From: a virus
Lineage: Duplodnaviria; Heunggongvirae; Uroviricota; Caudoviricetes
DNA: 64,000 bases
Reading direction: 5' to 3' (one strand)
Virus record (IMG/VR): IMGVR_UViG_3300042891_002054
Shown here: positions 1 through 64,000 of the stretch, one piece after another
Position numbering within the stretch: the first letter of the stretch is position 1
Layout of the letters: each line of letters opens with the position of its first letter
The notes under the pieces: generated by a model
Told to the model about the DNA's origin: nothing
Databases searched by the model: none
What the model saw: the letters and a program-made list of their open reading frames with translations, nothing else
Position numbers and translations under genes: made by a program

Positions 1-254
1 TTTGGACCGCCTGGAGTTAAAAATGGTTTATTTAATTTAACTCGTTTACCATTTTTTTCAGCTTCTTCGTCAAGTTCTTGCCAATCTTCATACAATTCAG
101 TGCCAGTAACTTCAAAAATTTCTTCAACTTCTTCAGGTATGCAATTAGGAACCATTTTTGACCCTTTTTTCTTCATACCTAACATTTTATAATTTTTCCA
201 GCATGGTGATTTATCTTCAACAATATCATCCATAAATTGTTTAAACGATTTCAT
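1..254 (-). CDS. T4-like putative head/internal protein, runs off the left edge (not in ORF track)
   Basis: Manual translation MKSFKQFMDDIVEDKSPCWKNYKMLGMKKKGSKMVPNCIPEE...KVKLNKP-like KRVKLNKPFLTPGGPK; GGAG RBS upstream; the CW..Y...GMKKKG..VPNC motif recurs in T4-like phage proteins. Confidence 0.7.
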   Translation of the reverse strand, partial: MKSFKQFMDDIVEDKSPCWKNYKMLGMKKKGSKMVPNCIPEEVEEIFEVTGTELYEDWQELDEEAEKNGKRVKLNKPFLTPGGP

Positions 255-263
255 TAATACTCC

Positions 264-479
264 TTAACTAAACCAATTATAGATACCAACTGCATCTATA
301 ATACAAAAGAAAATATATCGCACTTTTAACGAATATATATTTTTATTAAACGCATTTAATAGACAAGAACCATGCCCCAACATAAAAAATATAAATGCAT
401 ATTTACTATAAGGTTCAACATTTGTTGCAATCAAAGTTCCTGCAACCAAAAAATTAACAGTTCCGATCCAATTTAACAT
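264..479 (-). CDS. small membrane hypothetical protein
   Basis: 71-aa ORF with hydrophobic segments, abutting its neighbours. Confidence 0.55.
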   Translation of the reverse strand: MLNWIGTVNFLVAGTLIATNVEPYSKYAFIFFMLGHGSCLLNAFNKNIYSLKVRYIFFCIIDAVGIYNWFS

Positions 480-718
480 TACTTATTTAACACCCAATCT
501 TCAGCTACTTTTTTTGCTGATTCTAAATTATCATATCTAGTTCTAGCTTCAATACCACGTTGACTAAATAAATCAACGATATAAATTCCGTTTTTTTCTC
601 TAACCATAGAATGGTTAGATCCTTGCTTAAACTCATGAACGAGTTTCACTTCATTGGTATTAAACACTGCAACCCCTTCATGGTAATCTTCAACTGATTG
701 TATCATATTATGCCTCAA
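479..718 (-). CDS. hypothetical protein
   Basis: 79-aa ORF directly downstream of a consensus sigma70 promoter; C-terminal AKKVAEDWVL. Confidence 0.6.
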   Translation of the reverse strand: MRHNMIQSVEDYHEGVAVFNTNEVKLVHEFKQGSNHSMVREKNGIYIVDLFSQRGIEARTRYDNLESAKKVAEDWVLNK

Positions 719-738
719 ATTTTAGTTTCCTCTTATTT

Positions 739-767
739 ATTATACCGTATAAGTTCGATGTAGTCAA
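739..767 (-). promoter_or_regulatory. sigma70-type early promoter
   Basis: (GC)TTGACT-17 nt-TATAAT on the minus strand. Confidence 0.8.
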
Positions 768-806
768 GCTATTTTTACTAAATACAAATAAAAATAGGAG
801 ATTTTT

Positions 807-1016
807 ATGGGGAACATAATAGGAAAATTGTTATATGTATTTAAAAGGTTAAGAGAACCAAGTACACATGCATCTCTAGCTGCATTATTTGCTTTAGCAG
901 GTCAACAAATCCCTGATGAACAATGGAATACAGCAATGAACGGTGCTGCTGTTGTATTCGGTATCCTTGGAGTATTTTTTAAAGAAACTGCACCAGAAAC
1001 TGATATTAAATTTTAA
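807..1016 (+). CDS. putative holin (two TM segments)
   Basis: 69 aa, RLREPSTHASLAALF followed by a second hydrophobic helix and a charged C-terminus; AGGAG RBS; ACTAAATA late-like promoter at 777-784. Confidence 0.5.
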   Translation: MGNIIGKLLYVFKRLREPSTHASLAALFALAGQQIPDEQWNTAMNGAAVVFGILGVFFKETAPETDIKF

Positions 1017-1036
1017 ATAACCAAAAGGAGTATGAA

Positions 1037-1333
1037 ATGAATTTTTTAACAAATATTTTATCAAAAATTAAAATGGGATTTGTTGGACTCGGTAAATTTG
1101 CGCCATTTTTAACAAAAGCCGCAACAACTGTAGAAATTATAACAGGAAATGAAGAATTAGTTCCTTTAACTGAAAAAGCTGGAGCTGCAGCGGCTAAAAT
1201 AGGACAAGAATTAGCTGACACAGATAATGTTGTTGGAGTTGTAGCTGAAGCATTAGGTGAAGTAGCAGAATCTGAAGGATCCACATCAGTTGCAAAAGTT
1301 GCTAAAAACGTTGCAAAAGCTGCGAAAAAATAA
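1037..1333 (+). CDS. Ala/Lys-rich hypothetical protein
   Basis: 98-aa ORF with AAGGAG RBS, co-oriented with the holin candidate. Confidence 0.6.
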   Translation: MNFLTNILSKIKMGFVGLGKFAPFLTKAATTVEIITGNEELVPLTEKAGAAAAKIGQELADTDNVVGVVAEALGEVAESEGSTSVAKVAKNVAKAAKK

Positions 1334-1533
1334 TGAGTAATTTTGGGAAAAAATACAGAAAAAATCCTACAAAGAAATTTTATCGAGATCGATATTCTGC
1401 ATTTAACCCAAGAAAACAAAGAACAAAATCGAGCACAACTCGATCAACAAGAAAAGAGAAGCCAGTAGAAATAACTGTAAATCAGTTTCTTTTCTGGCTT
1501 CTTATATTAGGATTAGGATATATCTTTAATTAA
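1333..1533 (+). CDS. basic protein with C-terminal TM anchor
   Basis: 66 aa, K/R-rich N-terminus, FLFWLLILGLGYIF; coupled to the previous stop (TAATG). Confidence 0.55.
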   Translation: MSNFGKKYRKNPTKKFYRDRYSAFNPRKQRTKSSTTRSTRKEKPVEITVNQFLFWLLILGLGYIFN

Positions 1534-1683
1534 TTATTTGTGTTTAGTTCCACAAACAGTACAAGAATAACCTTTTTTAGCGTCTTGATTCATTACTCTC
1601 ATACCTTTTCCATACTGTTTATCCTGGAATTCAGCAGCAGGAGTTCCTGAACAACTACATTTTTTAACTTCAACACCACTCAT
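1534..1683 (-). CDS. 49-aa Cys4 zinc-ribbon-like microprotein (not in ORF track)
   Basis: MSGVEVKKCSCSGTPAAEFQDKQYGKGMRVMNQDAKKGYSCTVCGTKHK; GAGG RBS; coupled to the upstream ORF. Confidence 0.65.
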   Translation of the reverse strand: MSGVEVKKCSCSGTPAAEFQDKQYGKGMRVMNQDAKKGYSCTVCGTKHK

Positions 1684-1865
1684 TATACACCTCTTTTAAC
1701 ATTGTATTTAATACGATTTTCAATTTTATGTTTTTGCTTTTTTGAACTAGCTTTTTCAGCCATTTCACGCAATGTTGCAGTAGAATAATTACCTAATCTT
1801 GGTCGCTCATTCTTGGTTTTCATTGGATTTGCTTTTCTACTTGCTTTTGAAATTGTTGCCATCAT
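1683..1865 (-). CDS. basic hypothetical protein
   Basis: 60-aa ORF in a tightly packed minus-strand run; KTKNERPRLG motif. Confidence 0.55.
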   Translation of the reverse strand: MMATISKASRKANPMKTKNERPRLGNYSTATLREMAEKASSKKQKHKIENRIKYNVKRGV

Positions 1866-1868
1866 TCC

Positions 1869-2132
1869 TCACTTTTTATATTTCCATGGTTTAATAACTA
1901 CCCTAAAATAATTTTTAGGGTGCCATATGTCAACGATAAACCTAAATCTCCTATGCGTAGCAAATCTAGTTAATTTATCTTCAATTTTATATATTTGTTG
2001 CTCAAATAATGCTAAATCGAATCCAAAGGGTTCAAATTCAACATCAGGAAATGGATATTCCTGGATAACTTTATGTGAATTTAAAGTACCATATTCCCGT
2101 TCTAATACTTCTACCCAATAAATCGGTTTCAT
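1869..2132 (-). CDS. hypothetical protein
   Basis: 87-aa ORF overlapping the upstream stop (ATGA-type coupling). Confidence 0.55.
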   Translation of the reverse strand: MKPIYWVEVLEREYGTLNSHKVIQEYPFPDVEFEPFGFDLALFEQQIYKIEDKLTRFATHRRFRFIVDIWHPKNYFRVVIKPWKYKK

Positions 2133-2497
2133 AATTTATTAACAATAAATGCTTTATTTTGCGGATAATATTCTAGAGTTCTTGGATTCATAATAATACG
2201 TTTTACTTCATAATTATCATGCAAAAATTCTTTTAATTTACCAAAAATAGTTTTTTTGGAACCGCAATCACCAACATTTGTTTGGATAGCTTTACAAAAA
2301 CGTTTTACATCATCTCGACATAAAATAATTGATTGGTTATCTGTTACAACCGTATTAATTACAAATTTAAAATTTAAAAATGCTTCATCAACATCTTTAT
2401 AATTAGTAATAACCATCCAATTATCCAGATATTTCATACCAATTGCGCGACCATCTTCCATAATTTGCGATACTTCTACAAATTTAATTTTACACAT
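2129..2497 (-). CDS. hypothetical protein
   Basis: 122-aa ORF, AAGGTG RBS, directly downstream of the promoter at 2529-2557. Confidence 0.6.
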   Translation of the reverse strand: MCKIKFVEVSQIMEDGRAIGMKYLDNWMVITNYKDVDEAFLNFKFVINTVVTDNQSIILCRDDVKRFCKAIQTNVGDCGSKKTIFGKLKEFLHDNYEVKRIIMNPRTLEYYPQNKAFIVNKL

Positions 2498-2528
2498 CAG
2501 TTTTCACCTTTTTTATTAACATAACAAT

Positions 2529-2557
2529 AGTTTAACCTAATTCGTACTATTCGTCAA
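2529..2557 (-). promoter_or_regulatory. sigma70-type promoter with TTAGGT element
   Basis: GC-TTGACG-17 nt (ending TTAGGT)-TAAACT. Confidence 0.7.
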
Positions 2558-2804
2558 GCATTTTTTTAATAATTTCTACACAATGATCAGCGCCTTCGCT
2601 TGTACCTAACACCCAAGGATCATCACGTACAGTTTGACTCGTACTGGATTTATATTTTCTATACTGACTCTCAGCATACCGTTCCATTTCTTTTGTTAAC
2701 CCAGCAGCAAATGCTCGAATTAAACTTTCCGCTTTAATTTTATCTGATGGAATATATTCTTCTATTAACTTATCAATTTGTTTGTTCATCGATTTCCTGA
2801 TCAT
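2547..2804 (-). CDS. hypothetical protein
   Basis: 85-aa ORF (true start possibly the second Met) in the minus-strand run. Confidence 0.55.
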   Translation of the reverse strand: MIRKSMNKQIDKLIEEYIPSDKIKAESLIRAFAAGLTKEMERYAESQYRKYKSSTSQTVRDDPWVLGTSEGADHCVEIIKKMLDE

Positions 2805-3150
2805 GTACAGTTTTAACTAAATCTTGAAACATAGCATTTACAGTTTGAAATGATGTTGCAGTCTTTTTACATATAGTACCAAAAAAACCCATTTTAATTA
2901 AATTAGATGAATAATGCCAAGGATTACCTAAAATAGCTTCAAACATATCAGGTTCAACAATATCACCATCAACAGTTTCTCTATATGTTATAATATGATA
3001 CTTATAACCAAGAGATTCATGCATCTCAACTGGAGGAGAAGGATCTTTATAGGTAAAGGCAGAAATATCTAACATTTCGTCATTATCCAATAAAAAAATA
3101 AATCCATCATGCTCTTCTTCTTTATAAATGTCTTTTAAATAATTTATCAA
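2773..3150 (-). CDS. hypothetical protein
   Basis: 125-aa ORF, AAGGA RBS. Confidence 0.6.
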   Translation of the reverse strand: MINYLKDIYKEEEHDGFIFLLDNDEMLDISAFTYKDPSPPVEMHESLGYKYHIITYRETVDGDIVEPDMFEAILGNPWHYSSNLIKMGFFGTICKKTATSFQTVNAMFQDLVKTVHDQEIDEQTN

Positions 3151-3159
3151 TTCTTTTCC

Positions 3160-3348
3160 TTATCGAGCTGTATTCAATTTACAAAAATATTTAGTATTAA
3201 CATCTTTGTCATAATATTTTAGCCCTGCAATAGTTTCTTCTGCTATTGCCTGACAAACGTGTTCAGTTTCAATCTTATCTTGAATTTTAACATCTAATGC
3301 ATGATTAAATTGCGATTTAAGGGATATAATTAATACTAATATGTACAT
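3160..3348 (-). CDS. hypothetical protein
   Basis: Start re-placed at MYILVL (3348), because the longer track ORF is antisense to the HNH gene start. Confidence 0.4.
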   Translation of the reverse strand: MYILVLIISLKSQFNHALDVKIQDKIETEHVCQAIAEETIAGLKYYDKDVNTKYFCKLNTAR

Positions 3349-3360
3349 AAAAAATAATAT

Positions 3361-3684
3361 ATGAATTGTAGAATAAAACCACCAGAAACTCGGGAAATTT
3401 ATCAACGACTTAAACAGTCAGCTAAACGTAGAAAAATAGAATTTACGTTAACAATTCCAGAGTTAAATAATTTAAGTTTTCCTATAACATGTCCTGTGTT
3501 GGGAATACCTTTAAAATGGCATCGTGGAGCAGCACAAGACGATAGTTATAGTTTCGATAGAATAGATAGCTCGAAAGGATATGAAATAGATAACATAGAA
3601 ATTATTTCAGTCAAAGCCAATCGAGCTAAAAATGATCTCACAGATAAAGAGATACAATTATTTTGTAATTATTATAAAAATTAA
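3361..3684 (+). CDS. HNH-type endonuclease-like protein
   Basis: CPVLGIPL...SFDRIDSSKGYEIDNIEIISVKANRAKND matches the phage HNH-like DR-ID-S-KGY-x-DN-x-AN pattern. Confidence 0.75.
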   Translation: MNCRIKPPETREIYQRLKQSAKRRKIEFTLTIPELNNLSFPITCPVLGIPLKWHRGAAQDDSYSFDRIDSSKGYEIDNIEIISVKANRAKNDLTDKEIQLFCNYYKN

Positions 3685-3833
3685 TAATAATCGCGATCAA
3701 AATCGGACGCAAATTCAAGAGCAATATCGCGCAGTTTTTCCACTAAAGAATCATCTACAGTACCAAATATATCAGCAACATTATCTATAATATCACCAAT
3801 TGTTTCTTCTAATTCAATGTCATTAAAATTCAT
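3681..3833 (-). CDS. 50-aa highly acidic protein (not in ORF track)
   Basis: MNFNDIELEETIGDIIDNVADIFGTVDDSLVEKLRDIALEFASDFDRDYY; start overlaps the rnh stop; GGAG upstream. Confidence 0.6.
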   Translation of the reverse strand: MNFNDIELEETIGDIIDNVADIFGTVDDSLVEKLRDIALEFASDFDRDYY

Positions 3834-4674
3834 CAATACACTCCAATAATCTATTTAACCTTTTTTCAATAAAATACTTCATTACCAATTGTTTAGAACC
3901 AGTTTGGTCAGATTCCAATTCCTCAACAATTTTATCTTTAATATCCTGTGGGGTCATAGTCAAATCAATTAACAATTTATTGCGTTGAATGTTTCTATAA
4001 AACTCAATATCAGGATTATTAAAATCTTGCGATAACAATTCAGCTTTTTTCTTAGCCGTTAATGGCTTTTGCCTGATACCTTCCACCAAAACATTATCAT
4101 TAGACAAACAAGAAGGGATACCATCTCCACTATCACCTGTTAAGATTTTTTCTTTTAATTCTAATTCTGGATTAGGCGAAGTAACATATATTCCCAACAT
4201 AGGATTATACTGTTTAACATTACCATATTTGTGTAATTGCTTAAAGTCTCCATCAGAACTAGCAATCAAAACATTACCGTGAGCAGATAATCTAGGAACA
4301 AGAGTACCAATAATATCGTCAGCCTCAGCTCTATCAACTAAAATAACTTTATATGGAAAAATATTAATTAAATCAGTACGAACTTCATCCAAAACTTCAA
4401 AAATTAAAGTCCAATCTAGTGTTGATTTTTCGCGAGCTTTTTTTCTACCTGCTTTGTAGAAAGGAAATACTTCTTTTCTCCAATATTTTCTAGAATCTGC
4501 TGCGATAATTACGTTAGGATAATCTCGTTTAAATTTGTAGACAATAGCTCTAATTGAATTAAGAACTAAATGTCTACATAAATCTTTATTCAAAACATTT
4601 ATTTTGTTAGATTTAACTTGAGATTGTAATCCACTAATCACAACCTGATTTAAATCTATAATTAAATAATTCAT
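3823..4674 (-). CDS. rnh: T4-like RNase H / 5'-3' exonuclease
   Basis: LIIDLNQ, IIAADS..YWRK...YKAGR, EADDIIG, SSDGDFKQL, GDSGDGIP motifs; start re-placed at MNYLII (4674). Confidence 0.95.
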   Translation of the reverse strand: MNYLIIDLNQVVISGLQSQVKSNKINVLNKDLCRHLVLNSIRAIVYKFKRDYPNVIIAADSRKYWRKEVFPFYKAGRKKAREKSTLDWTLIFEVLDEVRTDLINIFPYKVILVDRAEADDIIGTLVPRLSAHGNVLIASSDGDFKQLHKYGNVKQYNPMLGIYVTSPNPELELKEKILTGDSGDGIPSCLSNDNVLVEGIRQKPLTAKKKAELLSQDFNNPDIEFYRNIQRNKLLIDLTMTPQDIKDKIVEELESDQTGSKQLVMKYFIEKRLNRLLECIDEF

Positions 4675-4675
4675 T

Positions 4676-5302
4676 CTATAATTCCTTTTTTGATAAAATA
4701 ATATGTCGTTGTTCATAATCTGGAGGTAATGCGTTACCTCTAATTCTAGTTTCTACACCAAAAGAAGAATCTAAATGTTTATCAACATTCATTTTATTAG
4801 ATTTATGTAATTGCGATCCGTCGTGATAATAAACACGATAACCATCATCTAAAGCTTTATGAGCTAATTTTCTCCACATATTATGCCCAGTTCTATATTG
4901 TGTATCAGAACTTCTTAAAGGTAAATTACTTGATTTAAAATGGTTATAGATAAAATTTGTAGCATATTCTTTCGGTAATCTATTATCTTTTATTCGTTCA
5001 ACCATTGTTTGTTCTTGATGTTTAAACGGTAATTTAGCTGTAGGTTTATGCGTTTCAATATTTGAATAATGTATAATTTCTTTTGATGAATTATCATTGG
5101 TTGAATAATAAATAGTACCATTATTATCAATATGTTTAGTCACATTAACATTTTGATCGCCTGTATCATATTGATAAATAGGATAACTTGAATTAGTTTT
5201 ATACTTCTCAAACCGAAATTCTCTATCATTATTTAATCTCGAATAAGGGTGATTTCCTATATTTCGAGCCATTTCTTCAATAAAATCCCAATAAGATTTC
5301 AT
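4676..5302 (-). CDS. hypothetical protein, paralog of 7116-7733, possible capsid-targeted internal protein
   Basis: Shares PFKHQEQT, NLPL.SS..Q..GHNMW.KL.HKAL..G..VYYHDGS.LHK with 7116-7733; N-terminus MKSYWDFIEE. Confidence 0.75.
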   Translation of the reverse strand: MKSYWDFIEEMARNIGNHPYSRLNNDREFRFEKYKTNSSYPIYQYDTGDQNVNVTKHIDNNGTIYYSTNDNSSKEIIHYSNIETHKPTAKLPFKHQEQTMVERIKDNRLPKEYATNFIYNHFKSSNLPLRSSDTQYRTGHNMWRKLAHKALDDGYRVYYHDGSQLHKSNKMNVDKHLDSSFGVETRIRGNALPPDYEQRHIILSKKEL

Positions 5303-5670
5303 TTTAACTCCAATAAAAGATATTTTTGGTTATCTATAATATTATAGATTTTTATATTAGTCATTTTTTTAGATTTACTATCCCATTCTAATCTTCTACC
5401 ATTATTACATATCCAACCAGATATTTGAGATTTTATCCACATTCTATGCTGAAATAAATCCCATAAATAATAACCTAAATTGTCATCTAAATCTAAAGAA
5501 ATATCTTCAAATACACAATTTTGCATAAATTCAATAAATTCATCAGTTAGGATATCATACCAAGGAATTAAACTTGCTGCTTGATATGTATCCATCCCTG
5601 TAGATACTGTATATTGTTGTTGCATTTTATCCGCACAAAAAGTTAGATACAGATTTAACTTGTAATACAC
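5299..5670 (-). CDS. hypothetical protein
   Basis: Track ORF (start uncertain) ending IIDNQKYLLLELK; coupled to 4676-5302. Confidence 0.55.
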   Translation of the reverse strand: MYYKLNLYLTFCADKMQQQYTVSTGMDTYQAASLIPWYDILTDEFIEFMQNCVFEDISLDLDDNLGYYLWDLFQHRMWIKSQISGWICNNGRRLEWDSKSKKMTNIKIYNIIDNQKYLLLELK

Positions 5671-5815
5671 CTTCCATTGTAACTACACCTTTGACAATTC
5701 TACCAGATGATAATGTATGAACAATAACTTCATTTTCTACACTTTCATTAACAACGATGCTATTAAATCTAGATTTCAATTCTTGTAATTCTTGAGCTGT
5801 AAATTCTGGGATCAT
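5627..5815 (-). CDS. hypothetical protein
   Basis: 62-aa ORF coupled to the gp52 stop; GGAGG RBS. Confidence 0.55.
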   Translation of the reverse strand: MIPEFTAQELQELKSRFNSIVVNESVENEVIVHTLSSGRIVKGVVTMEGVLQVKSVSNFLCG

Positions 5816-7119
5816 AATTCCTCCAATTCTTTTGAATATAATTGTATATTAGTTGTTTTTTCTAATTGTTTTTTCTTAGTATTTAATTCTTTAACCTGAG
5901 TTTCCAATTCTTTTATTCTAGAACCAGTTAAATTCCAAATTTTCATATCTAATAATTTATCAGTAAAGTCATTTTCATCTAAAATTGAAATTAACTCAAG
6001 TTTTGATGCATTTTTAAATAAATTAACATTATCTAAATAAAAATAAATAAATCTAATTCGCTCATTAGAAATTTTAATATCATCGTTTAAAATATCAATT
6101 AACTTAATGATACGTTCAGTATATTTACACAAACGCCAATCAACAAAGTAATCAATAATATCATTAACAGAACTGAATTTTCTTAACTTACCAGTGGGCA
6201 ACCAGCACGTTAAATTTTCAGTAACCGTTGTAGTCAATTTTAACCTATCAAGTAGGGTTTCGTCAAGTAAATTATTTAAAATTCCTCTTTGATAGTACAC
6301 ATCAATATCAAAACTTTCTTCGGTCGAATTATCCTCATAATCTTTGATGGAATCATTTTCTATTAATTTATTTAATTGTTTTTTAATGTCATCAAGATAC
6401 ATACCAACAGGCAATTCAGTAATTTTAATTTGAGTAGCACTAACTCGCTCAATACAACCACTAATTTTATATTTATTTTCCTCTACACGTTCAACTGTAC
6501 CTTTGAATCCGTCAAAATACGGCAGTAAATCATAATATCGAATACCACCTGACATCTTGTTCTTAATGTAGGACGAGAGCTCTCGAGGATCACGAGAGAG
6601 GATCGTAGAAGCAAAACCAGTACCAATACCCTGGGTACTGTTTAAAAGCACTCCTGGCAAGAGTGGCACAAAGAAATTTGGCTCAATCTTATATTCGTCT
6701 TCATATAAATGCTCTAGGATAATATCATCTTCTTTACGGAAATATTGTCTAAAGTTTTTTGATAATTTTGTAAAAATATAACGATGAGCTGCTGGAATTG
6801 GGCTTAATCTAGAACCAAACTGACCAATAGGATCCAACCAATTTAAATTATTAGAGCCTACAAAATCCTGCGCAAGGTTACAAATTACGCCACCAATACC
6901 TGCTTCACCGTGGTGATACTGGGTTTCGTATGCCACGGAAGACGCTAATTGAGCGACTTTCATTTCACTTGTTGTATTTTTCAATAAACAAGTATATAAA
7001 ACTTTACGCTGAGTAATTTTCAAACCATCAATTAAATTTGGTAATGAACGCTCATTATCGTAGTTGGCGTACGGACGATATTGTTCCTGAAATAATCTAT
7101 CGATTGTAATTTGTTTCAT
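5812..7119 (-). CDS. 52: DNA topoisomerase II, gp52 (GyrA/ParC-like) subunit
   Basis: RSLPNLIDGLKITQRK, YHHGEAGI, GQFGSR, PAAHRYIF (catalytic RY), EP.FFVPLLP, GIGTGF. Confidence 0.95.
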   Translation of the reverse strand: MKQITIDRLFQEQYRPYANYDNERSLPNLIDGLKITQRKVLYTCLLKNTTSEMKVAQLASSVAYETQYHHGEAGIGGVICNLAQDFVGSNNLNWLDPIGQFGSRLSPIPAAHRYIFTKLSKNFRQYFRKEDDIILEHLYEDEYKIEPNFFVPLLPGVLLNSTQGIGTGFASTILSRDPRELSSYIKNKMSGGIRYYDLLPYFDGFKGTVERVEENKYKISGCIERVSATQIKITELPVGMYLDDIKKQLNKLIENDSIKDYEDNSTEESFDIDVYYQRGILNNLLDETLLDRLKLTTTVTENLTCWLPTGKLRKFSSVNDIIDYFVDWRLCKYTERIIKLIDILNDDIKISNERIRFIYFYLDNVNLFKNASKLELISILDENDFTDKLLDMKIWNLTGSRIKELETQVKELNTKKKQLEKTTNIQLYSKELEEL

Positions 7120-7733
7120 AGTTTATGTTTAGATATAATTATATGTTTATGTTCGAAATCTAATGGATCAATCAAATTACCAGAAGAATCAAAATTAGTT
7201 CCTGGGTCAAAATATGAATGTAGATGATTTTCTATATTCTCAGATGTAGTTTTATGTAACTTAGATCCATCGTGATAATAAACATGATGACCAGTTTCCA
7301 ATGCTTTATGAGATAATTTCTTCCACATATTATGACCTGATGGGGTTTGGTAAGTTGAAGAAATTAAAGGTAAATTAGAATTATGTAGATGATTTAATGT
7401 TTCATGCAATGCATAATTTTTCGGTAATAATTTTGTAGATATTCTTTCAACAGATGTCTGTTCTTGATGTTTGAATGGAATAAATTTTGTGGGATTATGT
7501 TCATGAAATTCGCTTTTATATAAAGTTTTTCCTGAATCATGATCATTAGTATAATATTTTGTTATATTTTTATTTTTAAAAACATGTTTTTTAACATTAT
7601 TATTTAAATTATCCATAATAGGATAATTTCGACTTTTTTTAAAATGAATTTGTTGATCATGTTTTGTGGCTAAATCCATTTTAACATCACCAACATTTAT
7701 AGACATTTCATGAAATAATTTAAAAGATTTCAT
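7116..7733 (-). CDS. hypothetical protein, paralog of 4676-5302
   Basis: Shared motifs as listed for 4676-5302; N-terminus MKSFKLFHEM. Confidence 0.75.
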   Translation of the reverse strand: MKSFKLFHEMSINVGDVKMDLATKHDQQIHFKKSRNYPIMDNLNNNVKKHVFKNKNITKYYTNDHDSGKTLYKSEFHEHNPTKFIPFKHQEQTSVERISTKLLPKNYALHETLNHLHNSNLPLISSTYQTPSGHNMWKKLSHKALETGHHVYYHDGSKLHKTTSENIENHLHSYFDPGTNFDSSGNLIDPLDFEHKHIIISKHKL

Positions 7734-8017
7734 TTTATCTCCAATAAAATTTTATTTGTTTGTATATCCATAATTTTTAAATATGTTAATTCGGTATCAG
7801 AAAATTCTAAAATAATAGATCTATTATTTAAACATTTATTAAATGATAATACACCATATGATATAAATGGTTTAGAATAAAATTTAAGTTTAAATTTACA
7901 TTTAAATTCTGTTAAATTTAAGATTGAAGAATTTATTTGATCAAATACTGATTCTTGTAAATATTCAAATCTGAATAATAAATTAATTATATCATTTTCA
8001 GTTAATTTTATATTCAT
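7730..8017 (-). CDS. hypothetical protein
   Basis: 95 aa ending IMDIQTNKILLEIK; coupled to both neighbours. Confidence 0.55.
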   Translation of the reverse strand: MNIKLTENDIINLLFRFEYLQESVFDQINSSILNLTEFKCKFKLKFYSKPFISYGVLSFNKCLNNRSIILEFSDTELTYLKIMDIQTNKILLEIK

Positions 8018-8298
8018 AAGTCAAATAAAATTTCAGTATCAATAGAAAATCTAATTGTTCTAGTATTTTCAGAAAAATTATAATTGTATTGGATTTTACC
8101 TACATACCCAGAAAATACAACTCCATCTAATTTCTCTAATAAAACATCAGAAATATAATTTTTTTGATATAATAAATCTTTATTAAGATTTTTAAATCGT
8201 TTACCCATACTTCTAATAAAAGTTTCATCAAACATCCACAAAAACGGAATCAATTCTAATCCATCTAAGGTAGAAAATGGAAAACAATATTTTATCAT
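8014..8298 (-). CDS. hypothetical protein
   Basis: 94-aa ORF between gp39 and the paralog module. Confidence 0.5.
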   Translation of the reverse strand: MIKYCFPFSTLDGLELIPFLWMFDETFIRSMGKRFKNLNKDLLYQKNYISDVLLEKLDGVVFSGYVGKIQYNYNFSENTRTIRFSIDTEILFDL

Positions 8299-8300
8299 AT

Positions 8301-10169
8301 TTACCCTTCAATACCCAACCAAACTTTTCTCTTATCAGTACTACCAGTTTCTTTAGAAAAATGTAAATCAAAAAGTGCAGTCTCGTCTTTTAATGAAATT
8401 AATTGTTCTAAATTATTAGCCAATTCGGACAAATAAATTTTCCATTCTTTACTAGAACTGGTTCCTAGACCTTTATAATATTTGGATTCATATTTTTCTC
8501 CAATATGATCTTTTTTCCAATCATTAAATTGATCTAAAGTGTAAAAACTTAATATTTCTTTTTTATACTTAACTTTTACAATTGGTGTATTTAAAATATA
8601 AATAACACCTAAAGAAAATAATTCTGGCCAAAATTTATAAAACGCATTTAATAATAATGCTCTTATGTGAAATCCATCTAAATCCGAATCTGTAGACAGG
8701 ACAATTTTACCAAACCGAATATCTTCGATAGAATTAACAGGAACACCAAATTGAAGCCCAGTAATTGTCATGATGCTTTTAAATTCTTTATTATCAAGAA
8801 TATCTTTTAATTCCATAGGTCGTACATTAACAGGTTTACCTCGTAACGGAAATGCTGCCATTGTTTTTGGATCTCTACCAGATAACAATGCTGAAAGTGC
8901 AGAATCTCCTTCTGCTAAAAATAACATTGCTTCATTACGTTGTTTGGTAGATGCATCATGGAACTTTTCAACTCTACGTGGATCTGCTTTATCTAAATTT
9001 TTATTAGCTTTACGCAATTCAGCAGCTTCAGCAGCACGTTCTTTAGCCTGAACCCAATCCAAAATAGATTGAATAATCTCGGATTTAAGAATGTTTTTAA
9101 TAAATTTATCGCTAACGCTCCAGGAAGTTTTCCATTCGGTTGGCAAACTAATCATATTTTCTTTTGTTTGACTAGAAAATCTTGGTCGATTTACTGTACC
9201 AGCAATATAAACTCTAAAATGATTTTTAATATCACTAGGTTTTACATCCACTTTATGTTTTTTCTTAAAGTGCTCACGAAGTTTAGTTGTGATTTGATCA
9301 ACAACATAATTGACATGAGTTCCACCTTGATAAGTTTCTACCGAATTGATAAAAGAAATTTGCTCAAATCCATCCGAAGAACTGATACCAACTTTCCAAT
9401 CATCAGTATTATCTGTGTAATACTCAGTAGAATATAACGAAATATAATCATCAAAAGATTTAAATTTAATTAATTCACCATTAAAATAAAATTTAATATT
9501 TAAATTATTTGCAGCAGCATCAATTACTTTCTTTTGAATTTTACAAATATGGTCTGCATCTAAACCTGTTAACTTAAAAAATTCATAATCTGGCGTGAAT
9601 GTAATTTTAGTTCCATTTTTAGAATATTCTTTAATTTTAGGTTCTGAACGCTCTCGCATCCCATTCCAGAAATCTTGAGTTAATTTTTTCTTACCGTCGC
9701 AAGATTCAATTTTAAAATTTGTAGAAAGAACATTAGTTAATGTTGAACCAACACCATTAGTACCGATTAATGATTGATCTTCATCATCATTAAAATTGGA
9801 ACCTGCGCGCAAATTAGAAAAAACTGTTTCTGCAATATATGTTCCAGTTTGATCATGAATTTCTACGGGAATACCTCGACCATTATCCTGAATAGAAATT
9901 TCATCAAATGTAATATCCACTTTAATTTGATTTAATACATCAGGCGCTCTTTTTCCTTCGTCAATAGAATTATCAAGAATTTCAGAAAAGATTTTAATAA
10001 AAGCGGGGATATATGAAATATCTCGCTTTTCCATATTTTTAGATTGAGTATTATAAACCCATTCTTGGCTTGTTTGGATTGAAGTAGAACCAGCATACAT
10101 GCCAGTTCTTTTTCTAATATGTTCAATCTCATCAAGAACTTGATAAGTTTGTTGAATATGTTTTGTCAT
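8301..10169 (-). CDS. 39: DNA topoisomerase II ATPase/TOPRIM subunit (fused gp39+gp60)
   Basis: EILDNSIDE, DNGRGIP, GTNGVGSTLTN, FLAEGDSA, FPLRGK, DSDLDGFHI, YYKGLGT. Confidence 0.95.
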   Translation of the reverse strand: MTKHIQQTYQVLDEIEHIRKRTGMYAGSTSIQTSQEWVYNTQSKNMEKRDISYIPAFIKIFSEILDNSIDEGKRAPDVLNQIKVDITFDEISIQDNGRGIPVEIHDQTGTYIAETVFSNLRAGSNFNDDEDQSLIGTNGVGSTLTNVLSTNFKIESCDGKKKLTQDFWNGMRERSEPKIKEYSKNGTKITFTPDYEFFKLTGLDADHICKIQKKVIDAAANNLNIKFYFNGELIKFKSFDDYISLYSTEYYTDNTDDWKVGISSSDGFEQISFINSVETYQGGTHVNYVVDQITTKLREHFKKKHKVDVKPSDIKNHFRVYIAGTVNRPRFSSQTKENMISLPTEWKTSWSVSDKFIKNILKSEIIQSILDWVQAKERAAEAAELRKANKNLDKADPRRVEKFHDASTKQRNEAMLFLAEGDSALSALLSGRDPKTMAAFPLRGKPVNVRPMELKDILDNKEFKSIMTITGLQFGVPVNSIEDIRFGKIVLSTDSDLDGFHIRALLLNAFYKFWPELFSLGVIYILNTPIVKVKYKKEILSFYTLDQFNDWKKDHIGEKYESKYYKGLGTSSSKEWKIYLSELANNLEQLISLKDETALFDLHFSKETGSTDKRKVWLGIEG

Positions 10170-10170
10170 T

Positions 10171-10428
10171 TTAAATATTAATATTTAATGAAAGTACAGA
10201 ATCAATTTTGAAAGAACGCCAACCATTATTATCTAAATCCCAAACAGATAACACATTAGGATTTTCGGTTTTAATTACTTTACCCTCAACAATTTCAGTA
10301 ATAGGTAACACATGAGATTGTAAAGTGCATTTCATAACTCGTTCTGTACCATCAGTTTTAGTGAAAGTTACAGTACCAACATTATTTTGCAATAATTGTT
10401 TAATATCTTCTTTAGTGTAAATACTCAT
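10171..10428 (-). CDS. conserved T4-like SH3/WYL-like protein
   Basis: VTFTKTDGTERVMKCTL...VWDLDNNGWRSFK pattern typical of DUF2693/WYL_2-like phage proteins. Confidence 0.7.
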   Translation of the reverse strand: MSIYTKEDIKQLLQNNVGTVTFTKTDGTERVMKCTLQSHVLPITEIVEGKVIKTENPNVLSVWDLDNNGWRSFKIDSVLSLNINI

Positions 10429-10460
10429 AATAAAATCCTTACAGGTTAATTGGAAACTTT

Positions 10461-10489
10461 ATCTTAACCTAAAGTCATCAAAAAGTCAA
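10461..10489 (-). promoter_or_regulatory. sigma70-type promoter with TTAGGT element
   Basis: GC-TTGACT-17 nt (ending TTAGGT)-TAAGAT, upstream of the topoisomerase operon. Confidence 0.7.
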
Positions 10490-10492
10490 GCA

Positions 10493-10705
10493 CTAAAATA
10501 AAACCAACAGCAACAAAACAAAAGCAAATGCTGCTAGATAAGAAGAATAAGGAATTGATTCCTGGGCTGCAGGAAATTGTGGTATTGGGTTAACTTGTGA
10601 TCCTTTACCTGTAGCAACAGAAATAAAATCCTCAAATTGAGATTCCTGTTTATATTTCAATTCAGTCAGGTAATGTCTGCGTAAAGTAGAATCTTCTGGT
10701 ATCAT
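10493..10705 (-). CDS. hypothetical protein with C-terminal TM
   Basis: 70 aa, MIPEDSTLRRHYLTE, hydrophobic tail. Confidence 0.6.
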   Translation of the reverse strand: MIPEDSTLRRHYLTELKYKQESQFEDFISVATGKGSQVNPIPQFPAAQESIPYSSYLAAFAFVLLLLVLF

Positions 10706-10714
10706 ATTAATCTC

Positions 10715-10867
10715 TTATTTTATTTTTGGAGCAATTTGAGGTTTTTTATTTAAATCGCTAACAACTTTATCCAACAATTCTTGATTAGCTGGAATTACTG
10801 GGCTTTTTGCAGGTTCAGGTTTAGAAATATTGTTGTATATATCTCTAGTATTTTTTATAATCGACAT
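10715..10867 (-). CDS. hypothetical protein
   Basis: Start re-placed at MSIIKNTR; about 50 aa. Confidence 0.4.
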   Translation of the reverse strand: MSIIKNTRDIYNNISKPEPAKSPVIPANQELLDKVVSDLNKKPQIAPKIK

Positions 10868-11012
10868 TTTTGTATTTTTTGTTTGAAGAAAAATTATCGT
10901 CATAATCCAATTCAGAAAATGAGACTCGTTTGGTTTTCAAATTTTTAGTTGATTTTCGTTTTTTTGTTTGAAACTCACCGAAATCATCAAAAATATTAAT
11001 ATTTTGTTTCAT
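10845..11012 (-). CDS. 55-aa basic hypothetical protein (not in ORF track)
   Basis: MKQNINIFDDFGEFQTKKRKSTKNLKTKRVSFSELDYDDNFSSNKKYKNVDYKKY. Confidence 0.4.
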   Translation of the reverse strand: MKQNINIFDDFGEFQTKKRKSTKNLKTKRVSFSELDYDDNFSSNKKYKNVDYKKY

Positions 11013-11028
11013 ATAAAATTTAAAAGTG

Positions 11029-11451
11029 TTAAAATAATTCTGGAAAAACTTCTTTGACTAAAGATTCTGTTAATCCTGGGATTTGAAGGTCTTTTTTCAT
11101 CATGTTGACGAAAACAACTGCTTCTTCAGGTTCAAATGATTCTAAAAGTTGTAATAGAAGAACATTACGTTTTTGTTCTGTTAATGTATCCGCTGTTGGA
11201 TCACCTTTTAAGAAAAGATAAACTCTACGAAGTTCTGACTCAAGACCAGCTAATCGAATTCCAGGAAAAGTATCGGGTTTGATATATTCTGTTGGAAATT
11301 CTTTAATGTAGAATTGATAATTTGGATTAAATGTATATTGTAATACTTGTTTAAAGTAATAGATATTATTTTGTTCAAGAATTTGTTTTCGTTGTTGATC
11401 GGTTTTAGCACCTTCAAATTCTTTTAAAATTTCATAAACGTTCTTGATCAT
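11029..11451 (-). CDS. conserved T4-like hypothetical protein
   Basis: LQYTFNP...LLQLLESFEPEEAVVFVNMMKKDL..PGLT..LVKEVFP, a family common in environmental T4-like phages. Confidence 0.75.
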   Translation of the reverse strand: MIKNVYEILKEFEGAKTDQQRKQILEQNNIYYFKQVLQYTFNPNYQFYIKEFPTEYIKPDTFPGIRLAGLESELRRVYLFLKGDPTADTLTEQKRNVLLLQLLESFEPEEAVVFVNMMKKDLQIPGLTESLVKEVFPELF

Positions 11452-11452
11452 A

Positions 11453-11611
11453 TTATTTTTTATTTAAGATTTCTGTTGATATTAAATCAATCACTAATTC
11501 AATTGATTCTCCTATTAATGTTGCGTTGGGCATCACTTTTAGCTGCCCTCTTCTCCATCTATTATAATCCCTTAAAGTTTCTAAGGCAACAATAATTTTT
11601 TGTCTATCCAT
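11453..11611 (-). CDS. 52-aa hypothetical protein (not in ORF track)
   Basis: MDRQKIIVALETLRDYNRWRRGQLKVMPNATLIGESIELVIDLISTEILNKK; AAGGA RBS; own promoter at 11637-11665. Confidence 0.65.
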   Translation of the reverse strand: MDRQKIIVALETLRDYNRWRRGQLKVMPNATLIGESIELVIDLISTEILNKK

Positions 11612-11636
11612 AATTAACATCCTTTTAATTTTATTT

Positions 11637-11665
11637 ATTGTATTATGAAATTCAATTTACGTCAA
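11637..11665 (-). promoter_or_regulatory. sigma70-type promoter
   Basis: TTGACG-17 nt-TACAAT. Confidence 0.7.
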
Positions 11666-11672
11666 TAGATTT

Positions 11673-11742
11673 CCGCGAAGCGGGTTCCCGAAGGGAACTA
11701 ATTTAATGCTTCGCTTCGCTCGCATCGCTTCCTTCGGAAGCG
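11673..11742. repeat. cluster of GNA-triloop mini-hairpins
   Basis: CCGC-GAA-GCGG, GTTCCC-GAA-GGGAAC, GCTTCGCTTCGC, CGCTTCC-TTC-GGAAGCG. Confidence 0.8.
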
Positions 11743-11762
11743 CATTTTTATATTTATCTTTT

Positions 11763-12066
11763 TTAAGGTTGAATAAGGCTATCCGGAGCCCAAATTCATT
11801 TTTTTAGAATAAGACAGGTATTTTATCATTATCAACCCAAGATTGGTTCTGCTGCTTTCCACACCTGTAGCGATTTTAAAGATCCTGCGCCTAATTGGAT
11901 CATCTCTTGTTTGGAGTGATTGATAATTTCATCTAGTTTCCTAGAAGTAACGAGGTGGTGTCTTTACCTCTTTTTTTCTTAGACAGAGCTATTCTACACA
12001 CTTTTATGGTGAATAGGTTATCAATACGATATCAGTCGGCGTATCAACCTTTATACAGACACATTT
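11763..12066 (-). ncRNA. candidate structured ncRNA (or origin transcript)
   Basis: No ORF of 60 aa or more; lies immediately downstream of TTGACT-17-TATAGT; the 5' AAGGTTGA pairs with the 3' TCAACCTT; several internal hairpins (see findings). Confidence 0.45.
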
Positions 12067-12071
12067 TCTTT

Positions 12072-12143
12072 ACTATATACTAAAAACAATTTTTAGTCAA
12101 GCACTAAATTGTACTTGACTATTTATATTCTATATAGTAAAAT
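12072..12143. promoter_or_regulatory. back-to-back sigma70 promoters plus an embedded minus-strand late promoter
   Basis: Minus: TTGACT(12100-12095)-17-TATAGT; plus: TTGACT(12115-12120)-17-TAAAAT; minus-strand TATAAATA at 12127-12120. Confidence 0.7.
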
Positions 12144-12161
12144 AAAATATTACGAGGTATT

Positions 12162-12476
12162 ATGATAACAGTAAAATCGAAAAATCACAACGGAGCAGAA
12201 GTTTTAATTAATGAAAACAATATCTTATATGCTGTTGCTTCCTATAATAATGAAACAATTGTTCATCTAAGTAAAGAATCGTTTTTAGTTTTAGCTGAAT
12301 CATTTGAAAGTTTTAAACAAAAATTTGAACCGCAAGTACAGCCAACAGTTTCTCACTATATTGCAGCAACTTCTAAACCAGATACAAGCGATTATCCAGA
12401 AGATCTACCTAGATTACCGAATGGGAATATTGATAAACGAACAACAGCTTATAAAGAGTATGTTGCGAATTTATAA
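12162..12476 (+). CDS. hypothetical protein
   Basis: 104 aa, GAGGT RBS; C-terminal LPNGNIDKRTTAYKE motif. Confidence 0.7.
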   Translation: MITVKSKNHNGAEVLINENNILYAVASYNNETIVHLSKESFLVLAESFESFKQKFEPQVQPTVSHYIAATSKPDTSDYPEDLPRLPNGNIDKRTTAYKEYVANL

Positions 12477-12515
12477 AATTGATAAATAATTCTATTACAA
12501 TTTAAAAATACATTT

Positions 12516-12779
12516 ATGCCAATTTATTCACTAAGAAATAAAGAAACTGGTGAGATTTTCGAAAAAATAATGAAAATTGCTGAATATCAAGAATATTTAA
12601 AAGAAAACTCTAATATTGAACGATATTTTGATTCGGTTCCAATTTTCGGGGATCCAGTAAGGTTAGGGGTAATGAAACCTCCTGCTGATTTTCAAAAACA
12701 TATTATAGGAAGGATTAAAGATTCTGTTCCAGGAAATACTCTTGGTGACAGAAAATTTCAAATACCAAGAGAATTTTGA
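12516..12779 (+). CDS. FmdB-like/MPTY-type small T4-like protein
   Basis: MPIYSLRNKETGEIFEKIMKIAEYQEYLKENSNI. Confidence 0.7.
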   Translation: MPIYSLRNKETGEIFEKIMKIAEYQEYLKENSNIERYFDSVPIFGDPVRLGVMKPPADFQKHIIGRIKDSVPGNTLGDRKFQIPREF

Positions 12780-12807
12780 GTTGTACACTTTAGAATAAAA
12801 TCACTAG

Positions 12808-12842
12808 ACCCGCTAACCAAAAAATTGGTAATGCGGGTTTTT
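12808..12842 (+). terminator. probable intrinsic terminator
   Basis: ACCCGC..ACCA-loop-TGGT..GCGGGT followed by a T run. Confidence 0.5.
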
Positions 12843-12871
12843 CATTTTTAATAGAGCTATAAAGGGAATTT

Positions 12872-13573
12872 ATGTTAAGACCTAAAAAATCAAAAAAATC
12901 AACAAATAAAGTTACCTGTTTAAATTTTGAGTTAAGAACAATAACTCCAAAAACAGATAATCAAGAGAAAGTATTTGATTGCTATAATGAAGGTAAAAAT
13001 TTAGTTTTATATGGTAGTGCAGGTTCAGGTAAAAGTTTTTTAAGTTTATATCTTGGTCTAAAAGAAATGTTAGATGAAGGTACTTTTAACAAAATTATTA
13101 TCCTACGCTCAGCAGTTGCTTCTAGAGATTTAGGGTTTTTACCTGGATCAGAAAAAGAAAAAATTTCTGTATATGAAGCTCCCTATAGATCTATAATAAA
13201 TGATTTATTTGGTAGAGATGATGCTTATGAAATCTTAAAACAAAAAGATATTATTGAATTTGAATCAACATCATTCCTACGTGGTTTAACATATTCTAAT
13301 TGTTTAATCTTTGTTGATGAAATGGAAAATATGGCTTTTCATGAATTAAATACAATTTTTACTCGGATTGGTGAAGGTACTAAAATAATCTTTGCAGGAG
13401 ATATCAAACAGTGCGATTTAAATGAACGTAAAGAAACAAGTGGTATGAAAGATTTCTTGAACATCATGAAAAAGCTTGACGAATTTGGTTTAGTAGAGTT
13501 TACTATGGATGACTGTGTTAGGTCTTCTATGGTAAAACATTATCTTCAAATAAAAGAACAATTGGGGTTATAA
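12872..13573 (+). CDS. phoH: PhoH-family ATPase
   Basis: GSAGSGKS Walker A, IIILRSAV, LGFLPG, FLRGLT, FVDEMEN, TRIGEGTKIIFAGDIKQCD. Confidence 0.95.
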   Translation: MLRPKKSKKSTNKVTCLNFELRTITPKTDNQEKVFDCYNEGKNLVLYGSAGSGKSFLSLYLGLKEMLDEGTFNKIIILRSAVASRDLGFLPGSEKEKISVYEAPYRSIINDLFGRDDAYEILKQKDIIEFESTSFLRGLTYSNCLIFVDEMENMAFHELNTIFTRIGEGTKIIFAGDIKQCDLNERKETSGMKDFLNIMKKLDEFGLVEFTMDDCVRSSMVKHYLQIKEQLGL

Positions 13574-13584
13574 TAGTTTTAATA

Positions 13585-14400
13585 TTACGGGTGAGATGCT
13601 TTAATCCACCCTTTATAATTATTTTGTTCTCCTCTGTTAACTTTTAGCATAGAATTATATTGTAAATTATTTTCTTTGCAATATAATTTTAAATCTTTTA
13701 TTTCTACGATTTCGTTAAATGGAGATAAAAAATAAAATGTTTTTAACCTAGTTGATCTACATTTATTTTTGTGTTCTTGGGTTTGCGGAGGTTTTTTTGC
13801 GTTTCTCATTTTTTCTAAAGATTCTTGTGTATGATTTTTTCCAAAAAATGGATTATTTTCTCCAGATGTTGCAATAGATATTTTTCGTTTACTGCATTCA
13901 GTGTGATGTTTTCCTTTCATGGGGTTTTTATCTCCTTTCATTAGAGTCGATAAAATTTTCCTTCTTTCTTTCGATTTATTTGGGTTTTTATCTCCTTTAA
14001 TGTTATCTGATCGAATTTTTGATAAATTTAATTTTAAATCGGTATATACATAAGAATTTATTTTAAAATTTCTTTGTGGATTTCTTTTTATATTTGATCC
14101 ATTAACCATGCACCATAATGCACTATACATTTTTGTTTTATACGAAGATTTAGAAAATTTAATTAATAATAAATGGCATATATAATGTTCTCTTGCTGTT
14201 AAGATAACAATATTCGATTTATCAGTTTCTCCTCCCAGTTTAAATGATTTAGGTAATATATGATGTTTTTCTTTGTAATTAAAAACTATTTTTTCTTTTC
14301 TCGCAATGGCATTATTGATTATATTAATATACCACAAAAAATATTTATTATGTATTGAAATTTGTTTGAGGGTTTCGATATAAATATCTGTGCTGGACAT
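13585..14400 (-). mobile_element. free-standing HNH homing endonuclease with NUMOD3-like repeats
   Basis: EKHHILPKS...DKSNIVILTAREHYICH; NPMKGKHHTE..KRKIS and NPFFGKNHTQESLEKMR repeats; antisense insertion; AGGAG RBS. Confidence 0.88.
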
Positions 14401-14465
14401 TACAGTCTCCTGATTGTGTGAAAAATGTTTAGAGTAGATGGGTATGGGGATACCGCGATCTATTT

Positions 14466-14473
14466 TATTTATA
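14466..14473 (-). promoter_or_regulatory. T4-type late promoter for the HNH gene
   Basis: TATAAATA on the minus strand about 65 nt upstream of the ATG at 14400. Confidence 0.65.
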
Positions 14474-14494
14474 ATATTGTTTAGGATTATAAAA

Positions 14495-15133
14495 ATGAAT
14501 TTTTGTCATGTACCAGTTGAAATAACATCTTATCCACGTGTAAACATAGATGGACGACGCCATTATCAAATAGGTCATCGGTGTTATCCATCTATTACCA
14601 CTGTACTTGGTTCTACATCAGATAAATCTTATCTAAAAGAATGGCGTGACAGAATAGGTTATGATGCTGCAGATAAGATCACTAACAATTCTGCTAAACG
14701 CGGAACTAACTTACATCAAATGTGCGAAGACTATCTCAACAATAAACAGTTATCATGCCGAATGCCAGATGCCCTCGAGATGTTTTATTCTCTAAAACCT
14801 ATTTTACATAGAATTAATAATATCCATGCTCAAGAAGCTTGTCTATACAGCGATAAATTAAAAATTGCTGGTAGTGTTGATTGTATTGCTGAATTTGATG
14901 GTATTTTATCTGTAATAGATTTTAAAAATGCTAGAAGATTAAAAACTGAAGAAAATATACATGATTATTTTCTCCAAGAAACATTTTATGCACTAGCTTA
15001 TATGGAAATGACAGGAACTGTGATTAAACAAATTGTAACAATTATAGCGGTCGAAAACGACAAATCGCAAGTTTTTGTTAAACAAATTAGACCATATATC
15101 AAAGACTTGGTAGATCGTAGAAAACAGTTTTAA
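14495..15133 (+). CDS. PD-(D/E)xK exonuclease (T4-like phage type)
   Basis: YPSITTVL, WRDRIG, RGTNLH, EACLYS..LKIAGSVDCIAEFDG.LSVIDFK, YFLQ..FYA; start re-placed at MNFCHV. Confidence 0.88.
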   Translation: MNFCHVPVEITSYPRVNIDGRRHYQIGHRCYPSITTVLGSTSDKSYLKEWRDRIGYDAADKITNNSAKRGTNLHQMCEDYLNNKQLSCRMPDALEMFYSLKPILHRINNIHAQEACLYSDKLKIAGSVDCIAEFDGILSVIDFKNARRLKTEENIHDYFLQETFYALAYMEMTGTVIKQIVTIIAVENDKSQVFVKQIRPYIKDLVDRRKQF

Positions 15134-15141
15134 AAAAATGC

Positions 15142-15170
15142 TTGACTTTTTAAGAGTTTTAGGTTAGACT
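15142..15170 (+). promoter_or_regulatory. sigma70-type promoter with TTAGGT element
   Basis: GC-TTGACT-17 nt (ending TTAGGT)-TAGACT; followed by late TATAAATA at 15184-15191. Confidence 0.7.
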
Positions 15171-15324
15171 ATATACTGCATGGTATAAATACTTTTTATA
15201 CCATGATTTTTGTGAGTTAATTTAAACCAACTATTAGTAGCTTTTCAGGAAAAGAAAAAGTCCTAATCATAATTAGAAATATTCTGCAACAGTTTATTTG
15301 AATATTTCTCAAGGAGAAACAAAG

Positions 15325-15819
15325 ATGTATTCAATTACGAAAAAGGCGATCATTCTTGCTATTATAATTTTAATAATACCTACAGCGAGTTTCGCAAAAC
15401 AAGTAAATACAGAATCAGAAAAAATATGCTTGGCTAAAGTCATTTATCATGAAGCAAAAGGTGAACCAATTGCTGGTAAAAAGGGTGTGGCCAAAGTAGT
15501 CTTAAATCGAACTAATCATAAAAAATTTCCAAAAACAATTTGTGGTGTCGTCAATCAAATAAATTATGATGACGGTAAAAAATTGTGTCAATTTTCTTGG
15601 GTTTGCTCGCGCAAAACTAAAATAAAATATGGCAGCGATTCCTGGGAAAAGAGTTTAGATTTATCTGATGATATTTTAAATAAACGTGTTTCTTTACCTA
15701 ATTTTGGTCCAGATGTATTATTTTTTAAAAGTATTCATTCTAGATATAAATGGAGTAGAGAATATAAATTAGCTGCAAAGCTAGGTCAATCTAATTTTTA
15801 TTCAAAAAAGAGTGCTTAA
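15325..15819 (+). CDS. SleB/Hydrolase_2-like cell wall hydrolase with signal peptide
   Basis: CLAKVIYHEAKGE...VAKVVLNR...FPKTICGVV...CQFSW; AAGGAG RBS before ATG 15325. Confidence 0.85.
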   Translation: MYSITKKAIILAIIILIIPTASFAKQVNTESEKICLAKVIYHEAKGEPIAGKKGVAKVVLNRTNHKKFPKTICGVVNQINYDDGKKLCQFSWVCSRKTKIKYGSDSWEKSLDLSDDILNKRVSLPNFGPDVLFFKSIHSRYKWSREYKLAAKLGQSNFYSKKSA

Positions 15820-16043
15820 TGGAAAATTTTGATAAAATGCATGAATTCTCTAATATAATTTTTACTAAAGTGAATGTACATAAACTTGAATATGTTGATG
15901 CTATAGTTAGTTATTGTGAAGAAAAAGAACTGGAAGTTGATTCAATTATATCTTTAATTTCCCCTGCCTTAAAAAGTAAGATGGAAGAAGAAGCTATCGC
16001 ATTACGTTTAATAAAAAGTTCATCTGTTCGCTTGACTTTTTAA
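15819..16043 (+). CDS. 33: late transcription coactivator gp33
   Basis: YVDAIVSYCEEKELEVDSIISLISPALKSKMEEEA; position upstream of 59 and 32. Confidence 0.85.
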   Translation: MENFDKMHEFSNIIFTKVNVHKLEYVDAIVSYCEEKELEVDSIISLISPALKSKMEEEAIALRLIKSSSVRLTF

Positions 16044-16085
16044 CAGTTTTAAGTTACAATATGATTTTTAGGTTTGGTGATAAAA

Positions 16086-16679
16086 ATGTCTGCGTATCTA
16101 TGTTGCTGTCTTTACAGAGCATTAAAATTACACTTTACAACAGATTATGACTTTAATAAGTATCATGGTAGAGTAAAATATTCTGTTGATCAATTCCATA
16201 AAAATAAACATAAATATGTTTATGAGAAATTGAGTAAAAAATTTTCTGATGAAGATTTAAAAAGATTCTTTATTGCTAATTTTTTACAAAATGAAACCGT
16301 ATGGGTTCAAGATTTGTTGTCTCATGAAGCACACGAAAATTTCGTAAATTTTAATAAAAAACAACAATCTTTATCCTATATTTTTGAAAATGATTTAATA
16401 AATATATTTGGTGAAGAAAATCACAAAAAATTATTTAAAAGTGATTCAAATGATTTTCCTTTGCTCTTAACTAAAATGTTAAGAGATGAAGTTTCTCCGG
16501 AAACTGTTATTATTATGAATGAGTTTATGGAATTTGTTCCTAAATGGGACAAAAATATCAAGGATGATTATATTTGGCCTCGTGTTAAAACAAAAATGTT
16601 GAAATACAAGCCATTCTTAGAGTATGACAAAAGCAAATTCAAAAAAACTTTAATTGAAACTGTAAAGGAATTTGCGTAA
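16086..16679 (+). CDS. 59: helicase loader gp59
   Basis: YRALKLHFTTDYDFNKYHG, FFIANF, VSPETVII, KYKPFL. Confidence 0.9.
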   Translation: MSAYLCCCLYRALKLHFTTDYDFNKYHGRVKYSVDQFHKNKHKYVYEKLSKKFSDEDLKRFFIANFLQNETVWVQDLLSHEAHENFVNFNKKQQSLSYIFENDLINIFGEENHKKLFKSDSNDFPLLLTKMLRDEVSPETVIIMNEFMEFVPKWDKNIKDDYIWPRVKTKMLKYKPFLEYDKSKFKKTLIETVKEFA

Positions 16680-16740
16680 AATACGTTGTATATATGTTGT
16701 CTATACGTTGTTTAAATCAAATGTTAATAAAGGTGTTTAT

Positions 16741-17682
16741 ATGGATTTTAGTAAATTAAAAAAACAATCAGGTTCAAATTTAGATAAATTAGCGAAAGCT
16801 GTTGAATCAATGTCTTCTAATAATCAAAATGATGATTCTAATGAATATTGGAAATGTGAACTTGATAAATCAGGTAACGGTTACGCTGTAATTCGTTTTC
16901 TTCCTACTCCTCCACAAGATGTTGAATCGGATGGTTTACCATGGGTTAAATATTACGATCATGGTTTCCAAGGTCCAGGTGGTTGGTATATCGAAAAATC
17001 ATTAACTTCAATTGGTCTAGATGACCCTCTAGGTAAATACAATTCAGAATTATGGGAAACTGGTATTGAATCTAATAAAGAACAAGCCAGAAAACAAAAA
17101 CGTAGATTACATTATGTTTCTAACATTTATGTAATCAAAGATACTAAACACCCAGAAAATGAAGGTAAAACATTTAAATATGTGTTTGGTAAAAAAATCT
17201 TTGAGAAAATTACTCAAGCGATGAACCCACAATTTGAAGATGATAAACCTATTGATCCATTTGATTTATGGGAAGGTGCGAATTTTAAATTAAAAATTCG
17301 TAAAGTAGATGGTTACCAAAATTATGATTTAGCTGAATTTGATAGCCCATCAGCGTTATTTGATGACGATGATAAACTAGAAAAAGTTTGGAAGAGTGAA
17401 TTTTCTTTAAAAGAAATTCTTGAACCTAAAAACTTTAAAGACTATGCAACATTAGAAGCTCGTCTAAAAAGAGTTCTAGGGCAATCAAATCAAAACGCTA
17501 AGTATAAAACTGCTGAAGATTATACAGCAAAATCTCTTGATGAAGTTGAAGATGAACAATTTATCCAAAGCACAGTTGCTGAAAAGAAAACAACTGCTTC
17601 TTTTGCTGCTTCTACTGCAGTAATTGACGATGAAGAAGATGATGATATGTCTTACTTCAGTAAATTGGTTGGTGATGATTAA
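16741..17682 (+). CDS. 32: ssDNA-binding protein gp32
   Basis: DKSGNGYAVIRFLP, HGFQGPGGWYIE, KFGKKIF-like FGKKIFEKI, FDLWEGANFKLKIRKVDGYQNYD, acidic tail DDMSYFSKL. Confidence 0.97.
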   Translation: MDFSKLKKQSGSNLDKLAKAVESMSSNNQNDDSNEYWKCELDKSGNGYAVIRFLPTPPQDVESDGLPWVKYYDHGFQGPGGWYIEKSLTSIGLDDPLGKYNSELWETGIESNKEQARKQKRRLHYVSNIYVIKDTKHPENEGKTFKYVFGKKIFEKITQAMNPQFEDDKPIDPFDLWEGANFKLKIRKVDGYQNYDLAEFDSPSALFDDDDKLEKVWKSEFSLKEILEPKNFKDYATLEARLKRVLGQSNQNAKYKTAEDYTAKSLDEVEDEQFIQSTVAEKKTTASFAASTAVIDDEEDDDMSYFSKLVGDD

Positions 17683-17692
17683 TCAATAGTAG

Positions 17693-17718
17693 AAAGGGGC
17701 TGAAACGCCCCTTTTTTT
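17693..17718. terminator. bidirectional intrinsic terminator
   Basis: AAA-GGGGC-TGAAAC-GCCCC-TTTTTTT between convergent genes. Confidence 0.85.
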
Positions 17719-20353
17719 ATGCCGTTTTTACATTTCCATATGTAAGTGTTAACAACACTGGATCATCATTTCTAACTGCCATCATACTACCACCAGTTCC
17801 TGCTTGAGGTCTAGGGGCAGACGCTACTTGTTGAGGTGCCTTTTGTGGCACTTGTGATCCCATAACACTTTGAGATAATTTAGACATACCGCTCATCATA
17901 CCTTGCATCATAACAACATTTTCTGATTGCGGTTTTTCTGGAATTACTGTTGATGCTTCCATAGCTGCGAGTTTTAATTCTTGCTGCGGTCCATTTTTGT
18001 CCATTAGAGGAGTTGCTGTAGCATTTTCGGTTTTAGATGCTGCGAGTTTTAATTCTTGCTGCGGTCCATTTTTGTCCATTAGAGGAGTTGCTGTAGCATT
18101 TTCGGTTTTAGATGCTGCGAGTTTTAATTCTTGCTGCGGTCCATTTTTGTACATTAGAGAAGTTGCTGTAGCATTTTCGGTTTTAGATGCTGCTACTTGC
18201 AATAAATCAGCTTTTTCTTTACTTGCTCTGCTTAACGTTCCTGCCTTTACATCACCGCTAGAACTTTTAAATAATTTATCATTATTTGCAATTTTATAGT
18301 CTTGTATTGCTGATACAATATCCGCATCTGACATTTTTGATGCATCTTTTCCTTCAAGAGCTTTTTCTATTAATCCAGTACTTCCTCCAAATTGAACTGA
18401 AGTACTCCAAACTGCTTCTTGTACAGCTCTGCCTGATTTAGATAAATCTATACCAGATTTTTGTAATTTTTCCATTTGCGGATCAAAATGGGACTGTTTT
18501 ATAAATTCGTGTTGAGCGTCACCAAATTTTTCGTCTTTTGACGCAACTTCTTTCCATTTTTCATTAAATTCTTTTGAACCAGCAGTTAATCCTTGGAATT
18601 CTTTTGCGTATCCAGATGAATTTAAAAATTTATTTAATGTACTTTTTTCTCCGCCAGAAGAAGCTAATTGATATGTTCCGTATGACGCGCCACCGAAATC
18701 TCCTTTTCCAGTTGAAACAGTTCCTGCTCCACTTTTACCAGATTCATATTTTTGGGATACTGCTCCTACTGCTTTGTCTATAATAGATGGTGTATATTTT
18801 CCTTTTTTATATCCACCCATCATCATATCTTGCTCTTCGCCTTTAGACGTTCCTGGGAATAATGCTTTATGTGCTTTTTCTCCCTCATCTAATGAACCTA
18901 ATGATTTTCCTCCACCGAATCCCAATAATTCTGTACCTTTATCCCAAACTGATCCTACTGCTGACGCAGTTTTTTTGTACGCATCAGTCCCTTGTATCCA
19001 GTTAACTTTTTCTTCTGCTGCTTTATAAGTATCAGTCCCCTTTGCCCAAGTCAGACCTTGATCTGCGAGAGATTCGCCTTCACCAGTACCTAAAATAGCT
19101 GCAGCAGCTAATCCCCCAAAACCTCCTGCTGCATTAAAAGTTTTACTTGCTATAGACGGAATAAACCCACCAGAACCACCACCAGAACCACCACCAGAAC
19201 CACCATGACTACCTTTGTGTCCAGCTCTTGCATTTTTATTTTCTGCTGTAATATCAGCATCAATGTCTTTTCTTGCAGCTTCGCGAGACATCGAAGATAT
19301 ACCAACAGACATTCTATCAGCAGTTGAGTTTAATTTCGTTAATGCTTCATAAATTTTATTTAAAATTTCAATAGCATTTGAACTGGCTAGACCACCATCC
19401 CCTGCAGTATTTCCAGCAAGTTCCCCTGAATCTCCACCTGAAGAATGTTCGATTATTTCTTCAGGAACAGCAGGTTCATCTGGTACTAATTCTCCCTGAT
19501 GTTCTCCTGTTTGATGTTGGGTTGTATCTTGATGTTCTTTATCTTTTTTGCCGAATAACGATCCAACTAAATTGGAACCTAATCTTCCTATAGCTCCTGT
19601 AGCATTACCCAGAAATTCTCCACCTTTTTTAACTAAATTAGAACCAACTTCTACTGCCTTTTTACCACCTTCTTTTAATTTACTTGTAACATTACCAGCA
19701 AATTCTTTTGATGATTCCAATGCACTAGAAGCTTTTTCTTTAATTGCTTCAATACCCTTTTCAATTTTGGGTTTAAATATTTCTTTGGCATCAGAAACTT
19801 TACCTGCAACATTTTCAGCTAATTCGCTGCCTTTTGCTTTAATGGTTTCCATACCAGATTTAAAAGTGTTAGTTGCTTTATCTGCTAATCCTTCAGTTTT
19901 TGATAATATTTTTTCTTGAATACCACCTTTAGCAGCTTTTAAGGTATCAAACATTCCTGTAGCGATACCACCAGCTTTATCTGCTACTTTACCTGCAACT
20001 TTACCTATGGTTTCTGCTTTTGGTAAAATTTTTGATGCAGTTGATATTGCAGTTTTTCCTGCAGCAGTGGCAACTCTAGCACCAGCGGCAATTTCTCCTG
20101 TTCCTATCATTAACGAACCTGCTGTTCCTCCAGCGAATCCTGTGCTGTATGCAACAGGATTTCGTTGTAGAGCCTCTTCGTTTGCGTTTTCTTCAGATTT
20201 TAATTCATCAGCATATTTCGTTCCTTTGACTACGCTTTTGACACCAGCAGAGATATTTTCCCCGAACCCCATAGTTGCACCTTGCCAAGCACCTCGAGCG
20301 GTATCTCCAGCAGTTTGCACCCAGTTATTTTCTTTATCTGAATTATTTGCCAT
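17717..20353 (-). CDS. tape-measure-like / gp29-like baseplate hub protein with a peptidoglycan-hydrolase-like domain
   Basis: 878 aa, Ala/Gly/Lys-rich amphipathic repeats; KYESG...GTVSTG.GD.GGASYGTYQL; C-terminal VRNDDPVL; lies downstream of gp26. Confidence 0.7.
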   Translation of the reverse strand: MANNSDKENNWVQTAGDTARGAWQGATMGFGENISAGVKSVVKGTKYADELKSEENANEEALQRNPVAYSTGFAGGTAGSLMIGTGEIAAGARVATAAGKTAISTASKILPKAETIGKVAGKVADKAGGIATGMFDTLKAAKGGIQEKILSKTEGLADKATNTFKSGMETIKAKGSELAENVAGKVSDAKEIFKPKIEKGIEAIKEKASSALESSKEFAGNVTSKLKEGGKKAVEVGSNLVKKGGEFLGNATGAIGRLGSNLVGSLFGKKDKEHQDTTQHQTGEHQGELVPDEPAVPEEIIEHSSGGDSGELAGNTAGDGGLASSNAIEILNKIYEALTKLNSTADRMSVGISSMSREAARKDIDADITAENKNARAGHKGSHGGSGGGSGGGSGGFIPSIASKTFNAAGGFGGLAAAAILGTGEGESLADQGLTWAKGTDTYKAAEEKVNWIQGTDAYKKTASAVGSVWDKGTELLGFGGGKSLGSLDEGEKAHKALFPGTSKGEEQDMMMGGYKKGKYTPSIIDKAVGAVSQKYESGKSGAGTVSTGKGDFGGASYGTYQLASSGGEKSTLNKFLNSSGYAKEFQGLTAGSKEFNEKWKEVASKDEKFGDAQHEFIKQSHFDPQMEKLQKSGIDLSKSGRAVQEAVWSTSVQFGGSTGLIEKALEGKDASKMSDADIVSAIQDYKIANNDKLFKSSSGDVKAGTLSRASKEKADLLQVAASKTENATATSLMYKNGPQQELKLAASKTENATATPLMDKNGPQQELKLAASKTENATATPLMDKNGPQQELKLAAMEASTVIPEKPQSENVVMMQGMMSGMSKLSQSVMGSQVPQKAPQQVASAPRPQAGTGGSMMAVRNDDPVLLTLTYGNVKTA
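17964..18193. repeat. 3 x 75-bp in-frame tandem repeat
   Basis: Units start at 17964, 18039 and 18114; encode AASKTENATATPLMDKNGPQQELKL; two units are identical and one has two substitutions. Confidence 0.95.
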
Positions 20354-20355
20354 TT

Positions 20356-20555
20356 TTAATGTTGATTCCTAATAGCTTCTTGCTGTTTACGTTTTTCTTC
20401 TTTTTCTCTAATATGTTGAACCAATAAACCTATATAAATTTCCCTTTCCCAAGGGATCATCGCTTCCAGTTCAGTTAAACTATAACCATGATGTTGCATC
20501 ATAGCAAAATTAGTTTTATAATAAACTGAAAGTTTATCATTACCAAGAATTAAGT
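20356..20555 (-). CDS. gp51-like baseplate hub assembly domain (-1 frame relative to gp26; first ATG at 20502)
   Basis: YLILGNDKLSVYYKTNFAMMQHHGYSLTELEAMIPWEREIYIGLL matches the T4-like gp51-like YYKTNF.LMQHH.YSL.ELE.M.PWER motif. Confidence 0.8.
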
Positions 20556-21269
20556 AAAAAAATCGAAAATATCCTCAACTAAAATGTTGTGATTCATACC
20601 ACATTTATTACAAGTTATATTTAATTTTTTTATAATTTTTGGTTCGTTTAAGAAGAATTGTTCTATTTTTTCGTACTTTTCTGTTGGTAAATTACCAATC
20701 CACTCAACAATCTTTTGTTGAGGAATATCTTTAGCATTATATGAAGAATTTTCATCATAGATAAAATCTACATTATTTGCAATAATCTCAAACAATTCTT
20801 TTGGTGTTGGTAATGTATCCTCTAAACCGTCAAGTTCAAATCTTTGGTGTTTTAATTTAATGCCAACATTTTCAGTAATTTCAATTATTGGAGAAACACC
20901 ATTATCTAAAATTTCTAAATCGGTTAATAAATTTAATGTGTGATCCATAGTGTTGCCACATATAGTATCTTCAATTTTATTTTCGCATCTATATTTTAAA
21001 TTTACAAGTTCAGATTCAGATCTGGCTCTAAGTTGATAAAATAAATATTCAACATCAGTAATTGGTAATTCTTCTTGTATATTAATATCTGTTATAATAC
21101 AATTATTAATAATTTGTAATATTGCATTAATTACTGAATTTTTTTCTCCAGATTCTTTAGCCATTGTTAAAATTTTCTGTTCTTTAACTAAATATGGTCT
21201 AAATTGTATATTTTTTTTAGAAATTGGTAATTCAACAGAAAATGTTGGCACATCAATTGTCGGTAGCAT
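20550..21269 (-). CDS. 26: baseplate hub subunit gp26
   Basis: MLPTIDVPTFSVELP...FRPYLVKEQKIL, DVEYLFYQLRARS, CNKCG...IFDFF. Confidence 0.9.
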   Translation of the reverse strand: MLPTIDVPTFSVELPISKKNIQFRPYLVKEQKILTMAKESGEKNSVINAILQIINNCIITDINIQEELPITDVEYLFYQLRARSESELVNLKYRCENKIEDTICGNTMDHTLNLLTDLEILDNGVSPIIEITENVGIKLKHQRFELDGLEDTLPTPKELFEIIANNVDFIYDENSSYNAKDIPQQKIVEWIGNLPTEKYEKIEQFFLNEPKIIKKLNITCNKCGMNHNILVEDIFDFFT

Positions 21270-21271
21270 AC

Positions 21272-22072
21272 TTATAATCCTATTCTTGTTAATCCTGATG
21301 ATAATGTAAAATTAGACAACCCCAAACCTGGTAGGGTTGATCCTATTGCTAAAGGGTTTCCACTTTCTATGGCACCATTTATGGTATTTATAGTGGAGGC
21401 AGTCTTAATAGCTGTCCCTAATAATTCACCTAATGGACCTCTTGTATAGGCGCCATTACTTTCCACATGTTTAAAATCATATGTGTATTCTGTATAAGCG
21501 AATGCAACATTTAATGATTGGGCTTCGTTTTGAGCTGCCCATGAAAGGGGAATTTGATTTATTGAAATTGGAAATGCATCAATTAATGTTACTTCAACTA
21601 ACGGCATTCCTGTTATCGCATAATGTGTTATTTTTATTCTTGATGCGTATTCACTTTTATATCTAACATTATAAGTTGTTTCTATGCCAGAATTTTTTAT
21701 AGTTTCTTCTCTTCCTGTGATATATGCTATCCAATTTTGAAAAAATTTTCTGGTTTTTTCATATTGTGAACCTCTGGTATAAAATGATAAATCTATATCC
21801 TTATATCCAGTCATAACTGAATGTTGTTCAGTTACCCCATATATTTTTTGGTGTACTGTAGCTGTTGATTCACCTGGAAGTTCTGCTGAATGACAAACAT
21901 ATCTTAAGGTATCATTATCAGCAAATTTATTAAAGTAGAACTCAACATCAAAGTATGCTGTTCTACCTATATCGTATGCTAATAACTCGCTCTTTGCTTC
22001 GCGATATTTTGAGTCATCAGTTTTCGGACCATTTCCACTCATTAACTCTTTTACTGTATCTAAAAATGACAT
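21272..22072 (-). CDS. 54: tail tube initiator gp54-like protein
   Basis: CHSAELPG, DIDLSFY, FFQNWI, YKSEY, LIDAFPISI..IPLSW. Confidence 0.75.
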   Translation of the reverse strand: MSFLDTVKELMSGNGPKTDDSKYREAKSELLAYDIGRTAYFDVEFYFNKFADNDTLRYVCHSAELPGESTATVHQKIYGVTEQHSVMTGYKDIDLSFYTRGSQYEKTRKFFQNWIAYITGREETIKNSGIETTYNVRYKSEYASRIKITHYAITGMPLVEVTLIDAFPISINQIPLSWAAQNEAQSLNVAFAYTEYTYDFKHVESNGAYTRGPLGELLGTAIKTASTINTINGAIESGNPLAIGSTLPGLGLSNFTLSSGLTRIGL

Positions 22073-22084
22073 TATAGTATCCTT

Positions 22085-22690
22085 TTAAAGTGTCATATCT
22101 TGTGTTGCCATAGATTCTTTCCAAACATATTGTTTCGTTTTTTTCTTAAATGCTTCAATAGGCAATGAAGCAGCAAACCCCCAATCTTCAGGTGGAATCA
22201 ATTTTATTTCGGAACGAACGTTACTGGTTAAATATTGTTTAAAACAGGGTTCAAAAAACGAAAATTGTTGCACACCCTGTAAATTTTCGTATTTAATATT
22301 TAATCGTTCTAGTTCTCCATCTTTATACACACCTTTTGTTAATAAATTACTTAATAAAATCATTCTTGGTTCAACAGGAAGATAATGTAAATTTAATCCT
22401 GTGAATCGATCACGTTTAATACTGGTTAATAAAATTAATGGAAATGTATCATAATATTCTAAATTTTCTCTACCTTTTGGATTATAATGGAAAAGGTACA
22501 TTTTACCAACTTCAAATTTATTTGTTGTATTTGTACCTTTTTTTAATAATTCTTGCTGTTTTATTTTATTATTTTTTATCTCATCAGCAGTGGGTTTCTT
22601 TAAATGCTTTACTTGTTCTTTAAACCATTTTATGGCTTCAGTAACATTTTTTAAACTAAATTTGTAATCAAAATTAAGATTTAATCCCAT
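22085..22690 (-). CDS. 2: DNA end protector gp2
   Basis: GKMYLFHYNPK..LEYYDTFPL, GLNLHYLP, CFKQYL..NVRS. Confidence 0.9.
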   Translation of the reverse strand: MGLNLNFDYKFSLKNVTEAIKWFKEQVKHLKKPTADEIKNNKIKQQELLKKGTNTTNKFEVGKMYLFHYNPKGRENLEYYDTFPLILLTSIKRDRFTGLNLHYLPVEPRMILLSNLLTKGVYKDGELERLNIKYENLQGVQQFSFFEPCFKQYLTSNVRSEIKLIPPEDWGFAASLPIEAFKKKTKQYVWKESMATQDMTL

Positions 22691-23134
22691 TTATAATCCT
22701 AAGTCTTTTTCTGTTAAAACTTTAAATTCCCATTTACGGTCTAAACAATATTCTCTAGCAGCTTTCCATTTTGCTTGATTTATTGCATATGTACAAACTT
22801 CAGTTATATACTGTTTTGTTATTTTCTTTTTTACTGCTGGTTCAATTGATTGGTTATAAGGTTTAATTTCAATTAAATAAGTTTTAGTTCTACCATCAAC
22901 CCCTAATATCCTTGCCCAAATATCTGGAAAATATCTATGAAATTTATTATCGACAGGAGATTTATATGGAATAACACACTCTTCTGATGCCCATTCTAAT
23001 ATATTAGGGTTATCATCCATCCATTTAAATACTCTCAATTCCCAGGAACTGCGATAAACAATATTTGCAGCATTACCCCTATATTTACTCGGGTTTTTTA
23101 TATTATAAATTCCTTGTTTATAATTTTTTGCCAT
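22691..23134 (-). CDS. 4: head completion nuclease gp4
   Basis: NPSKYRG...YRSSWE..VFKWMD, WASEE..IPY.SPVDNKFHRYFPD, IEIKP, NQAKW.AA. Confidence 0.93.
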   Translation of the reverse strand: MAKNYKQGIYNIKNPSKYRGNAANIVYRSSWELRVFKWMDDNPNILEWASEECVIPYKSPVDNKFHRYFPDIWARILGVDGRTKTYLIEIKPYNQSIEPAVKKKITKQYITEVCTYAINQAKWKAAREYCLDRKWEFKVLTEKDLGL

Positions 23135-23159
23135 AATTTAATTTTTTACAAATTATTGA

Positions 23160-23167
23160 TATAAATA
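23160..23167 (+). promoter_or_regulatory. T4-type late promoter
   Basis: TATAAATA upstream of the baseplate operon. Confidence 0.75.
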
Positions 23168-23204
23168 GTATTTAGTTAAAATTAAAAAATAGTTGATAAA
23201 ATTT

Positions 23205-24584
23205 ATGCCAAGCCCATTACAAGATTTATATAAATCGGTAAACGATTTACCTATATTGACATATCCTGATGATCTAGGTTCTTCTAGAAAGGGTCATTAC
23301 ATTTCATTTACCGTTATGGTTCCGCAAAAATCAAATTATATCGCAAATCCATCTTCCCCAGTTTCAATTACACCACCTTCTAGTATTTCCGATTCAATTG
23401 CTTCTACAATGAATTCAATAGGAAATGCAGCAACTCAAGCTGCTTCAGCGGCTAGTTCAATCTCTAGTGTTGCAAGTGCTGTAACCGATACAATTGGGTC
23501 AGTTGCAAGTGTTGCTAATCAAGCAGTAAGCGCAGTAAATTCAGTTGTTGGTACTGCGTCTAGTGTTGTAGGATCAGTTGCTGGAATTGCGGGTGTCGCA
23601 GCAACAGCTGGTGGATCAGTTATTGGTGGTGTCACAGCAGCTACTGTTGGGATCTCTGCTGCAACAAATATTGCTTCTGGTATAGGTGATACATTAGATA
23701 GCGTTGGCCAATTTATTTCAGACCCAACAAAAGCAATTTCTGGTGTTTATGATTCTGTAAAAAATTATCTAAATGGTGTAGATAATGCACTATCATCAGC
23801 CGAGGCTGCTATTGAAGGGTTTATGGACAATAGCGCAGAAACTTTGTATTCTCCCGCTACATCAAAAATACAAGGATTTATAAATCTTTACATGCCAGAC
23901 ACAGTTAATATAAATCAACAAGCTAATTATGCTGATATAGACGTAACTGAGGCGACAGGTCAACTTGGTATGGGTCAAGAAGTTATATCTCAAGGTAAAA
24001 ATTACAGTTCTTTATTAGATGCAGCCGAAAAAGCAAGTAAGGAAAGTTCAGGTTTAAGCCAAACTATCAGAAATGTTGGTGCAGCGGCTCCACCTGTTGC
24101 AACAGAAATTTTGGGTAATGTTTCATCAGGGCTTGGTGTGACAGGCGGAGGTTTTACTCAATATATGTTGGGGCAAAAAAATACAGCAATAAACCCACAG
24201 ATGGAAGTATTATTTACTTCTATGAATTTTAGAACATTTCAATTTGATTTTACATTTACACCAAAAAGCCCAGAAGAAGCAGCTACTGTGAGAGAGATTA
24301 TTAAAATGTTTAGATATCATTCTGCTCCTGAAATTGACAATTCCGGTACAGGGAGATATTTTATTGTCCCATCTGTATTCAATATTGAATACAGATATTT
24401 AGAGCAAAGAAATGAAAATTTACATAAATTCGCACCCTGTGCATTAACTTCTGTAATGGTTGATTATGCACCGGAAGTTGGTTGGGTTGCGCATAATGAT
24501 GGCATGCCAGTTAAAACACGTGTGACGTTGCAATTCAAAGAAATGGAAATTTTAACAAAAGAACGAATTTCAGAAGGTTATTAA
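23205..24584 (+). CDS. 48: baseplate tail tube cap gp48
   Basis: LTYPDDL, INLYMP, INPQMEVLF...FRTFQFDFTFTPKSPEEA..V.EII..FRYH.AP, LQFKEMEILT. Confidence 0.88.
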   Translation: MPSPLQDLYKSVNDLPILTYPDDLGSSRKGHYISFTVMVPQKSNYIANPSSPVSITPPSSISDSIASTMNSIGNAATQAASAASSISSVASAVTDTIGSVASVANQAVSAVNSVVGTASSVVGSVAGIAGVAATAGGSVIGGVTAATVGISAATNIASGIGDTLDSVGQFISDPTKAISGVYDSVKNYLNGVDNALSSAEAAIEGFMDNSAETLYSPATSKIQGFINLYMPDTVNINQQANYADIDVTEATGQLGMGQEVISQGKNYSSLLDAAEKASKESSGLSQTIRNVGAAAPPVATEILGNVSSGLGVTGGGFTQYMLGQKNTAINPQMEVLFTSMNFRTFQFDFTFTPKSPEEAATVREIIKMFRYHSAPEIDNSGTGRYFIVPSVFNIEYRYLEQRNENLHKFAPCALTSVMVDYAPEVGWVAHNDGMPVKTRVTLQFKEMEILTKERISEGY

Positions 24585-24586
24585 TT

Positions 24587-25246
24587 ATGGCAAATTTTTT
24601 CTCAAAATACCCAAAATTATTAATAAACAATCGTTTAGTTACTGATCTAATAGCTAGAACAGCCATTAGAGATAAATATTCAGATAGATTATCTATATTT
24701 TACCCATACCAATTACAAGAAGGAGATACTCCCGAATTAATTGCATTTAAATATTATGGTGACGCAGAAAAACATTGGATAGTGTTATTAGCAAATGATA
24801 TTATCAACCCATTTTTTGATTTTCCTTTATCTTATATTGAATTCAATAAAATGCTTGATCAAAAATATGCAGAACAAGGAGCAGCATTAAATATTACTGG
24901 TTCTGAATATGCTAGTGCGACAATCAATATAAATCCTCTTGGTTATAGATCTCATATAACAACAACAGATAATATAAGTGGCGTTTCAACAACAGAAACA
25001 ATTTATATCGATCAAAAAGCATATAATGGCGGTGTTAATGGTTACGATGATGATACATTTAATTTTGCAGACTCAACAGCACAAGCAGATAATATTACTG
25101 TAACGATAACTAAAGAACAAATATCAATTTACGATTATGAATCGGAATTAAATGAAGCTAAACGAGAAATTAAATTGATTAGAAAAGAATATGCCAATCA
25201 ACTTGAAACAGAATTAAAAGTTTTGATGAGGGAACAATATGTCTGA
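24587..25246 (+). CDS. 53: baseplate wedge gp53
   Basis: FFSKYPKL, YQLQEGDTPELIAFKYYGD..KHWIVLLANDIINP, YDYE.ELNE.KR.IKLI. Confidence 0.9.
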   Translation: MANFFSKYPKLLINNRLVTDLIARTAIRDKYSDRLSIFYPYQLQEGDTPELIAFKYYGDAEKHWIVLLANDIINPFFDFPLSYIEFNKMLDQKYAEQGAALNITGSEYASATININPLGYRSHITTTDNISGVSTTETIYIDQKAYNGGVNGYDDDTFNFADSTAQADNITVTITKEQISIYDYESELNEAKREIKLIRKEYANQLETELKVLMREQYV

Positions 25247-26591
25247 TGGCGTTTTACATGCTCAAGATGTCGGGTTACGCTCTTGTAAAATAGTTGGAGC
25301 AGGTGGGCAACCGATTGAATTTAAAAATATTATTGTTGAATTTAATTATTTTGAAGATATATTTAATAATGGAATTAGCGGTGCATTAATTGTTAATGAT
25401 TCTATGAATTATATTCAAATATTGCAATTACAAGGTCAAGAAATTTTAATATTATCATTAGATAAACCTGGTCTTGATAATCCTATTGAAAAAAACTTTA
25501 GGATTTATAAAATCAGCAATAGAACTCAAACAAAAAATACAAACGAAAATTATATTATTCATTTTTGTTCTGAAGAATTTATGTTAAATGAACAATATAA
25601 ATTATCAAAATCTTATACAAATATTAAAATTTCTGATATAGTAAAAGATATTGCGTTTAATTCGCTAAAAATTGAACAAAAAGATTTTACAAATATCGAC
25701 GAAACTTCTGGATTAAGATCTCTTGTTGTTCCTAATTTTAAACCAATACAAGCTATTAATTGGTTGTGTACTTTTGCACTAGCTAATGATAATAAAAATG
25801 TTGGATCACCTTATTTGTTTTATGAAAATAGAGATGGGTTTAATTTTAAATCAATTTTAAATTTATTTAAACAACCAATATTTAAAAAATATCAATACGA
25901 CGAGAAAAATTTAAAATCTAAGCAAAATGAAATGGTGTCTGATATTAATAAAGAATTTGTTAATGTGATTTCGTTTGAATTGGTTAATTCGTTTGATTCT
26001 ATATCGGCAGTTAGAACTGGTGCGTTGTCAAATAAAACTCATACTGTAGACCCACTTAGATTAAAATTTGGTGAATCTAATTTTGATTACAAAGAATATA
26101 AAAAAAATTCTGCATCATTAGATGCATCTGGGGTTCCATATTCAGCAACGAATAGATTCGGAGATAAAATAGATGAAACTCCAGGAGTAATTAAATTTTG
26201 CGTGACTTCTACTGGTCAAAGTGAAAATTTATATTTTAAAAATAAAGAAATAACTGTTAATGAGAATAGAGTAGAAGAAACCGTTTCACACAGAACAGCG
26301 CAATTAGCATTATTATTTACAAATAGATTAAAAATTTTAGTTCCTGGTGATGTTGAATTAAGTGTCGGAAAAGTAATACAGTTTGATTTGCCTGAGATTG
26401 TTTCAAATTCTACAACAGGTCAAAAACAAACTGATAAATTTTATTCTGGTAAATATCTTGTTACAGCAGTAAGACATTTAATAAATCAAGAAAATCATTT
26501 TTTTACATGTTTAGAAATTTGTAAAGAATCGTTTCCTAATGATTTTGGCTCATATGATAATAATAATCCTGCGTGGAAAGGTGTAAGATGA
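25239..26591 (+). CDS. baseplate hub protein (gp27-like)
   Basis: FNYFEDIFN..ISG, YIIHFCSEE, YLFYENRDGFNFKSI, VPGD...VG.VI, YSGKYLVTAVRH; lies between 53 and 5. Confidence 0.7.
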   Translation: MSDGVLHAQDVGLRSCKIVGAGGQPIEFKNIIVEFNYFEDIFNNGISGALIVNDSMNYIQILQLQGQEILILSLDKPGLDNPIEKNFRIYKISNRTQTKNTNENYIIHFCSEEFMLNEQYKLSKSYTNIKISDIVKDIAFNSLKIEQKDFTNIDETSGLRSLVVPNFKPIQAINWLCTFALANDNKNVGSPYLFYENRDGFNFKSILNLFKQPIFKKYQYDEKNLKSKQNEMVSDINKEFVNVISFELVNSFDSISAVRTGALSNKTHTVDPLRLKFGESNFDYKEYKKNSASLDASGVPYSATNRFGDKIDETPGVIKFCVTSTGQSENLYFKNKEITVNENRVEETVSHRTAQLALLFTNRLKILVPGDVELSVGKVIQFDLPEIVSNSTTGQKQTDKFYSGKYLVTAVRHLINQENHFFTCLEICKESFPNDFGSYDNNNPAWKGVR

Positions 26592-27610
26592 CAACTGAAT
26601 TTAATAATTCAAGAAGATCTAATTTTTTGGGTCATGATGGATTTGTTTGGTGGCTAGGTACTATTGAAAGTAGAATGGATCCATTGAATGTTGGTCGATG
26701 TCAAGTCAGAATAAAAGGTTTACACGATAACACTAAAACAAAAGTTTCAACTGAATCCTTACCATGGGCTCAACCGTTATATCCAACTAATAATTCATAT
26801 TCAACTCCATCAACATTAAGAGAAGGTGATATGGTTATGGGATTTTTTATGGATGGAGATGGCGCACAATTTCCTATTATAATGGGGGCTTTTCATGGTA
26901 TACCGGAAGATACACCAGACAGAGAAACTGGGTTTAATGATCCACGAACAGATGCAGAATTACAATCAGCACCAAGAAAAGTTAAATCTATAACATATAA
27001 ATCTGATGGAACTGGAGTTGTAATTGAAGAAACACCGCAAGCTAATAATTTCCCGTTTAGATTAAACGAACCAACAACAAGCCGTCTATCAAGAAATGAA
27101 GGTATATCTGAAACAATAGTTAAAACTAAATTGGATTCTGTTGTTACTGTTCCTGACGGTACAAATAATAATTGGGTTGAACCAAAAACACCATATAATT
27201 CAAAATATCCATATAATCAGGTAATTAGTACTGAATCTGGTCATTATTTTGAATTGGATGATACTCCTGGATCAGAAAGAACTCATTTGTACCATAGATC
27301 TGGAACATTTTCTGAAATACACCCAACAGGTACTCAAGTAGATAAAGTTGTTAAAGATAAATATACTATTGTAATGAAAGATGATAATGTTTATATTATG
27401 GGTAAATGTAATATAACAGTTCAAGGAGACGCAAAAGTTTATGTTAAACAAAATTGTACATTAACTGTTGATGGAGATTATATTGCTAATATTAAAGGGG
27501 ATTATAAACTTACTGTAGGTAAAAGTATGTCAACAACAGTAACAAATACTCTCAATCAGATAAGTTCTGGTGCTACTACAATTAAAGGTTCAACTATAAA
27601 TTTAAACTAA
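26588..27610 (+). CDS. 5: baseplate spike gp5 (no lysozyme domain)
   Basis: GFVWWLG..E.RMDPL..GR.QVRI.G, LPWA, V.GFFMDG..AQ.P.I.G, YPYNQV..TESGH..E.DDTPG.ER...HRSG, beta-helix ending STINLN. Confidence 0.92.
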   Translation: MTTEFNNSRRSNFLGHDGFVWWLGTIESRMDPLNVGRCQVRIKGLHDNTKTKVSTESLPWAQPLYPTNNSYSTPSTLREGDMVMGFFMDGDGAQFPIIMGAFHGIPEDTPDRETGFNDPRTDAELQSAPRKVKSITYKSDGTGVVIEETPQANNFPFRLNEPTTSRLSRNEGISETIVKTKLDSVVTVPDGTNNNWVEPKTPYNSKYPYNQVISTESGHYFELDDTPGSERTHLYHRSGTFSEIHPTGTQVDKVVKDKYTIVMKDDNVYIMGKCNITVQGDAKVYVKQNCTLTVDGDYIANIKGDYKLTVGKSMSTTVTNTLNQISSGATTIKGSTINLN

Positions 27611-27611
27611 T

Positions 27612-28010
27612 ATGAGCACAATAAAAAATTACAGCGGTTATTCGGATTTAGATTTAACATTTAATCCGCATCCAGCAAAACAAGATTTAATGATAACAAC
27701 AGGAGAATTTGCTGTTGTCAGAGCTCTAAAAAATCTTTTATTAACAAATCATAATGAAAAACCATTTAATCCTGATTATGGATCAAATATTAGAAGATTA
27801 TTGTTTGAACCGTTGTCTCCTATGACAGCATCTGCTTTAACCAAAGAAGTAGAATTTGTCATAAAAAATTATGAACCGCGTGTTTCTTTGGAAAAAGTTA
27901 ATGTAATAGGATTACCAGATTACAATTCATATCAAGTTACTATTACATTTTATATAGAAAATTTAGTACAACCATTTACAGCAGATTTTATTTTATCTAG
28001 ATTAAGATAA
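27612..28010 (+). CDS. 25: baseplate wedge gp25
   Basis: YSDLDLTF, AV.RALKNL..TN..EKPF.P..GS.I..LLFE, NYEPRV. Confidence 0.93.
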   Translation: MSTIKNYSGYSDLDLTFNPHPAKQDLMITTGEFAVVRALKNLLLTNHNEKPFNPDYGSNIRRLLFEPLSPMTASALTKEVEFVIKNYEPRVSLEKVNVIGLPDYNSYQVTITFYIENLVQPFTADFILSRLR

Positions 28011-28045
28011 ATAATAACTAATAAGAAAAAGAATTAGGGGAAAAC

Positions 28046-30088
28046 ATGGCCACAGCCAACTCATCACTAAATATAGCAGAATTAGATTTTGATCAAATCA
28101 AATATAATTTTAAACAATATTTAAAAGGTCAAGACAAATTCAACGATTATGATTTTGAAGGGTCTGTTATTTCTCAAGTATTAGATATTTTAGCGTATAA
28201 TACACATTATAATGCTTATTATTTAAATATGGTTGCCAATGAAATGTTTTTAGATACTTCTGTAAAACGAGGTTCTGTAATTTCTCATGCAAAATTATTA
28301 AATTATACCCCTTCTTCTCCCAGAGCAGCTACTGCTGTTATCAATGTAAAATTTAATGGGACCACTTCTCCGAATTTTACAATCCCAAAATATACTAAAT
28401 TTTACTCTCATGCTATTGACAACGTTAATTATCCATTTGTTACATTAGAAGAAGTAACTGTTACAACTGTTAATAATTCTGCTCAATTTAATGGCGTAAA
28501 AATATATCAAGGCCAACCTGTAAGATACACCTATCAGGTAAATACCATACAAAACCCTTCATTAACATTTACATTACCTGATTCTGACGTTGATACAACA
28601 ACTTTATCTGTTTTAGTGTATGATAGTAGTCAATCAACAACATTTAATAAATTTGAATTATCTACATCTCATTTATTGTTAGATAACACCACACAAGTTT
28701 ACTTTTTACAAGAATCATTAGATGGAAAATATCAAATTTATTTCGGTGATGGTATTCTTGGAAAAACATTAACTACAGGTAATGTTATCACAGTTGAATA
28801 TCTAACTACAAAAGGTAGCGCACCTAATGGTGCTTATAAATTTACTTTGATGGATAAAATCGGAACATATTCCGGCACGATTATTGAAGCTACTCAAGTT
28901 GCTACAGGTGGATTAGAAAAAGAATCTATATCCTCCATCAAATATGCTGCACCTAAAGCATACGCTTCTCAGAATAGGGCTGTAACAAAAAGCGACTATT
29001 TAGAATTATTAAAAAGAGATAACCAAATTGTACCTATTCAAGCAGTAAATGTTTGGGGAGGGGAAGAAATGGATCACCCCCAATATGGGAAAATGTTTAT
29101 ATGCATAAAACCTGTTGGTGGTTATAGTATAACAGCTTCCCAAAAATATAGGTTAATTAACGAATATATTAAACCTTTCGGGGTTATTACTGTCACACCA
29201 GAAATAGTAGATATTGATTATACATTTATTAAAATCGCGTCAAATATTTTGTTCAATAAAAATCAATCAATATTTGATTCAGTAGCATTAAAAAATTTAT
29301 TAAAACTTTCTATTTTAAGTTTTTGCGAAAAAACTTTAAATACATTTGATTCTTCGTTTATCTTACCTGATTTGATTACCACAATTAAGAATACAGATAA
29401 ATCAATTATAACATCAGAATCAACTATCTCATTACAAAAAAGATTTTTACCAATATTTAATACAACAAATTCATTTACATTAGATTTTAGTACTGCAATT
29501 AAAAAAGGTTCATTGACTAGCGGATTTTTTGATATTGTTGATCTAGTATCTAATAATATTATTAAAAATGTATTAATTGAAGAATCACCAACAACTTATA
29601 ATGTAATTGAATCGATTGAAATTGTGACAGAGGGTTCTGGTTTCACCTCAGTTCCAACAATAACAATTTATGGGGATGGAACTGGAGCAACAGCTATTGC
29701 TGAGGTAACAAACGGAAAATTAACAAATATCAAAGTAATTAACCCAGGCAAAAATTACACCCAAGCAGTTGTTGCTGTTTCTGGGGGCGGAGGTTCAGGG
29801 GCATTGCTTGTTCCGCAATTTAGTGGGAATGTTGTCACGCTAAGAAGTTTTTATTATAATAATGGTATTAAAATTATTTCACAAGAAAATATTGGCGAAA
29901 TAAATTACGCAACAGGTATAGTTAAAATAAATAACTTTACCCCATACCAAATAAATAATTTATTAGGGTATATGTCAATTACAATTATTCCCGAATCAAC
30001 TATATTTTATTCAACCAAGGATAAAATCATAACGCTGGATATGATGGATGATTCAGCAATCGTATTAAATGTACAAGCGAAAACCTAA
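28046..30088 (+). CDS. 6: baseplate wedge gp6
   Basis: ELDFDQIK, DYDFEGS, LAYNTHY, NEMFLD, YFGDGILGK, QNRAVT..DY, VWGGEE. Confidence 0.95.
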   Translation: MATANSSLNIAELDFDQIKYNFKQYLKGQDKFNDYDFEGSVISQVLDILAYNTHYNAYYLNMVANEMFLDTSVKRGSVISHAKLLNYTPSSPRAATAVINVKFNGTTSPNFTIPKYTKFYSHAIDNVNYPFVTLEEVTVTTVNNSAQFNGVKIYQGQPVRYTYQVNTIQNPSLTFTLPDSDVDTTTLSVLVYDSSQSTTFNKFELSTSHLLLDNTTQVYFLQESLDGKYQIYFGDGILGKTLTTGNVITVEYLTTKGSAPNGAYKFTLMDKIGTYSGTIIEATQVATGGLEKESISSIKYAAPKAYASQNRAVTKSDYLELLKRDNQIVPIQAVNVWGGEEMDHPQYGKMFICIKPVGGYSITASQKYRLINEYIKPFGVITVTPEIVDIDYTFIKIASNILFNKNQSIFDSVALKNLLKLSILSFCEKTLNTFDSSFILPDLITTIKNTDKSIITSESTISLQKRFLPIFNTTNSFTLDFSTAIKKGSLTSGFFDIVDLVSNNIIKNVLIEESPTTYNVIESIEIVTEGSGFTSVPTITIYGDGTGATAIAEVTNGKLTNIKVINPGKNYTQAVVAVSGGGGSGALLVPQFSGNVVTLRSFYYNNGIKIISQENIGEINYATGIVKINNFTPYQINNLLGYMSITIIPESTIFYSTKDKIITLDMMDDSAIVLNVQAKT

Positions 30089-32806
30089 ATGTCAAATCGT
30101 TACTCTACAATACTTGAATCAAAAATACCATCTTATATAAAAGATGACCCATCATACTCAAGATTCTTAGAATTTTTTACAGCATATTATGAGTGGTTTG
30201 ATGATACATATGATATTATGGGCTTTGGGGATAAACTTGATATTGATTATGGATTTGCGGATTTTATTGATTATTTTAAACAAGATTTTTTACCATATTT
30301 CCCTGATGAAATTGCAACAGATAAAGTAAAATTAATAAAACTTGCCAAAGAATTATATAAAGCAAAAGGTATTCCTGATTCATTTAAATTTCTTTTTAGA
30401 GCTTTATATGATATTAATATTGATATCTTTACCACACGAGAATATGTTTTACGGGCAAGCGATGGTAAATGGATAGTTCCAAAATCTATAAAAATCAAAT
30501 CTTTTGATTTAAATTTTTTAAAAATTAATAATTTTAGAGTTTTAGGGGAACTATCAAAAACTATTGGTATTGTTGAAAAAAGTAAAATCAATGGAAATTA
30601 TATTCAAATTTATTTAAGCGATATAGAAAGAGTATATTTTTCCGGAGAACAAATAAGAATTATCGATAATAAAAACAAAGATGTATATTTTTTAAACGGA
30701 AATTATGTCGACTACGATACGAATGTTGGTCCTCCTGAAGGAGCAGTTTTACTAACATCAAAAATAATAGGTTCTCTTTCAAATATTACTATAGATAGTA
30801 AAAAAAGAGGGCAAAAATATAAAGTTGGAGACCCAGTTATTATTACTGGTGGGTTCAATGAAATTATCGACAATCCTATTGGAGCTATTGCTGAAATTTC
30901 AGAAGTAACATCAGGCCAAATAAGAAATGTCATAATCGTTGATGGTGGGTATGGGTATCAAAAAGGAGCAAATTCCAAAGTTGATGTTATTTACGGCGGA
31001 AACGTAGATACTGTTGCAAATTGTACAGTAAGTTTGCTTGACGAATTAAACTCAAGTATTATTTCATTTATTGCTTCTGATTATATCGGAAATAATATAT
31101 CAACAATTATCGGGAATAATAATTTAAATTTCACCAATTCTGCCAATGCCAACACAACATTATTAAACGCATTAACATATACAACGTTAGTAACATATCC
31201 AATTGTTAGCATTTTAGTAAATAATGGAGGCGGAGGATATGATACGCCCCCAACTTTAGATATCCAATCTCTTCTAACAGTCAATAATGCCCAACAAAAT
31301 TTAACTGAATTTGGTATTTTAGCACCTATTCAAATAATTAATGCAGGGGAAAATTATTCTGCCAATGATATGTTAACAATTAACGGAGGAGACGGAGATT
31401 TTGCTTTTGCAAGAATTTCTTCAATCGGCTCAGGTGGCGCAATAACAGGAGTTGAATATTATCAAAATACAAATACTCCATATGCTCTTGGTGGAATGGG
31501 ATATAAGAATTCTAATTTACCTATTGTAAATATTACTTCAGCAACAGGATCAAATGCCTCATTGATCATTCCGAGTATTATGGGAACTGGAGCGGAATAT
31601 ACATTAGAAACAGATAGAATCGGAGCAATAACAAAAATTTCTCTTATAGGTAATGGTGAAGATTATATTTCAACCCCCAATGTTTCTTTGAGAATTCAAG
31701 ATATTGTTGTCAGCGATATTAGCGAGTTAAATTTTACTGATGGGATTATTTTTCAAGGTGAATTTGAAACTCCTACGTTTTTTGCTTATATTGATTCAAT
31801 AACAAATATTGATAAAAAAAGCCTAGATACACCAACAGATGATATTTTTGCAGTTAGGGTTTATGATTATATTGGCGCTGTATCATATTTATCAGAACTG
31901 AAATTATACGATAAACAAAAAAATATCACTGCGTTAACTTTCGAATCATCTTACACGAATTCAACATTTAAAAATGGCATTAAGATTTATGGAGATGGTT
32001 CCGCAAAAGCGACAGCAAAATTTTATGATGGGTTAATATTTGACGAAGGAAGATATATCAATTCTGACGGACAATTATCTGGGCACTCAGTTTTACAAAA
32101 TGATATTTATAATTCGACAACATACATTATTTCTGCAGAAAAAAATTATGATTCATATAAAGACGTAATAACCAACTTAGTACACCCAACTGGAACAAGA
32201 CTTGTTCCAAAAAATTTATTAAAATCAAATTCACAACTCTCAATAAATACGAGTTCGTTAATTTATCAATCAAATAATTCTTCTGGGATTGAGTTAACTC
32301 TACGAAATTCAAATACAATTTATTCAAATACATTTTATTTATCTGTTGAATCTGGCTGGGGAGACGAATCTTGGGGAGACGAATCTTGGGGAACTGCTGC
32401 ATCAAGTAATGTTGCAACTAACACAAAAATTGCTATTATCACAACAAATAATATGAATGTGTATTCAACTATAACAGCAGTAGACTTATTAAACGATATT
32501 ATTACTATTGAAAATAATATCCAATATATTTTCCCTAATGTTTTTAGAGGATATTCTAACTCGAATACAGTTATTGTTGTACAAGAAAATTACCCAGAAG
32601 ATAAATATTCGATAAATACATTTATATCAATAAATGATACTATTTCAATAGGAAATACTACAGATAAAATTATTAACATATCAAATAATATTCTATATTT
32701 ATCAAATACTCAACAATATCAATTTGGAAATTTTGACAATTTATTTAACATTTCAATTGAAAAGCAATTGATATCAAATAATATTATACTCTATAACGTT
32801 TTATAA
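30089..32806 (+). CDS. 7: baseplate wedge gp7-like protein
   Basis: F.EFFTAYYEW, KELYKAKG...SFKFLFRALY, RASDGKW, QN.IY...YI, V..LVHPTG; lies between 6 and 8. Confidence 0.7.
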   Translation: MSNRYSTILESKIPSYIKDDPSYSRFLEFFTAYYEWFDDTYDIMGFGDKLDIDYGFADFIDYFKQDFLPYFPDEIATDKVKLIKLAKELYKAKGIPDSFKFLFRALYDINIDIFTTREYVLRASDGKWIVPKSIKIKSFDLNFLKINNFRVLGELSKTIGIVEKSKINGNYIQIYLSDIERVYFSGEQIRIIDNKNKDVYFLNGNYVDYDTNVGPPEGAVLLTSKIIGSLSNITIDSKKRGQKYKVGDPVIITGGFNEIIDNPIGAIAEISEVTSGQIRNVIIVDGGYGYQKGANSKVDVIYGGNVDTVANCTVSLLDELNSSIISFIASDYIGNNISTIIGNNNLNFTNSANANTTLLNALTYTTLVTYPIVSILVNNGGGGYDTPPTLDIQSLLTVNNAQQNLTEFGILAPIQIINAGENYSANDMLTINGGDGDFAFARISSIGSGGAITGVEYYQNTNTPYALGGMGYKNSNLPIVNITSATGSNASLIIPSIMGTGAEYTLETDRIGAITKISLIGNGEDYISTPNVSLRIQDIVVSDISELNFTDGIIFQGEFETPTFFAYIDSITNIDKKSLDTPTDDIFAVRVYDYIGAVSYLSELKLYDKQKNITALTFESSYTNSTFKNGIKIYGDGSAKATAKFYDGLIFDEGRYINSDGQLSGHSVLQNDIYNSTTYIISAEKNYDSYKDVITNLVHPTGTRLVPKNLLKSNSQLSINTSSLIYQSNNSSGIELTLRNSNTIYSNTFYLSVESGWGDESWGDESWGTAASSNVATNTKIAIITTNNMNVYSTITAVDLLNDIITIENNIQYIFPNVFRGYSNSNTVIVVQENYPEDKYSINTFISINDTISIGNTTDKIINISNNILYLSNTQQYQFGNFDNLFNISIEKQLISNNIILYNVL

Positions 32807-32819
32807 CAATGGTAAACTA

Positions 32820-34220
32820 ATGATTAAAGGTTTAATACCAGTTTCTGGATTTTCTCAAGAAGTTCTAAAAACATACTATACCCCAAATTTAATTTTTAAA
32901 AATAGTGGAGAAGAATATTTAAATTTATATTGTTTTATCTCAAAAATAGAACCTTGGGATGACGAGAATGTGCCCCCTCTTACGCTTGATAATAATTTTT
33001 ATATGAAAACAACATATAAAAATTTAGTCGCAATTAAAAAAATTAATAGTAATGATATTGGGGCAGTGATAGAAAGAATAGATTGGAAAGGTGGAATAAC
33101 ATATTCACAATATTCATCCAATAAAAACCTATTCCAACTTGATGATAGCGGGCATTTGCTGAATAAATTTTATGTAAAAAATTCTTATGATCAAGTTTTT
33201 AAATGTTTAAGTAATAATGCAACTACAACAAATCCAAATGGAACACCATCAACTATTGAACCTGTTATTGATTTCTCAACAAATATTGGAAATACATTGA
33301 TTGAACCAGGAGATGGGTATAAGTGGAAATTTGTATATACAATTGATTCCGGAGCAAAATTAAAATTTTTTGATGAAAATTGGATCCCTTTACCAATATT
33401 AACAAATAGAAAAACTATAGGAGATAATATATATGGCGCTGGTGAAATTTCAACTATAAATGTTTATAATTCAGGCTCAAATTATGTGGACGATAATGCA
33501 ACAAACACAACAACAACTGTAACTATTGTTGGTGATGGGACTGGTGCATCAGCAAAAGCGATTATAAGTGGAAATGTTGTTTCTGAAATTTTAATGGCGA
33601 ATACAGGTTCAAATTATACATATGCAACTGCGATAATTTCACCAACAGCAGGAAATTCCGGAAATGGATCAATTTTAATTGCAGAACCTTCTCCAATTGG
33701 AGGACACGGATTTGATTTGCTACAAGAACTTGGCTGCAGAACAGTAATGATTACTGCTGAATTTAATGGAACCGAATCCGGAACATTGCCAGACAATATT
33801 GATTATAGGCAAATTGGGTTATTAGCAAATCCAGAAATTATTGTTGGGACAACAGCACAATTTGCAAATTCATCAATATACAGATCAACTCAAGACATAA
33901 CAGTTTCCGCTGGTGTTGGAATTTTTGTCCAAGATGAAATTGTATATCAAGGCAAATCATTAGAAGAATCTTCGTTTTCCGGAAGAGTTTTAAACTTTGA
34001 TTCAATAAATAATATTTTATACCTTATAAATACTCAAGGAAATATAAAATTAAATGATGTTTTAAATGGGTCGGATTCAAATGCGCTAAGAATCGTATTA
34101 CAAGAAACAGTAGAGCAAATTGTGCCATTTTCAGGAAACATAATTTATATTGAGAATAGAACAAAAGTTCAAAGAACTTCAACTGGCTTAGAACAGTTTA
34201 GATTAACGCTTACTTACTAA
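32820..34220 (+). CDS. 8: baseplate wedge gp8
   Basis: IERIDW..G..Y, FYVKNSYDQVFKCLSN, DGYKWKFVYTI, P.GGHG.D...ELG, YRQIGL..NP, SG..IYIENR. Confidence 0.85.
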   Translation: MIKGLIPVSGFSQEVLKTYYTPNLIFKNSGEEYLNLYCFISKIEPWDDENVPPLTLDNNFYMKTTYKNLVAIKKINSNDIGAVIERIDWKGGITYSQYSSNKNLFQLDDSGHLLNKFYVKNSYDQVFKCLSNNATTTNPNGTPSTIEPVIDFSTNIGNTLIEPGDGYKWKFVYTIDSGAKLKFFDENWIPLPILTNRKTIGDNIYGAGEISTINVYNSGSNYVDDNATNTTTTVTIVGDGTGASAKAIISGNVVSEILMANTGSNYTYATAIISPTAGNSGNGSILIAEPSPIGGHGFDLLQELGCRTVMITAEFNGTESGTLPDNIDYRQIGLLANPEIIVGTTAQFANSSIYRSTQDITVSAGVGIFVQDEIVYQGKSLEESSFSGRVLNFDSINNILYLINTQGNIKLNDVLNGSDSNALRIVLQETVEQIVPFSGNIIYIENRTKVQRTSTGLEQFRLTLTY

Positions 34221-34233
34221 GGTTTAAGGAAAA

Positions 34234-37200
34234 ATGAGTTTAAATTTTAATACACAACCATACCATGACGATTTTGAAGAAGATAAAAATTTTCATAAAA
34301 TTTTATTTAAACCTGGCGTAGCAGTCCAGGCTAGAGAATTAACTCAATCCCAAACGATTTTACAAGACCAAATTGGTAAGTTAGGTAAATTTGTTTTATC
34401 TGATGGATCAAAAGTAAATGGTGGGCGATATTTCGTCGATACAAACGCTTTAAGTTTAAAGTTAGTAAATTCAAACGATCTAGCAACAAATATCCAATAT
34501 TTTTCAGATTTATATATTGTTGGGACAACTTCTGGATGCCTTGGTATAATTACAGATATCGATGTAGTTAATTACTATTTAACAGTAAAACCAATTATTA
34601 ATATTAGTAAAAATTTTTCTTCTGGAGAAACATTAAATATTTTTTCATCAAAAGATTTAGCAATACAAAGTTTGTCAAACTCTTCTTTGCAAACCAACTA
34701 TACGGCAACTTTAGAAACAGATACAACAACAACAGTAAGTGGATGCAATGGTACACTGAATTCAACAGAATTCTATATGACAACCATTTCCGTTGAAGTT
34801 GGGGATGTGTTGTCAATACAATCTTCAAATAACCCATATGATAAATATGTTGTTACTGAAATTACCAGTAATGGTGTTTTTGTAAATAAACCTCTTGATG
34901 AGAGTTACAGTAATGTCACCATTACTGTAACAAAATTTGCATCAAGATATATTATGGAAATTGGGTTTGATTCTGGTGTGTATTTTACAAATAATAATTT
35001 TGTGAAAGCATTGCCGCAAACTACCATACCAAATTTAAAAACACAATACCCTTCTTGTGTTATTGGTTATGAAGTTGTTGAGACTATAGTTGATTTCGTC
35101 GATGATACTTCATTATTAGATCCAGCGCAAGGATCAAACAATTATACTGCCCCTGGAGCAGATAGATATAAAATTTATCTTAAATTAGTATCAAAACCAT
35201 TCGTTAGCGGTGAAATACAAAATTTGACAGATAATAAATTTATAGAATTATTGAGAATTAAAGACGGTAAAATTGTAAGCGATACAACTGGAGCTAAACT
35301 GGGTGCAATAGAAGATATTCTTGCCAGACAAATGTATGATCACGCAGGAAATTTTGTTGTAAAGGACTTTAACCTTTCATTCCACGATTCAGATTTTTCT
35401 GAATCAGCATCAACCATGCAAGCAGAAATATCTCCTGGAAAAGCATACGTTTTTGGTTATGAATTCACAAATAATTCTCCGCAATTTTTTCAAGTAAAAA
35501 AGGGCAGAGATGTTGCAACATCATTAAATAATGAAATGTCGATGTATTATGGTAATCGCATTTCAATTACTAATCCATTCGGGGAATTTTTAAACGCAGC
35601 TTCTTCTGCTAAAGTTGAGCTACATTCTACTGATACTGTTTCAGCAAATTCTTCAACATTAGTTGGATATGCATTTGTAAGAAACTTAAAACAAGTTTCA
35701 GATTCAGAATATTATTTAAATTTATATAATGTTTCTGCTTTAGACATTAGCGCAGTAAAATCCGTTGTGAAACCAACAGGGTTGGATTATAATACAAAAT
35801 TATTTTCGGCAAATACAGTATTAACGAATGGAGTTTTACCAGTTGTAGATTCAACTTATAATTCTTTGTTATATCAATTACCATATAATTACGTTTCCTC
35901 ATTATCAAATGTACAATTTTCAACTGATATTTTCGACACAGTAACTGTATCAGCGAATTCAGCCACCCTACATACAAATTCATTGAATAAAATATTTTCA
36001 GCTGGTACAGGAACACTATCAACTGAGTTGAAAAAGTCAACTTTTGTTATTGTTGCTCAAACAACAAACGGAGCATATTCTGCTGGAGAATACATTGACT
36101 TGTCCAATGTTTCAATTGTTGTACAACAAGGTATTTCAGAATACACTGCAACCATAACATTTACTAATGGATATAACGGACAAATCGGCATTAAATATGC
36201 AATAGACATTTTAAGCGCAACACCAAAAACAAAAACAGAACAATCCGGTGCTGTGTCAGCAGTTGATGCAAAAATTTCTCCAACAAGTTTAGGTATAGCA
36301 GATATTTCTAAATTTCTAGGGGTATTTTACACGCCATATTCAGATAACCAAACTATTTCTGTAACATATAATGGTTCTTGGTCTTCTTCAACTACATATT
36401 CAAAATATAACGTTGTTTTAGTTGGCGAAGAATTATTTGTTTCCAATGAAGATAATAATTTAAATATAAAACCAGATAATGTTAATCCTCAATGGAGTAA
36501 GTTAGAAAATGTTACACCAAAATATAATTTAAATAATGGTCAAACTGAAGCAATATATGATCACGGTTATATTTCTGCAAAAAGTTTCGAAAACGAAAAA
36601 CAAGTATTTGTATTATTTAATTATTATACTCATTCTTCTACTGGTGATTATATTAGTTACGCTTCATATCCAACTCAATATTCCCAAATACCAAAACATA
36701 ATATCAACGCTAAAACCTATGATATTAGGAATTATTTTGATTTTAGACCAAGAAGAACAAATAATGCCCCATCATATTCATTTGATACCTATCAAATCCC
36801 ATCAACTTTATTTGATGGTATCTTTTTTGATATGCAATATTACCTTGGTAGGATTGATAAATTAATTTTAACTGACGCAAAAAAATTTCAATGGTTAATT
36901 GGTGTCCCATCTTACACAAATTATGTTCAACCAGCTGATATGTCAAATGCAATGACAATTGCAACTGTTCAAATTAACCCGTACACAGCATCACCTTCCG
37001 AAATTTCCATCACATATAAAAAACATAAAAGATATACGATGGATGACATTGGTAATCTTGATACAAGATTATCAAACGTTGAATATTATACATCTTTAAA
37101 TATGGTCGAAAAAGATGTCATGTCAAGAAATATCTATGACACAACAACAGGAGAAAGAATGACAAATGGGTTTGTTGTTGACCCATTTATTGGTTACGGC

Positions 37201-40200
37201 ACAATGTCTATTGCAGACAATTATTTTAACTGTTCTCTTGATTTAGAAAATCAAATTTTAAGACCATCATTTAAATGCCAAGAATTTAATCCTCGCATTG
37301 AATCTTTAAATGGATTAAATGAAAAAAATGGAATAATTTCATTTGGGTATAGTGAAATTGAATTCATTAATCAATTTTCTGCAACATCTACTGAAAATTG
37401 TAATCCATTCGACGTTATTTCGTATTCTGGTGATTTTATTTTGTCTCCGCAATCAGATAACTGGGTTGATACAGAAAATAAACCTATTATTAATATTGTC
37501 AATGCAGATACAGAAGCGCTTTCAACAGCTTTATCGGTTCCAGGACAAGTATATAATGACTGGAACACATTTTATTCAACCAGACCATATACGGTAGAAT
37601 CAGATAAATTAACAAATGTTACTGTCCAAAATGACACAAATAGAGTGACATATGGAGTAGGTACTGCATTAGTTAAACAATCCGATACCGTTAAAGAATT
37701 AGCTTCAAATATTATCCCGTTTGCAAGAAGTTCCATTATTCGGTTCTCAGCATCAAATCTAGCCCCGTTAACAAAAATGTATGTTTATATTAATGGAAGA
37801 TTGGTGAATGGGTATGTAACCCCTTCAGAAAACCCGATAGGAAAAATTGAAACTGCAACCATAACAAATAGAGGTTCTGGATATTCTTCCAGCAATACAA
37901 TTGTTTCTATTCAAGGAGCAAATACTTCGACTGCAACAATTTCAGTCGAAGTATTTTCTGGAACAATATCCTCAGCTGAATTTACTTCTAAGGGTAGTGG
38001 ATATTCCCCCCAAACCCCTAATACTGCAATTACAAATATCACATACACCATTTCAGGAACAGGTTCTAATGCTTCCTTTTTATTATCAACAACCCCAGTT
38101 TTAGGCAGCGATTTGTACTCAAATGAATTTGGAAATTGTTCTGGGTCATTAATAATACCGAATGATGATATTTTAAAATTCCCTTCCGGAGAATTGCATT
38201 TAGTTATTTGTGATAACCCCAATTATGATTTTAATTCTTGTGCGAGTAAAGCAGAAGCAACATTTTTTTCTTCTGGAAAATCAGTTGTTCGTCAACAAAC
38301 AATAACTTCAATTAGAGAACCTTATATAACTGTTGTCAATCAAGATAATACTCCTAGCCCAACTCAAGGAGCAAAAATTATTGCTCAAGATGTAACTTAT
38401 ATTGTCAGAAACGATATTGATAATATACCATACACAAGTTTACAAACTGGAACAATTTCTATTCCAATTTATTTAAATAAAAAACCAAATAGTTCTGTTA
38501 CTGTTTCTTGGGTTAACGCATTAACTGATCAATCGGCGAATACAACATATAGTATTTCTCCGAGTACATTGACATTCACAACTATGAATTGGAATACTCC
38601 ACAATTAATTTCAATTCCATACAATTTAGGGGCAAAACAATCCGTTGATTTAGATAATCATCTGTTTTCTTATCTGGAATTTTACGGTTCATCAACTGAT
38701 AGTGGATACAACTACACTGGACCAAAACCAGCTAAATCTTGGTTAAATACAAATTTAACAGGAGTAACCTATTCAAAATTGATTGCTGAATCAAAACGTT
38801 TAAATTCGCAAATAGCAGCAAAAATTTCATGTAGTTCTATCCTTGATATGAGACAAGATGGGCTAACTGATTTTATAGTTACTCCATCCGGTTCTCTATT
38901 GACAGAGTATTTACCAATAACATTTACTGTTTCTTCATCAAATACCAGCGTTTGTACAATTAATGGGATAATACCACCAAATAGTTCTATTATCCAAAAC
39001 ACAAATACCATTACAGTATCAAACATTCAAGATTTTAAAGATTTTCGAGTAAGGTTGAAATTTGGAGAAACAGGGCAATCATCTTCTACTATTACAGTTA
39101 CTTCAACAAGTGGAGCAAGTTATTGGAATGGTGTTGTTGGAACAACACCATTCAACCATATTTCTACTGTCCCAACAATAAATCCAGCAATAGTTATTTC
39201 TTCTTCTTCATTAAGACAAACGACTGAAGACGGAGGAACAACTGACGTATATTTTCACCTAAGCAAACAACCATCCCAAGATGTTTATGTATTTGCAACA
39301 TCAAGCGATACAACAGAAGGTACTATCACAGGAAAACGCCAAAATGGAACTACTCTTGTTCCAGGAAATACTATGGTTGTGTTTACTTCTTCTGATTGGT
39401 CAACCGATAAAGGTGTTCAAGTAACAGGGGTTGCCGATTCTGTTATTGACGGGAATATAACATATTCAGTCAATTTATCGACATCTTCAGTAAATAGTTC
39501 ATGGAACGGATTAACAAATTCAGTTAATGTAGTGAATTTAGATAAGACTATCTCAATTCCTGGAAAATTAATCATAACACTATCAAGTTCTGAACCCCCA
39601 AGCGGCGGAAAGTTTTATACAACTACTTTGGGTGGGACAGTTACTGCAACAGTTTCGTTATCAAAACAACCAGCATCTAATGTCACCATATCGACATCAG
39701 TAAACCCTAGCACGATTGCTACTGTTACCGCAGGGGCATCATTAACATTTACGCCATTAAATTGGAATGTAGGTCAACCAGTTGTATTTACTGGAGGATC
39801 AGAAAACCAAGATCTTGTTAATTATCCGTATGCTGCACTTTTTGGGAGTTCTGATGCAACTAATTTCCCTTCTGAAATTATAAACCTTATCAATAAAGTA
39901 CAATCAAAAACAAGAACTGTATTAACTCCGATAACGAACTCAACCTATACTGTTGTATCTGACTTGGATCCAGATACTTGGGTCCCTGAAATTGCATCCG
40001 TTGAAGCAACCCTTCTTGGATTTGGCGGAGGGTTGAAGAGTGTGAAGTGGAACGCAACAAACGAAGATCCAACTTGGCGCACAATAACAGAGAAAATTAC
40101 CGACAAATCCGGTGTCGGCATGGCTGGATTAAGTGTAGTGGTTCAAGGTGACGAAGATGATGTAGCAGGAGGATGGGTTCAAGCACAATTAAAAATAATT

Positions 40201-40776
40201 TTAGCTCCAGGAACTCAGTGGACGTCAGGGTTCCCGACACATGTATTTGACAACCTAACTTCTCTTAGTGAAAAATTTGTAAAATACGATAATTATGCAC
40301 AAAATAAACCTTCTGGCGGTGGATACTCTGTAGTAGATAAAAAAACAAAAGGTCAAGCCACAATAAATATTTTAGCATACGAACAAGATGCTAAAATAAA
40401 TGACATAAATTATTTTACGCGAGCTCCGTTCCATGGTTGGACTGTAACCCCTATATGGTTTGCTGGCCTAACTCCAGAATGGAGTTACTATAATACGAAA
40501 GTTGTCGAAACAAAAACAATTTCAATAAAAACTGAAGTTTTTGATAGTATTTCAAATCAATTAATCAGTTCAACAATATCGCATTCAGAAACATTAACGA
40601 ATACTGTTTGGGAATTTAATATTACAAATAAGGCAAATAAATTATATTCCCAAGGCGCTTACGATGCGTTGAAAACTTGGCTTGCAAAATTTCCTAGCAC
40701 GACTCACAATGCGTATTTTGGATCAACTGAGTATGATGCGTTAATTGAATATCTTAACACACTTAAAGCGTTTTAA
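34234..40776 (+). CDS. large VrlC/DUF4815-like virion structural protein (N-terminal part) with Ig/Calx-beta-like and CBM-like inserts
   Basis: FNTQPYHDDF...FHKILFKPG.AVQARELTQ.Q.ILQ.Q, DPAQGS.NY.APGADR, YLGRIDK, RYTM.DIG.L..R..N.EYYTSL. Confidence 0.8.
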   Translation: MSLNFNTQPYHDDFEEDKNFHKILFKPGVAVQARELTQSQTILQDQIGKLGKFVLSDGSKVNGGRYFVDTNALSLKLVNSNDLATNIQYFSDLYIVGTTSGCLGIITDIDVVNYYLTVKPIINISKNFSSGETLNIFSSKDLAIQSLSNSSLQTNYTATLETDTTTTVSGCNGTLNSTEFYMTTISVEVGDVLSIQSSNNPYDKYVVTEITSNGVFVNKPLDESYSNVTITVTKFASRYIMEIGFDSGVYFTNNNFVKALPQTTIPNLKTQYPSCVIGYEVVETIVDFVDDTSLLDPAQGSNNYTAPGADRYKIYLKLVSKPFVSGEIQNLTDNKFIELLRIKDGKIVSDTTGAKLGAIEDILARQMYDHAGNFVVKDFNLSFHDSDFSESASTMQAEISPGKAYVFGYEFTNNSPQFFQVKKGRDVATSLNNEMSMYYGNRISITNPFGEFLNAASSAKVELHSTDTVSANSSTLVGYAFVRNLKQVSDSEYYLNLYNVSALDISAVKSVVKPTGLDYNTKLFSANTVLTNGVLPVVDSTYNSLLYQLPYNYVSSLSNVQFSTDIFDTVTVSANSATLHTNSLNKIFSAGTGTLSTELKKSTFVIVAQTTNGAYSAGEYIDLSNVSIVVQQGISEYTATITFTNGYNGQIGIKYAIDILSATPKTKTEQSGAVSAVDAKISPTSLGIADISKFLGVFYTPYSDNQTISVTYNGSWSSSTTYSKYNVVLVGEELFVSNEDNNLNIKPDNVNPQWSKLENVTPKYNLNNGQTEAIYDHGYISAKSFENEKQVFVLFNYYTHSSTGDYISYASYPTQYSQIPKHNINAKTYDIRNYFDFRPRRTNNAPSYSFDTYQIPSTLFDGIFFDMQYYLGRIDKLILTDAKKFQWLIGVPSYTNYVQPADMSNAMTIATVQINPYTASPSEISITYKKHKRYTMDDIGNLDTRLSNVEYYTSLNMVEKDVMSRNIYDTTTGERMTNGFVVDPFIGYGTMSIADNYFNCSLDLENQILRPSFKCQEFNPRIESLNGLNEKNGIISFGYSEIEFINQFSATSTENCNPFDVISYSGDFILSPQSDNWVDTENKPIINIVNADTEALSTALSVPGQVYNDWNTFYSTRPYTVESDKLTNVTVQNDTNRVTYGVGTALVKQSDTVKELASNIIPFARSSIIRFSASNLAPLTKMYVYINGRLVNGYVTPSENPIGKIETATITNRGSGYSSSNTIVSIQGANTSTATISVEVFSGTISSAEFTSKGSGYSPQTPNTAITNITYTISGTGSNASFLLSTTPVLGSDLYSNEFGNCSGSLIIPNDDILKFPSGELHLVICDNPNYDFNSCASKAEATFFSSGKSVVRQQTITSIREPYITVVNQDNTPSPTQGAKIIAQDVTYIVRNDIDNIPYTSLQTGTISIPIYLNKKPNSSVTVSWVNALTDQSANTTYSISPSTLTFTTMNWNTPQLISIPYNLGAKQSVDLDNHLFSYLEFYGSSTDSGYNYTGPKPAKSWLNTNLTGVTYSKLIAESKRLNSQIAAKISCSSILDMRQDGLTDFIVTPSGSLLTEYLPITFTVSSSNTSVCTINGIIPPNSSIIQNTNTITVSNIQDFKDFRVRLKFGETGQSSSTITVTSTSGASYWNGVVGTTPFNHISTVPTINPAIVISSSSLRQTTEDGGTTDVYFHLSKQPSQDVYVFATSSDTTEGTITGKRQNGTTLVPGNTMVVFTSSDWSTDKGVQVTGVADSVIDGNITYSVNLSTSSVNSSWNGLTNSVNVVNLDKTISIPGKLIITLSSSEPPSGGKFYTTTLGGTVTATVSLSKQPASNVTISTSVNPSTIATVTAGASLTFTPLNWNVGQPVVFTGGSENQDLVNYPYAALFGSSDATNFPSEIINLINKVQSKTRTVLTPITNSTYTVVSDLDPDTWVPEIASVEATLLGFGGGLKSVKWNATNEDPTWRTITEKITDKSGVGMAGLSVVVQGDEDDVAGGWVQAQLKIILAPGTQWTSGFPTHVFDNLTSLSEKFVKYDNYAQNKPSGGGYSVVDKKTKGQATINILAYEQDAKINDINYFTRAPFHGWTVTPIWFAGLTPEWSYYNTKVVETKTISIKTEVFDSISNQLISSTISHSETLTNTVWEFNITNKANKLYSQGAYDALKTWLAKFPSTTHNAYFGSTEYDALIEYLNTLKAF

Positions 40777-40802
40777 TAATTTTTAAAATAGAGAACTTTT
40801 AC

Positions 40803-42254
40803 ATGATAACAAATTATTCTCAAGCAAAAAATATAGTTGAAAATAAATTTCTAACTTCTCAATATATACAATCAAGAAATATTTCCGAAGAAAGAAAATA
40901 TTTCCCAGAAGAAATACATTATTGGGCAACTAAAATTATAAACACAAATATGTCGGAGTCTGAATTAAATTCAGACTTTGACTCTGTGTATTTGTCAACA
41001 CAACAGTCAAACCTTTCGTCATTAAAATATAATGATTATATTGGACAAACTATTTTTATCGATTCAAATACAAACCCAGACGGGTTATTTTTATCGTCAA
41101 TAGGGGTATTTTTTTCATCAAAGGATTCAAGAACCCCCATTTCTCTTGAATTAAGGCCATTAGTCAATGGATACCCATCATCTACAGAAGTTGTTCCACT
41201 ATCAAAAGTAACTCTGTACGCAACAAACGTTATTGAAGCTACATTACCATTAACTTCCTCATCTGCAACAAAATTTACTTTTGATTTTCCTGTATTCTTA
41301 GAACCAGGATATTATGCATTTGTATTATCAACAAATTCATCCAATTATAATGTTTATATTGCAGAAAGAGGAGCAGCTGATCTATACACTAAAAAAACTA
41401 CTGTTAATCCATATAATGGATCATTTGTTGTATCGCAACAAGGGGTTTCTTGGAACGTTGAGCAAACAAAAGACTTATGTTTTACATTAAATAAAGCTCA
41501 ATTTGACATTGGGACAAAAACTTTAGAAATAATATCGAACCCTTCTATTTTCGATTTTACTACAGTAAATTTACAAACAAAAACTCAAGAATTTGGCGAA
41601 TCAGCATATATTTCTGACTCATCAGTAACTGTACAAGACTCAAGCACTTTGCTGGATAGCACGTTACCAATAAAATTAAACAAAAATATTAACATTGCTA
41701 CAAGATCAAGCGCAAACACCAATGGGGTTATATTTTCTATAGATTTAACAAATACATCAAAAAATATATCCCCTTTAATTGATTTGCACAAAACGGGTAT
41801 TAATTTAGTAACAAATTTAATTGATAGTTACTCAACAGAAATTTCAAATTCAGAATTAACATTAAGCGGTTTAGCTCAATGCAAATATATAACAAAACAA
41901 ATAGAATTAAATGACAATTTCGATGCAGATGGAATAACAGTTTTTATCGATGTAAATAAACCTGCTGGAACAGAAGTTGAAGTATTTTATAAAATACAAA
42001 ATAAATATGATTATTCAAACGAATTTAAAGATTTGGGTTGGACAAAAATGTCAAAAACTAGTCAATCTATTACATCAACAAATTTGCAAGATTTTGTTGA
42101 AGAAACTTATCAAAATGTAAATTTATCATATTACGATAGTTTAGGCAATTATCATAATAATTTTAAATATTTCGCAATAAAACTTGTTATGTATACAAAT
42201 AATCCTTGTACTGTTCCGTTAATTAAAAATTTAAGAGCAATAGCTACAGTTTAA
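40803..42254 (+). CDS. VrlC/DUF4815-like protein, C-terminal part as a separate gene
   Basis: GQT.F...GLFLSSI.VFF..KD, NGYP, ATKFTF..PVFL, SQQG.SW..EQ.KDL.F, FKYFAIK.V, P.IKNLRAIA. Confidence 0.75.
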   Translation: MITNYSQAKNIVENKFLTSQYIQSRNISEERKYFPEEIHYWATKIINTNMSESELNSDFDSVYLSTQQSNLSSLKYNDYIGQTIFIDSNTNPDGLFLSSIGVFFSSKDSRTPISLELRPLVNGYPSSTEVVPLSKVTLYATNVIEATLPLTSSSATKFTFDFPVFLEPGYYAFVLSTNSSNYNVYIAERGAADLYTKKTTVNPYNGSFVVSQQGVSWNVEQTKDLCFTLNKAQFDIGTKTLEIISNPSIFDFTTVNLQTKTQEFGESAYISDSSVTVQDSSTLLDSTLPIKLNKNINIATRSSANTNGVIFSIDLTNTSKNISPLIDLHKTGINLVTNLIDSYSTEISNSELTLSGLAQCKYITKQIELNDNFDADGITVFIDVNKPAGTEVEVFYKIQNKYDYSNEFKDLGWTKMSKTSQSITSTNLQDFVEETYQNVNLSYYDSLGNYHNNFKYFAIKLVMYTNNPCTVPLIKNLRAIATV

Positions 42255-42496
42255 TGATTATGTTAGATTTTAGAAAAATTGAAGATTCTCCAGGTTGGAT
42301 TAAAAATATGGAAAATAAAGCCATTTTAAATTCTAACCTGGAAGCATTAAAACAACATAAAATAAATAAACAAAAAAAATTACAATTTGATACAATGCAA
42401 AATGATGTAAATAATTTAAAAAATGATATTCAAGAATTAAAATGTGATCTATCAGATATAAAACAATTATTAATACAATTTGTTAGTAATAAATAA
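42254..42496 (+). CDS. small coiled-coil hypothetical protein
   Basis: 80 aa; AILN...EA ... DVNNLKNDIQELK..L..IKQLL; conserved position before gp13. Confidence 0.65.
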   Translation: MIMLDFRKIEDSPGWIKNMENKAILNSNLEALKQHKINKQKKLQFDTMQNDVNNLKNDIQELKCDLSDIKQLLIQFVSNK

Positions 42497-42526
42497 TTGT
42501 AAATTTTATTAAAACGAGGGTTAAAT

Positions 42527-43273
42527 GTGGCTGAAATAACATCTAGAAGCGAATTGAAAGATTATTGTCTTAGACGTTTAGGTGCACCAGTAATCAAAAT
42601 AAACGTTGATGATGATCAACTAGAAGATAGAATTGATGACGCTCTTCAATTCTACCAAGATTATCACTATGACGCTACTGAGTTATTTTATTGGCAACAC
42701 GTTATCACACAAAAAGATATTGATCAAAGATATTTCGATGTTGATCCAGGTATTTTAGGTATTACTAGAATTTTTCCTTTAAATGATACTATCACAAAAT
42801 CAAATATGTTTGATTTGAGATATCAATTGCGATTACATGAATTATATGATTTCACATCAACATCATATACAAATTTCAATATTACAATGCAACATCTTAG
42901 AAATTTGGAATTAATGTTTACTGGCGAAATTCCGATTAGATTCCAACGCCATACCCATAGATTATACCCTGATTGGGCATGGGGAACACCACAATCACCT
43001 ATAGGAATGATGGTTGTTGCAGAAGGTTACAAAGTAATTGATCCAGAAACTTATGAAAGCGTATATAATGATCGTTGGCTAAAACAATATGTCACAGCAT
43101 TGTTTAAACGTCAATGGGGAGAAAATATGAAAAAATTTGGCGGAATACAATTACCAGGTGGACTAACATTAAACGGTAAAGAAACATTTGATGAAGCTTC
43201 TCAAGAAATTGAAAAATTAGAAAGCGAGATGCAAGATAGATATGAATTACCTGTTCAATTTATGATCGGATAA
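42527..43273 (+). CDS. 13: neck protein gp13
   Basis: SRSELKDYCLRRLGAPVIKINVDDDQ, WLKQYVTALFKRQWG.N..KF.G..LPGG. Confidence 0.93.
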   Translation: MAEITSRSELKDYCLRRLGAPVIKINVDDDQLEDRIDDALQFYQDYHYDATELFYWQHVITQKDIDQRYFDVDPGILGITRIFPLNDTITKSNMFDLRYQLRLHELYDFTSTSYTNFNITMQHLRNLELMFTGEIPIRFQRHTHRLYPDWAWGTPQSPIGMMVVAEGYKVIDPETYESVYNDRWLKQYVTALFKRQWGENMKKFGGIQLPGGLTLNGKETFDEASQEIEKLESEMQDRYELPVQFMIG

Positions 43274-43276
43274 TAT

Positions 43277-44152
43277 ATGCCAAGTAAATATTTTCAAAAT
43301 TACGGTCAACCTGCAATAGAGATAAATCTAGTTGAAGATTTATACAATGAAGCAATCTATATGCAAGGATTCTCCGGTTATTATATCCCAAATACGAATA
43401 CTGAAGCGCGAGATTTAATATATGGAGACGATCCTTTAAAAGCATTTACAGTTGCATATAAACTTGATATGTATCTAGTGAATACAATGGATTACGGTGA
43501 CGAACAAGATTTTTTCTCTAAATTTGGCCTAGAAGTCAGAAACCAAACTAAAATCCAATTTACATTTAAAGAATTTAATAAACAAACCCAACAAATTTTT
43601 GAAAGGCCATTAGAAGGAGATTTAATTTTTATCCCTTTTATGAAAAATAATGGAGAATTGTTTGAAATTAAATTTGTTAATACATCAAAAGATTTATATA
43701 CATTAGGTCGGGTTAGACCTTTTTATTATGAATTATCTCTTGAACCATTTAAATACAATGATGAAAATATTGATACAGGTATTGAAGAAATTGATGTTAT
43801 TGAAACATTAGAAGCATATAAAACTACCCTTGATGTCCATAGTGGAATTGGTAATTTTACTGTTGGTGAAATTATTTATCAGGGGAATTCTAATTCACAT
43901 ATTGCATCAGCAGAAGTTGCTGCGTGGGATTCTGCAAATACAATTTTAACAATATATGATGTATCAGGGGAATTCTCAAACACTTCTAATTTATTGATTA
44001 GAGGAGCATCAAGTAATGCTACATATTCTCTAACAACAGTTGATTCATTGACTCTTGGTTCCCAATTTGATAATGTACCAATATTAAAAGAAGTTGTTGA
44101 TTTTGTTGATAAGACAAAAGATAACCCATTCGGAAGTTTAACTTACTATTAA
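43277..44152 (+). CDS. 14: neck protein gp14
   Basis: E.I.MQG...YY.P, IYGDDP..AF, FSKFGLE, RP.EGDLI.IP, FEIKFV. Confidence 0.92.
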   Translation: MPSKYFQNYGQPAIEINLVEDLYNEAIYMQGFSGYYIPNTNTEARDLIYGDDPLKAFTVAYKLDMYLVNTMDYGDEQDFFSKFGLEVRNQTKIQFTFKEFNKQTQQIFERPLEGDLIFIPFMKNNGELFEIKFVNTSKDLYTLGRVRPFYYELSLEPFKYNDENIDTGIEEIDVIETLEAYKTTLDVHSGIGNFTVGEIIYQGNSNSHIASAEVAAWDSANTILTIYDVSGEFSNTSNLLIRGASSNATYSLTTVDSLTLGSQFDNVPILKEVVDFVDKTKDNPFGSLTYY

Positions 44153-44161
44153 AGAATAAAA

Positions 44162-45145
44162 ATGTACCCACCAACAAATGCACCAGCTTTAAATAGTAGA
44201 TTACAAGCAATCAGAAAAACAACAGTTGCATTCGCGAGTTTGTTTAAAGATATTCCGTTCATAAAATATGATGAGAACGGAAATGAAATTGATAAAATAA
44301 AAGTTCCAATTATATATGGAGATAAAGAGAAATATGTTAAGCGACAAGATATTTCTCACGAGAAAGTTCAAGTAACATTACCAAGGATTGAATATGGTTT
44401 AGTTAATATGACATATGACCCATCAAGAAGAACAAACCATTCAAATAAAATTGTTGGATGTTCTTCTAATGGTACAGTTTATGTTAATTCTCCATTACCC
44501 TATAATTTTAATTTCGAAATAGTGTTATACACAAGAAATGTTGAAGATGCTAACCAAATAATGGAATATATCTTACCATTTTTCTATCCTGATTATAATA
44601 TGAAATTAAATTTTGTTCCCGAAGCTGGGATCACAAAAAATGTTCCTATTACTTTTATGGGTGAATCTGAAGAACAAAATTCAACAGGTTCGTTTGATGA
44701 ACCTGTTAGATCAGTGTTTAGAACATTAAATTTTATAGCAAGAAGTTATATATATCAACCACCAAGATACGCAAAACCAATTCTTCAAGCTGAAACAAAT
44801 ATTATGGTCCCTTCTTCTCAAAATGAATACACATTAAATTCCGGTAATGGTTCATTTATTATTGGTGAAAGTGTTTTCCAAGGTTTATCGTATGATAGAG
44901 CCAGTGGAGCTGGAGTGGTGAAATCTTGGAACCCTAATACAAATAAATTGAATATTTCTATACAAAGAGGGAAATTTGTTGCAAATTCTGCAATTTCAAA
45001 TTTAAGATCAACCGCAACATATAATATTTTATCTACTCCAGATTCTGGGTTAGCATTTAGTTCTATAATTACTCCTGACCCAGACACATATCCTGTTGAT
45101 GGACCATATGATTATAATATTGTTATAAACGATTATTCAACCTAA
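44162..45145 (+). CDS. 15: tail sheath stabilizer gp15
   Basis: IRKTTVAF..LF.DI, KVPI.YG.KEK, LPRI, QI.EYILPFF.P. Confidence 0.9.
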   Translation: MYPPTNAPALNSRLQAIRKTTVAFASLFKDIPFIKYDENGNEIDKIKVPIIYGDKEKYVKRQDISHEKVQVTLPRIEYGLVNMTYDPSRRTNHSNKIVGCSSNGTVYVNSPLPYNFNFEIVLYTRNVEDANQIMEYILPFFYPDYNMKLNFVPEAGITKNVPITFMGESEEQNSTGSFDEPVRSVFRTLNFIARSYIYQPPRYAKPILQAETNIMVPSSQNEYTLNSGNGSFIIGESVFQGLSYDRASGAGVVKSWNPNTNKLNISIQRGKFVANSAISNLRSTATYNILSTPDSGLAFSSIITPDPDTYPVDGPYDYNIVINDYST

Positions 45146-45148
45146 ATT

Positions 45149-45580
45149 ATGAGCAAATTTAATAAAACAATGGAAGATATTTTTAATGTTACTCCATTGG
45201 AAGATGTGTTTGATAATGAACTCCAGGAATATATTCCTAGGGAATCTAATCTAGAGCTCTCAGTAGTGTTAGACCACGATTTAAAGACCGATTACGAGAA
45301 GACTCGGGATAATATAGACTCGTTAATCTCTAAAGGTACAGAAGCTATTGATGATATGCTTGCGATTGCTAGGCAGTCCGAGAAGGCTCGAGATTTCGAA
45401 GTCGCAGGTAACATGATTAAAACCGTTGTTGATGCATCAAAAGAATTGCTTGAAATACAAAAGAAAATGCGTGATATTACAGGTAAGAAAGAAAACCTTA
45501 CCCAAAATATAAAAAATGCCGTTTTTGTTGGTTCAGGAAAAGACTTTATTAAATCTATAAAAGATGAAATGAGCGAATAA
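45149..45580 (+). CDS. 16: terminase small subunit gp16
   Basis: DYE.TRDN...LI..G.EAI..ML.IA..SE..R.FEVAG, NAVFVGS. Confidence 0.92.
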   Translation: MSKFNKTMEDIFNVTPLEDVFDNELQEYIPRESNLELSVVLDHDLKTDYEKTRDNIDSLISKGTEAIDDMLAIARQSEKARDFEVAGNMIKTVVDASKELLEIQKKMRDITGKKENLTQNIKNAVFVGSGKDFIKSIKDEMSE

Positions 45581-47292
45581 TGTTAGATTTCGAAGAAGGT
45601 AAATTATATTATAGAGATAATCCCAATTTAAGGCGTAATGGGATTACTAATTGGGAGTATGAAGATTGGCAAAAAGATGAAATGCGCAAATGTATTCTTG
45701 ACCCAATTTACTTTATTCGCAATTATGTAAAAATTATCAATCTTGATGAGGGTCTAGTTCTTTTTGATATGCATGATTATCAAGAAGAAATGGTCAATGC
45801 ATTCCATAATAATCGGTTTTCTATTGTCCGTATTGGTCGTCAGTCAGGTAAAACCACAACATCTGTTGGTTATCTTCTCTGGTTATCTCTATTCACTGAA
45901 CGATATAGCATTGCTATTACTGCTAACAAAAAATCTCTAGCAGTTGATATTTTATCGCGATACCAATTAGCGTATGAAAATTTACCTATGTGGTTACAAC
46001 AAGGTGTTGTAATATGGAACAAAGGTTCAGTTGAATTAGAAAATGGCTCAAAATTATTAGCTGCTTCTACTGCCGCCAGTTCTGTTCGTGGTGGATCATT
46101 CAACCTTGTGTTTATGGACGAGTTTGCTCACGTTCACAACAATCTTGCAGAAGAATTCTTTACTTCAACCTATCCGGTAATCTCTTCAGGTAAAACTACT
46201 AAAATTATTATTGTATCTACTCCTCGTGGCATGAACTTATATTACAAAATGTGGATGGATGCCGTTAACAAGAAAAGCGATTATTTTGCGGTTGATATTC
46301 ATTGGTCAAGAGTTCCAGGTCGTGATGAAGAATGGAAAGAGAAAACCATTCGTAATACATCACAACGTCAATTTAACCAAGAATTTGGTTGCGAATTCTT
46401 AGGTTCTACAAATACATTAATTGATGGTTCAAAATTACAAGCACTTGTTGCAATAGACCCAATTGATCCAGATGATACAATGTTTAACGGCATTGCTCTT
46501 CCTGCTGAGATGGATATTTTTATCCCACCCGTTAAAGAATCATTTGACGACGAAACCAAAAAACAAATAGATAAAGATCATATCTATGCTATGACAGTGG
46601 ATGTTTCAGAGGGTAAAAATTTAGACTATGCTGCATTCTCAATTTTTGATATTTCTACTATCCCGTACAAACAGGTAGCAACATATAGAAATAATCAATT
46701 GCATCCAATGCTATTCCCTGATATTATTAAACATTGCGCTGAGTATTATAATAACGCTCATGTTCTAATTGAGATTAATAATAATCCAACAGTTGCTGAT
46801 ACGTTGTACCAAGATTTAGAATATGAGAACGTATTAAAGGTTTATGCAGGTAATAAAAAAGCTCAACAAATAAGCGAAAGCGGAAAAGCAACACAAAATG
46901 GTCTTAATATGAGCCCATTAGTAAAACGTGTTGGTTGTACTACATTAAAAACATTAATTGAAACTGATAAACTTCAATTAAATTCTGGTGATACAATATA
47001 TGAGTTAACCAGATTTATTGCTACTAATAATTCATTTGCTGCTGAAGAAGGAGCAAATGATGACTTAGCAATGACCTTAGTTATTTTTGCTTGGTTGACA
47101 ACTCAAAAATTATTTATTGAATTATCTTCAACTGATATTCGTAAAAGATTACAGATAGAAAATAATTACGTTAAAGAAGAAGAATATGATGTTCCTCCTA
47201 TGATGGAATTCCAAAGTTCTGTTCCAGAAAAATATACTCTTGAAGATGGTGATTTATGGGAAACCGTAGAAAGTGTCGAATATTACTTCTAA
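45580..47292 (+). CDS. 17: terminase large subunit gp17
   Basis: RQSGKTT Walker A, LENGS, FMDEFA Walker B, VSTPRG, DV.EG...DY, NDDLAM. Confidence 0.97.
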   Translation: MLDFEEGKLYYRDNPNLRRNGITNWEYEDWQKDEMRKCILDPIYFIRNYVKIINLDEGLVLFDMHDYQEEMVNAFHNNRFSIVRIGRQSGKTTTSVGYLLWLSLFTERYSIAITANKKSLAVDILSRYQLAYENLPMWLQQGVVIWNKGSVELENGSKLLAASTAASSVRGGSFNLVFMDEFAHVHNNLAEEFFTSTYPVISSGKTTKIIIVSTPRGMNLYYKMWMDAVNKKSDYFAVDIHWSRVPGRDEEWKEKTIRNTSQRQFNQEFGCEFLGSTNTLIDGSKLQALVAIDPIDPDDTMFNGIALPAEMDIFIPPVKESFDDETKKQIDKDHIYAMTVDVSEGKNLDYAAFSIFDISTIPYKQVATYRNNQLHPMLFPDIIKHCAEYYNNAHVLIEINNNPTVADTLYQDLEYENVLKVYAGNKKAQQISESGKATQNGLNMSPLVKRVGCTTLKTLIETDKLQLNSGDTIYELTRFIATNNSFAAEEGANDDLAMTLVIFAWLTTQKLFIELSSTDIRKRLQIENNYVKEEEYDVPPMMEFQSSVPEKYTLEDGDLWETVESVEYYF

Positions 47293-47309
47293 ACAAAAAG
47301 GTTAAATAT

Positions 47310-47317
47310 TATAAATA
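47310..47317 (+). promoter_or_regulatory. T4-type late promoter
   Basis: TATAAATA upstream of gp18. Confidence 0.8.
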
Positions 47318-47365
47318 ATCTCTATGAAAACTGAATTTCTATTTTTATAACAAGGAGTATTATTT

Positions 47366-49252
47366 ATGGCGTTTCAATTATCACCAGGTGTTAATGTTTC
47401 CGAAATTGATTTAACTAATGTTGTTCCTGCCGTTAGCACCTCAATTGGTGGATTTGCAGGTATATTTGGCTGGGGACCAGCTAATGTCAGAACTTTAATT
47501 GATTCTGAGAATAAATTAGTATCAACTTTCGGTAAACCAACCGATTCAAACTTTACATCATTTTTCTCTGCTGCTAATTTTTTAGCATACACAAACAATT
47601 TAAGAGTCGTTCGTGCAGCGAATAATTCATCTACATTAAATGCCACTGCTAATACATTGGGTATTGGGGTAAACATTGATAATGAATCCGAATATGAATT
47701 ATCATATTCTGTAGAAACACAAACTAAATATGGACAATATTATGCCCGTTATGCTGGTGCATTAGGTAATACATTATCTATTGCGATGTGTTCAAACCCT
47801 CTTGCATTTAAGAGAACTGGATTAACAGCTAACACTGTAACAAATTCAAATGTTGCGTATGTAACAGCAAATGTTACAGGAAATATTTTCGCAAACGATA
47901 TTGTCACCGTTGGTGGAACAGATTATACAATTTCAACTGTTGGTACATACGCAACTGGTACTACCACTTTATATCTGTCATCTGATGCAACCGCAAACGT
48001 TACTCTTGGGTCAGCATCAGTAAAATGGCAATATGCTGATCAATTCGATAGCGCTCCAGGAACATCTATATATGGATCTTCTAAAGGTGCTGTTAATGAT
48101 GAATTACACGTTATTGTTGTTGATACAGATGGTAAATTTACAGGGGATCGCGGAACTGTATTAGAAAAATTTGCACATGTTTCTAAAGCTGGAGATGCAA
48201 AAACTGATGATGGTTCACCAAATTACTATGTAACAAGAATTTTCAACGAATCAAAATATATTTACATTGCTGACCACCCAACAACAGCAACTGATTGGGG
48301 TGTTGATGCATCAGGCACTACTTTTGATGTCACTAATAACCTTTCAGTAAAATTATCAGGCGGTCAAGACGGAAATGTTGGCGACGACGCAATTGTAAAT
48401 GCATATGATTTATTCAGCAACCCAGATGAAGTTGATATTTCATTATTAATTGCTGGCGATGCTGATTTAACTGTTGCAGATAAATTATTGAATTTATCAT
48501 TTACACGTAAAGATTGTGTCGCTTTCTTATCGCCTCTAAGAACAGATGCAGTTTCTGCAGTAGATGTTGACAATATTATTTCATATAGAAATTCATTATC
48601 TCCATCAACATCTTATGGTGTAATGGATAGCGGATGGAAATATCAATTTGATAAATATAACAATAAATACCGCTATGTACCATTAAATGCGGATACAGCT
48701 GGTTTATGTGCTAGAACTGATAATTTAAGAGATCCATGGTGGTCACCTGCTGGGTTCAATCGTGGCCAAGTAATGAATGCAATTAAATTGTCTTGGAATC
48801 CATCAAAGACTCAGCGTGATGAATTGTACAAAAATGGAATTAATCCAGTTTGTGCATTTCCAGGAGAAGGTATTATTCTTTATGGAGATAAAACTTTACA
48901 AGCTAAAGCTAGTGCATTTGATCGTATTAATGTTCGTAGATTGTTTATTGTTCTTGAAAAAGCAATTGCTACTGCAGCAAAATACTCATTGTTTGAATTT
49001 AATGATCAATTCACAAGAGCTCAATTTGTTGCTATGGTTGAACCATTCTTAAGAGATGTTAAAGGTCGTAGAGGTATTTATGACTTCAAAGTTGTTTGCG
49101 ACGAAACAAATAACACACCTGAAGTTATTGATACTAATAGATTTGTTGGTGATATTTACATTAAACCTGCTAGATCTATTAACTTTATCCAATTGAATTT
49201 CGTAGCAGTTCGTACTGGCGTTGAATTCAGTGAAATTGCTGGTAAATTTTAA
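47366..49252 (+). CDS. 18: tail sheath gp18
   Basis: MAFQLSPGVNVSEIDLT, W.SPAGFNRG, FDRINVRRLF, FEFND.FTR, YIKPARSINFI.LNFVA. Confidence 0.97.
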   Translation: MAFQLSPGVNVSEIDLTNVVPAVSTSIGGFAGIFGWGPANVRTLIDSENKLVSTFGKPTDSNFTSFFSAANFLAYTNNLRVVRAANNSSTLNATANTLGIGVNIDNESEYELSYSVETQTKYGQYYARYAGALGNTLSIAMCSNPLAFKRTGLTANTVTNSNVAYVTANVTGNIFANDIVTVGGTDYTISTVGTYATGTTTLYLSSDATANVTLGSASVKWQYADQFDSAPGTSIYGSSKGAVNDELHVIVVDTDGKFTGDRGTVLEKFAHVSKAGDAKTDDGSPNYYVTRIFNESKYIYIADHPTTATDWGVDASGTTFDVTNNLSVKLSGGQDGNVGDDAIVNAYDLFSNPDEVDISLLIAGDADLTVADKLLNLSFTRKDCVAFLSPLRTDAVSAVDVDNIISYRNSLSPSTSYGVMDSGWKYQFDKYNNKYRYVPLNADTAGLCARTDNLRDPWWSPAGFNRGQVMNAIKLSWNPSKTQRDELYKNGINPVCAFPGEGIILYGDKTLQAKASAFDRINVRRLFIVLEKAIATAAKYSLFEFNDQFTRAQFVAMVEPFLRDVKGRRGIYDFKVVCDETNNTPEVIDTNRFVGDIYIKPARSINFIQLNFVAVRTGVEFSEIAGKF

Positions 49253-49264
49253 TTAAACTCAAAT

Positions 49265-49291
49265 TCTTGGTGGAGTAAATCTCCACCAAGA
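49265..49291. terminator. perfect 11-bp hairpin between gp18 and gp19 (terminator or processing site)
   Basis: TCTTGGTGGAG-TAAAT-CTCCACCAAGA, immediately followed by late promoter TATAAATA at 49295-49302. Confidence 0.6.
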
Positions 49292-49344
49292 TTATATAAA
49301 TATTATAAAGAATTTTTACGTTTTTCAACAAGGAGTATCCGAAC

Positions 49345-49884
49345 ATGGCGTTCAATATTGCAGAATTTAGAGCAGCAATGCTTGGTGATGGTGCAAGACC
49401 TAATTTATTTTCAGTGTCTTTAACATTTCCAACAGTTGCTAGTTCACCAATTGCTTCACAAAAGTTAACATTTATGGCACATGCAGCGACATTACCACCA
49501 TCAATTGTTGGTGTTGCAAGTCAGTTTTATTTTGGTCGTCAAGTAAAATTTGCTGGAGATAGACAATTCCCAGATTGGAATATTTCAGTAATCAATGACG
49601 AAGATTTTAGTATTAGAAATGCATTTGAAAAATGGTCTGATAAATTAAATAGTCATTCACAAAATGTTCGTGCTGCTGGTGCAATCAATTCACAGTTATA
49701 TACTGCTGATGCTACCGTAACACAATATTCTAAAACTGGGTTACCAATTAAAACATATAAATTTGTTGGTTTATTCCCTAATACTGTTGATCCAATTCAA
49801 GTTGAATGGGGTTCAAATGACAGAATTGAGGAATTCGGTGTAACATTCTCATATCAATATTGGGAATCCGATTCAGTATCTTAA
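49345..49884 (+). CDS. 19: tail tube gp19
   Basis: GARPNLF.V, GRQVKFAGDR.F.DW, R.AFE.W, IEEF.VTF.YQYW. Confidence 0.96.
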   Translation: MAFNIAEFRAAMLGDGARPNLFSVSLTFPTVASSPIASQKLTFMAHAATLPPSIVGVASQFYFGRQVKFAGDRQFPDWNISVINDEDFSIRNAFEKWSDKLNSHSQNVRAAGAINSQLYTADATVTQYSKTGLPIKTYKFVGLFPNTVDPIQVEWGSNDRIEEFGVTFSYQYWESDSVS

Positions 49885-49925
49885 TATATATAATTATTAT
49901 ACTATCAAATTAAAGGTAAATTATT

Positions 49926-51602
49926 TTGGCTAAATTTTCATTATTCGGATTTAAATTAGGGAAAGATACACCAGCACAGGAAGTGCTACCTTCTTTTTCA
50001 CCACCAGTACTTGATGATGGTGCAGTAACTATCACTGCTGCAGCACATTATGGTACAAGTATTGATTTAGATTCTAATTACAAAAATGATGTTGAGTTGA
50101 TTACTCGATATCGTGAAATGGCTATGCAACCTGAAATTGAAAGCGCAGTTGATGATATTATCAACGAAGCAATTATCCAAGAAGAAGAAAGCGCAGTTGA
50201 AATTGATTTAGACAAAGTAAAAGTATCTCCAAAAGTAAAAAATGCTATTGAAGAAGAATTTGAAAATATCCTGACACTATTAAATTTTAAAAATTTAGGT
50301 CAGGATATTTTTAGACGTTTTTATGTTGATGGTAGATTGTATTATAATATTATTTTAGATAAGGATAATACGGCTGCAGGAATTCAAGAATTAAGATATA
50401 CTGACCCAAGAAAATTAACCAAAATCCGTGAATTAAAAAAAGTTAAAGATCAAATTACTGGTTATGATATAGTACAGGGTTATCAAGAATATTATATCTA
50501 CTCTGAAGTTATATCAACAAAATCAAATTTATCGAATTCAGGTTTAAGGATTGCTCCAGATTCAATCATTGCCGTAACATCTGGTTTATTAGATTCAAAA
50601 AGATCTATTATCTTAAGTTATCTACATAAAGCAATTAAACCTTTAAATCAACTTAGAATGATCGAAGACGCTACGGTCATTTACAAAGTTTCTAGAGCAC
50701 CAGAGCGCAGGATTTTTTATATTGATGTTGGTAATCTGCCTAAAATGAAAGCAGAACAATATCTAAAAGATATTATGACAAAATATAAAAATAAAGTGGT
50801 TTATGATGCTAATACTGGCGAAGTCAGAGATGATAGAAAATACCTTTCTATGATGGAAGATTTTTGGCTACCTCGCCGCTCAGATAATAAATCAACAGAA
50901 ATTACAACATTACCATCATCATCAGCATTTGATGACATGTCAATGGTTCAATATTTTGAGAAAAAATTATATAAGGCTCTTGGCGTACCTTTTTCTAGAT
51001 TAGAACAACCAGAAACGCCATTTGATGTAGGTAATTCAGATCAAATTTCACGAGATGAAATTAAATTTGATAAATTTATCAACAGACTTCGTTTGAAATT
51101 TTCTGATTTATTTGACCAAGCATTAAAAGTTCAATGCTACCTTAAAGGTATTTGTACTGAAGAAGAATTTGAAGAATACAAGCAAAATATTTTTTATGAT
51201 TTCAAAAAAGATAATAATTACGCGGAATTAAAAGAATCTCAATTATTACAAAACAGAGTTAATGTTTTAACAATGTTAGATCCATATGTTGGTAAATATT
51301 ATTCACAAAAATGGATACAAAAAAATGTTCTTCAATTTGATGATGATGATATTGAAGAAATGCAAAAAGAAATTGCAGACGAAATTGAACAAGGATTATA
51401 TCCTGATCCAAAATTAATGAATGATCCAACAATGATGGGTGGGTTAGGCGATGATCCTAATGCAATTCCAGGTGGAGATCAACCGCAACAACCAGATGAC
51501 GGTGGCCAACAAGATAAAGATGCAGCTCCTGCAGCTAAGAAAAAAAGTAAACCTGCTGATGCAGATTCTGATCAACAAGATAATCCTTACTACAATGCCT
51601 AA
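49926..51602 (+). CDS. 20: portal protein gp20
   Basis: YREMA..PEI..AVDDI.NE, FYVDGR, YLHKAIKP.NQLRM.EDA.VIY...RAPERR.FYIDVG, EDFWLPRR; TTG start. Confidence 0.97.
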   Translation: MAKFSLFGFKLGKDTPAQEVLPSFSPPVLDDGAVTITAAAHYGTSIDLDSNYKNDVELITRYREMAMQPEIESAVDDIINEAIIQEEESAVEIDLDKVKVSPKVKNAIEEEFENILTLLNFKNLGQDIFRRFYVDGRLYYNIILDKDNTAAGIQELRYTDPRKLTKIRELKKVKDQITGYDIVQGYQEYYIYSEVISTKSNLSNSGLRIAPDSIIAVTSGLLDSKRSIILSYLHKAIKPLNQLRMIEDATVIYKVSRAPERRIFYIDVGNLPKMKAEQYLKDIMTKYKNKVVYDANTGEVRDDRKYLSMMEDFWLPRRSDNKSTEITTLPSSSAFDDMSMVQYFEKKLYKALGVPFSRLEQPETPFDVGNSDQISRDEIKFDKFINRLRLKFSDLFDQALKVQCYLKGICTEEEFEEYKQNIFYDFKKDNNYAELKESQLLQNRVNVLTMLDPYVGKYYSQKWIQKNVLQFDDDDIEEMQKEIADEIEQGLYPDPKLMNDPTMMGGLGDDPNAIPGGDQPQQPDDGGQQDKDAAPAAKKKSKPADADSDQQDNPYYNA

Positions 51603-52011
51603 ATCAAAACATAAAGAGTTACCACAAGTATTAGTATTAAAGAGAACATTTATCCAAAGATTCCCTAATGGACAACAAGTTGCATTATATCATTCAGATC
51701 ATTTAGATCAATATATAACAATTCCATTAGATGGTTCTCAATTTTCAAATACAACAGAAGCTGTGATTGAAAAATTAAATCAAATATCTGAGAATAATGA
51801 TACCCAAACTATATTGTTTGATGACTTATCCGAGTTGAATATAAATAAAGAATGTGCTGATGTAATTTTAAATTTTATTGAATCTAATGAAGAAGTAATT
51901 GAACATTTAACTGTCTCAGATAAAAGTTTTCTAGAAGTATTAGAACAAGCTGCACAAATAACATCAGATATAATGGAATCTGATCAACAACAGGAGTTAA
52001 CAGAACAATGA
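51595..52011 (+). CDS. conserved prohead-region hypothetical protein
   Basis: Start re-placed at MPKSK; PQVLVLKR..I.RFPNGQ.VALY.S..L..Y.TIP motif. Confidence 0.65.
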   Translation: MPKSKHKELPQVLVLKRTFIQRFPNGQQVALYHSDHLDQYITIPLDGSQFSNTTEAVIEKLNQISENNDTQTILFDDLSELNINKECADVILNFIESNEEVIEHLTVSDKSFLEVLEQAAQITSDIMESDQQQELTEQ

Positions 52012-52649
52012 AAGTGTTAAACGAATTTACCGAGACAGATGTTCTTGTGGAAGAAGTTGGCGGTAAAAAACAACATTCAATTAAAGGTTATTTTATTCAT
52101 TGCAATGAACAAAATAGAAACGGAAGAATTTATGTAAAAGAAAATATGCTTCCTGAAGTTGCTAGATATAAAAGAGATTATATTGATACTCGTAGAGCTT
52201 TAGGTGAATTATCACACCCAGAAGGTCCACAAATTAATCCAGATAAAGTATCTCATCTTATTACAAAATTAGATTTTGATGATCACCGTTGTTTCGGTGA
52301 AGCTACAATTTTAGATACACCAAATGGCAATATCGTAAAATCATTTATTGATGCTGGTGTAAATTTTGGCGTTTCTACTCGTGGTATGGGGTCAATTAAA
52401 GAATCTAATGGTATTAAATATGTCCAACCAGATTTTCGTTTAGTCACAGTTGATATTGTTTTAGATCCATCTGGTAAAGATTGTTATGTTGAAGGATTGA
52501 TGGAAGGTAAAGAATGGATGTATATTGAAGGGAAAGGTTGGGTTGAGCAATATCTAGAAGAATCTAGAGAAACGCTAAAAAAACTTAAAGCTGCTGATGT
52601 TGAACCAGTTGCTTTACAAATATTTGAAAACTTTTTACGAAAATTATAA
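52008..52649 (+). CDS. 21: prohead protease gp21
   Basis: I.G.F....QNRNGR.Y, RALGELSHP, VSH.I, GVSTRG.GS, D.V.DPS. Confidence 0.95.
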   Translation: MKVLNEFTETDVLVEEVGGKKQHSIKGYFIHCNEQNRNGRIYVKENMLPEVARYKRDYIDTRRALGELSHPEGPQINPDKVSHLITKLDFDDHRCFGEATILDTPNGNIVKSFIDAGVNFGVSTRGMGSIKESNGIKYVQPDFRLVTVDIVLDPSGKDCYVEGLMEGKEWMYIEGKGWVEQYLEESRETLKKLKAADVEPVALQIFENFLRKL

Positions 52650-52690
52650 TTTTAATAAATAATTATTAAATAATATTAAGGAGATATTTA

Positions 52691-53851
52691 ATGTCACAAG
52701 ATAAAAATTTAAACCTTTCTGAAGCAGCAATGGAAATCTTGAATGCAAACAGAAAATCTAAAGATTCTGGCCAAGATTCATTTGGTTTAGGTCAAAAATT
52801 GAATGATACCATTCATGGTTCTGCACAAAATGTAGGTAATCCAGGTTTAGAAAAACCTGCAGTAAATGGTCCAACAGCTACACCCCCAGGTCAAACTCCA
52901 CCAGTTGGGTCTGAAGCAGGACAGCATTTATCAGCACAACCAGCCAATAAAACTATTTCAAATACTGATGTAGACCAAATACCAAGTAAAACTTCAACAG
53001 AACCTGCTGGTGATTCAGCTAACAACCCAGAAGCTGCTAAAAAATTAAAATCAGCTCCTGCTAAAACTGTTAATCCAACTGGCGCTAAAACTGGTGGATT
53101 TGTTAACGAAGAAGAAGAAGAAACTAACGAAGATATTGCAGCATTAATGGCTGGCGAAAATCTTTCTGAAGAATTTAAACGTAAAGCAACAGCAATTTTT
53201 GAAGCAGCTGTAAAAACTAAAGTTGCTGAATTGGCTGAAGAATTAGAAGCACAATATGTTGCTCAATTCGAAGAAGCTTATGAAGAAATGAAAGAAGATT
53301 TCGCAACTAAAGTTGATGAGTATTTAGATTACGTTGCTGAATCTTGGATGGAAGAAAATAAATTAGCAGTAGAATCAGGTTTAAGAACTGAAATTGCTGA
53401 AGGTTTTATTGATTCATTAAAAACTGTATTCGAAGAACACTATATCGACATTCCTGAAGAAAAATTTGATGTAGTAGAAGAATTAGCTTCTAAAGTAGAG
53501 GCATTAGAAAGACAAGTCAATGAAGAAATGACAAAAAACATTGATTTGAAACAAAAATTGTCAGAACAAAAGAAAGTTGAAGCTCTTCACTCTGTATGTG
53601 AAGGGTTAACATTATCTCAAGCTGAAAAAATTAAAACTATTGCAGAGAGCGTAGAATTTGTAAGCGAAAGTGATTTTGTTGATCAAATTGAAGCAATTAA
53701 AGAATCTTATTTCTCAGTTGCAACAGTTAAACCTGCTTCAATCGAATCTTTAAACGATGTAGTAAATTTAAACGAAGAAAAAGAAACTAAAGCTGTTGAT
53801 CCATTGATTGCTGCTTATGCTTCTAGAATCTCAAAAACATTATTAAAATAA
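52691..53851 (+). CDS. 22: prohead scaffold gp22
   Basis: LSEEFKRKATAIFEAA, VD.YLDYVAE.WMEEN.LA.E.G.RTEI.E.F, LT.SQ.EK. Confidence 0.93.
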   Translation: MSQDKNLNLSEAAMEILNANRKSKDSGQDSFGLGQKLNDTIHGSAQNVGNPGLEKPAVNGPTATPPGQTPPVGSEAGQHLSAQPANKTISNTDVDQIPSKTSTEPAGDSANNPEAAKKLKSAPAKTVNPTGAKTGGFVNEEEEETNEDIAALMAGENLSEEFKRKATAIFEAAVKTKVAELAEELEAQYVAQFEEAYEEMKEDFATKVDEYLDYVAESWMEENKLAVESGLRTEIAEGFIDSLKTVFEEHYIDIPEEKFDVVEELASKVEALERQVNEEMTKNIDLKQKLSEQKKVEALHSVCEGLTLSQAEKIKTIAESVEFVSESDFVDQIEAIKESYFSVATVKPASIESLNDVVNLNEEKETKAVDPLIAAYASRISKTLLK

Positions 53852-53889
53852 ATAATATTTTAAAATAAAAATAAAAGGAGTTAATTTAA

Positions 53890-55188
53890 ATGGCTTTATT
53901 AAATGAAGAATTAGAAGCTAAATGGAGTCCAATTTTGGAACATCCTGAAATGGCTAAAATCGCTGATCCATACAAAAAAGCAGTTACTGCTATTGTATTG
54001 GAAAATCAACAAATCGCAATGGAACAAGATCGTCAAACTTTGAACGAAACTGCTCCAACTAACGTTGCTGGTGGTATTTCTAACTTTGATCCTATCTTAA
54101 TCAGCTTGGTTCGTCGTGCATTACCTAACTTGATCGCGTATGACGTTGCTGGCGTTCAGCCAATGACTGGTCCTACTGGTTTGATCTTTGCTTTACGTTC
54201 ACGTTATGGCACACAATCAGGTGATGAAGCATTCTACAACGAAGCTAACACTATCTTCTCAGGTATTGTTGGTACTAATGGTACAGTTCCAAGCGGTATT
54301 GCTAACTCAGCTGTTGGCTCAACTGGTCCTTTAGCTAACACATCATTTGATACTGGTGTTGGTATGGCTACTGCTACTGGTGAAGCATTGGATGCTGCGT
54401 TTGCTCAAATGGCTATCTCAATCGAGAAAGTTACTGTTTCTGCAAAAACTCGCGCATTAAAAGCTGAATACAGTTTAGAAATGGCACAAGACTTGAAAGC
54501 GGTTCATGGTTTAGATGCTGAAACAGAATTATCAAATATTCTGTCTACAGAAATCTTAGCTGAAATGAACCGTGAAGTTATTCGTACTATCTACACAGTT
54601 GCAAAACCAGGTGCTCAATTCGGTACTGTTACTTCAGGTGTTTTCGATTTAGATACAGACTCTAATGGCCGTTGGTCAGTTGAAAGATTTAAAGGTTTAA
54701 TTTATCATATCGAACGCGAAGCGAATCAAATCGCAAAAGCAACTCGTCGTGGTAAAGGTAACATTTTGATCGTTTCTTCAGACGTTGCTTCAGCGTTAGC
54801 TATGGCTGGTGTATTACAATATACTCCTGCTTTAAGTGCTGATTTAACTGTTGATGATACTGGTAACACCTTCGCTGGTTTGTTACATGGTCGCATCAAA
54901 GTTTACATCGATCCATATTTTGGTGGTTCTGCTCAAAACGTAGAATTAGTAACTGTTGGTTATAAAGGTACAAGCCCTTATGACTCAGGTATTTTCTACT
55001 GCCCATACGTTCCTTTACAAATGGTTCGTGCGGTTGATCCAGGTACTTTCCAACCAAAAATTGGTTTCAAAACTCGTTACGGTATCGTAGCAAACCCATT
55101 CGCTGAAGGTTTAACTCAAGGCTTGGGTGCTATTACTCCTCGTAGCAACAACTATTACAGAATTTTTGCAGTGAAAAATTTGATGTAA
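53890..55188 (+). CDS. 23: major capsid protein gp23
   Basis: KW.PIL, LENQ, DPILISLVRR..PNLIA.D..GVQPM.GPTG, SLE.AQDLKA.HG.DAE.EL, YCPYVPL, IGFKTRYG. Confidence 0.98.
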   Translation: MALLNEELEAKWSPILEHPEMAKIADPYKKAVTAIVLENQQIAMEQDRQTLNETAPTNVAGGISNFDPILISLVRRALPNLIAYDVAGVQPMTGPTGLIFALRSRYGTQSGDEAFYNEANTIFSGIVGTNGTVPSGIANSAVGSTGPLANTSFDTGVGMATATGEALDAAFAQMAISIEKVTVSAKTRALKAEYSLEMAQDLKAVHGLDAETELSNILSTEILAEMNREVIRTIYTVAKPGAQFGTVTSGVFDLDTDSNGRWSVERFKGLIYHIEREANQIAKATRRGKGNILIVSSDVASALAMAGVLQYTPALSADLTVDDTGNTFAGLLHGRIKVYIDPYFGGSAQNVELVTVGYKGTSPYDSGIFYCPYVPLQMVRAVDPGTFQPKIGFKTRYGIVANPFAEGLTQGLGAITPRSNNYYRIFAVKNLM

Positions 55189-55211
55189 TAGTTAAGTTTC
55201 AAGGATGAAAC

Positions 55212-55240
55212 AAAAAGGGAGCTTCGGCTCCCTTTTCTTT
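55212..55240. terminator. bidirectional intrinsic terminator
   Basis: AAAAA-GGGAGC-TTCG-GCTCCC-TTTT. Confidence 0.9.
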
Positions 55241-55779
55241 TACTTAAAGAATTGTTCTATCCTACCAAGAATAACTGTTTGATCATCAAAATTATTATTA
55301 AAAAAAGTTTCAGAAATAAACATAAATTCCATATTTGTTTGTATATTTGAAATTTTAGTATTTCTACCTTTTAAGAAAGTTTCTGATTGATTAGATCCAC
55401 GCTCTTCGTATCTTTCTGATAATAAATCTTCATTTGCTGTAATAACAAAAATTTGAAAATCTGTATCGGGTAAAGAAGATAATAAATCAAAGAACGTTGA
55501 ACTTGTTAACCTATCTCCCTCAAAAATAATATTTGAGTTTACTGATTTTACAAATTCAACAGCTGCAGGCATTACTGCCATACTCATTCTATCTGTACCA
55601 GCAAATACTTCACCATCTTCATATTTACCTAGAATATGTAAATCTAATTCTTTATTATACAGACTAGGAACTAATTTAACAAGTTCTTGTTTTTCCCATT
55701 CTTTGTGTTCAATAAATTTTCTAAAAAGGGTTGTTTTACCAACCCCTGGACGACCAATCACTGCTAAAATTTTTCTCAT
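55240..55779 (-). CDS. P-loop nucleotide kinase of the type linked to DNA-modification clusters
   Basis: GRPGVGKTT Walker A; LGKY...FAGTDRMSM; IIFEGDRL; R..RGSNQ...FLKGR.TKI.N. Confidence 0.75.
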   Translation of the reverse strand: MRKILAVIGRPGVGKTTLFRKFIEHKEWEKQELVKLVPSLYNKELDLHILGKYEDGEVFAGTDRMSMAVMPAAVEFVKSVNSNIIFEGDRLTSSTFFDLLSSLPDTDFQIFVITANEDLLSERYEERGSNQSETFLKGRNTKISNIQTNMEFMFISETFFNNNFDDQTVILGRIEQFFK

Positions 55780-55787
55780 ATTTTACC

Positions 55788-57170
55788 TTAAAAGAATGCA
55801 TCAATACTATTACCAAATCTACGATCATATAAATTTTTATGATATTGTTGTAACCAATCTTTACCGTTTGGTTGGGTCAACAAATAATCAATCCATTCAT
55901 CCGAATCCCACAACCCTGGACTAATTCCATTCCATCTAAATCTTTGTTCCGGATGATCAGGATTTAATCTTCTAGAGTCAACAAATTCTCTACGAGTATT
56001 TTCATAATCAAATGACCCAAGTTCTAACATACCTTCATGGAAAAAAGCAATAATAGAAATTCTCTCAGCATCCGGATCATTTAATATTAATTCTGTATTA
56101 CCATGTAAACCAGCTTGATTATTTACCAATAATAAATCTGTTGGTCGAATATTTACCGCATACCCAACCTCAGGAAAAACCAAATAACAACCCTCAAATG
56201 CATCATTATTAGACATCACACAAAGATTAGCAAAACCGTCTTCCATATTAGCAGGGTCATAATGACCAGCTGTTCTAAAATTTTTATTTACTGTAATTGT
56301 TGTAAATGGAGTTTCAGGAACAACAAATTTCGGATCAATAGATTCAGCAGCACGTTTTTGGTTTCCATATCGCCAAGGCAACATATCATTAAATCCTTTA
56401 GCTAAGGATTGTAGAAAAGGATATGCTTTAGCAAACTTTTCTGGATTATCTCTTGTATAAGAAGTTGCTCTTCCCCATGGAATCCTAGGGTATCTATCAT
56501 ACCAACCAGCAATTCCAGAATTAACAACATTAGCATAAGTTGTTTTGCTGATATAGTTATCCAAAATATCTTGAGCTCTTTCTTTAGCTATTTCTGGAGA
56601 TTCTGAACAAAGAGCATCAGCAAATTCATTAAATACAAAATTATTCTGTTTGACTTTTTCAGCTAACCAAACAACTCCGCGACTTTCATCTGACTTTAAA
56701 GTTTTATATTTCGCTCTAATTGAATCAATTTCTTTTTTTGGGTCATAATTACCGAAAATATCTTTTGAGTTATTTTTAATGAAAAATTCAAGAATATCGA
56801 ATTGTTCATCTTTAACCCATTCTCTACCAGCACAGGTTCCATCTCTTGGACCACCTGCCATACCTCTATTTTGAGTTTCTACCGCAGCATCCCTTAAACC
56901 GGCATATGCAGCTGCTGCTTCTTCTTTATTAAAGAAATTTTTTCTAAACTTAAAAACAATATTTTTTTCTGTTAATCCTTTAGTACATGAATTACATACC
57001 ATATTTCTATCACAATTTTCTTCTGCGGTAAAATCTGAACATTCAGGAGGAAGATATAAATCAAAATCTTCTTCCACTAAAGTGTGATAATGTGTATGGT
57101 CTAACCATTTCCCGACTAAATCCGGTCTTGGTTTGACTTCTTCTGGCCTTAAAACTACTACTTGTACCAT
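55788..57170 (-). CDS. TET/JBP-family 2OG-Fe(II) dioxygenase
   Basis: PFTTITVNKNFRTAGHYD (HxD), LVFPE.G.AV, LHGNT (distal His), ERISII (2OG-binding RxS); N-terminal GWYDRYPRIP..R.T.Y. Confidence 0.85.
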   Translation of the reverse strand: MVQVVVLRPEEVKPRPDLVGKWLDHTHYHTLVEEDFDLYLPPECSDFTAEENCDRNMVCNSCTKGLTEKNIVFKFRKNFFNKEEAAAAYAGLRDAAVETQNRGMAGGPRDGTCAGREWVKDEQFDILEFFIKNNSKDIFGNYDPKKEIDSIRAKYKTLKSDESRGVVWLAEKVKQNNFVFNEFADALCSESPEIAKERAQDILDNYISKTTYANVVNSGIAGWYDRYPRIPWGRATSYTRDNPEKFAKAYPFLQSLAKGFNDMLPWRYGNQKRAAESIDPKFVVPETPFTTITVNKNFRTAGHYDPANMEDGFANLCVMSNNDAFEGCYLVFPEVGYAVNIRPTDLLLVNNQAGLHGNTELILNDPDAERISIIAFFHEGMLELGSFDYENTRREFVDSRRLNPDHPEQRFRWNGISPGLWDSDEWIDYLLTQPNGKDWLQQYHKNLYDRRFGNSIDAFF

Positions 57171-57209
57171 CTATAACTCCATCATTTTAAAAAAACATTC
57201 AACAAGTTT

Positions 57210-57238
57210 ATTATACATTACATGTTGAAAAAAGTAAA
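57210..57238 (-). promoter_or_regulatory. sigma70-type promoter (extended -10) for the dioxygenase-kinase operon
   Basis: TTTACT-17 nt (ending ATG)-TATAAT, i.e. TGTATAAT. Confidence 0.7.
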
Positions 57239-57262
57239 GGGATTTTTAATCTATTTAGAATT

Positions 57263-57270
57263 TATAAATA
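57263..57270 (+). promoter_or_regulatory. T4-type late promoter
   Basis: TATAAATA upstream of gp3. Confidence 0.75.
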
Positions 57271-57301
57271 CCTGTAAACTCCATTTGGAAAGGATTTCTC
57301 A

Positions 57302-57832
57302 ATGACAATTAAAGATACATCTGTTTGTAACAACGATCTATTACAATCAGCAAAATTTATACTATCATTCCCAAGATTAACATCAACTCAATTTTTTTGT
57401 CAATCAGTAAATATTCCTGGACTATCAACTCAAAATACATTACAAAATACTCCATTTTCGGATTTAAGTATTCCTGGCGATAAACTTGTTTATGAACCAT
57501 TTAATATTGAATTTTTGGTTGATGAGGAAATTCAATCTTGGATGGCAGTACATGATTGGATGAGAGGGATTACTTTTCCAACAGAATTTAGTGAATACAC
57601 AAATTTAAACCATGCATCAAAATACAGCGAGAACGTACCATACCCACAATACGCAGATGCTGAGCTAACTATCTTAGCTGCAAATAATACCCCTAAAATG
57701 AAAGTACACTTTATTGATATGTTTCCAATATCGTTATCACAAGTACCTTTGGATATTAGATTGGGTTCTGAACACACAATAACTGCAACTGCTAATTTTA
57801 AATTTAAAAGATACGATATTACCAGAATTTAA
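57302..57832 (+). CDS. 3: tail completion / tube terminator gp3
   Basis: F..QSVNIPG, PGDKL.Y..F.I.FLVDE....W..V.DW, DA.L.IL...N, F.D.FP.SL. Confidence 0.9.
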   Translation: MTIKDTSVCNNDLLQSAKFILSFPRLTSTQFFCQSVNIPGLSTQNTLQNTPFSDLSIPGDKLVYEPFNIEFLVDEEIQSWMAVHDWMRGITFPTEFSEYTNLNHASKYSENVPYPQYADAELTILAANNTPKMKVHFIDMFPISLSQVPLDIRLGSEHTITATANFKFKRYDITRI

Positions 57833-57865
57833 AACCTATATATTATTTTAATATGTGAGATTTTT

Positions 57866-58306
57866 ATGGTAAAGCTTGAGCAAATAATTGAATATTGGAA
57901 AAAAGATGGACAGATTGATGAATCGAAACCTCACCAAGAATTAATCAACACACCAATCCTACATGCGAAATATGTTGAAATTTTATCTCAACATAGACTT
58001 GCTGCGCAAAAAGCAAAATTCGATTATTCTAAGATGAAAAAAATTCGTAGAGAATATTATCTAGGAAATTTAGATAAAGAAACATTAGACGAATATAATT
58101 GGGAACAATTTGATTTAAAAATTGGGACAAAAGGGAATATAGATTTATATCTAGAATCTGATGATTACTTAATTAGATTATTAGAAAAAAAAGCATACTA
58201 TGAAGAGTGCATTTTTATTTGTGAATCTATTTTAAAAGAATTAAACAACAGAACTTGGCAACTCAGAGAGTATCTTACTTACCATAGATTCTTGGCAGGA
58301 AACTGA
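57866..58306 (+). CDS. uvsY: recombination mediator UvsY
   Basis: W.KD..ID.......EL...P.LHAKY, EYY.G, I.KEL..RTWQ. Confidence 0.9.
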   Translation: MVKLEQIIEYWKKDGQIDESKPHQELINTPILHAKYVEILSQHRLAAQKAKFDYSKMKKIRREYYLGNLDKETLDEYNWEQFDLKIGTKGNIDLYLESDDYLIRLLEKKAYYEECIFICESILKELNNRTWQLREYLTYHRFLAGN

Positions 58307-59817
58307 TGATTATTGAAGTCAATAAAATAAATGAAACATACGCATTTTTACACTGCGATAGATCAATTGCACAAGAATTGAATGATTATTTTTCATTCTA
58401 TGCAACTGGGTATAAGTTCATGGCTGCTTATAAAAGCAGGTTATGGGATGGAAAAATTCGTCTAGCCAAAATATTACCAAATGGTGATGTTGAATTTTAT
58501 ATGGGTTTATTAAACCAACTTGAAGCATTTTGTAAAGACAGGGAATATTCTATTGAATATAATTATGTTGAAAATTATAATCCGGTCCAATCTTTAGAAT
58601 TACATAAATTTATTTCCGAATTAAATATACATTCTAATAACAATAAAATTGAAGTTAGAGATTATCAATTTAATGGAGTGTTAAATTTTCTCAACAATAA
58701 AAGATTAGTTTTATTGAGTCCAACTTCCAGCGGGAAAAGTTGCATTCTGTATATTATAGTTAGATATTTACTTCAATATGGAAAGAAAAAAGGTTTATTA
58801 TTAGTTCCAAATACAAGTTTATGTCATCAGTTAACATCAGATTTTGCAGATTATTCTTCACATAATGGTTGGGACGCTCATAATGAAATTCACACTATCT
58901 TTGCAGGTAAAGATAAAGTAGCCCGCAATTCGCTATATATTAGTACATGGCAATCATTACAAAATATAAAAGATAAATCGTATTTCGAACAATTCGATTT
59001 TGTATTAACTGATGAATGTCATTTAGCTGCAGCCAAATCGTTAACTGATATTATATCTAAATGCGTTAATGCTGACTATAGAGTTGGTGTTACAGGTACA
59101 TTAAATGGTCAAAAAATACATTCTCTTCAATTAGAAAGTTTATTTGGCCCAGTTAAACGGGTTATAACAACTAAAGAATTAATGGAGAAAAAACAGGTTA
59201 CCGAATTAGCCATTAAATGTCTTGTTTTAAAATATCCAGAACACTTAACTAAATTAACACAGAAATTAAAATATCAACAAGAATTAGAATATTTAATTTC
59301 TAATGAACAACGAAATAAATTTATAAAAAATTTAGTTCTTAGTTTAAAAGGTAATACATTATTACTCTACCAATATGTTGAGAAACATGGAGATGTATTA
59401 TACGATTTAATTTCTAAATCAAAATATGCAGCCGATAAACAAATTTATTATATACATGGAAATATAAAAGCTGAGGAAAGGGAATCTATTAGGAAAGCAA
59501 TGGAAACTCAAGATAATGTTATTTTAATTGGTAGTGTTGGTACAGTTTCTACTGGAACTAATATTAAAAATTTACATAATATTATTTTTGCTAGTCCAAG
59601 TAAATCAAGAGTTAGAAATCTTCAAGCAATTGGTCGAGTATTAAGATTAAATGAAAATAAAGATAAAGCTATCTTATATGATTTAGCTGATGATTTAAGG
59701 TATAAAAAGCATCAAAATTATACTATGACTCATTTCCAAGAACGTATCAAAATTTATAATGAAGAAAAATTTGATTTTAAAATTGTTAATGTTGAATTAA
59801 ATATTCCCCCTATATAA
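58306..59817 (+). CDS. uvsW: DNA helicase UvsW
   Basis: SPTSSGKS, DECH, G.TGT, STGTNIKNLH..IFASPSKS.VR.LQ.IGR.LR. Confidence 0.96.
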   Translation: MIIEVNKINETYAFLHCDRSIAQELNDYFSFYATGYKFMAAYKSRLWDGKIRLAKILPNGDVEFYMGLLNQLEAFCKDREYSIEYNYVENYNPVQSLELHKFISELNIHSNNNKIEVRDYQFNGVLNFLNNKRLVLLSPTSSGKSCILYIIVRYLLQYGKKKGLLLVPNTSLCHQLTSDFADYSSHNGWDAHNEIHTIFAGKDKVARNSLYISTWQSLQNIKDKSYFEQFDFVLTDECHLAAAKSLTDIISKCVNADYRVGVTGTLNGQKIHSLQLESLFGPVKRVITTKELMEKKQVTELAIKCLVLKYPEHLTKLTQKLKYQQELEYLISNEQRNKFIKNLVLSLKGNTLLLYQYVEKHGDVLYDLISKSKYAADKQIYYIHGNIKAEERESIRKAMETQDNVILIGSVGTVSTGTNIKNLHNIIFASPSKSRVRNLQAIGRVLRLNENKDKAILYDLADDLRYKKHQNYTMTHFQERIKIYNEEKFDFKIVNVELNIPPI

Positions 59818-59846
59818 TTATATGATGTTAGTTAATTGAGGATATT

Positions 59847-60236
59847 ATGATAGAAAATTTTAATATAAAAATTGTTAGAATGAAAAGCGGTGAAGATATT
59901 ATTGCTTTTGTTTTTGAAGATTATAAAAATAAAAAAATACACTTAAAATTCCCTAAAACTTTTTATTTTAATTATGACACTGATACCGAAGAAGAAGATT
60001 TGGTTTTAGTAGATTGGATGACAAGAAAAGCTTTTGCTTATCAAGAAGTTTATTTTTCAATGGATGAAATTCTATTTACAACTTATTCAAGTATTATGTT
60101 TGGGTATGAATACCTAGATGCATTACTACAAAATATGGATCCAACTTCGGAACTAGCAGCAAAAATCCAAGAAAGTATTGATGGGATTAAATCAGGTAGC
60201 GATTTAGATATTCCAGATGATACAACAATGCATTAA
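59847..60236 (+). CDS. conserved hypothetical protein downstream of uvsW
   Basis: IKIVRMKSGEDIIA pattern typical of T4-like Sm-like small proteins. Confidence 0.7.
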   Translation: MIENFNIKIVRMKSGEDIIAFVFEDYKNKKIHLKFPKTFYFNYDTDTEEEDLVLVDWMTRKAFAYQEVYFSMDEILFTTYSSIMFGYEYLDALLQNMDPTSELAAKIQESIDGIKSGSDLDIPDDTTMH

Positions 60237-60259
60237 CGTAATCAAGTACGATTAATTTA

Positions 60260-60343
60260 ATTCCCTACGGGAATCTGCTGCGCAGAAATCTAATTTGTTA
60301 CATTAATTATGTTTCGAAGGAACGACGAAGGAGTTCCGAAGAA
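60260..60343. repeat. second GNA mini-hairpin cluster
   Basis: ATTCCC-TAC-GGGAAT and TCTGC-TGC-GCAGA (GTA/GCA loops on the minus strand); CGAAG at 60315, 60326 and 60337 (11-nt spacing). Confidence 0.75.
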
Positions 60344-60356
60344 AACCCATAGTTGT

Positions 60357-60385
60357 ATAGTAACCTAAAACTTTTAATAAAGCAA
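60357..60385 (-). promoter_or_regulatory. promoter with TTAGGT element pointing into the non-coding hairpin cluster
   Basis: GC-TTGCTT-17 nt (ending TTAGGT)-TACTAT. Confidence 0.55.
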
Positions 60386-60551
60386 GCTATTTTTTGTAAG
60401 TTATTGATTTTTCTAGATACTTGTATATTCTCTAGTCAAGCGTTGATATATTAAAATTATATTAATATGTTTTATAGAATAAAATAAAAAGCTTTCTTTT
60501 TTTACTGAATCATAGTATAATAAAATTTATTAAAGTGTAATTGGAGTTATT

Positions 60552-61208
60552 ATGGAAGAGTTGAAATTTGATTTTGATATCGTTGAGGAAGATATTCCGG
60601 AACTAGTTGAAGAAATTTTTGAAGAGCCTGAAGAAAAAATACAACCCTCCAAAAGAAAAAAAGTTCCTAGAAATTATATTAATAATTCTGATTTTTGTGA
60701 TGCTCTTATAAAGTATAAAGAAGATTGTATTGTTGCTGAAACTGAAGGAAAATCCAAACCAAGGATACCGAATTATATTGGCGAATGTTTTATGAAATTA
60801 GCCGAGGGTTTAGCGCGTCGTCCAAATTTTTTCGGATATTCTTATAAAGATGAAATGATTGCTGATGGGATTGAGAATTGTTTAACATACTTTCAAAATT
60901 TTAACCCTGAAAAAACTAAAAATCCATTTGCTTATTTTACTCAAATTCTTTGGTGGTGTTTTGTTCGTAGGATTCAGAAAGAAAAAAAACAACAATATAT
61001 TAAATATAAAGCAACAGAAAACTTCGGTATATTAGATGAAGCTGAATTACTGGAACTAGGTGATGGTCAAATAAAACAGATAGAAGTATATGATAATATG
61101 TATGATTTTATTCAAAAATTTGAAGAAACTGAATTTAAAAAAATTAATAAAGCTGTTACACCCAAAAAGCAAAAAATTATTGGTGTAGAAAAATTCATGG
61201 AGGAATAA
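60552..61208 (+). CDS. 55: late sigma factor gp55
   Basis: NYINN.DF..AL..Y, IPNYIGECF.K.AEGL..RPNF.GY.YKDEMI.DG.EN, NPFAYFTQI...FVRRI.KEK.Q. Confidence 0.97.
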   Translation: MEELKFDFDIVEEDIPELVEEIFEEPEEKIQPSKRKKVPRNYINNSDFCDALIKYKEDCIVAETEGKSKPRIPNYIGECFMKLAEGLARRPNFFGYSYKDEMIADGIENCLTYFQNFNPEKTKNPFAYFTQILWWCFVRRIQKEKKQQYIKYKATENFGILDEAELLELGDGQIKQIEVYDNMYDFIQKFEETEFKKINKAVTPKKQKIIGVEKFMEE

Positions 61209-61311
61209 TGTATGATATAGACGCAATAATTTTTCATAATATATCCAAAAATATTTAATTACAGTAACTATTTATTTTTAATATTTTAACTTAATAAGGA
61301 GGTATGTCGCT

Positions 61312-62377
61312 ATGAAAATTTGTTTCTTAGGTGACACCCATTTTCGGTGCTAGAGGTGATAGTCAACATTTCCATGAATTTTTTGATCTATTCTATACAA
61401 ATGTATTTTTTCCCTATCTTATAGAAAATAATATAAAAATTGTAATCCAATTAGGTGATATTTTTGATCGCAGAAAATATAGTAATCATTATACTTTATC
61501 TGAATCTAAACGATATTTCTTTTCTAGGTTTGGTGAACTTGGTATTGAATTAGAAACATTACTCGGTAATCACGATTTATTTTATAAAGAATCTTTATCA
61601 GTTAGTTCCAGTGAATTGTTTTTAAAACAGTTTAAAAATGTCAATGTAATAAAAAACCCAACTCAGTTAAAGAAATTTGATATTTCTGTTATCCCATGGA
61701 TATGCAAAGAAAATTATGATGACTGTTTAAAATTTATTAAAAACGACACTTCCCATATGTGCGTTGGCCACTTTGAGATTGAAGGGTTTAAAATGTATCA
61801 GAGTAGCATTTTATCTGAACATGGTTTATCTGTAAAAATGTTTTCTAATTATGAACGAGTATTGTCTGGTCATTATCATCACGCATCTAAACGTGGTAAT
61901 ATTGAATATATTGGTACTCCCTATGAAATGACTTGGCAAGATTTTGGTGATCAAAAAGGTTTTAGAGTTTACGATTTAGAAACTAGGTCTTTAGAAATTA
62001 TTGAAAATCCATATTCAATATTTTGTAAAATACTTTATGATGATTCAGGTGAAACTGATATTGTTAAATCAACATATTTAGATAAAGAATATTTAAAAAA
62101 TGTTATTGGGAAATATGTTAAGATTCAGGTAAAAAACAAAACAAATCCTTATCTATTTGATTTATTCATAGATCAAGTCTATCAACATTCCCCTATTGAT
62201 GTTTCATTAACCGAAGAAATAGTTGATATTGAAATTGAAGAAGATGTGGACGAAACAGATGATACTTTAACTATCACCTACAAATATATTGATAGTATAA
62301 ATCAACAAGAATTAGATAAAAATAAATTAAAAGGTATGATGTCTAATTTGTATAATGAAGCGATGCAGGTTGAGTAA
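61312..62377 (+). CDS. 47: recombination nuclease gp47 (Mre11-like), reading frame interrupted at codon 11
   Basis: AAGGAGG RBS then MKICFLGDTH(F) in one frame; GARGDS..., LGDIFD, GNHD, GHFE, SGHYH, Y.GTPYE.TW.D in the +1 frame. Confidence 0.9.
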
Positions 62378-62577
62378 TGGTTATTTTTGAAAAAATACGG
62401 TTTAAAAATTTTTTATCATATGGTAACACTTTTACCGAAATCCCGTTGAATGTTGAAAGAACTACCCTGTCAACTGGTGTAAATGGGCAGGGTAAATGTG
62501 TTCATCCATCAACAAAAATTGATATTATATTCGATGATCCTGCAACGGAAAAATTATTTAAAGAATTTCTTTCCTAG
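62377..62577 (+). CDS. 46: gp46 (Rad50-like) N-extein (aa 1-40) fused to a 26-aa intein N-fragment
   Basis: F..IRFKNFLSYGN...G.NG.GK is the gp46 start; the Walker A Ser is replaced by intein block A CVHPSTKI, then a stop. Confidence 0.9.
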   Translation: MVIFEKIRFKNFLSYGNTFTEIPLNVERTTLSTGVNGQGKCVHPSTKIDIIFDDPATEKLFKEFLS

Positions 62578-62590
62578 ACCATTTAATTTT

Positions 62591-62598
62591 TATAAATA
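62591..62598 (+). promoter_or_regulatory. T4-type late promoter for the endonuclease ORF
   Basis: TATAAATA about 33 nt upstream of ATG 62631. Confidence 0.7.
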
Positions 62599-62630
62599 TA
62601 ATTATAAGTTATAAATTTTATGGTAATTAT

Positions 62631-63674
62631 ATGTCCGCGTTCAAGATAGATACATGGTTAAAGAAAGGTTATACTGAGGAAGAAGCAAAATATCAAATAA
62701 AAATTAGGAGACCGTGTAATATAGAATATTATATGCATAAATTTGGGGTTGATGTTGCTGAAGCTGAAGAAATGCGAAGAGCAAATCAACAAAAAGGTGC
62801 TAAAGTTGTATCCCAAAAACCAAAAGAGCAATTTAAACTAACATCACCTAGATGCGTTGAGTATTGGGTTAATCAAGGATTTTCGGCGTTAGAAGCAAAA
62901 GAAAAAGTATCTGAAATTCAATCTACTTTTTCTTTACAGAAATGTATTGATAAATATGGTCCAATTTTAGGAGTTGAAGTGTGGCAAACAAGACAAATTT
63001 CTTGGCAAAACACTTTAAATTCGAAATCTGTAGATGATAAGAAATCTATGAATTCTAAAAAAACTACGTTAAAATTGGATATATTTACCAATAAATATGG
63101 ACATAATATAGGTAGAGAAAAATTTATAGAGTGTTTAATTGCAAAAAATTGTAAAGTTTTTTATTCTTTAAACGAGTTAGAAAATTATCTATATGATACC
63201 GTACAAGAATTTGATTTATATTTACCATTAAATTATTTTAAAAAGAAATATTTAAAACTATATTACTTTGAATTATTTGATATGCCTACCAATATTAATT
63301 TTTGGTTAACATCTATTTTTAAATTTAAATCTACAACAAATCCAATAAAATTAACTGGAAAACATGGAAATTTTTTATATTCAATGGTTGTTGGTAAAAA
63401 ACTTTTACGATCTTCTAATGAAATTTTATTCTATAACCTTTTAATAGAACATGGTTTACAGTTAGATACAGATTTTATTATAGAAAAGTATTACCCAAAT
63501 TCTAAAATGAGGTGCGATTTTTATATTATAGAAACTGATACATGGATAGAATTAGCTGGATATTTTGATGAAGAATACTTACAAAAAATGAAATATAAAG
63601 AATCTACTTTTGGTTCTATTATATTGTATGATAAAACCCAATATAAACTTTTTATTGAAAATATACAAAAATAA
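62631..63674 (+). mobile_element. free-standing putative homing endonuclease (PD-(D/E)xK/Vsr-like C-terminal domain) inside fractured gp46
   Basis: Repeats W.KKGY.EEEA, YW..QG....EA and KYG...G..; C-terminal SSNE..FY.LL...RCDFYI.....WIELAG. Confidence 0.75.
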
Positions 63675-63676
63675 TT

Positions 63677-64000
63677 ATGGAAACTACAGTTGGTGATGTT
63701 GTAAAATTTTACGAAAAATATCCTGCAATGCGCGGTAAACTTTCTGTAAAAACTCGATTTGGATATAAAATTATTGAAGGAGCAGCTTTAACTGCAAAAC
63801 ACTCTCAAGTCTTAAAATTTAAAGTTGATTCTGGAAATCAAATAAAAGTTTCCCCCGATCATTTAATGTTAAGTAATAATTGTGAATGGAAACCGAGTAA
63901 AACTTTAACTGTGGGAGATTTTCTTTTTACTGAAAATGGTCCTGTTAAAATTACTTCTATAAAAATGCTTAAATCGAAAGAAGATCTTTTCGATTTGCAA
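63677..64000 (+). CDS. 46: intein C-fragment of split gp46 (runs off the window; block G and C-extein not visible)
   Basis: Manual translation METTVGDVVKFYEKYP...VKTRFGYKII...IKVSPDHL (block B TxxH-like)...KTLTVGD...DLFDLQ (block F-like). Confidence 0.8.
   Translation, partial: METTVGDVVKFYEKYPAMRGKLSVKTRFGYKIIEGAALTAKHSQVLKFKVDSGNQIKVSPDHLMLSNNCEWKPSKTLTVGDFLFTENGPVKITSIKMLKSKEDLFDLQ

Follow-up and report, generated by a model that had tools for sequence, protein, structure and literature searches.

Background

T4 rnaC and rnaD (species 1 and 2) are stable, early, non-tRNA RNAs that are co-transcribed with, and processed from, a tRNA operon. The processive-antitermination RNAs put of HK022 and EAR of Bacillus are 70-120 nt long and act strictly in cis, and origins of the T4 oriF/oriG type have an AT-rich unwinding element downstream of a middle-mode (MotA-box) promoter. 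Large structured RNAs with a near-invariant core are uncommon; time and again they have proved to be ribozymes, ribonucleoprotein scaffolds or sensors. To our knowledge, no such RNA has been described in the T4-type phages, the best-understood group of phages.

Accessory genes of T4-type phages are shuffled by promoter-early stem-loop (PeSL) cassettes (Arbiol et al. 2010, PMC2839356), and the cargo described for these cassettes consists of small ORFan protein genes (PMC2839356). GOLLD, ROOL and HEARO (Rfam; see PMC12286853 and PMC5737381) are large, multi-helix, pseudoknotted RNAs with highly conserved cores, carried by phages or mobile elements and of unknown function when they were discovered.

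The locus analyzed here, on the minus strand of a 64-kb stretch of DNA (hereafter the window), is very probably a true gene for a structured RNA that belongs to a new family. It resembles GOLLD, ROOL and HEARO in its discovery by comparative analysis, multi-helix fold, highly conserved core and phage-borne location, and the pseudoknot is probable here as well. Unlike them, it is found in one T4-like lineage, is smaller than GOLLD and ROOL, does not match their models, and has neither a tRNA within the 64 kb nor an adjoining IscB-type gene. The new RNA family that it would represent has a promoter of its own, occupies a defined slot in the genome and probably forms a pseudoknot.

Genomic setting and transcription unit

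The source is an uncultured, AT-rich, T4-like phage whose genes in the window include those for topoisomerase II subunits, PhoH and a RecB-like exonuclease; in its relatives (cited below by L numbers) gp59, gp32 and gp33 adjoin the equivalent region. The RNA lies in a divergent intergenic gap of 541 nt (11621-12161), flanked on one side by a leftward ORF of 55 aa (11620-11453) and on the other by a rightward ORF of 104 aa (12162-12476). The first-pass annotation, made from the sequence of the window, had described the stretch as ORF-free and relatively GC-rich, which agrees with our finding of no ORF of 60 aa or more on either strand of 11621-12161 and a GC content of 0.35-0.39 in the gap vs. 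0.22-0.30 in the flanks. The unit comprises the following features, in the order of transcription of the RNA (no strand is given for the promoter inverted repeat and the hairpin cluster).

12120..12127, minus strand: TATAAATA, an octamer resembling T4 late promoters, upstream of the -35 box; present in some relatives, absent in others
12094..12121: inverted repeat, a PeSL-type promoter stem-loop whose arms are the -35 boxes (TTGACT) of two divergent promoters; seen in the sequence
12100-12072, minus strand: sigma-70-type early promoter of the RNA, TTGACT-17-TATAGT; seen in the sequence and kept in homologues
11762..12058, minus strand: conserved structured RNA core, type A, 297 nt; 338 bits with covariance model R1, and covariation
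11673..11742: GC-rich cluster of hairpins with GAA/UUC loops, a PeSL-type stem-loop downstream of the RNA; a homologous cluster occurs in every relative, type B (see below) included
11637..11665, minus strand: next early promoter, TTGACG-17-TACAAT, for the 55-aa ORF (11620-11453); in the window, L187 and type B loci

The near-consensus sigma-70 promoter reported earlier is confirmed, with a -35 box TTGACT at 12100-12095, a 17-nt spacer and a -10 box TATAGT at 12077-12072 on the minus strand, matching the consensus at 10 of 12 positions. Across four homologues the hexamers and the 17-nt spacing are constant and the spacer sequence is variable. Transcription would start at about 12065 (minus strand), and the closing stem of the RNA begins some 15-25 nt past this predicted start site. 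The other promoter of the 12121-12094 hairpin serves the 104-aa gene, and the GTCAAG...CTTGAC arrangement of the hairpin also occurs in relatives. An overlapping late promoter had been proposed in addition; the octamer TATAAATA is indeed present at 12127-12120 (minus strand), but only some relatives keep it and its function is doubtful.

In all relatives the core is followed by an A-rich, poorly conserved spacer of 25-75 nt and then by the hairpin cluster, which is the probable 3' boundary of the RNA (11742-11673 in the window). The cluster has no U-tract on the RNA strand, its first hairpin and a T-run forming a canonical terminator on the plus strand only. The copy at L022:3396-3462 gives a sub-threshold match to the Rfam family Gut-1 (26 bits vs. 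a threshold of 50, E 0.0075).

The organization is that of a PeSL cassette in several respects. A strong sigma-70-like early promoter is joined to a stem-loop, the -35 box lying inside the 12121-12094 hairpin; a second module consists of the hairpins at 11742-11673 and the promoter TTGACG-17-TACAAT; the two modules bracket a small accessory unit; and the region is mosaic (hyperplastic), with relatives differing by the unit replaced between the modules. The differences are that the cargo is a structured RNA of about 300 nt rather than a small protein-coding ORFan, and that the stem-loops, as putative terminators, are without a U-tract on the RNA strand. The locus indicates that the promoter/stem-loop cassettes which shuffle T4-type accessory genes can carry RNA genes.

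Searches for known RNAs

Among the 4227 models of Rfam 15 none matched the window at its gathering score, and at E-values up to 10 the region 11400-12400 returned only noise (at most 24 bits vs. thresholds of 38-80), in line with the earlier statement that the RNA could not be assigned to a family. Likenesses to SRP RNA, RNase P RNA and group I introns that had been seen by eye (GGAA...AGCAGC, AAGAGAUGAUCC) were rejected on account of misfitting local pairing, with nothing at E of 10 or below in the Rfam scan of 11400-12400. ARAGORN detected no tRNA or tmRNA in the 64-kb window. Searched by blastn against 50,697 GenBank phages, neither the type A nor the type B RNAs gave a match. An exact-pattern scan of species-representative bacterial and archaeal genomes yielded chance matches only, at about 14 bits; the RNA is therefore not a copy of a host RNA.

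Homologues and distribution

The annotation had suggested collecting homologues from the same locus of related phages and examining them for covariation. Such covarying homologues were found, giving a 10-locus alignment with 15 double-changed pairs. They were collected through proteins, by a search with the 104-aa protein, a second protein search and further contigs, and then with covariance model R1. L030, the first relative found, matches 360 nt of the gap at 76% identity, corresponding exactly to 12105-11759 of the window; the adjacent protein is only about 49% identical. Relatives found through the divergent 104-aa protein retain the gene order. Full-length copies at the same position were identified by R1 in the window, L081, L082-84, L086, L088, L089, L090, L030 and L187, and contig-truncated copies in L070, L085, L087 and L188-190. 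L055/L081, L070 and copies of the phage of the window itself came from pattern scans. The 64-kb window holds a single type A RNA and no paralogue according to R1. Scans of IMG/VR with two conserved words recovered only the window's own phage and L055, and in relatives reached through the DUF6433 protein (46-65% aa identity) the neighbourhood differs and similar DNA is absent. The contigs stem from the IMG samples 3300032296, 3300033571, 3300045544 and 3300043099. As far as these sequence searches extend, the RNA is confined so far to a small, uncultured lineage of T4-like phages from fresh water.

A more distant relative, L007, carries an array of 12 tRNAs (L007:470-3520, plus strand) directly upstream of a 142-aa gene and the DUF6433 gene, and it is the slot of this array that holds the RNA cassette in the window's lineage. 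The presence of a tRNA array upstream of the DUF6433 gene in the equivalent slot is a point of likeness to T4 rnaC and rnaD, as is the predicted nature of the RNA, a small to mid-size stable early RNA of a T4-type phage. It differs from rnaC and rnaD in having its own promoter, in the absence of tRNAs from the 64-kb window and in its lack of similarity to GenBank phages.

Structure of the conserved core

The RNA of about 300 nt with multiple hairpins that the annotation had proposed corresponds to a core of 297 nt (12058-11762), delimited by the covariance model and by covariation. Its elements, all on the minus strand, are listed from the 5' end.

11982..12051, minus strand: 5' domain, holding the 5' strand of P1 and helices P2, P3a and P3b
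12051-12046, minus strand: P1, 5' strand of the closing stem
12045-12040 with 12028-12023, minus strand: P2, compensatory changes, 100% pairing
12022-12019 with 11985-11982, minus strand: P3a, compensatory changes, 100% pairing
12016-12011 with 11994-11989, minus strand: P3b, compensatory changes, 100% pairing
11970-11966 with 11956-11952 (region 11932..11970), minus strand: hairpin P4, three pairs changed on both sides
11945-11941 with 11936-11932, minus strand: hairpin P5, invariant stem with a loop of varying length
11927-11918 with 11837-11828 (region 11828..11927), minus strand: helix Px, AUUAUCAAUC/GGUUGAUAAU, 10 bp, covariation
11911-11905 with 11814-11808, minus strand: P6, AACAAGA with UCUUAUU, candidate pseudoknot strand, doubtful; C-A mismatch in the window and L187
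11901-11897 with 11885-11881, minus strand: hairpin P7, inside Px, one double change
11880-11838, minus strand: near-invariant block of about 43 nt inside Px, from the alignment
11867-11861 with 11821-11815 (region 11808..11867), minus strand: P8, CAGGUGU with AUACCUG, candidate pseudoknot strand, invariant
11765..11797, minus strand: 3' domain, with P10a, P10b and the 3' strand of P1
11797-11794 with 11774-11771, minus strand: P10a, GAAU with AUUC, covariation
11790-11787 with 11780-11777, minus strand: P10b, the other part of P10
11770-11765, minus strand: P1, 3' strand of the closing stem

The structure model tested has 69 pairs in 12 helices. On the 10-locus alignment, which contains about eight distinct sequences of 75-96% identity (five of them 85-96% alike) and was fitted to the structure model, a bias in favour of the structure, 95.2% of the cells pair. 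Changes on both sides were found in 15 pairs, compared with 6.2 +/- 1.6 in shuffles, and none of 500 shuffles reached as high a count; sliding the partners by 1-3 columns left 0-6 double-changed pairs. Earlier versions of this comparison agree. Covariation is distributed over helices P2, P3a, P3b, P4, Px, P7 and P10, and P5 and P8 are invariant. With three sequences, RNAalifold already gave 11 compensated pairs. G-U pairs occur in all sequences, e.g. in P2 and P8, and since the opposite strand would have A-C mismatches in their place, the minus strand is the RNA strand. Insertions and deletions of 1-4 nt either lie in loops or have a compensating change on the other side of Px, a pattern incompatible with protein coding.

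The first-pass annotation had listed nine hand-identified pairings, all of which exist where they were placed, and seven of the nine are upheld on the homologue alignment. The AACC/GGTT hairpin gives way to Px, because its GGUU segment belongs to this covarying 10-bp helix (AUUAUCAAUC/GGUUGAUAAU): in L070 and L187, where GGGUU has become GGAUU, the Px partner has the matching change of C to U, and the substitution would break AACC/GGUU. The terminal stem retains a conserved GGUU/AACC core, but the rest of it is not conserved. Nor is the GNRA loop (GAAA) a constant feature, relatives having loops of 6-8 nt in its place.

Px is a long-range helix that surfaced when L070 joined the alignment; it has three double-changed pairs, compensated 1-nt indels and 100% pairing. 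It encloses the block of about 43 nt, which is almost free of substitutions among sequences that are 75-80% identical overall. The invariant pairing CAGGUGU/AUACCUG (P8), if it forms, would cross Px and so make a probable pseudoknot. P6 (AACAAGA/UCUURUU) is doubtful owing to the C-A mismatch in the window and L187. Near the 3' end a CUURUUC segment occurs twice (11814-11806 and 11779-11771), the R of both copies covarying with the Y of GAAY; both copies and the complementary GAAY change together in the window and L187. Judged from its sequence, the duplication around GAAY could allow two mutually exclusive pairings beside the closing stem.

Folding energy does not distinguish the RNA from shuffled controls, with z-scores of -1.0 (346 nt), -1.1 (core) and -1.25 (a homologue) and 11-15% of the shuffles doing equally well. 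The insignificant z-score would fit a stretch with no function, either the remnant of a decaying gene or a spacer that looks conserved because the phages diverged recently, and the absence from the window of the 119-132-aa gene that relatives have next to the RNA means that deletions do happen here. This explanation is nevertheless extremely unlikely and has been largely refuted already by the covariation. The RNA is also conserved above the level of the flanking genes, tblastn finds no remnant of the 119-132-aa protein in the window, and in relatives the RNA lies upstream of the intact gene.

The annotation had also considered a T4-style origin R-loop transcript. An R-loop primer of the oriF/oriG kind, or another signal at the DNA level, would account for a strong promoter directed into non-coding DNA at a point where transcription diverges, with palindromic hairpins nearby. 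Against this, the compensatory changes and the G-U asymmetry reflect selection on the intramolecular pairing of one strand; the transcribed stretch has a GC content of 0.35-0.39 vs. 0.22-0.30 around it and no AT-rich unwinding element; the promoter is of the plain sigma-70 type, with a canonical -35 box TTGACT and no TGCTT (MotA) box at -30; and sister phages retain the flanks but have another structured RNA between them. Given the selection on RNA pairing and the relatively high GC content of the stretch, an origin is very unlikely, and the R-loop proposal is not favoured. It is the main proposal of the annotation, a structured phage RNA outside known families, that the results sustain, through covariation in seven helices, the conserved promoter, the strand evidence from G-U pairs and the lack of an Rfam match.

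Mosaic context and alternative RNAs

In comparisons of related loci the identity of the RNA differs from that of its surroundings. Between the window and L082 the flanking genes are 87-100% identical at the nucleotide level, the RNA 79% and the 104-aa gene 63%, and between L082 and both L081 and L089 the RNA is 93-95% identical and the flanks 72-88%. From these identities the RNA moves as a cassette, and within its main clade it is conserved more strictly than the proteins next to it.

In some relatives other RNAs take the place of type A, so that types A, B and C alternate at one position. Type B (L022, L025, L026 and L069) is ORF-free, conserved, about 400 nt long and located behind the same kind of promoter; it has 11 compensated pairs in three sequences. 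B2 is a diverged form (L183-186), and types B and B2 together cover a length range of about 400-480 nt. Type C, a third form in a 700-nt gap (L067:346-1045), looks unrelated. The type B and type C relatives had no match in Rfam.

L022:3490-3905, minus strand: type B RNA, supported by covariation of its own
L025:3440-3910, minus strand: type B RNA, likewise
L069:190-600, minus strand: type B RNA, likewise
L184:1390-1865, minus strand: type B2 RNA, the diverged form

Types A, B and B2 share a 5' end of about 40 nt, consisting of AAAGGUUG followed by the covarying P2 hairpin with a loop of the CCGAYUG type. At the 3' end, too, they are laid out alike, with two copies of a 7-nt strand on either side of a complementary tetramer (CUUGUUC...GAAC...CUUGUUC in type A and CUUCAUC...GAUG...CUUCAUC in type B). 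The full type A model gives type B 6.8 bits and type C 3.6 bits. A model of the 5' domain finds the correct start in four of four type B/B2 RNAs at E-values of 0.1-0.6, with one off-target match scoring equally; homology of the types is therefore probable rather than established. A bolder proposal is that A, B and B2 have diverged from each other within a single new superfamily of pseudoknotted phage RNAs of 300-450 nt, with a common 5' module (closing strand and P2 hairpin) and a common 3' module whose duplicated strand permits two conformations, and that they are swapped as a fast-evolving weapon or decoy against a host factor or defence system, or that they represent a new ribozyme; we regard this combination as unlikely. 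The occurrence of alternative RNAs in one slot of related phages points to an accessory, possibly host-directed function.

Leader or independent RNA

The main rival reading makes the RNA a cis-acting leader, either a riboswitch-like sensor or an antiterminator resembling put or EAR, that controls read-through of the hairpins into an early operon running from the 119-132-aa gene and the 52-aa gene through DUF6433 to the topoisomerase. In five type A loci (L082, L089, L030, L081 and L086) no sigma-70 promoter was found between the RNA and the next gene on the same strand, that of 119-132 aa, and the RNA could therefore be a long leader there. A MotA-type middle promoter upstream of the 123-aa gene could not be fitted either, with spacing judged by eye. 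A leader would also be consistent with the stable hairpin cluster that always follows the RNA and with the alternative pairings open to the duplicated CUURUUC and GAAY (CUUCAUC and GAUG in type B). Like put and EAR, the RNA is placed directly after an early promoter and before stem-loops and an operon, but its core of 297 nt, the second promoter after the stem-loops in some loci and the absence of an Rfam match at E of 10 or below set it apart from them.

Several observations weigh against a leader. The promoter after the hairpins is near-consensus in the window, L187 and the type B loci, and its position directly after them makes the downstream genes independent of read-through in these genomes. 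The RNA also persists where the adjacent gene has been lost, since the window and L187 are without the 119-132-aa gene, retain the RNA and have the strong promoter after the hairpins. Furthermore, the A-rich spacer of 25-75 nt between closing stem and hairpins is poorly conserved and offers no conserved alternative pairing, the RNA strand has no U-tract terminator, and the core matches no known aptamer in Rfam. We consider the leader possible but rather doubtful, and favour an independent trans-acting RNA because the RNA is kept without the adjacent gene, is followed by a promoter in several loci and is swapped like an accessory gene.

Proposed mode of action

The explanation that we prefer as a whole, a separate, early-expressed structured RNA gene that acts in trans through its invariant core, is reasonably probable on the comparative evidence, and the narrower claim of a trans-acting RNA that binds a partner is tentative. 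On the preferred explanation, the RNA polymerase of the host, with sigma-70, would initiate at about 12065 (minus strand) early in infection. The core folds into about ten helices, comprising the short closing stem, five hairpins on the 5' side (P2, P3a/P3b, P4 and P5), Px and a 3' hairpin; Px encloses P7 and the near-invariant block of about 43 nt, and the 3' hairpin is stacked on the closing stem. The GC-rich hairpin cluster (11742-11673) is presumably where transcription ends or the RNA is trimmed. The product may be a stable, trans-acting RNA whose core, probably pseudoknotted with the segment 3' of Px, binds a protein or nucleic acid or is catalytic. Lying between two promoter/stem-loop modules, the gene is exchanged as a cassette by related phages, and its role may be an accessory one in host interaction rather than in core replication. 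Complements of the conserved single-stranded blocks and loops, as sought for antisense targets in the window, were no commoner than expected by chance.

Catalysis would suit a multi-helix RNA with a probable pseudoknot and about 43 consecutive near-invariant nucleotides, features that bring it closer to catalytic RNAs than to simple regulatory sRNAs; the near-invariant, pseudoknotted core would then be the active site of a ribozyme that processes itself or acts on another RNA. No ribozyme family matched even at E-values up to 10, however, no conserved cleavage-site context was found, and a protein-binding site explains the invariance equally well, so that we judge a ribozyme to be distinctly improbable.

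Neighbouring genes

In most relatives the RNA and the 52-aa gene are separated by a gene of 119-132 aa (L082:1557-1928, L030:277-648 and L022:2946-3335, all on the minus strand), and tblastn with its protein detected no remnant in the window. The C-terminal part of the protein (GVYFNS...Y.ILL......QQHFG.Y.T.E.AE) has no Pfam match; by eye it looks like an AP2-type DNA-binding domain.

Further downstream, a gene with a WYL_2 domain (window 10171-10428, minus strand) is 100% identical at the nucleotide level to L082:81-338, and the RNA, 1.5 kb away, is 79% identical. On these identities there is a sharp recombination boundary between this gene and the RNA.

A homing-endonuclease gene (phrog_655) is located between phoH and the exonuclease gene of the window (13585-14400, minus strand). 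In relatives such as L082, L025 and L089 a PD-(D/E)XK gene follows phoH directly, with no endonuclease gene between them, and the phrog_655 gene looks like a free-standing endonuclease insertion.

The 104-aa protein encoded on the other side of the promoter hairpin (12162-12476, plus strand) belongs to no Pfam or PHROG family and had no tblastn match among the 50,697 GenBank phages. Its N-terminal half and linker are fast-evolving. The C-terminal motif YPxxLPRLPxGxVDKRTTAYKEY is nearly invariant in 18 of 18 relatives, and the protein may be a short docking peptide.

Follow-up and report, generated by a model that had tools for sequence, protein, structure and literature searches.

In an uncultured lake-water T4-like phage, the minus-strand operon beside the major head gene probably encodes the two enzymes that prime thymidine hypermodification after replication, in a pathway whose genes are split between two loci, with tethering of the first enzyme to the sliding clamp as a further probable element. 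The window analyzed, meaning the whole stretch of DNA under study, comprised 64,000 nucleotides and was extended by overlapping contigs. According to the proposed pathway, phage DNA would first be synthesized with ordinary thymine. A TET/JBP dioxygenase (TET) would then convert thymine in the finished DNA to 5-hydroxymethyluracil by hydroxylating its 5-methyl group, and a P-loop kinase would add one phosphate to the new hydroxyl group, as described for gp54 of phage M6, to yield 5-phosphomethyl-dU (5-PmdU). An amino-acid:DNA transferase (AADT) is predicted to displace the phosphate with an amino acid, and a class-II glutamine amidotransferase (GATase), an amidoligase, and a GNAT acetyltransferase would complete the adduct. 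A distal ParB-like protein may activate the dioxygenase, which probably reaches the DNA by gripping the gp45 clamp through its C-terminal tail, NSIDAFF.

The features of the locus are summarized in Table 1. The two open reading frames are spaced by 8 nt. The putative promoter scores 10 of 12 and lies 40 nt before the ATG, which is preceded by GGAG. No other site of its kind occurs within the 131 nt that separate the divergent genes. The region as a whole showed no enrichment of promoter-like sites (14 found vs. 11 ± 3.3 expected), so the assignment is based on score and location. The hairpin lies within the 51 nt between the capsid and kinase genes, which converge there, and can serve both. 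The initial annotation, made from the sequence alone, had described an antisense cassette between gp23 and gp3 with its own early promoter and a shared terminator. The open reading frames, strands, and flanking genes agreed with this description, as did the promoter, and the hairpin was found just beyond position 55240, where the cassette had been taken to start. The TET/kinase stretch occurred in 18 studies, across 20 runs of freshwater or lake origin, with no RNA run listed among the public runs that carry it. In the assembly collection, 34 blocks list the exact TET protein.

Table 1. Positions of the TET/kinase operon, its sequence elements, and the flanking genes in the window
Feature	Position	Strand	Basis or remark
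Major head gene, one flank of the TET/kinase pair	53890-55188	+	phrog_138, E 2.9e-156
G+C-rich hairpin, predicted bidirectional terminator	55213..55236	both strands	10 pairs, T-runs on either side
P-loop kinase, predicted 5-hydroxymethyluracil DNA kinase (5-HMUDK type), 179 aa	55240..55779	-	Pfam, PHROG, hhalign
Walker A (P-loop) codons, G9-R-P-G-V-G-K-T16	55732..55755	-	motif conservation
TET/JBP-family (5mYOX) Fe(II)/2-oxoglutarate dioxygenase, 460 aa	55788..57170	-	Pfam, PHROG, predicted fold
Clamp-binding-like tail of TET, N454-S-I-D-A-F-F460 (last seven codons)	55791..55811	-	likeness to gp43/gp55 C-termini
Core double-stranded beta-helix stretch of TET, residues 227-379	56034..56492	-	Pfam Tet_JBP range; holds H303, D305, H356, R370, S372
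Putative sigma70-like (early/middle type) promoter of the TET/kinase operon	57210..57238	-	TTTACT, 17-nt spacer, TATAAT
176-aa tail-tube-like gene in gp3 position	57302-57832	+	phrog_45; PF23849 in contig tables

Gene 1 belongs to the TET/JBP (5mYOX) dioxygenases. The protein scored 83.6 bits against Pfam Tet_JBP (PF12851; cut-off 34.9) and matched phrog_24024 with an E-value of 3.5e-131; an NCBIfam search returned no match. The HxD...H...RxS signature recognized in the initial annotation corresponds to H303-Y-D305, H356, and R370-I-S372. The two histidines and the aspartate constitute the Fe(II) facial triad and R370 is the 2-oxoglutarate-binding arginine. These four residues were invariant among 40 homologues (52–87% identity), and S372 showed at least 90% conservation in the same set. 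The fold nearest to the AF2 model (pLDDT 86.3) was that of TET2 bound to DNA (4nm6; VIA-align Z 19.4, rmsd 4.3 Å over 266 residues), together with CMD1, CcTet, and NgTET1 (Z 17.5–18.2). The next family, ALKBH3/AlkB, reached a Z of at most 13.8. Foldseek likewise gave TET-type DNA dioxygenases as top matches (E 7.5e-9). The enzyme is predicted to be a thymine-to-5-hydroxymethyluracil DNA dioxygenase.

The TET and kinase pair alone is not a complete modification system. A tblastn search of the 64-kb window with the GATase, amidoligase, LMW phosphatase, AADT, and GNAT of related phages found nothing. The corresponding genes were reached by walking along a contig identical to the window and then along near-identical contigs. 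Positions 45788–64000 of the window align without mismatch over 18,213 nt to the 108-kb JGI contig Ga0453727_0000035, which encodes SegE, GATase_6, a 292-aa amidoligase homologue, and GNAT, starting at window-equivalent position 112,565. Contigs of 99.75–99.93% identity continue this cluster with a 441-aa ParB-like gene (ParB_N 19.8 bits, below the Pfam cut-off of 26.3; GIY-YIG-like N-terminus) and the start of an AADT gene. AADT is truncated by the contig end in contigs at least 99.75% identical to this genome, and the whole 339-aa protein (PF18724, 77.6 bits) was found only in a contig of about 97–98% identity.

In the related contigs L005 and L019, the same TET and kinase flank orthologues of GATase, AADT, and amidoligase, and relatives carry four genes between the two. 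Compared with the L005 and L019 proteins, the distal GATase showed 61% identity, the distal AADT 65–70%, and the distal amidoligase 29% (E 3e-31). As AADT, GATase, amidoligase, GNAT, and the ParB-like protein are encoded 55 kb away, the pathway is not self-contained in the pair, and the phosphorylated base would therefore be an intermediate. The initial interpretation is thus supported in both enzyme families and in the assignment to post-replicative hypermodification, with the refinement that oxidation and phosphorylation by the pair do not make up the whole route. A two-gene system with 5-PmdU as the final protective base is quite improbable. TET and kinase are indeed alone at this position, both in the window and in six or more independent contigs, and 5-PmdU is stable enough for detection by LC-MS (PMC8989533). 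However, the genome encodes AADT, a member of the enzyme family that consumes 5-PmdU, and the distal GATase, amidoligase, and GNAT are orthologous to genes between TET and kinase of the relatives.

In other close relatives, TET is directly followed by a TET-associated glycosyltransferase (TAGT; PF20691) at the same position. A single slot near the capsid gene accommodates either glycosyl or amino-acid tailoring modules, while TET stays the same. The earlier observation that neither a methyltransferase nor a glycosyltransferase is adjacent holds for this genome, whereas glycosyltransferases replace the kinase route in these close relatives. No ParB_N or ParB-like protein was found in five related contigs with the same TET, all of which are fragments.

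Thymine is the likely substrate of TET, judged from gene content, because neither a C5-methyltransferase nor a dUMP hydroxymethylase was found. PF00145 (C5-methyltransferase) was absent from five related contigs, the longest reaching 126 kb, and from the Pfam tables over about 114 kb of this genome. With 71% completeness estimated for the related 126-kb contigs, this coverage would amount to roughly two-thirds of the genome. A search for a ThyA-type dUMP hydroxymethylase found none; ThyX, dCMP deaminase, and MazG are encoded. In a published survey, only 6% of mined 5mYOX pathways co-occurred with a C5-methyltransferase, and the T-dioxygenase activity published for 5mYOX enzymes of phages is tied to GATase, kinase, and AADT genes. 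The view that characterized phage TETs work together with a C5-methyltransferase is outdated, as phage thymine dioxygenases have been demonstrated biochemically (PMC13229309). Of the two target bases considered in the initial annotation, T is favored by the partner enzymes as well, that is, AADT in this phage and glycosyltransferases in its relatives.

We consider it very unlikely that TET instead oxidizes 5-methylcytosine, made by a host or an unseen phage methyltransferase, and that the kinase phosphorylates the resulting 5hmC. In its favor, 5mC is the substrate of some phage TETs, certain contigs with C5-methyltransferase and TET also carry P-loop kinases, TET89 is active on both T and 5mC (PMC8256090), and the unsurveyed part of the genome leaves room for such a gene. 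The lack of PF00145 in the sequence covered and its rarity in mined pathways argue against this reading, as do the characterization of AADT enzymes on 5-PmdU and the pairing of TET with TAGT in relatives, which mirrors that of JBP with JGT.

Gene 2 encodes a small P-loop kinase, as initially annotated, with an intact Walker A motif, in which G9, P11, G12, G14, K15, and T16 were invariant in 27 homologues. D89-R90, R123, R127, and R139, among them the lid arginines, were also invariant. The AF2 model (pLDDT 92) displays a P-loop kinase fold of the generic NMP/adenylate-kinase type. The match to Pfam Ploopntkinase3 (PF18751) was barely above the cut-off (27.7 vs. 27.0 bits), and NCBIfam yielded generic kinase matches below threshold only. 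The kinase matched phrog_800 (E 7.7e-13, profile positions 33–191), the same PHROG as M6 gp54 (E 2e-39, positions 33–211), which is a characterized 5-hmdU DNA kinase (PMC8989533). Pairwise BLASTP between the two proteins gave no alignment, whereas hhalign related them with 93.3% probability (E 2.6e-7, 88 columns), and both contain the motif ILGKYE..G..AGTDR. The kinase adjoins AADT (aGPT-Pplase), or is separated from it by one small ORF, in L005, L019, and L020, and was always the last gene of the AADT cassette in the relatives examined. From these similarities it is predicted to be a 5-hydroxymethyluracil DNA kinase of the 5-HMUDK type.

An ordinary NMP or dNMP kinase next to a TET that alone makes 5hmU, as end product or regulatory mark, would be in line with the threshold Pfam score, the JGI name "broad-specificity NMP kinase" for homologues, and a predicted fold whose closest matches are adenylate, guanylate, and gluconate kinases. 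The PHROG and motif held in common with M6 gp54, the constant position at the end of the AADT cassette, and the presence of a T4-type dNMP kinase (PF21448) elsewhere in the genome render this highly improbable. That the pair is a decaying, non-functional remnant of an L005-type cassette that lost its four middle genes is scarcely credible, since both reading frames are intact with every catalytic residue kept, the stretch and the exact protein recur across the runs and assemblies mentioned above, and the genes absent from the slot are encoded at the distal locus.

For the hypermodification pathway favored here, the C-terminus of TET suggests a link to replication. TET ends in NSIDAFF, the polymerase gp43 of the same phage in NSIEDFFS, and gp55 in GVEKFMEE. 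The tail was present in 118 of 120 TET homologues. Among 205 ORFs in 114.5 kb of the genome, only five had endings of this type, namely a weak 62-aa ORF, TET, the kinase, gp55, and gp43. Clamp-type tails were also found on glycosyltransferases, AADT, and GNAT of relatives. The kinase ending, RIEQFFK, was downgraded as a clamp tail; it forms a confident C-terminal helix and is shared loosely by 24 of 120 homologues and strictly by four.

The modeled complex of the TET tail and the clamp obtained a score of 0.67, compared to 0.00 for the best of three controls. In calibration, 58 of 80 solved complexes attained the docking mark, as did 2 of 110 mismatched pairs; these counts apply only approximately here, because the alignments were our own and three copies of the clamp were used. 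At least 92% of the contacts were common to the model runs, with a partner pLDDT of at least 73. In the model, I456 and F459 of TET fill a pocket formed by clamp residues 32–39, 105–112, 202–203, and 216–221. As a clamp–peptide complex has already been solved for RB69 (PMC2988020), the result may reflect likeness to a known structure. The modeling supports the predicted binding of the TET tail to the gp45 sliding clamp. That these T4-like phages couple hypermodification to replication, by way of gp45 clamps that the phage clamp loader leaves on newly made DNA, is in our estimation about as likely as not. The PCNA-binding PIP box of eukaryotic DNMT1 offers an analogy. In the literature collection searched, nothing relevant linked a sliding clamp to phage hypermodification enzymes.

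The pathway type is already published, both for metavirome TET_JBP (5mYOX) thymidine-hypermodification clusters (Lee et al., NAR 2021, Fig. 2, sequences 22–25; PMC8989533) and for the neighborhoods of clade C1 ParB-associated T-dioxygenases (O'Toole et al., PNAS 2026; PMC13229309). The T-dioxygenase step has been demonstrated in vitro, and TET-primed hypermodification has been published as a gene-neighborhood type. Like those clusters, the present phage combines TET_JBP, P-loop kinase, AADT, GATase, amidoligase, GNAT, and a ParB-like protein with a post-replicative logic, and has no C5-methyltransferase or dUMP hydroxymethylase nearby. In contrast to them, its genes occupy two loci 55 kb apart, its ParB-like gene is distant from TET and has a GIY-YIG-like N-terminus, and its TET is long (460 aa) with a polymerase-like tail, which neither paper mentions. 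The split layout and the match between the NSIDAFF tail and the polymerase tail look new.

With the cultured phages M6, PaMx11, ViI, SP10, and PhiW-14, the present phage shares the predicted order from 5hmdU via 5-PmdU to an amino-acid adduct, a kinase in the PHROG of M6 gp54, and an AADT of the same Pfam family. In those phages, 5hmdU is made before replication by a dUMP hydroxymethylase and incorporated during synthesis, whereas here 5hmU is predicted to be made in the polymer by a DNA dioxygenase. Tailoring also differs, with GATase, amidoligase, and GNAT in place of PLP, radical SAM, or FAD enzymes. Trypanosome base J synthesis (JBP1/2 and JGT) similarly involves a TET/JBP dioxygenase acting on T in DNA, as predicted here, and the resemblance extends to close relatives in which the same TET precedes TAGT. 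Unlike the base J system, this phage has a kinase/AADT route, no glycosylation, and no JBP-type J-DNA-binding domain. The phage 5mC dioxygenases of Burke et al. (PNAS 2021; PMC8256090) belong to the same superfamily and follow the same post-replicative logic, and some of their contigs also hold P-loop kinases and aGPT-Pplases; in contrast to these systems, no C5-methyltransferase was found here and the predicted substrate is T. The short hydrophobic-acidic tail of TET resembles the C-termini of the T4-type gp45 clients gp43, gp55, and gp33 (PMC2988020), although the described gp45 ligands include no DNA-modifying enzyme and binding of TET is a prediction.

No final product is known for any cluster of the GATase/amidoligase/GNAT type. 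Given the abundance of the phage in lake metagenomes, material for nucleoside mass spectrometry should be obtainable. As such a pathway can be divided across a genome, neighborhood-based mining undercounts these pathways and may mistake TET and kinase pairs for complete systems. The rationale for post-replicative modification was called a mystery by O'Toole et al. (PMC13229309). A polymerase-type clamp tail on modifying enzymes would offer a concrete targeting mechanism. The tail may also account for the partial activity in assays run in E. coli, where the phage clamp is missing. If the coupling is true, clamp riding would explain how the enzymes find phage rather than host DNA and cover it efficiently, and unrelated tailoring modules could be swapped into the slot provided that the tail comes along.

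The locus lies in a segment of a T4-like phage genome with a G+C content of 30%, whose capsid gene is closest to that of Pelagibacter phage HTVC008M (71.5% at the nucleotide level). The ORFs of the TET/JBP (5mYOX) dioxygenase (TET) and the P-loop kinase, a predicted 5-hmdU DNA kinase, are spaced by 8 nt and flanked by the major head gene on one side and, in the gp3 position, by a 176-aa tail-tube-like gene on the other, beyond which uvsY, uvsW, and gene 55 follow in order. The initial annotation had described a two-gene antisense cassette between gp23 and gp3 with its own TTTACT promoter and a terminator. This description proved accurate, as the ORFs, their flanks, the TTTACT-17 nt-TATAAT sequence, and a hairpin with T-runs on both sides were all located. 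The role of the TTTACT-17 nt-TATAAT sequence as operon promoter is a positional call, since promoter-like sites as a class were not enriched across the region. A perfect T4 late-promoter box, TATAAATA, stands back to back with this minus-strand sequence; the minus strand of the same stretch reads TATAAATT (7/8) and points toward TET.

Coordinates of features in the window and at related loci (L001, Caulobacter phage Cr30; L013, IMG/VR relative; L025, phage M6; L048, contig carrying the distal cluster)
Feature	Location	Strand	Details
TET ORF	window 55788-57170	minus	460 aa
Kinase ORF	window 55240-55779	minus	179 aa
Sigma70-like promoter (positional call)	window 57238-57210	minus	40 nt upstream of TET ATG; GGAG between
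Hairpin	window 55213-55236		G+C-rich, 10 pairs; occupies gap between convergent capsid and kinase genes
T4 late-promoter box	window 57263-57270	plus	32 nt upstream of gp3-position ATG (57302)
Four-cysteine loop of TET	window 56985-57041	minus	residues 44-62
RNase H	window 3823-4716	minus	ends LECIDEF
Baseplate protein (PF12322)	window 20550-21269	minus	ends EDIFDFFT
dATP/dGTP diphosphohydrolase N-terminal domain protein	L001:7196-7723		PF18909, E 5e-34; between TET and AADT
480-aa protein	L013:4716-6158		sub-threshold REase_MTES_1575 match
M6 gp54	L025:13686-14249		labeled 'terminase small subunit'
SegE-type GIY-YIG homing endonuclease	L048:8864-9265		precedes distal cluster
ParB-like protein	L048:11457-12782		441 aa; starts with GIY-YIG-like segment

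The TET/JBP identity was confirmed by the Pfam Tet_JBP model (83.6 bits, cut-off 34.9) and by an alignment of 40 homologues (52-87% identity), in which H303, D305, H356, and R370 were invariant and S372 was conserved in at least 90%. The family comprises 2,289 proteins at E ≤1e-5, most of them 450-480 aa long. The structures nearest to the AlphaFold2 model (mean pLDDT 86.3, pTM 0.76) were human TET2-DNA complexes (Z 19.4, rmsd 4.3 Å, 266 residues), followed by CMD1, CcTet, and NgTET1 (Z 17.5-18.2), whereas AlkB-type enzymes reached Z ≤13.8. The structural alignment runs from residue 1 to residue 401 of the model; what looks like an N-terminal extension therefore belongs, according to the model, to the TET fold, into which helices are inserted, and does not form a domain of its own. 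Four cysteines (C44, C53, C59, and C62) are conserved in at least 90% of homologues; their loop is modeled with low confidence (pLDDT <50 for residues 46-60), is missing from the homologues P0067 and L020 through deletion, and may be a dispensable zinc knuckle. Homologues in Cr30, DLP_6, S-CBWM1, and HTVC112P (L001, L002, hits H5-H7) are publicly mislabeled as 'SNF2 DNA repair protein'.

The second gene was correctly read as a P-loop kinase: Walker A, an Asp-Arg pair, and three lid arginines were invariant among 27 homologues, and the Ploopntkinase3 cut-off was barely reached (27.7 bits, cut-off 27.0). Structure prediction gives it a generic NMP/adenylate-kinase fold. The top PHROG was phrog_800 (E 7.7e-13), matched over the same profile region (E 2e-39) by M6 gp54, a 5-hmdU DNA kinase characterized by Lee et al. 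(2021; PMC8989533). Profile-sequence comparison aligned the kinase with M6 gp54 (93.3% probability, E 2.6e-7) over the P-loop, a common ILGKYE..G..AGTDR motif, and FEG; pairwise BLASTP gave no match between the two. Like M6 gp54, the entire phrog_800 is mislabeled.

The same TET is encoded at 19 IMG/VR loci (49-99% identity), in the closer relatives in the same gp3/gp23 slot, and the module downstream of it differs. TET is followed by a TET-associated glycosyltransferase (TAGT, PF20691; L007, L009, L013-L015, L017, L021, L022), a Group-1 glycosyltransferase (L012, L016), GATase, amidoligase, LMW phosphatase, amino-acid:DNA transferase (AADT), and kinase (L005, L006), GATase, GNAT, AADT, a 134-aa protein, and kinase (L018-L020), or the kinase alone (window, L004, L034, L036-L039). 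In Cr30, TET, AADT, and a kinase homologue are distributed over about 9 kb, together with a weak TAGT-like match below threshold. From these swapped glycosyltransferase and kinase/AADT modules behind a constant TET, we infer that TET would make a hydroxymethyl handle, which would be glycosylated, or phosphorylated and then substituted. In Cr30, the PF18909 protein hints that the phage also alters its nucleotide or base metabolism in a second way. The 480-aa protein between TET/TAGT and the capsid gene of L013 could be either a selfish insert or a modification-dependent nuclease.

A 108-kb JGI contig encodes the exact TET protein and is identical to window 45788-64000 (0 mismatches in 18,213 nt). 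From window-equivalent position 112,565 it carries genes for a SegE-type GIY-YIG protein, GATase_6 (231 aa), an amidoligase homologue of 292 aa (29% identity to the L005 amidoligase, E about 4e-32), and GNAT. Contigs 99.75-99.93% identical continue with the ParB-like gene and the start of an AADT, complete (339 aa; PF18724, 77.6 bits) on a contig about 97-98% identical. As the distal GATase and AADT share 61% and 65-70% identity with the L005/L019 genes between TET and kinase, they are the same pathway genes at a different position, the missing half being in the same genome. The SegE and ParB-like genes lie in this genome about 48-52 kb past the window end, and nuclease-driven mobility might have caused the split.

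The initial annotation had left thymine and 5mC as possible substrates and had named C5-methyltransferase, dUMP hydroxymethylase, and aGPT-pyrophosphorylase genes as those to look for in the rest of the genome. The last was found, as the distal AADT. Neither PF00145 (C5-methyltransferase) nor PF00303 (ThyA-type hydroxymethylase) occurred in five contigs from relatives, the longest of them 126 kb, or in precomputed Pfam tables covering window 1,029-64,000 and the next 50 kb; judging by the 71% completeness rating of the relatives' 126-kb contigs, about a third of the genome probably lies outside this coverage. The phage has genes for ThyX, dCMP deaminase, and MazG and therefore makes ordinary dTTP. 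AADT enzymes have 5-phosphomethyl-dU (5-PmdU) as published substrate, and O'Toole et al. (2026; PMC13229309) demonstrated that phage 5mYOX enzymes from the cluster associated with GATase, kinase, and AADT genes are thymine dioxygenases. On these grounds, thymine is the likely substrate.

TET ends in ...RRFGNSIDAFF, the DNA polymerase (gp43) of the same phage in ...HERMNSIEDFFS, and gp55 in ...IIGVEKFMEE; gp43 and gp55 are established to bind the sliding clamp gp45 through their hydrophobic-acidic C-termini (PMC2988020). In relatives, [SNG][LI][DE]xFF-like C-terminal tails are found on TET, TAGT, group-1 glycosyltransferase, AADT, GNAT, and polymerase. Of 120 TET homologues, 118 carry the tail (107 under a strict pattern). 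Across 114.5 kb of this genome, such an ending is confined to five of the 205 ORFs of at least 60 aa, namely TET, the kinase, gp43, gp55, and a weak 62-aa ORF. Complex prediction with three copies of the phage clamp and TET residues 416-460 scored 0.67 (best control 0.00) and so passed a mark that 58 of 80 solved complexes attain, compared with 2 of 110 mismatched pairs. At least 92% of contacts were common to the runs, partner pLDDT was at least 73, and I456 and F459 were placed in a pocket of a single clamp protomer. The prediction supports binding of the TET tail to the clamp; the pass may reflect likeness to the RB69 clamp with polymerase peptide, since that similar complex has been solved (PMC2988020). 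Evidence for the kinase ending, RIEQFFK, is weaker: it lies inside a confident terminal helix and is common to only 24 of 120 homologues. RNase H and a baseplate protein also end in a loosely tail-like manner; the former could be a further clamp client, the latter is probably a chance resemblance. No enzyme-clamp link was found in Lee et al. (2021), O'Toole et al. (2026), or a search of a limited literature collection.

This DNA is found in metagenomes from lakes and fresh water. The exact stretch 55100-57400 was present in 20 public lake or freshwater runs from 18 studies (the source sample possibly included) and the exact TET protein in 34 blocks of the assembly collection, so the phage is widespread in lakes. 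Since Lee et al. catalogued TET_JBP genes adjoining 5-HMUDK, aGPT-Pplase, amidoligase, and glutamine amidotransferase genes, and O'Toole et al. characterized phage T-dioxygenases, the TET/kinase system is a real member of an already described pathway type. It stands out by the split arrangement of its genes, by a slot in which modules are swapped while TET stays constant, and by a polymerase-like, putatively clamp-binding tail.

Follow-up and report, generated by a model that had tools for sequence, protein, structure and literature searches.

The window, a stretch of 64,000 nucleotides from an uncultured freshwater (lake-water) T4-like phage, ends within a gene for gp46, a DNA-repair ATPase of the Rad50/SbcC type. 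The coding sequence of this gene is divided between two open reading frames, with a third frame lying between them. The features of the locus are the following:

62377..62496, + strand: gp46 N-extein, 40 aa, ending with the first half of the Walker A motif, GVNGQGK
62497..62577, + strand: IntN, 26 aa plus the TAG stop codon; CVHPSTKIDIIF plus the conserved tail DDPATEKLFKEFLS
62591..62598, + strand: T4-type late-promoter-like motif TATAAATA, ahead of the nuclease gene
62631..63674, + strand: free-standing homing-endonuclease-like gene, 347 aa; helical repeat module plus PD-(D/E)xK-fold domain
63677..64000, + strand: IntC, first 108 of 124 aa in the window; the end, at 64048, is known from contig L003 and lies 48 bases past the window
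62497..64000 in the window, + strand: whole cassette, 1,552 bp with 1,504 inside the window; consists of IntN, spacer, nuclease gene and IntC

The first open reading frame (62377..62577, 66 aa) encodes the 40-aa extein, then 26 residues, CVHPSTKIDIIFDDPATEKLFKEFLS, and then a TAG codon, and the start codon of the IntC-gp46 frame abuts the stop codon of the nuclease gene. The family profile, the Walker A motif and the neighbouring gene all identify the divided gene as gp46: a gp47-like metallophosphatase gene (Mre11/SbcD) lies directly upstream, and in PHROG 77 (SbcC-like) residues 1-40 of the N-fragment correspond to profile positions 295-333 (E 2.8e-9) and residues 125-654 of the C-fragment to positions 334-953 (E 1.7e-143). 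As the two exteins adjoin in the profile, at positions 333 and 334, splicing would restore a Walker A motif GxxGxGK-ST. In contig L003, the intein ends 16 residues beyond the window at the junction FFANGLVSHN/STFIDAITFALYGKPFRK, and the complete C-part of gp46 follows, a C-extein of 533 aa with Ser as its first residue (GLVSHN/STFIDAITF). Taking the intein out in frame gives back the host motif GQGK-STF, and 77 intein-less homologues have G-x-x-G-x-G-K/S-[TSC] at this position.

The open reading frames of the initial annotation were all found where it had placed them, including the new ATG at 63677 and the segments VSPDHL and DLFDLQ, and its naming of the gene as gp46 agrees with the profile matches of both fragments. 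It had also looked to an HN/S junction and a continuation of gp46 past position 64,000, both of which are present in L003, and had held that an intact gp46 elsewhere in the genome would speak against its reading; over the region covered, which is the 64-kb window and 10 kb downstream, there is no second gp46.

The two halves of the intein

Together, IntN (26 aa) and IntC (124 aa) make up an intein of 150 aa with the features of class 1, namely Cys1, block B, the block F Asp, the block G HN and Ser at +1. Cys1 (Cys41 of the N-fragment, directly after GQGK) and the block A Thr are invariant in six alleles, and the IntN tail fits the consensus ETEKxFKxFL (six alleles). On the side of IntC, S59-P60-[DE]-H62, D106, S122-H123-N124 and S125 (the Ser at +1) are invariant in 15 alleles, the catalytic positions being unchanged across intein alleles that are 48-100% identical. 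The Pfam model Intein_splicing matches the window IntC with E 2.2e-6 and 28 bits, below the curated cut-off of 35.8. A HINT fold is predicted for a contiguous relative, P0021 (pLDDT 90), whose model has 62 matches in the PDB at E<=0.001; the best 50 of the 62 are all inteins or intein-like HINT domains, headed by VidaL 6vgv (E 3.6e-11, TM 0.72/0.84, rmsd 2.6 A).

The P0021 model runs through beta2 (12-17), an extra helix (20-32), a loop (33-44), a strand and alpha1 (50-59), and it is in this loop that the split alleles break. IntC encodes the helix (GDVVKFYEKY) that corresponds to alpha1 in alignments with the RadA and NrdJ-1 inteins, and the profile alignments of IntC start at position 5 for VidaL (chain residue 28) and at position 2 for NrdJ-1 (residue 18). 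The intein is therefore split after beta2 and before alpha1, which is the S1 position of VidaL (6vgv/6vgw) and PolB16 OarG (8cpo), where the break comes right after beta2 as it does here, and not the S2 position of AceL-TerL and GOS-TerL, which break after alpha1 (PMC13014065). The initial annotation had proposed an intein, and all of its hallmarks (Cys1, block B S-P-D-H, block F Asp, block G S-H-N, Ser+1) are present; it had also proposed a natural split with a 26-aa IntN, which is borne out by the TAG stop and the separate nuclease frame that follows. Its placing of the break before the TVGDV helix, unlike in AceL-TerL, was likewise right, with the refinement that the position is not a new one, S1 being already known from VidaL and PolB16.

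With VidaL, the gp46 intein shares its origin in a gene of a T4-like phage and, as predicted from the sequence, its dependence on Cys1; the two are only 20% identical, the host protein is another one and the +1 residue here is Ser. IntN is longer (26 aa, against 16 in VidaL and 15 in PolB16), the extra 14 residues being the conserved amphipathic helix ETEKxFKxFL that is modelled against alpha1 of IntC. In length it resembles the IntN of AceL-TerL and GOS-TerL (25 and 37 aa), which are also natural short-IntN split inteins of T4-like phages, but alpha1 lies on the IntC side here. The intein of Pho RadA, too, interrupts a recombination ATPase at its P-loop. This archaeal, contiguous intein has a host protein unrelated to gp46, and it gives the best sequence match of the window IntC among solved structures (4e2u/4e2t, E 2.7e-7).

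The N-fragment and the C-fragment are predicted to form a complex (score 0.79; best control 0.00). Of 80 solved complexes, 58 attained that mark, as did 2 of 110 mismatched pairs. At least 77% of the contacts are common to the runs, and the pLDDT of the partner does not fall below 67. In this model, residues 41-54 of the N-fragment pair with strands of IntC, and the helix face T57/L60/F61/F64/L65 contacts IntC residues 11, 14, 15 and 18. Since solved split-intein structures exist, this result may reflect likeness to those structures and not independent evidence. With the same reservation, predicted association would also suit a situation in which the intein halves keep the two parts of gp46 together by non-covalent contacts and these parts function without splicing, and there is a precedent among fractured phage enzymes, as the split NrdA of phage Aeh1 is described as assembling without an intein (PMC3045599). 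In gp46, however, a 150-aa HINT domain would then stay lodged between the Lys and the Ser of the P-loop, and the residues that serve only the chemistry (Cys1, block B His, block F Asp, the terminal Asn and Ser+1) are invariant. We consider function without splicing very improbable, and trans-splicing the better account of the two halves.

Samples, empty sites and relatives

Contigs L003, L004 and L005 (JGI, Logan and ENA) match the window with no mismatch over 11,370, 11,370 and 4,996 bases, respectively, so the sequence is no assembly accident. The whole stretch is present in at least ten lake-water runs; none of the sequencing runs listed for it is of RNA. Among cultured-phage records, blastn gave only weak matches to gp47, and thus no cultured phage with the cassette was identified. 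That the stop codons are artefacts of assembly or sequencing in a gene that is really continuous has, in our view, a negligible probability: three assemblers or sources returned identical sequence, long contigs of independent samples agree, and the layout of three open reading frames recurs in relatives that are 44-76% identical in parts of the cassette.

Sister phages of about 99.4% DNA identity are empty at exactly the same point, which sets the length of the cassette at 1,552 bp. The empty-site allele L011 reads GGGCAGGGTAAA/TCAACATTTATT, and its two flanks are the same as in the filled allele; its C-extein differs from that of L003 by 9 nucleotides in 1,599 (531 of 533 aa identical, with an exact junction), and the N-extein is identical at the amino-acid level to the N-terminus of the intein-less L011. 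At the insertion point, a contig of run X1 is longer by exactly 1,552 letters, and a 25.5-kb contig of run X16 spans the empty site. Empty sites occur in a second lineage as well (L016-L018, compared with L001, with 3 differences in 1,000 nt upstream). This presence/absence polymorphism between near-identical phages, in two lineages, suggests that the cassette is currently mobile. Filled and empty alleles were not found together in the contigs of any one sample (X1, X12 and X15 filled, X16 empty), and the 13 synonymous and 3 non-synonymous substitutions that separate them are not assignable to one lineage.

Relatives have either a contiguous intein with no nuclease gene (P0021, L006/L007), a split intein with the nuclease gene (L001, L002, L008, L009, L094), or a split intein that has kept its catalytic residues and has no nuclease gene (L010, L091, L092/L093). 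A 100-aa frame in L092/L093 was considered as a nuclease remnant and rejected, being the N-fragment extended by a long tail. Comparison of two fractured lineages gives dN/dS values of 0.23 for IntC, 0.48 for IntN, 0.27 for the nuclease gene and 0.12 for the C-extein, ratios that indicate purifying selection on the parts of the cassette and on the C-extein.

The neighbouring gp47 (Mre11) gives a reason to ask if the locus is decaying, that is, if the cassette has inactivated gp46, with no splicing, and the Mre11/Rad50 module is being lost. In the window lineage, a single T inserted after codon 11 puts metallophosphatase motif I out of frame with the remainder of the protein, whereas gp47 is in one frame in the empty-site sister L011 and in the X16 contig; unless this frameshift is bypassed, the gp46/gp47 machine may be impaired regardless of the splicing of gp46. 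Against decay, the site (UUU-CGG-U) is a plausible +1 slip site, all catalytic residues of the intein and the full 533-aa C-extein are intact, and dN/dS between the two fractured lineages is low (0.12-0.27). Moreover, the arrangement persists where the exteins are only 40-46% identical, some lineages have lost the nuclease gene yet kept both intein halves, and the lineage is abundant, with the nuclease protein in 34 collection blocks besides the lake runs already mentioned. We judge a decaying locus to be improbable, and retain the reading in which gp46 would be rebuilt by splicing.

The intervening gene

The 347-aa protein is modelled (pLDDT 93) as a helical repeat module (about residues 1-145), a helical linker and a PD-(D/E)xK-fold domain (about 239-347). 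For residues 249-347, most of the best-scoring structures are nucleases of the PD-(D/E)xK fold, with Z values of 4.5-7.0, which are moderate (below 8); alignments of the C-terminal domain include TnsA (Z 6.9), I-Bth0305I (3r3p), Bax1 (Z 6.6) and Vsr 1cw0 (Z 5.4), and also VRR-NUC. Because TnsA, Bax1 and VRR-NUC score as well as 3r3p, kinship is supported at the level of the superfamily only. Weak Foldseek matches were to Bax1, influenza PA-N and YaeQ and, among AFDB entries, to DUF559 and VRR-NUC; a Foldseek search of the PDB with the whole model returned nothing at E<=0.001.

At E<=1e-3 the family has 1,879 representatives. In 40 members that are 28-62% identical, the residues L259, S261, E264, Y288, D296, F297, E307, Y316 and K323 of the nuclease domain are invariant or nearly so, and there is no conserved His or second Asp of the EDxHD motif, which is defined as E, D, x, H, D with a catalytic His (PMC3239194). 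No Pfam model matched any of the 40, the family profile matched no PDB sequence, and a scan of viral contigs with the nuclease protein gave no match. From the fold model and the conserved E..D..E..K, we assign the 347-aa frame with moderate confidence to the PD-(D/E)xK superfamily; with no curated family match and middling Z values (at most 7.0), its nuclease activity and its target are predictions.

The order of the modules is that of I-Bth0305I and its EDxHD family, namely a DNA-binding region at the N-terminus and a restriction-endonuclease-like nuclease domain at the C-terminus (3r3p; PMC3239194), and the alignment of 3r3p to residues 250-347 extends over 81 residues (Z 6.8, rmsd 3.4 A). 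The EDxHD family, like the nuclease of the gp46 locus, occupies fractured genes. The differences are that E264, D296, E307 and K323 are found here, and that by sequence the protein matches neither 3r3p nor any other PDB chain. In the relative L094, the N-terminal module is kept on a different C-terminal domain; by eye this domain had been taken as GIY-YIG/T5orf172-like, which Pfam did not confirm.

The late-promoter-like motif TATAAATA occurs 14 times in the 64 kb, both strands counted, where chance would give 18, and it is kept in all four of the diverged loci that bear the nuclease gene (L003, L001, L008, L009), whose spacers are otherwise unlike. The number of sigma-70-like promoters (25) is that to be expected by chance (22.7), and there were no terminator-like sites. 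Of the free-standing endonuclease with a late promoter that had been proposed at the outset, the open reading frame and the motif are there, and the assignment as an endonuclease is by fold and conserved residues only, with no family match.

A working split intein could also be paired with a protein that is no longer an active homing endonuclease, having become degenerate, domesticated, or a DNA-binding or regulatory passenger. Such a fate is expected from homing cycles, which predict decay of the endonuclease once it is fixed, and it would agree with the loss of the gene in several lineages, the want of a curated family match and the absence of the EDxHD motif by which characterised Vsr-like homing enzymes are known. 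On the other hand, the frame is intact with a dN/dS of 0.27 against L001, E264, D296, E307 and K323 are conserved across the 40 diverged members, and the model is confident. The empty and filled sites of the two lineages also speak for mobility at present, and the transfer of the module in L094 to another C-terminal domain is as in modular homing enzymes. We regard an inactive passenger as rather unlikely, and an active homing endonuclease as the preferred reading.

Discussion

Fractured genes were described by Dassa, London, Stoddard, Schueler-Furman and Pietrokovski (Dassa et al., 2009; PMC2677866), with the terminase locus GOS-TerL among them. The gp46 locus conforms to their definition, the nuclease being identified by fold only, and has the same layout: N-extein-IntN, a short non-coding spacer, an endonuclease gene with control elements, and IntC-C-extein, all on one strand. 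In both studies the loci lie in phage DNA-metabolism genes, the spacers are of 27-51 nt (53 nt here), and IntC is long (122 aa in their terminase case, 124 aa here). Their hosts were gp41, IMPDH, DnaE, NrdA, NrdJ, ligase, terminase and one unknown protein; gp46, Rad50 and SbcC are not among these, nor do the three words occur in the text of that paper, and in the literature we found no paper describing a gp46 intein. Their endonucleases were GIY-YIG or Vsr-like (EDxHD), and by motif the nuclease of the gp46 locus is neither. The same authors also report an SbcD-like gene that is interrupted by a Vsr-like gene and has no intein (PMC2677866). The gp46 locus is thus a well-supported new example of a rare arrangement that has already been described.

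Taken as a whole, the locus is probably best explained as a gp46 gene fractured by a trans-splicing split intein together with a free-standing homing-endonuclease gene. In this model, a 150-aa class-1 mini-intein sits between the Lys and the Ser of the gp46 Walker A motif, broken after its second beta-strand by the endonuclease gene, and three proteins would be made, namely gp46(1-40)-IntN, IntC-gp46(41-573) and the nuclease, which would be expressed from a late-promoter-like site of its own. The beta-hairpin of IntN would join the body of IntC with the help of the conserved amphipathic helix, which would pack on alpha1, and the completed HINT fold would trans-splice through a Cys1 thioester, attack by Ser+1 and cyclisation of Asn, joining GQGK to STF in a 573-aa gp46 with an intact P-loop. 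In a co-infection, the nuclease would cut intein-less gp46 near the GK/ST codons, and repair of the cut allele would copy the whole 1,552-bp cassette.

A further proposal, which we advance tentatively and think has the odds against it, is that the cassette joins two undescribed things: an S1 split intein with a clamp helix, and the founder of a new homing-endonuclease family. For the first, the amphipathic IntN helix could explain how a beta-hairpin of 12 residues finds its partner. For the second, the candidate family has about 1,900 cluster representatives, no Pfam model and E..D..E..K rather than EDxHD, and would set a triple EYW-G-EEA helical targeting module on a PD-(D/E)xK domain, recombinable with other nuclease domains. 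If this is true, the clamp helix could be transplanted to other short-IntN inteins. Natural split inteins of this type are few (AceL-TerL, GOS-TerL, VidaL, PolB16), and they are sought by protein chemists because the short piece can be made synthetically. To these, the gp46 family brings a Cys1/Ser+1 intein that has at least 14 natural variants and can be compared with a contiguous relative, and its built-in extra IntN helix may aid fragment capture.

In conclusion, the Mre11/Rad50 recombination ATPase is another P-loop target of parasitism by intein and endonuclease. On this one gene, nature offers an unusually complete series, from the empty site through the contiguous intein to the split intein with and without the endonuclease gene, on which the "gene-breaking" route proposed for the origin of split inteins can be tested.

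Results

The initial annotation had proposed, from the window alone, that gp46 (a Rad50/SbcC-type ATPase) is fractured by a split intein, and all of the open reading frames it described were found in place.

Features of the fractured gp46 locus
62377..62577: gp46-N, 66 aa; normal gp46 to GVNGQGK, then CVHPSTKIDIIFDDPATEKLFKEFLS (26 residues), ending at a TAG stop
53 nt between gp46-N and the next ORF: spacer, containing TATAAATA at 62591..62598
62631..63674: nuclease-like ORF of 347 aa
63677: ATG of the third ORF, two bases past the stop of the 347-aa ORF; the frame exits the window

Exact-protein look-up of the 347-aa ORF yielded three public contigs, L003, L004 and L005 (JGI, Logan, ENA), which have no mismatch to the window over 11,370, 11,370 and 4,996 bases, respectively, and all extend downstream. 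In these contigs the third ORF is 657 aa long; its residues 1-124, ending in ...FFANGLVSHN, precede STFIDAITFALYGKPFRK and the remainder of gp46. The decisive piece missing from the initial annotation, a block G and Ser+1 junction, is therefore present, as is the gp46 continuation beyond 64000, with a C-fragment matching PHROG 77. Against this profile (SbcC-like subunit), residues 1-40 of the N-fragment cover positions 295-333 and residues 125-654 of the C-fragment positions 334-953 (E 1.7e-143); as these positions adjoin, the exteins abut with no residue gained or lost. Once joined, they would read G-V-N-G-Q-G-K-S-T, a complete Walker A motif. We surveyed the insertion site in 80 viral contigs retrieved using the C-extein: S-[TSC] directly follows G-x-x-G-x-G-K in 77 of the 78 that were classified, and an intein is found in one (the contig of L001, a second fractured lineage).

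The neighborhood (gp23, prohead protease, UvsY, UvsW, gp47, gp45 and gp44) is that of a typical T4-like phage. The G+C content is 30.5%, and the stretch occurs in sequencing runs from metagenomes of lake water or freshwater. A peptide-deformylase-family gene lies directly after gp46 (L003:13017-13619), about 1 kb past the window end.

Together, the halves form a mini-intein of 150 aa (IntN 26 aa, IntC 124 aa). In 15 C-fragment alleles that are 48-100% identical, S-P-[DE]-H (block B), D106 (block F), S-H-N and Ser+1 are invariant, and Cys1 and the block A Thr are so in six N-fragments. These catalytic residues, the abutting exteins and the recovered S-H-N and Ser+1 bear out the proposed split intein. 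Among solved structures, the Pho RadA intein (E 2.7e-7) and gp41-1 match best by sequence, and NrdJ-1 (7e-9), gp41-1, RadA and VidaL by family profile. In a relative, P0021 (743 aa), the same intein occupies the same GK/S site unsplit, and no nuclease gene lies close by. A model of the P0021 intein (pLDDT 90, pTM 0.85) finds its matches among solved inteins, of which VidaL 6vgv ranks first (E 3.6e-11, TM 0.72/0.84, rmsd 2.6 A).

In this model, beta1 is followed by beta2 (residues 12-17), an additional helix (20-32), a loop of lower confidence (33-44), a short strand and the canonical helix alpha1 (50-59). In the split alleles, IntN stops past the additional helix and IntC opens with the short strand (M-x-T-T-V-G-D-V...); IntC position 2 aligns with NrdJ-1 residue 18 (KTTIKEVVEIF). 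Natural atypical splits, with an IntN of 15-37 aa, fall in two positions, S1 after beta2 (VidaL, PolB16) and S2 after alpha1 (AceL-TerL, GOS-TerL) (2026; PMC13014065). The gp46 intein is split at S1. The split was thus rightly said to differ from that of AceL-TerL, but the position has precedents in VidaL and PolB16, which share it. What sets the gp46 intein apart is the 14-residue tail of its IntN, with the consensus ETEKxFKxFL across alleles. In the complex model, IntC residues 11, 14, 15 and 18 on alpha1 are touched by the IntN face T57/L60/F61/F64/L65. The prediction scored 0.79 (three runs: 0.79, 0.55, 0.79; best control 0.00), a mark reached by 58/80 solved complexes and 2/110 mismatched pairs; contacts agreed by at least 77% between runs, and partner pLDDT was at least 67. 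Because solved split-intein structures exist, this pass may reflect likeness to them rather than independent evidence.

The 347-aa ORF belongs to a large family (exhaustive search: 1,879 cluster representatives at E<=1e-3, 771 at E<=1e-10), and neither it nor any of 40 relatives has a Pfam match; PHROGs gave only a weak 'Holliday junction resolvase' match (residues 249-344, E 1e-4). Its AlphaFold model is confident (pLDDT 93) and helical over residues 1-230, followed by an alpha/beta domain (239-347) whose structural matches are nucleases of the restriction-endonuclease-like fold: TnsA (Z 6.9), I-Bth0305I 3r3p (6.8), Bax1 (6.6), NGO0050 (6.6), VRR-NUC (6.2), Vsr (5.4) and Hjc (4.5). AFDB matches are DUF559, VRR-NUC and NUMOD-type entries, and Atlas neighbors, taken as a lead only, are viral clusters with DUF559 in 75% of members (score 0.90). 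The conserved residues are S261, E264, Y288, D296, F297, E307 and K323. Since the family has no conserved His, it does not carry the EDxHD motif that defines characterized Vsr-like homing enzymes (PMC3239194). Three W/EYW-x-x-G-[YF]-[ST]-x-E-E-A repeats lie in the N-terminal part, and the enzyme of another split locus, L094, has this module in common (36% identity over residues 2-145, E 2e-23). The C-terminal domain of the L094 ORF (316-1392, between the intein halves) is unrelated to that of the window enzyme, so the nuclease domain has been swapped. This fits a targeting module with an exchangeable nuclease domain; we infer the homing activity and target site of the protein. Many relatives (P0028, P0030, P0034 and others; 420-466 aa) carry an extra 90-110 N-terminal residues with no Pfam match, and others share only query residues 2-145.

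The cassette (IntN, spacer, nuclease gene and IntC) is mobile, or was so very recently. A near-identical phage, L011, has an intein-less allele reading ...GGGCAGGGTAAA and then TCAACATTTATT..., with each flank identical to its counterpart beside the 1,552-bp cassette in L003. The two differ at 9 of 1,599 nt of C-extein (seven synonymous, two non-synonymous) and by one synonymous change in the N-extein. When public contigs were aligned to L011, one from run X1 had exactly 1,552 extra letters at the insertion position, contigs from X12 and X15 had loose ends reading the IntN start and IntC end, and a 25.5-kb contig from X16 spanned the empty site. The L001 lineage, whose cassette measures 1,556 bp, likewise has empty-site siblings (L016-L018), which show three differences in the 1,000 nt upstream. 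In this lineage, the filled site reads TCAACG (8373-8381) and the siblings TCAACA (4001-4009), a synonymous change five bases past the insertion point that adjoins the presumed cleavage site.

The spacer motif TATAAATA is kept at all four diverged nuclease-bearing loci read. The window contains just 14 copies (about 18 expected), which makes a chance match in one ~50-nt spacer roughly a 1% event; another copy (57263..57270) lies 32 nt upstream of a tail-tube-like gene. The IntC ATG abuts or overlaps the nuclease stop (TAATTATG in the window, ATGA in L001 and L008), which suggests translational coupling of the two. Sigma-70-like sites were at chance level, and a search for a terminator-like site found none.

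Discussion

Fractured genes were described for gp41, IMPDH, DnaE, NrdA, NrdJ, ligase, terminase and one unknown protein (Dassa et al., 2009; PMC2677866), a paper in which the words gp46, Rad50 and SbcC are absent. The literature searched contains no description of a gp46 or Rad50/SbcC intein, an absence there and not proof of none. The gp46 locus is a real, well-documented fractured gene of an already known kind, with splicing, cleavage and expression predicted from sequence.

The main reason for caution on module function in the window lineage is gp47, the Mre11-like partner of gp46. At 61311-61345, MKICFLGDTHF is read in one frame and GARGDSQHF... in the +1 frame, owing to an extra T (CATTTTCGGT); gp47 is in a single frame (CATTTC-GGT) in L011 (2817-2860) and the X16 contig. 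The UUU-CGG-U site could allow a +1 slip. Upstream, the window phage and L011 diverge sharply (a 131-letter replacement between a gp55-like gene and gp47), which places the frameshift at a recombination boundary.

States of the gp46 insertion site
Empty site: 77 loci
Contiguous intein, without nuclease gene: L006/L007
Split with nuclease gene: window, L001, L002, L008, L009, L094 and the P0012 contig
Split without nuclease gene: L010 (100-nt gap), L091 (22-nt gap), L092/L093 (overlap)

In L092/L093, identical in contigs from two sources, the N-fragment ORF (L092:2748-3050, L093:2164-2466; 40-aa extein and 60-aa IntN, no nuclease gene) has an IntN tail that shares 50 nt, in a different frame, with the start of IntC; the allele is either a spacerless split or a frameshift-broken contiguous intein. 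Between L003 and L001, dN/dS is 0.23 for IntC, 0.48 for IntN (short), 0.27 for the nuclease and 0.12 for the C-extein. Among distant phages, IntC is better conserved (50-59%) than the C-extein (40-46%), which could reflect inter-lineage transfer or a fast-evolving coiled coil, neither being preferred. The split lineages devoid of the nuclease gene retain both intein halves and all catalytic residues, and this argues that trans-splicing would be what selection maintains.
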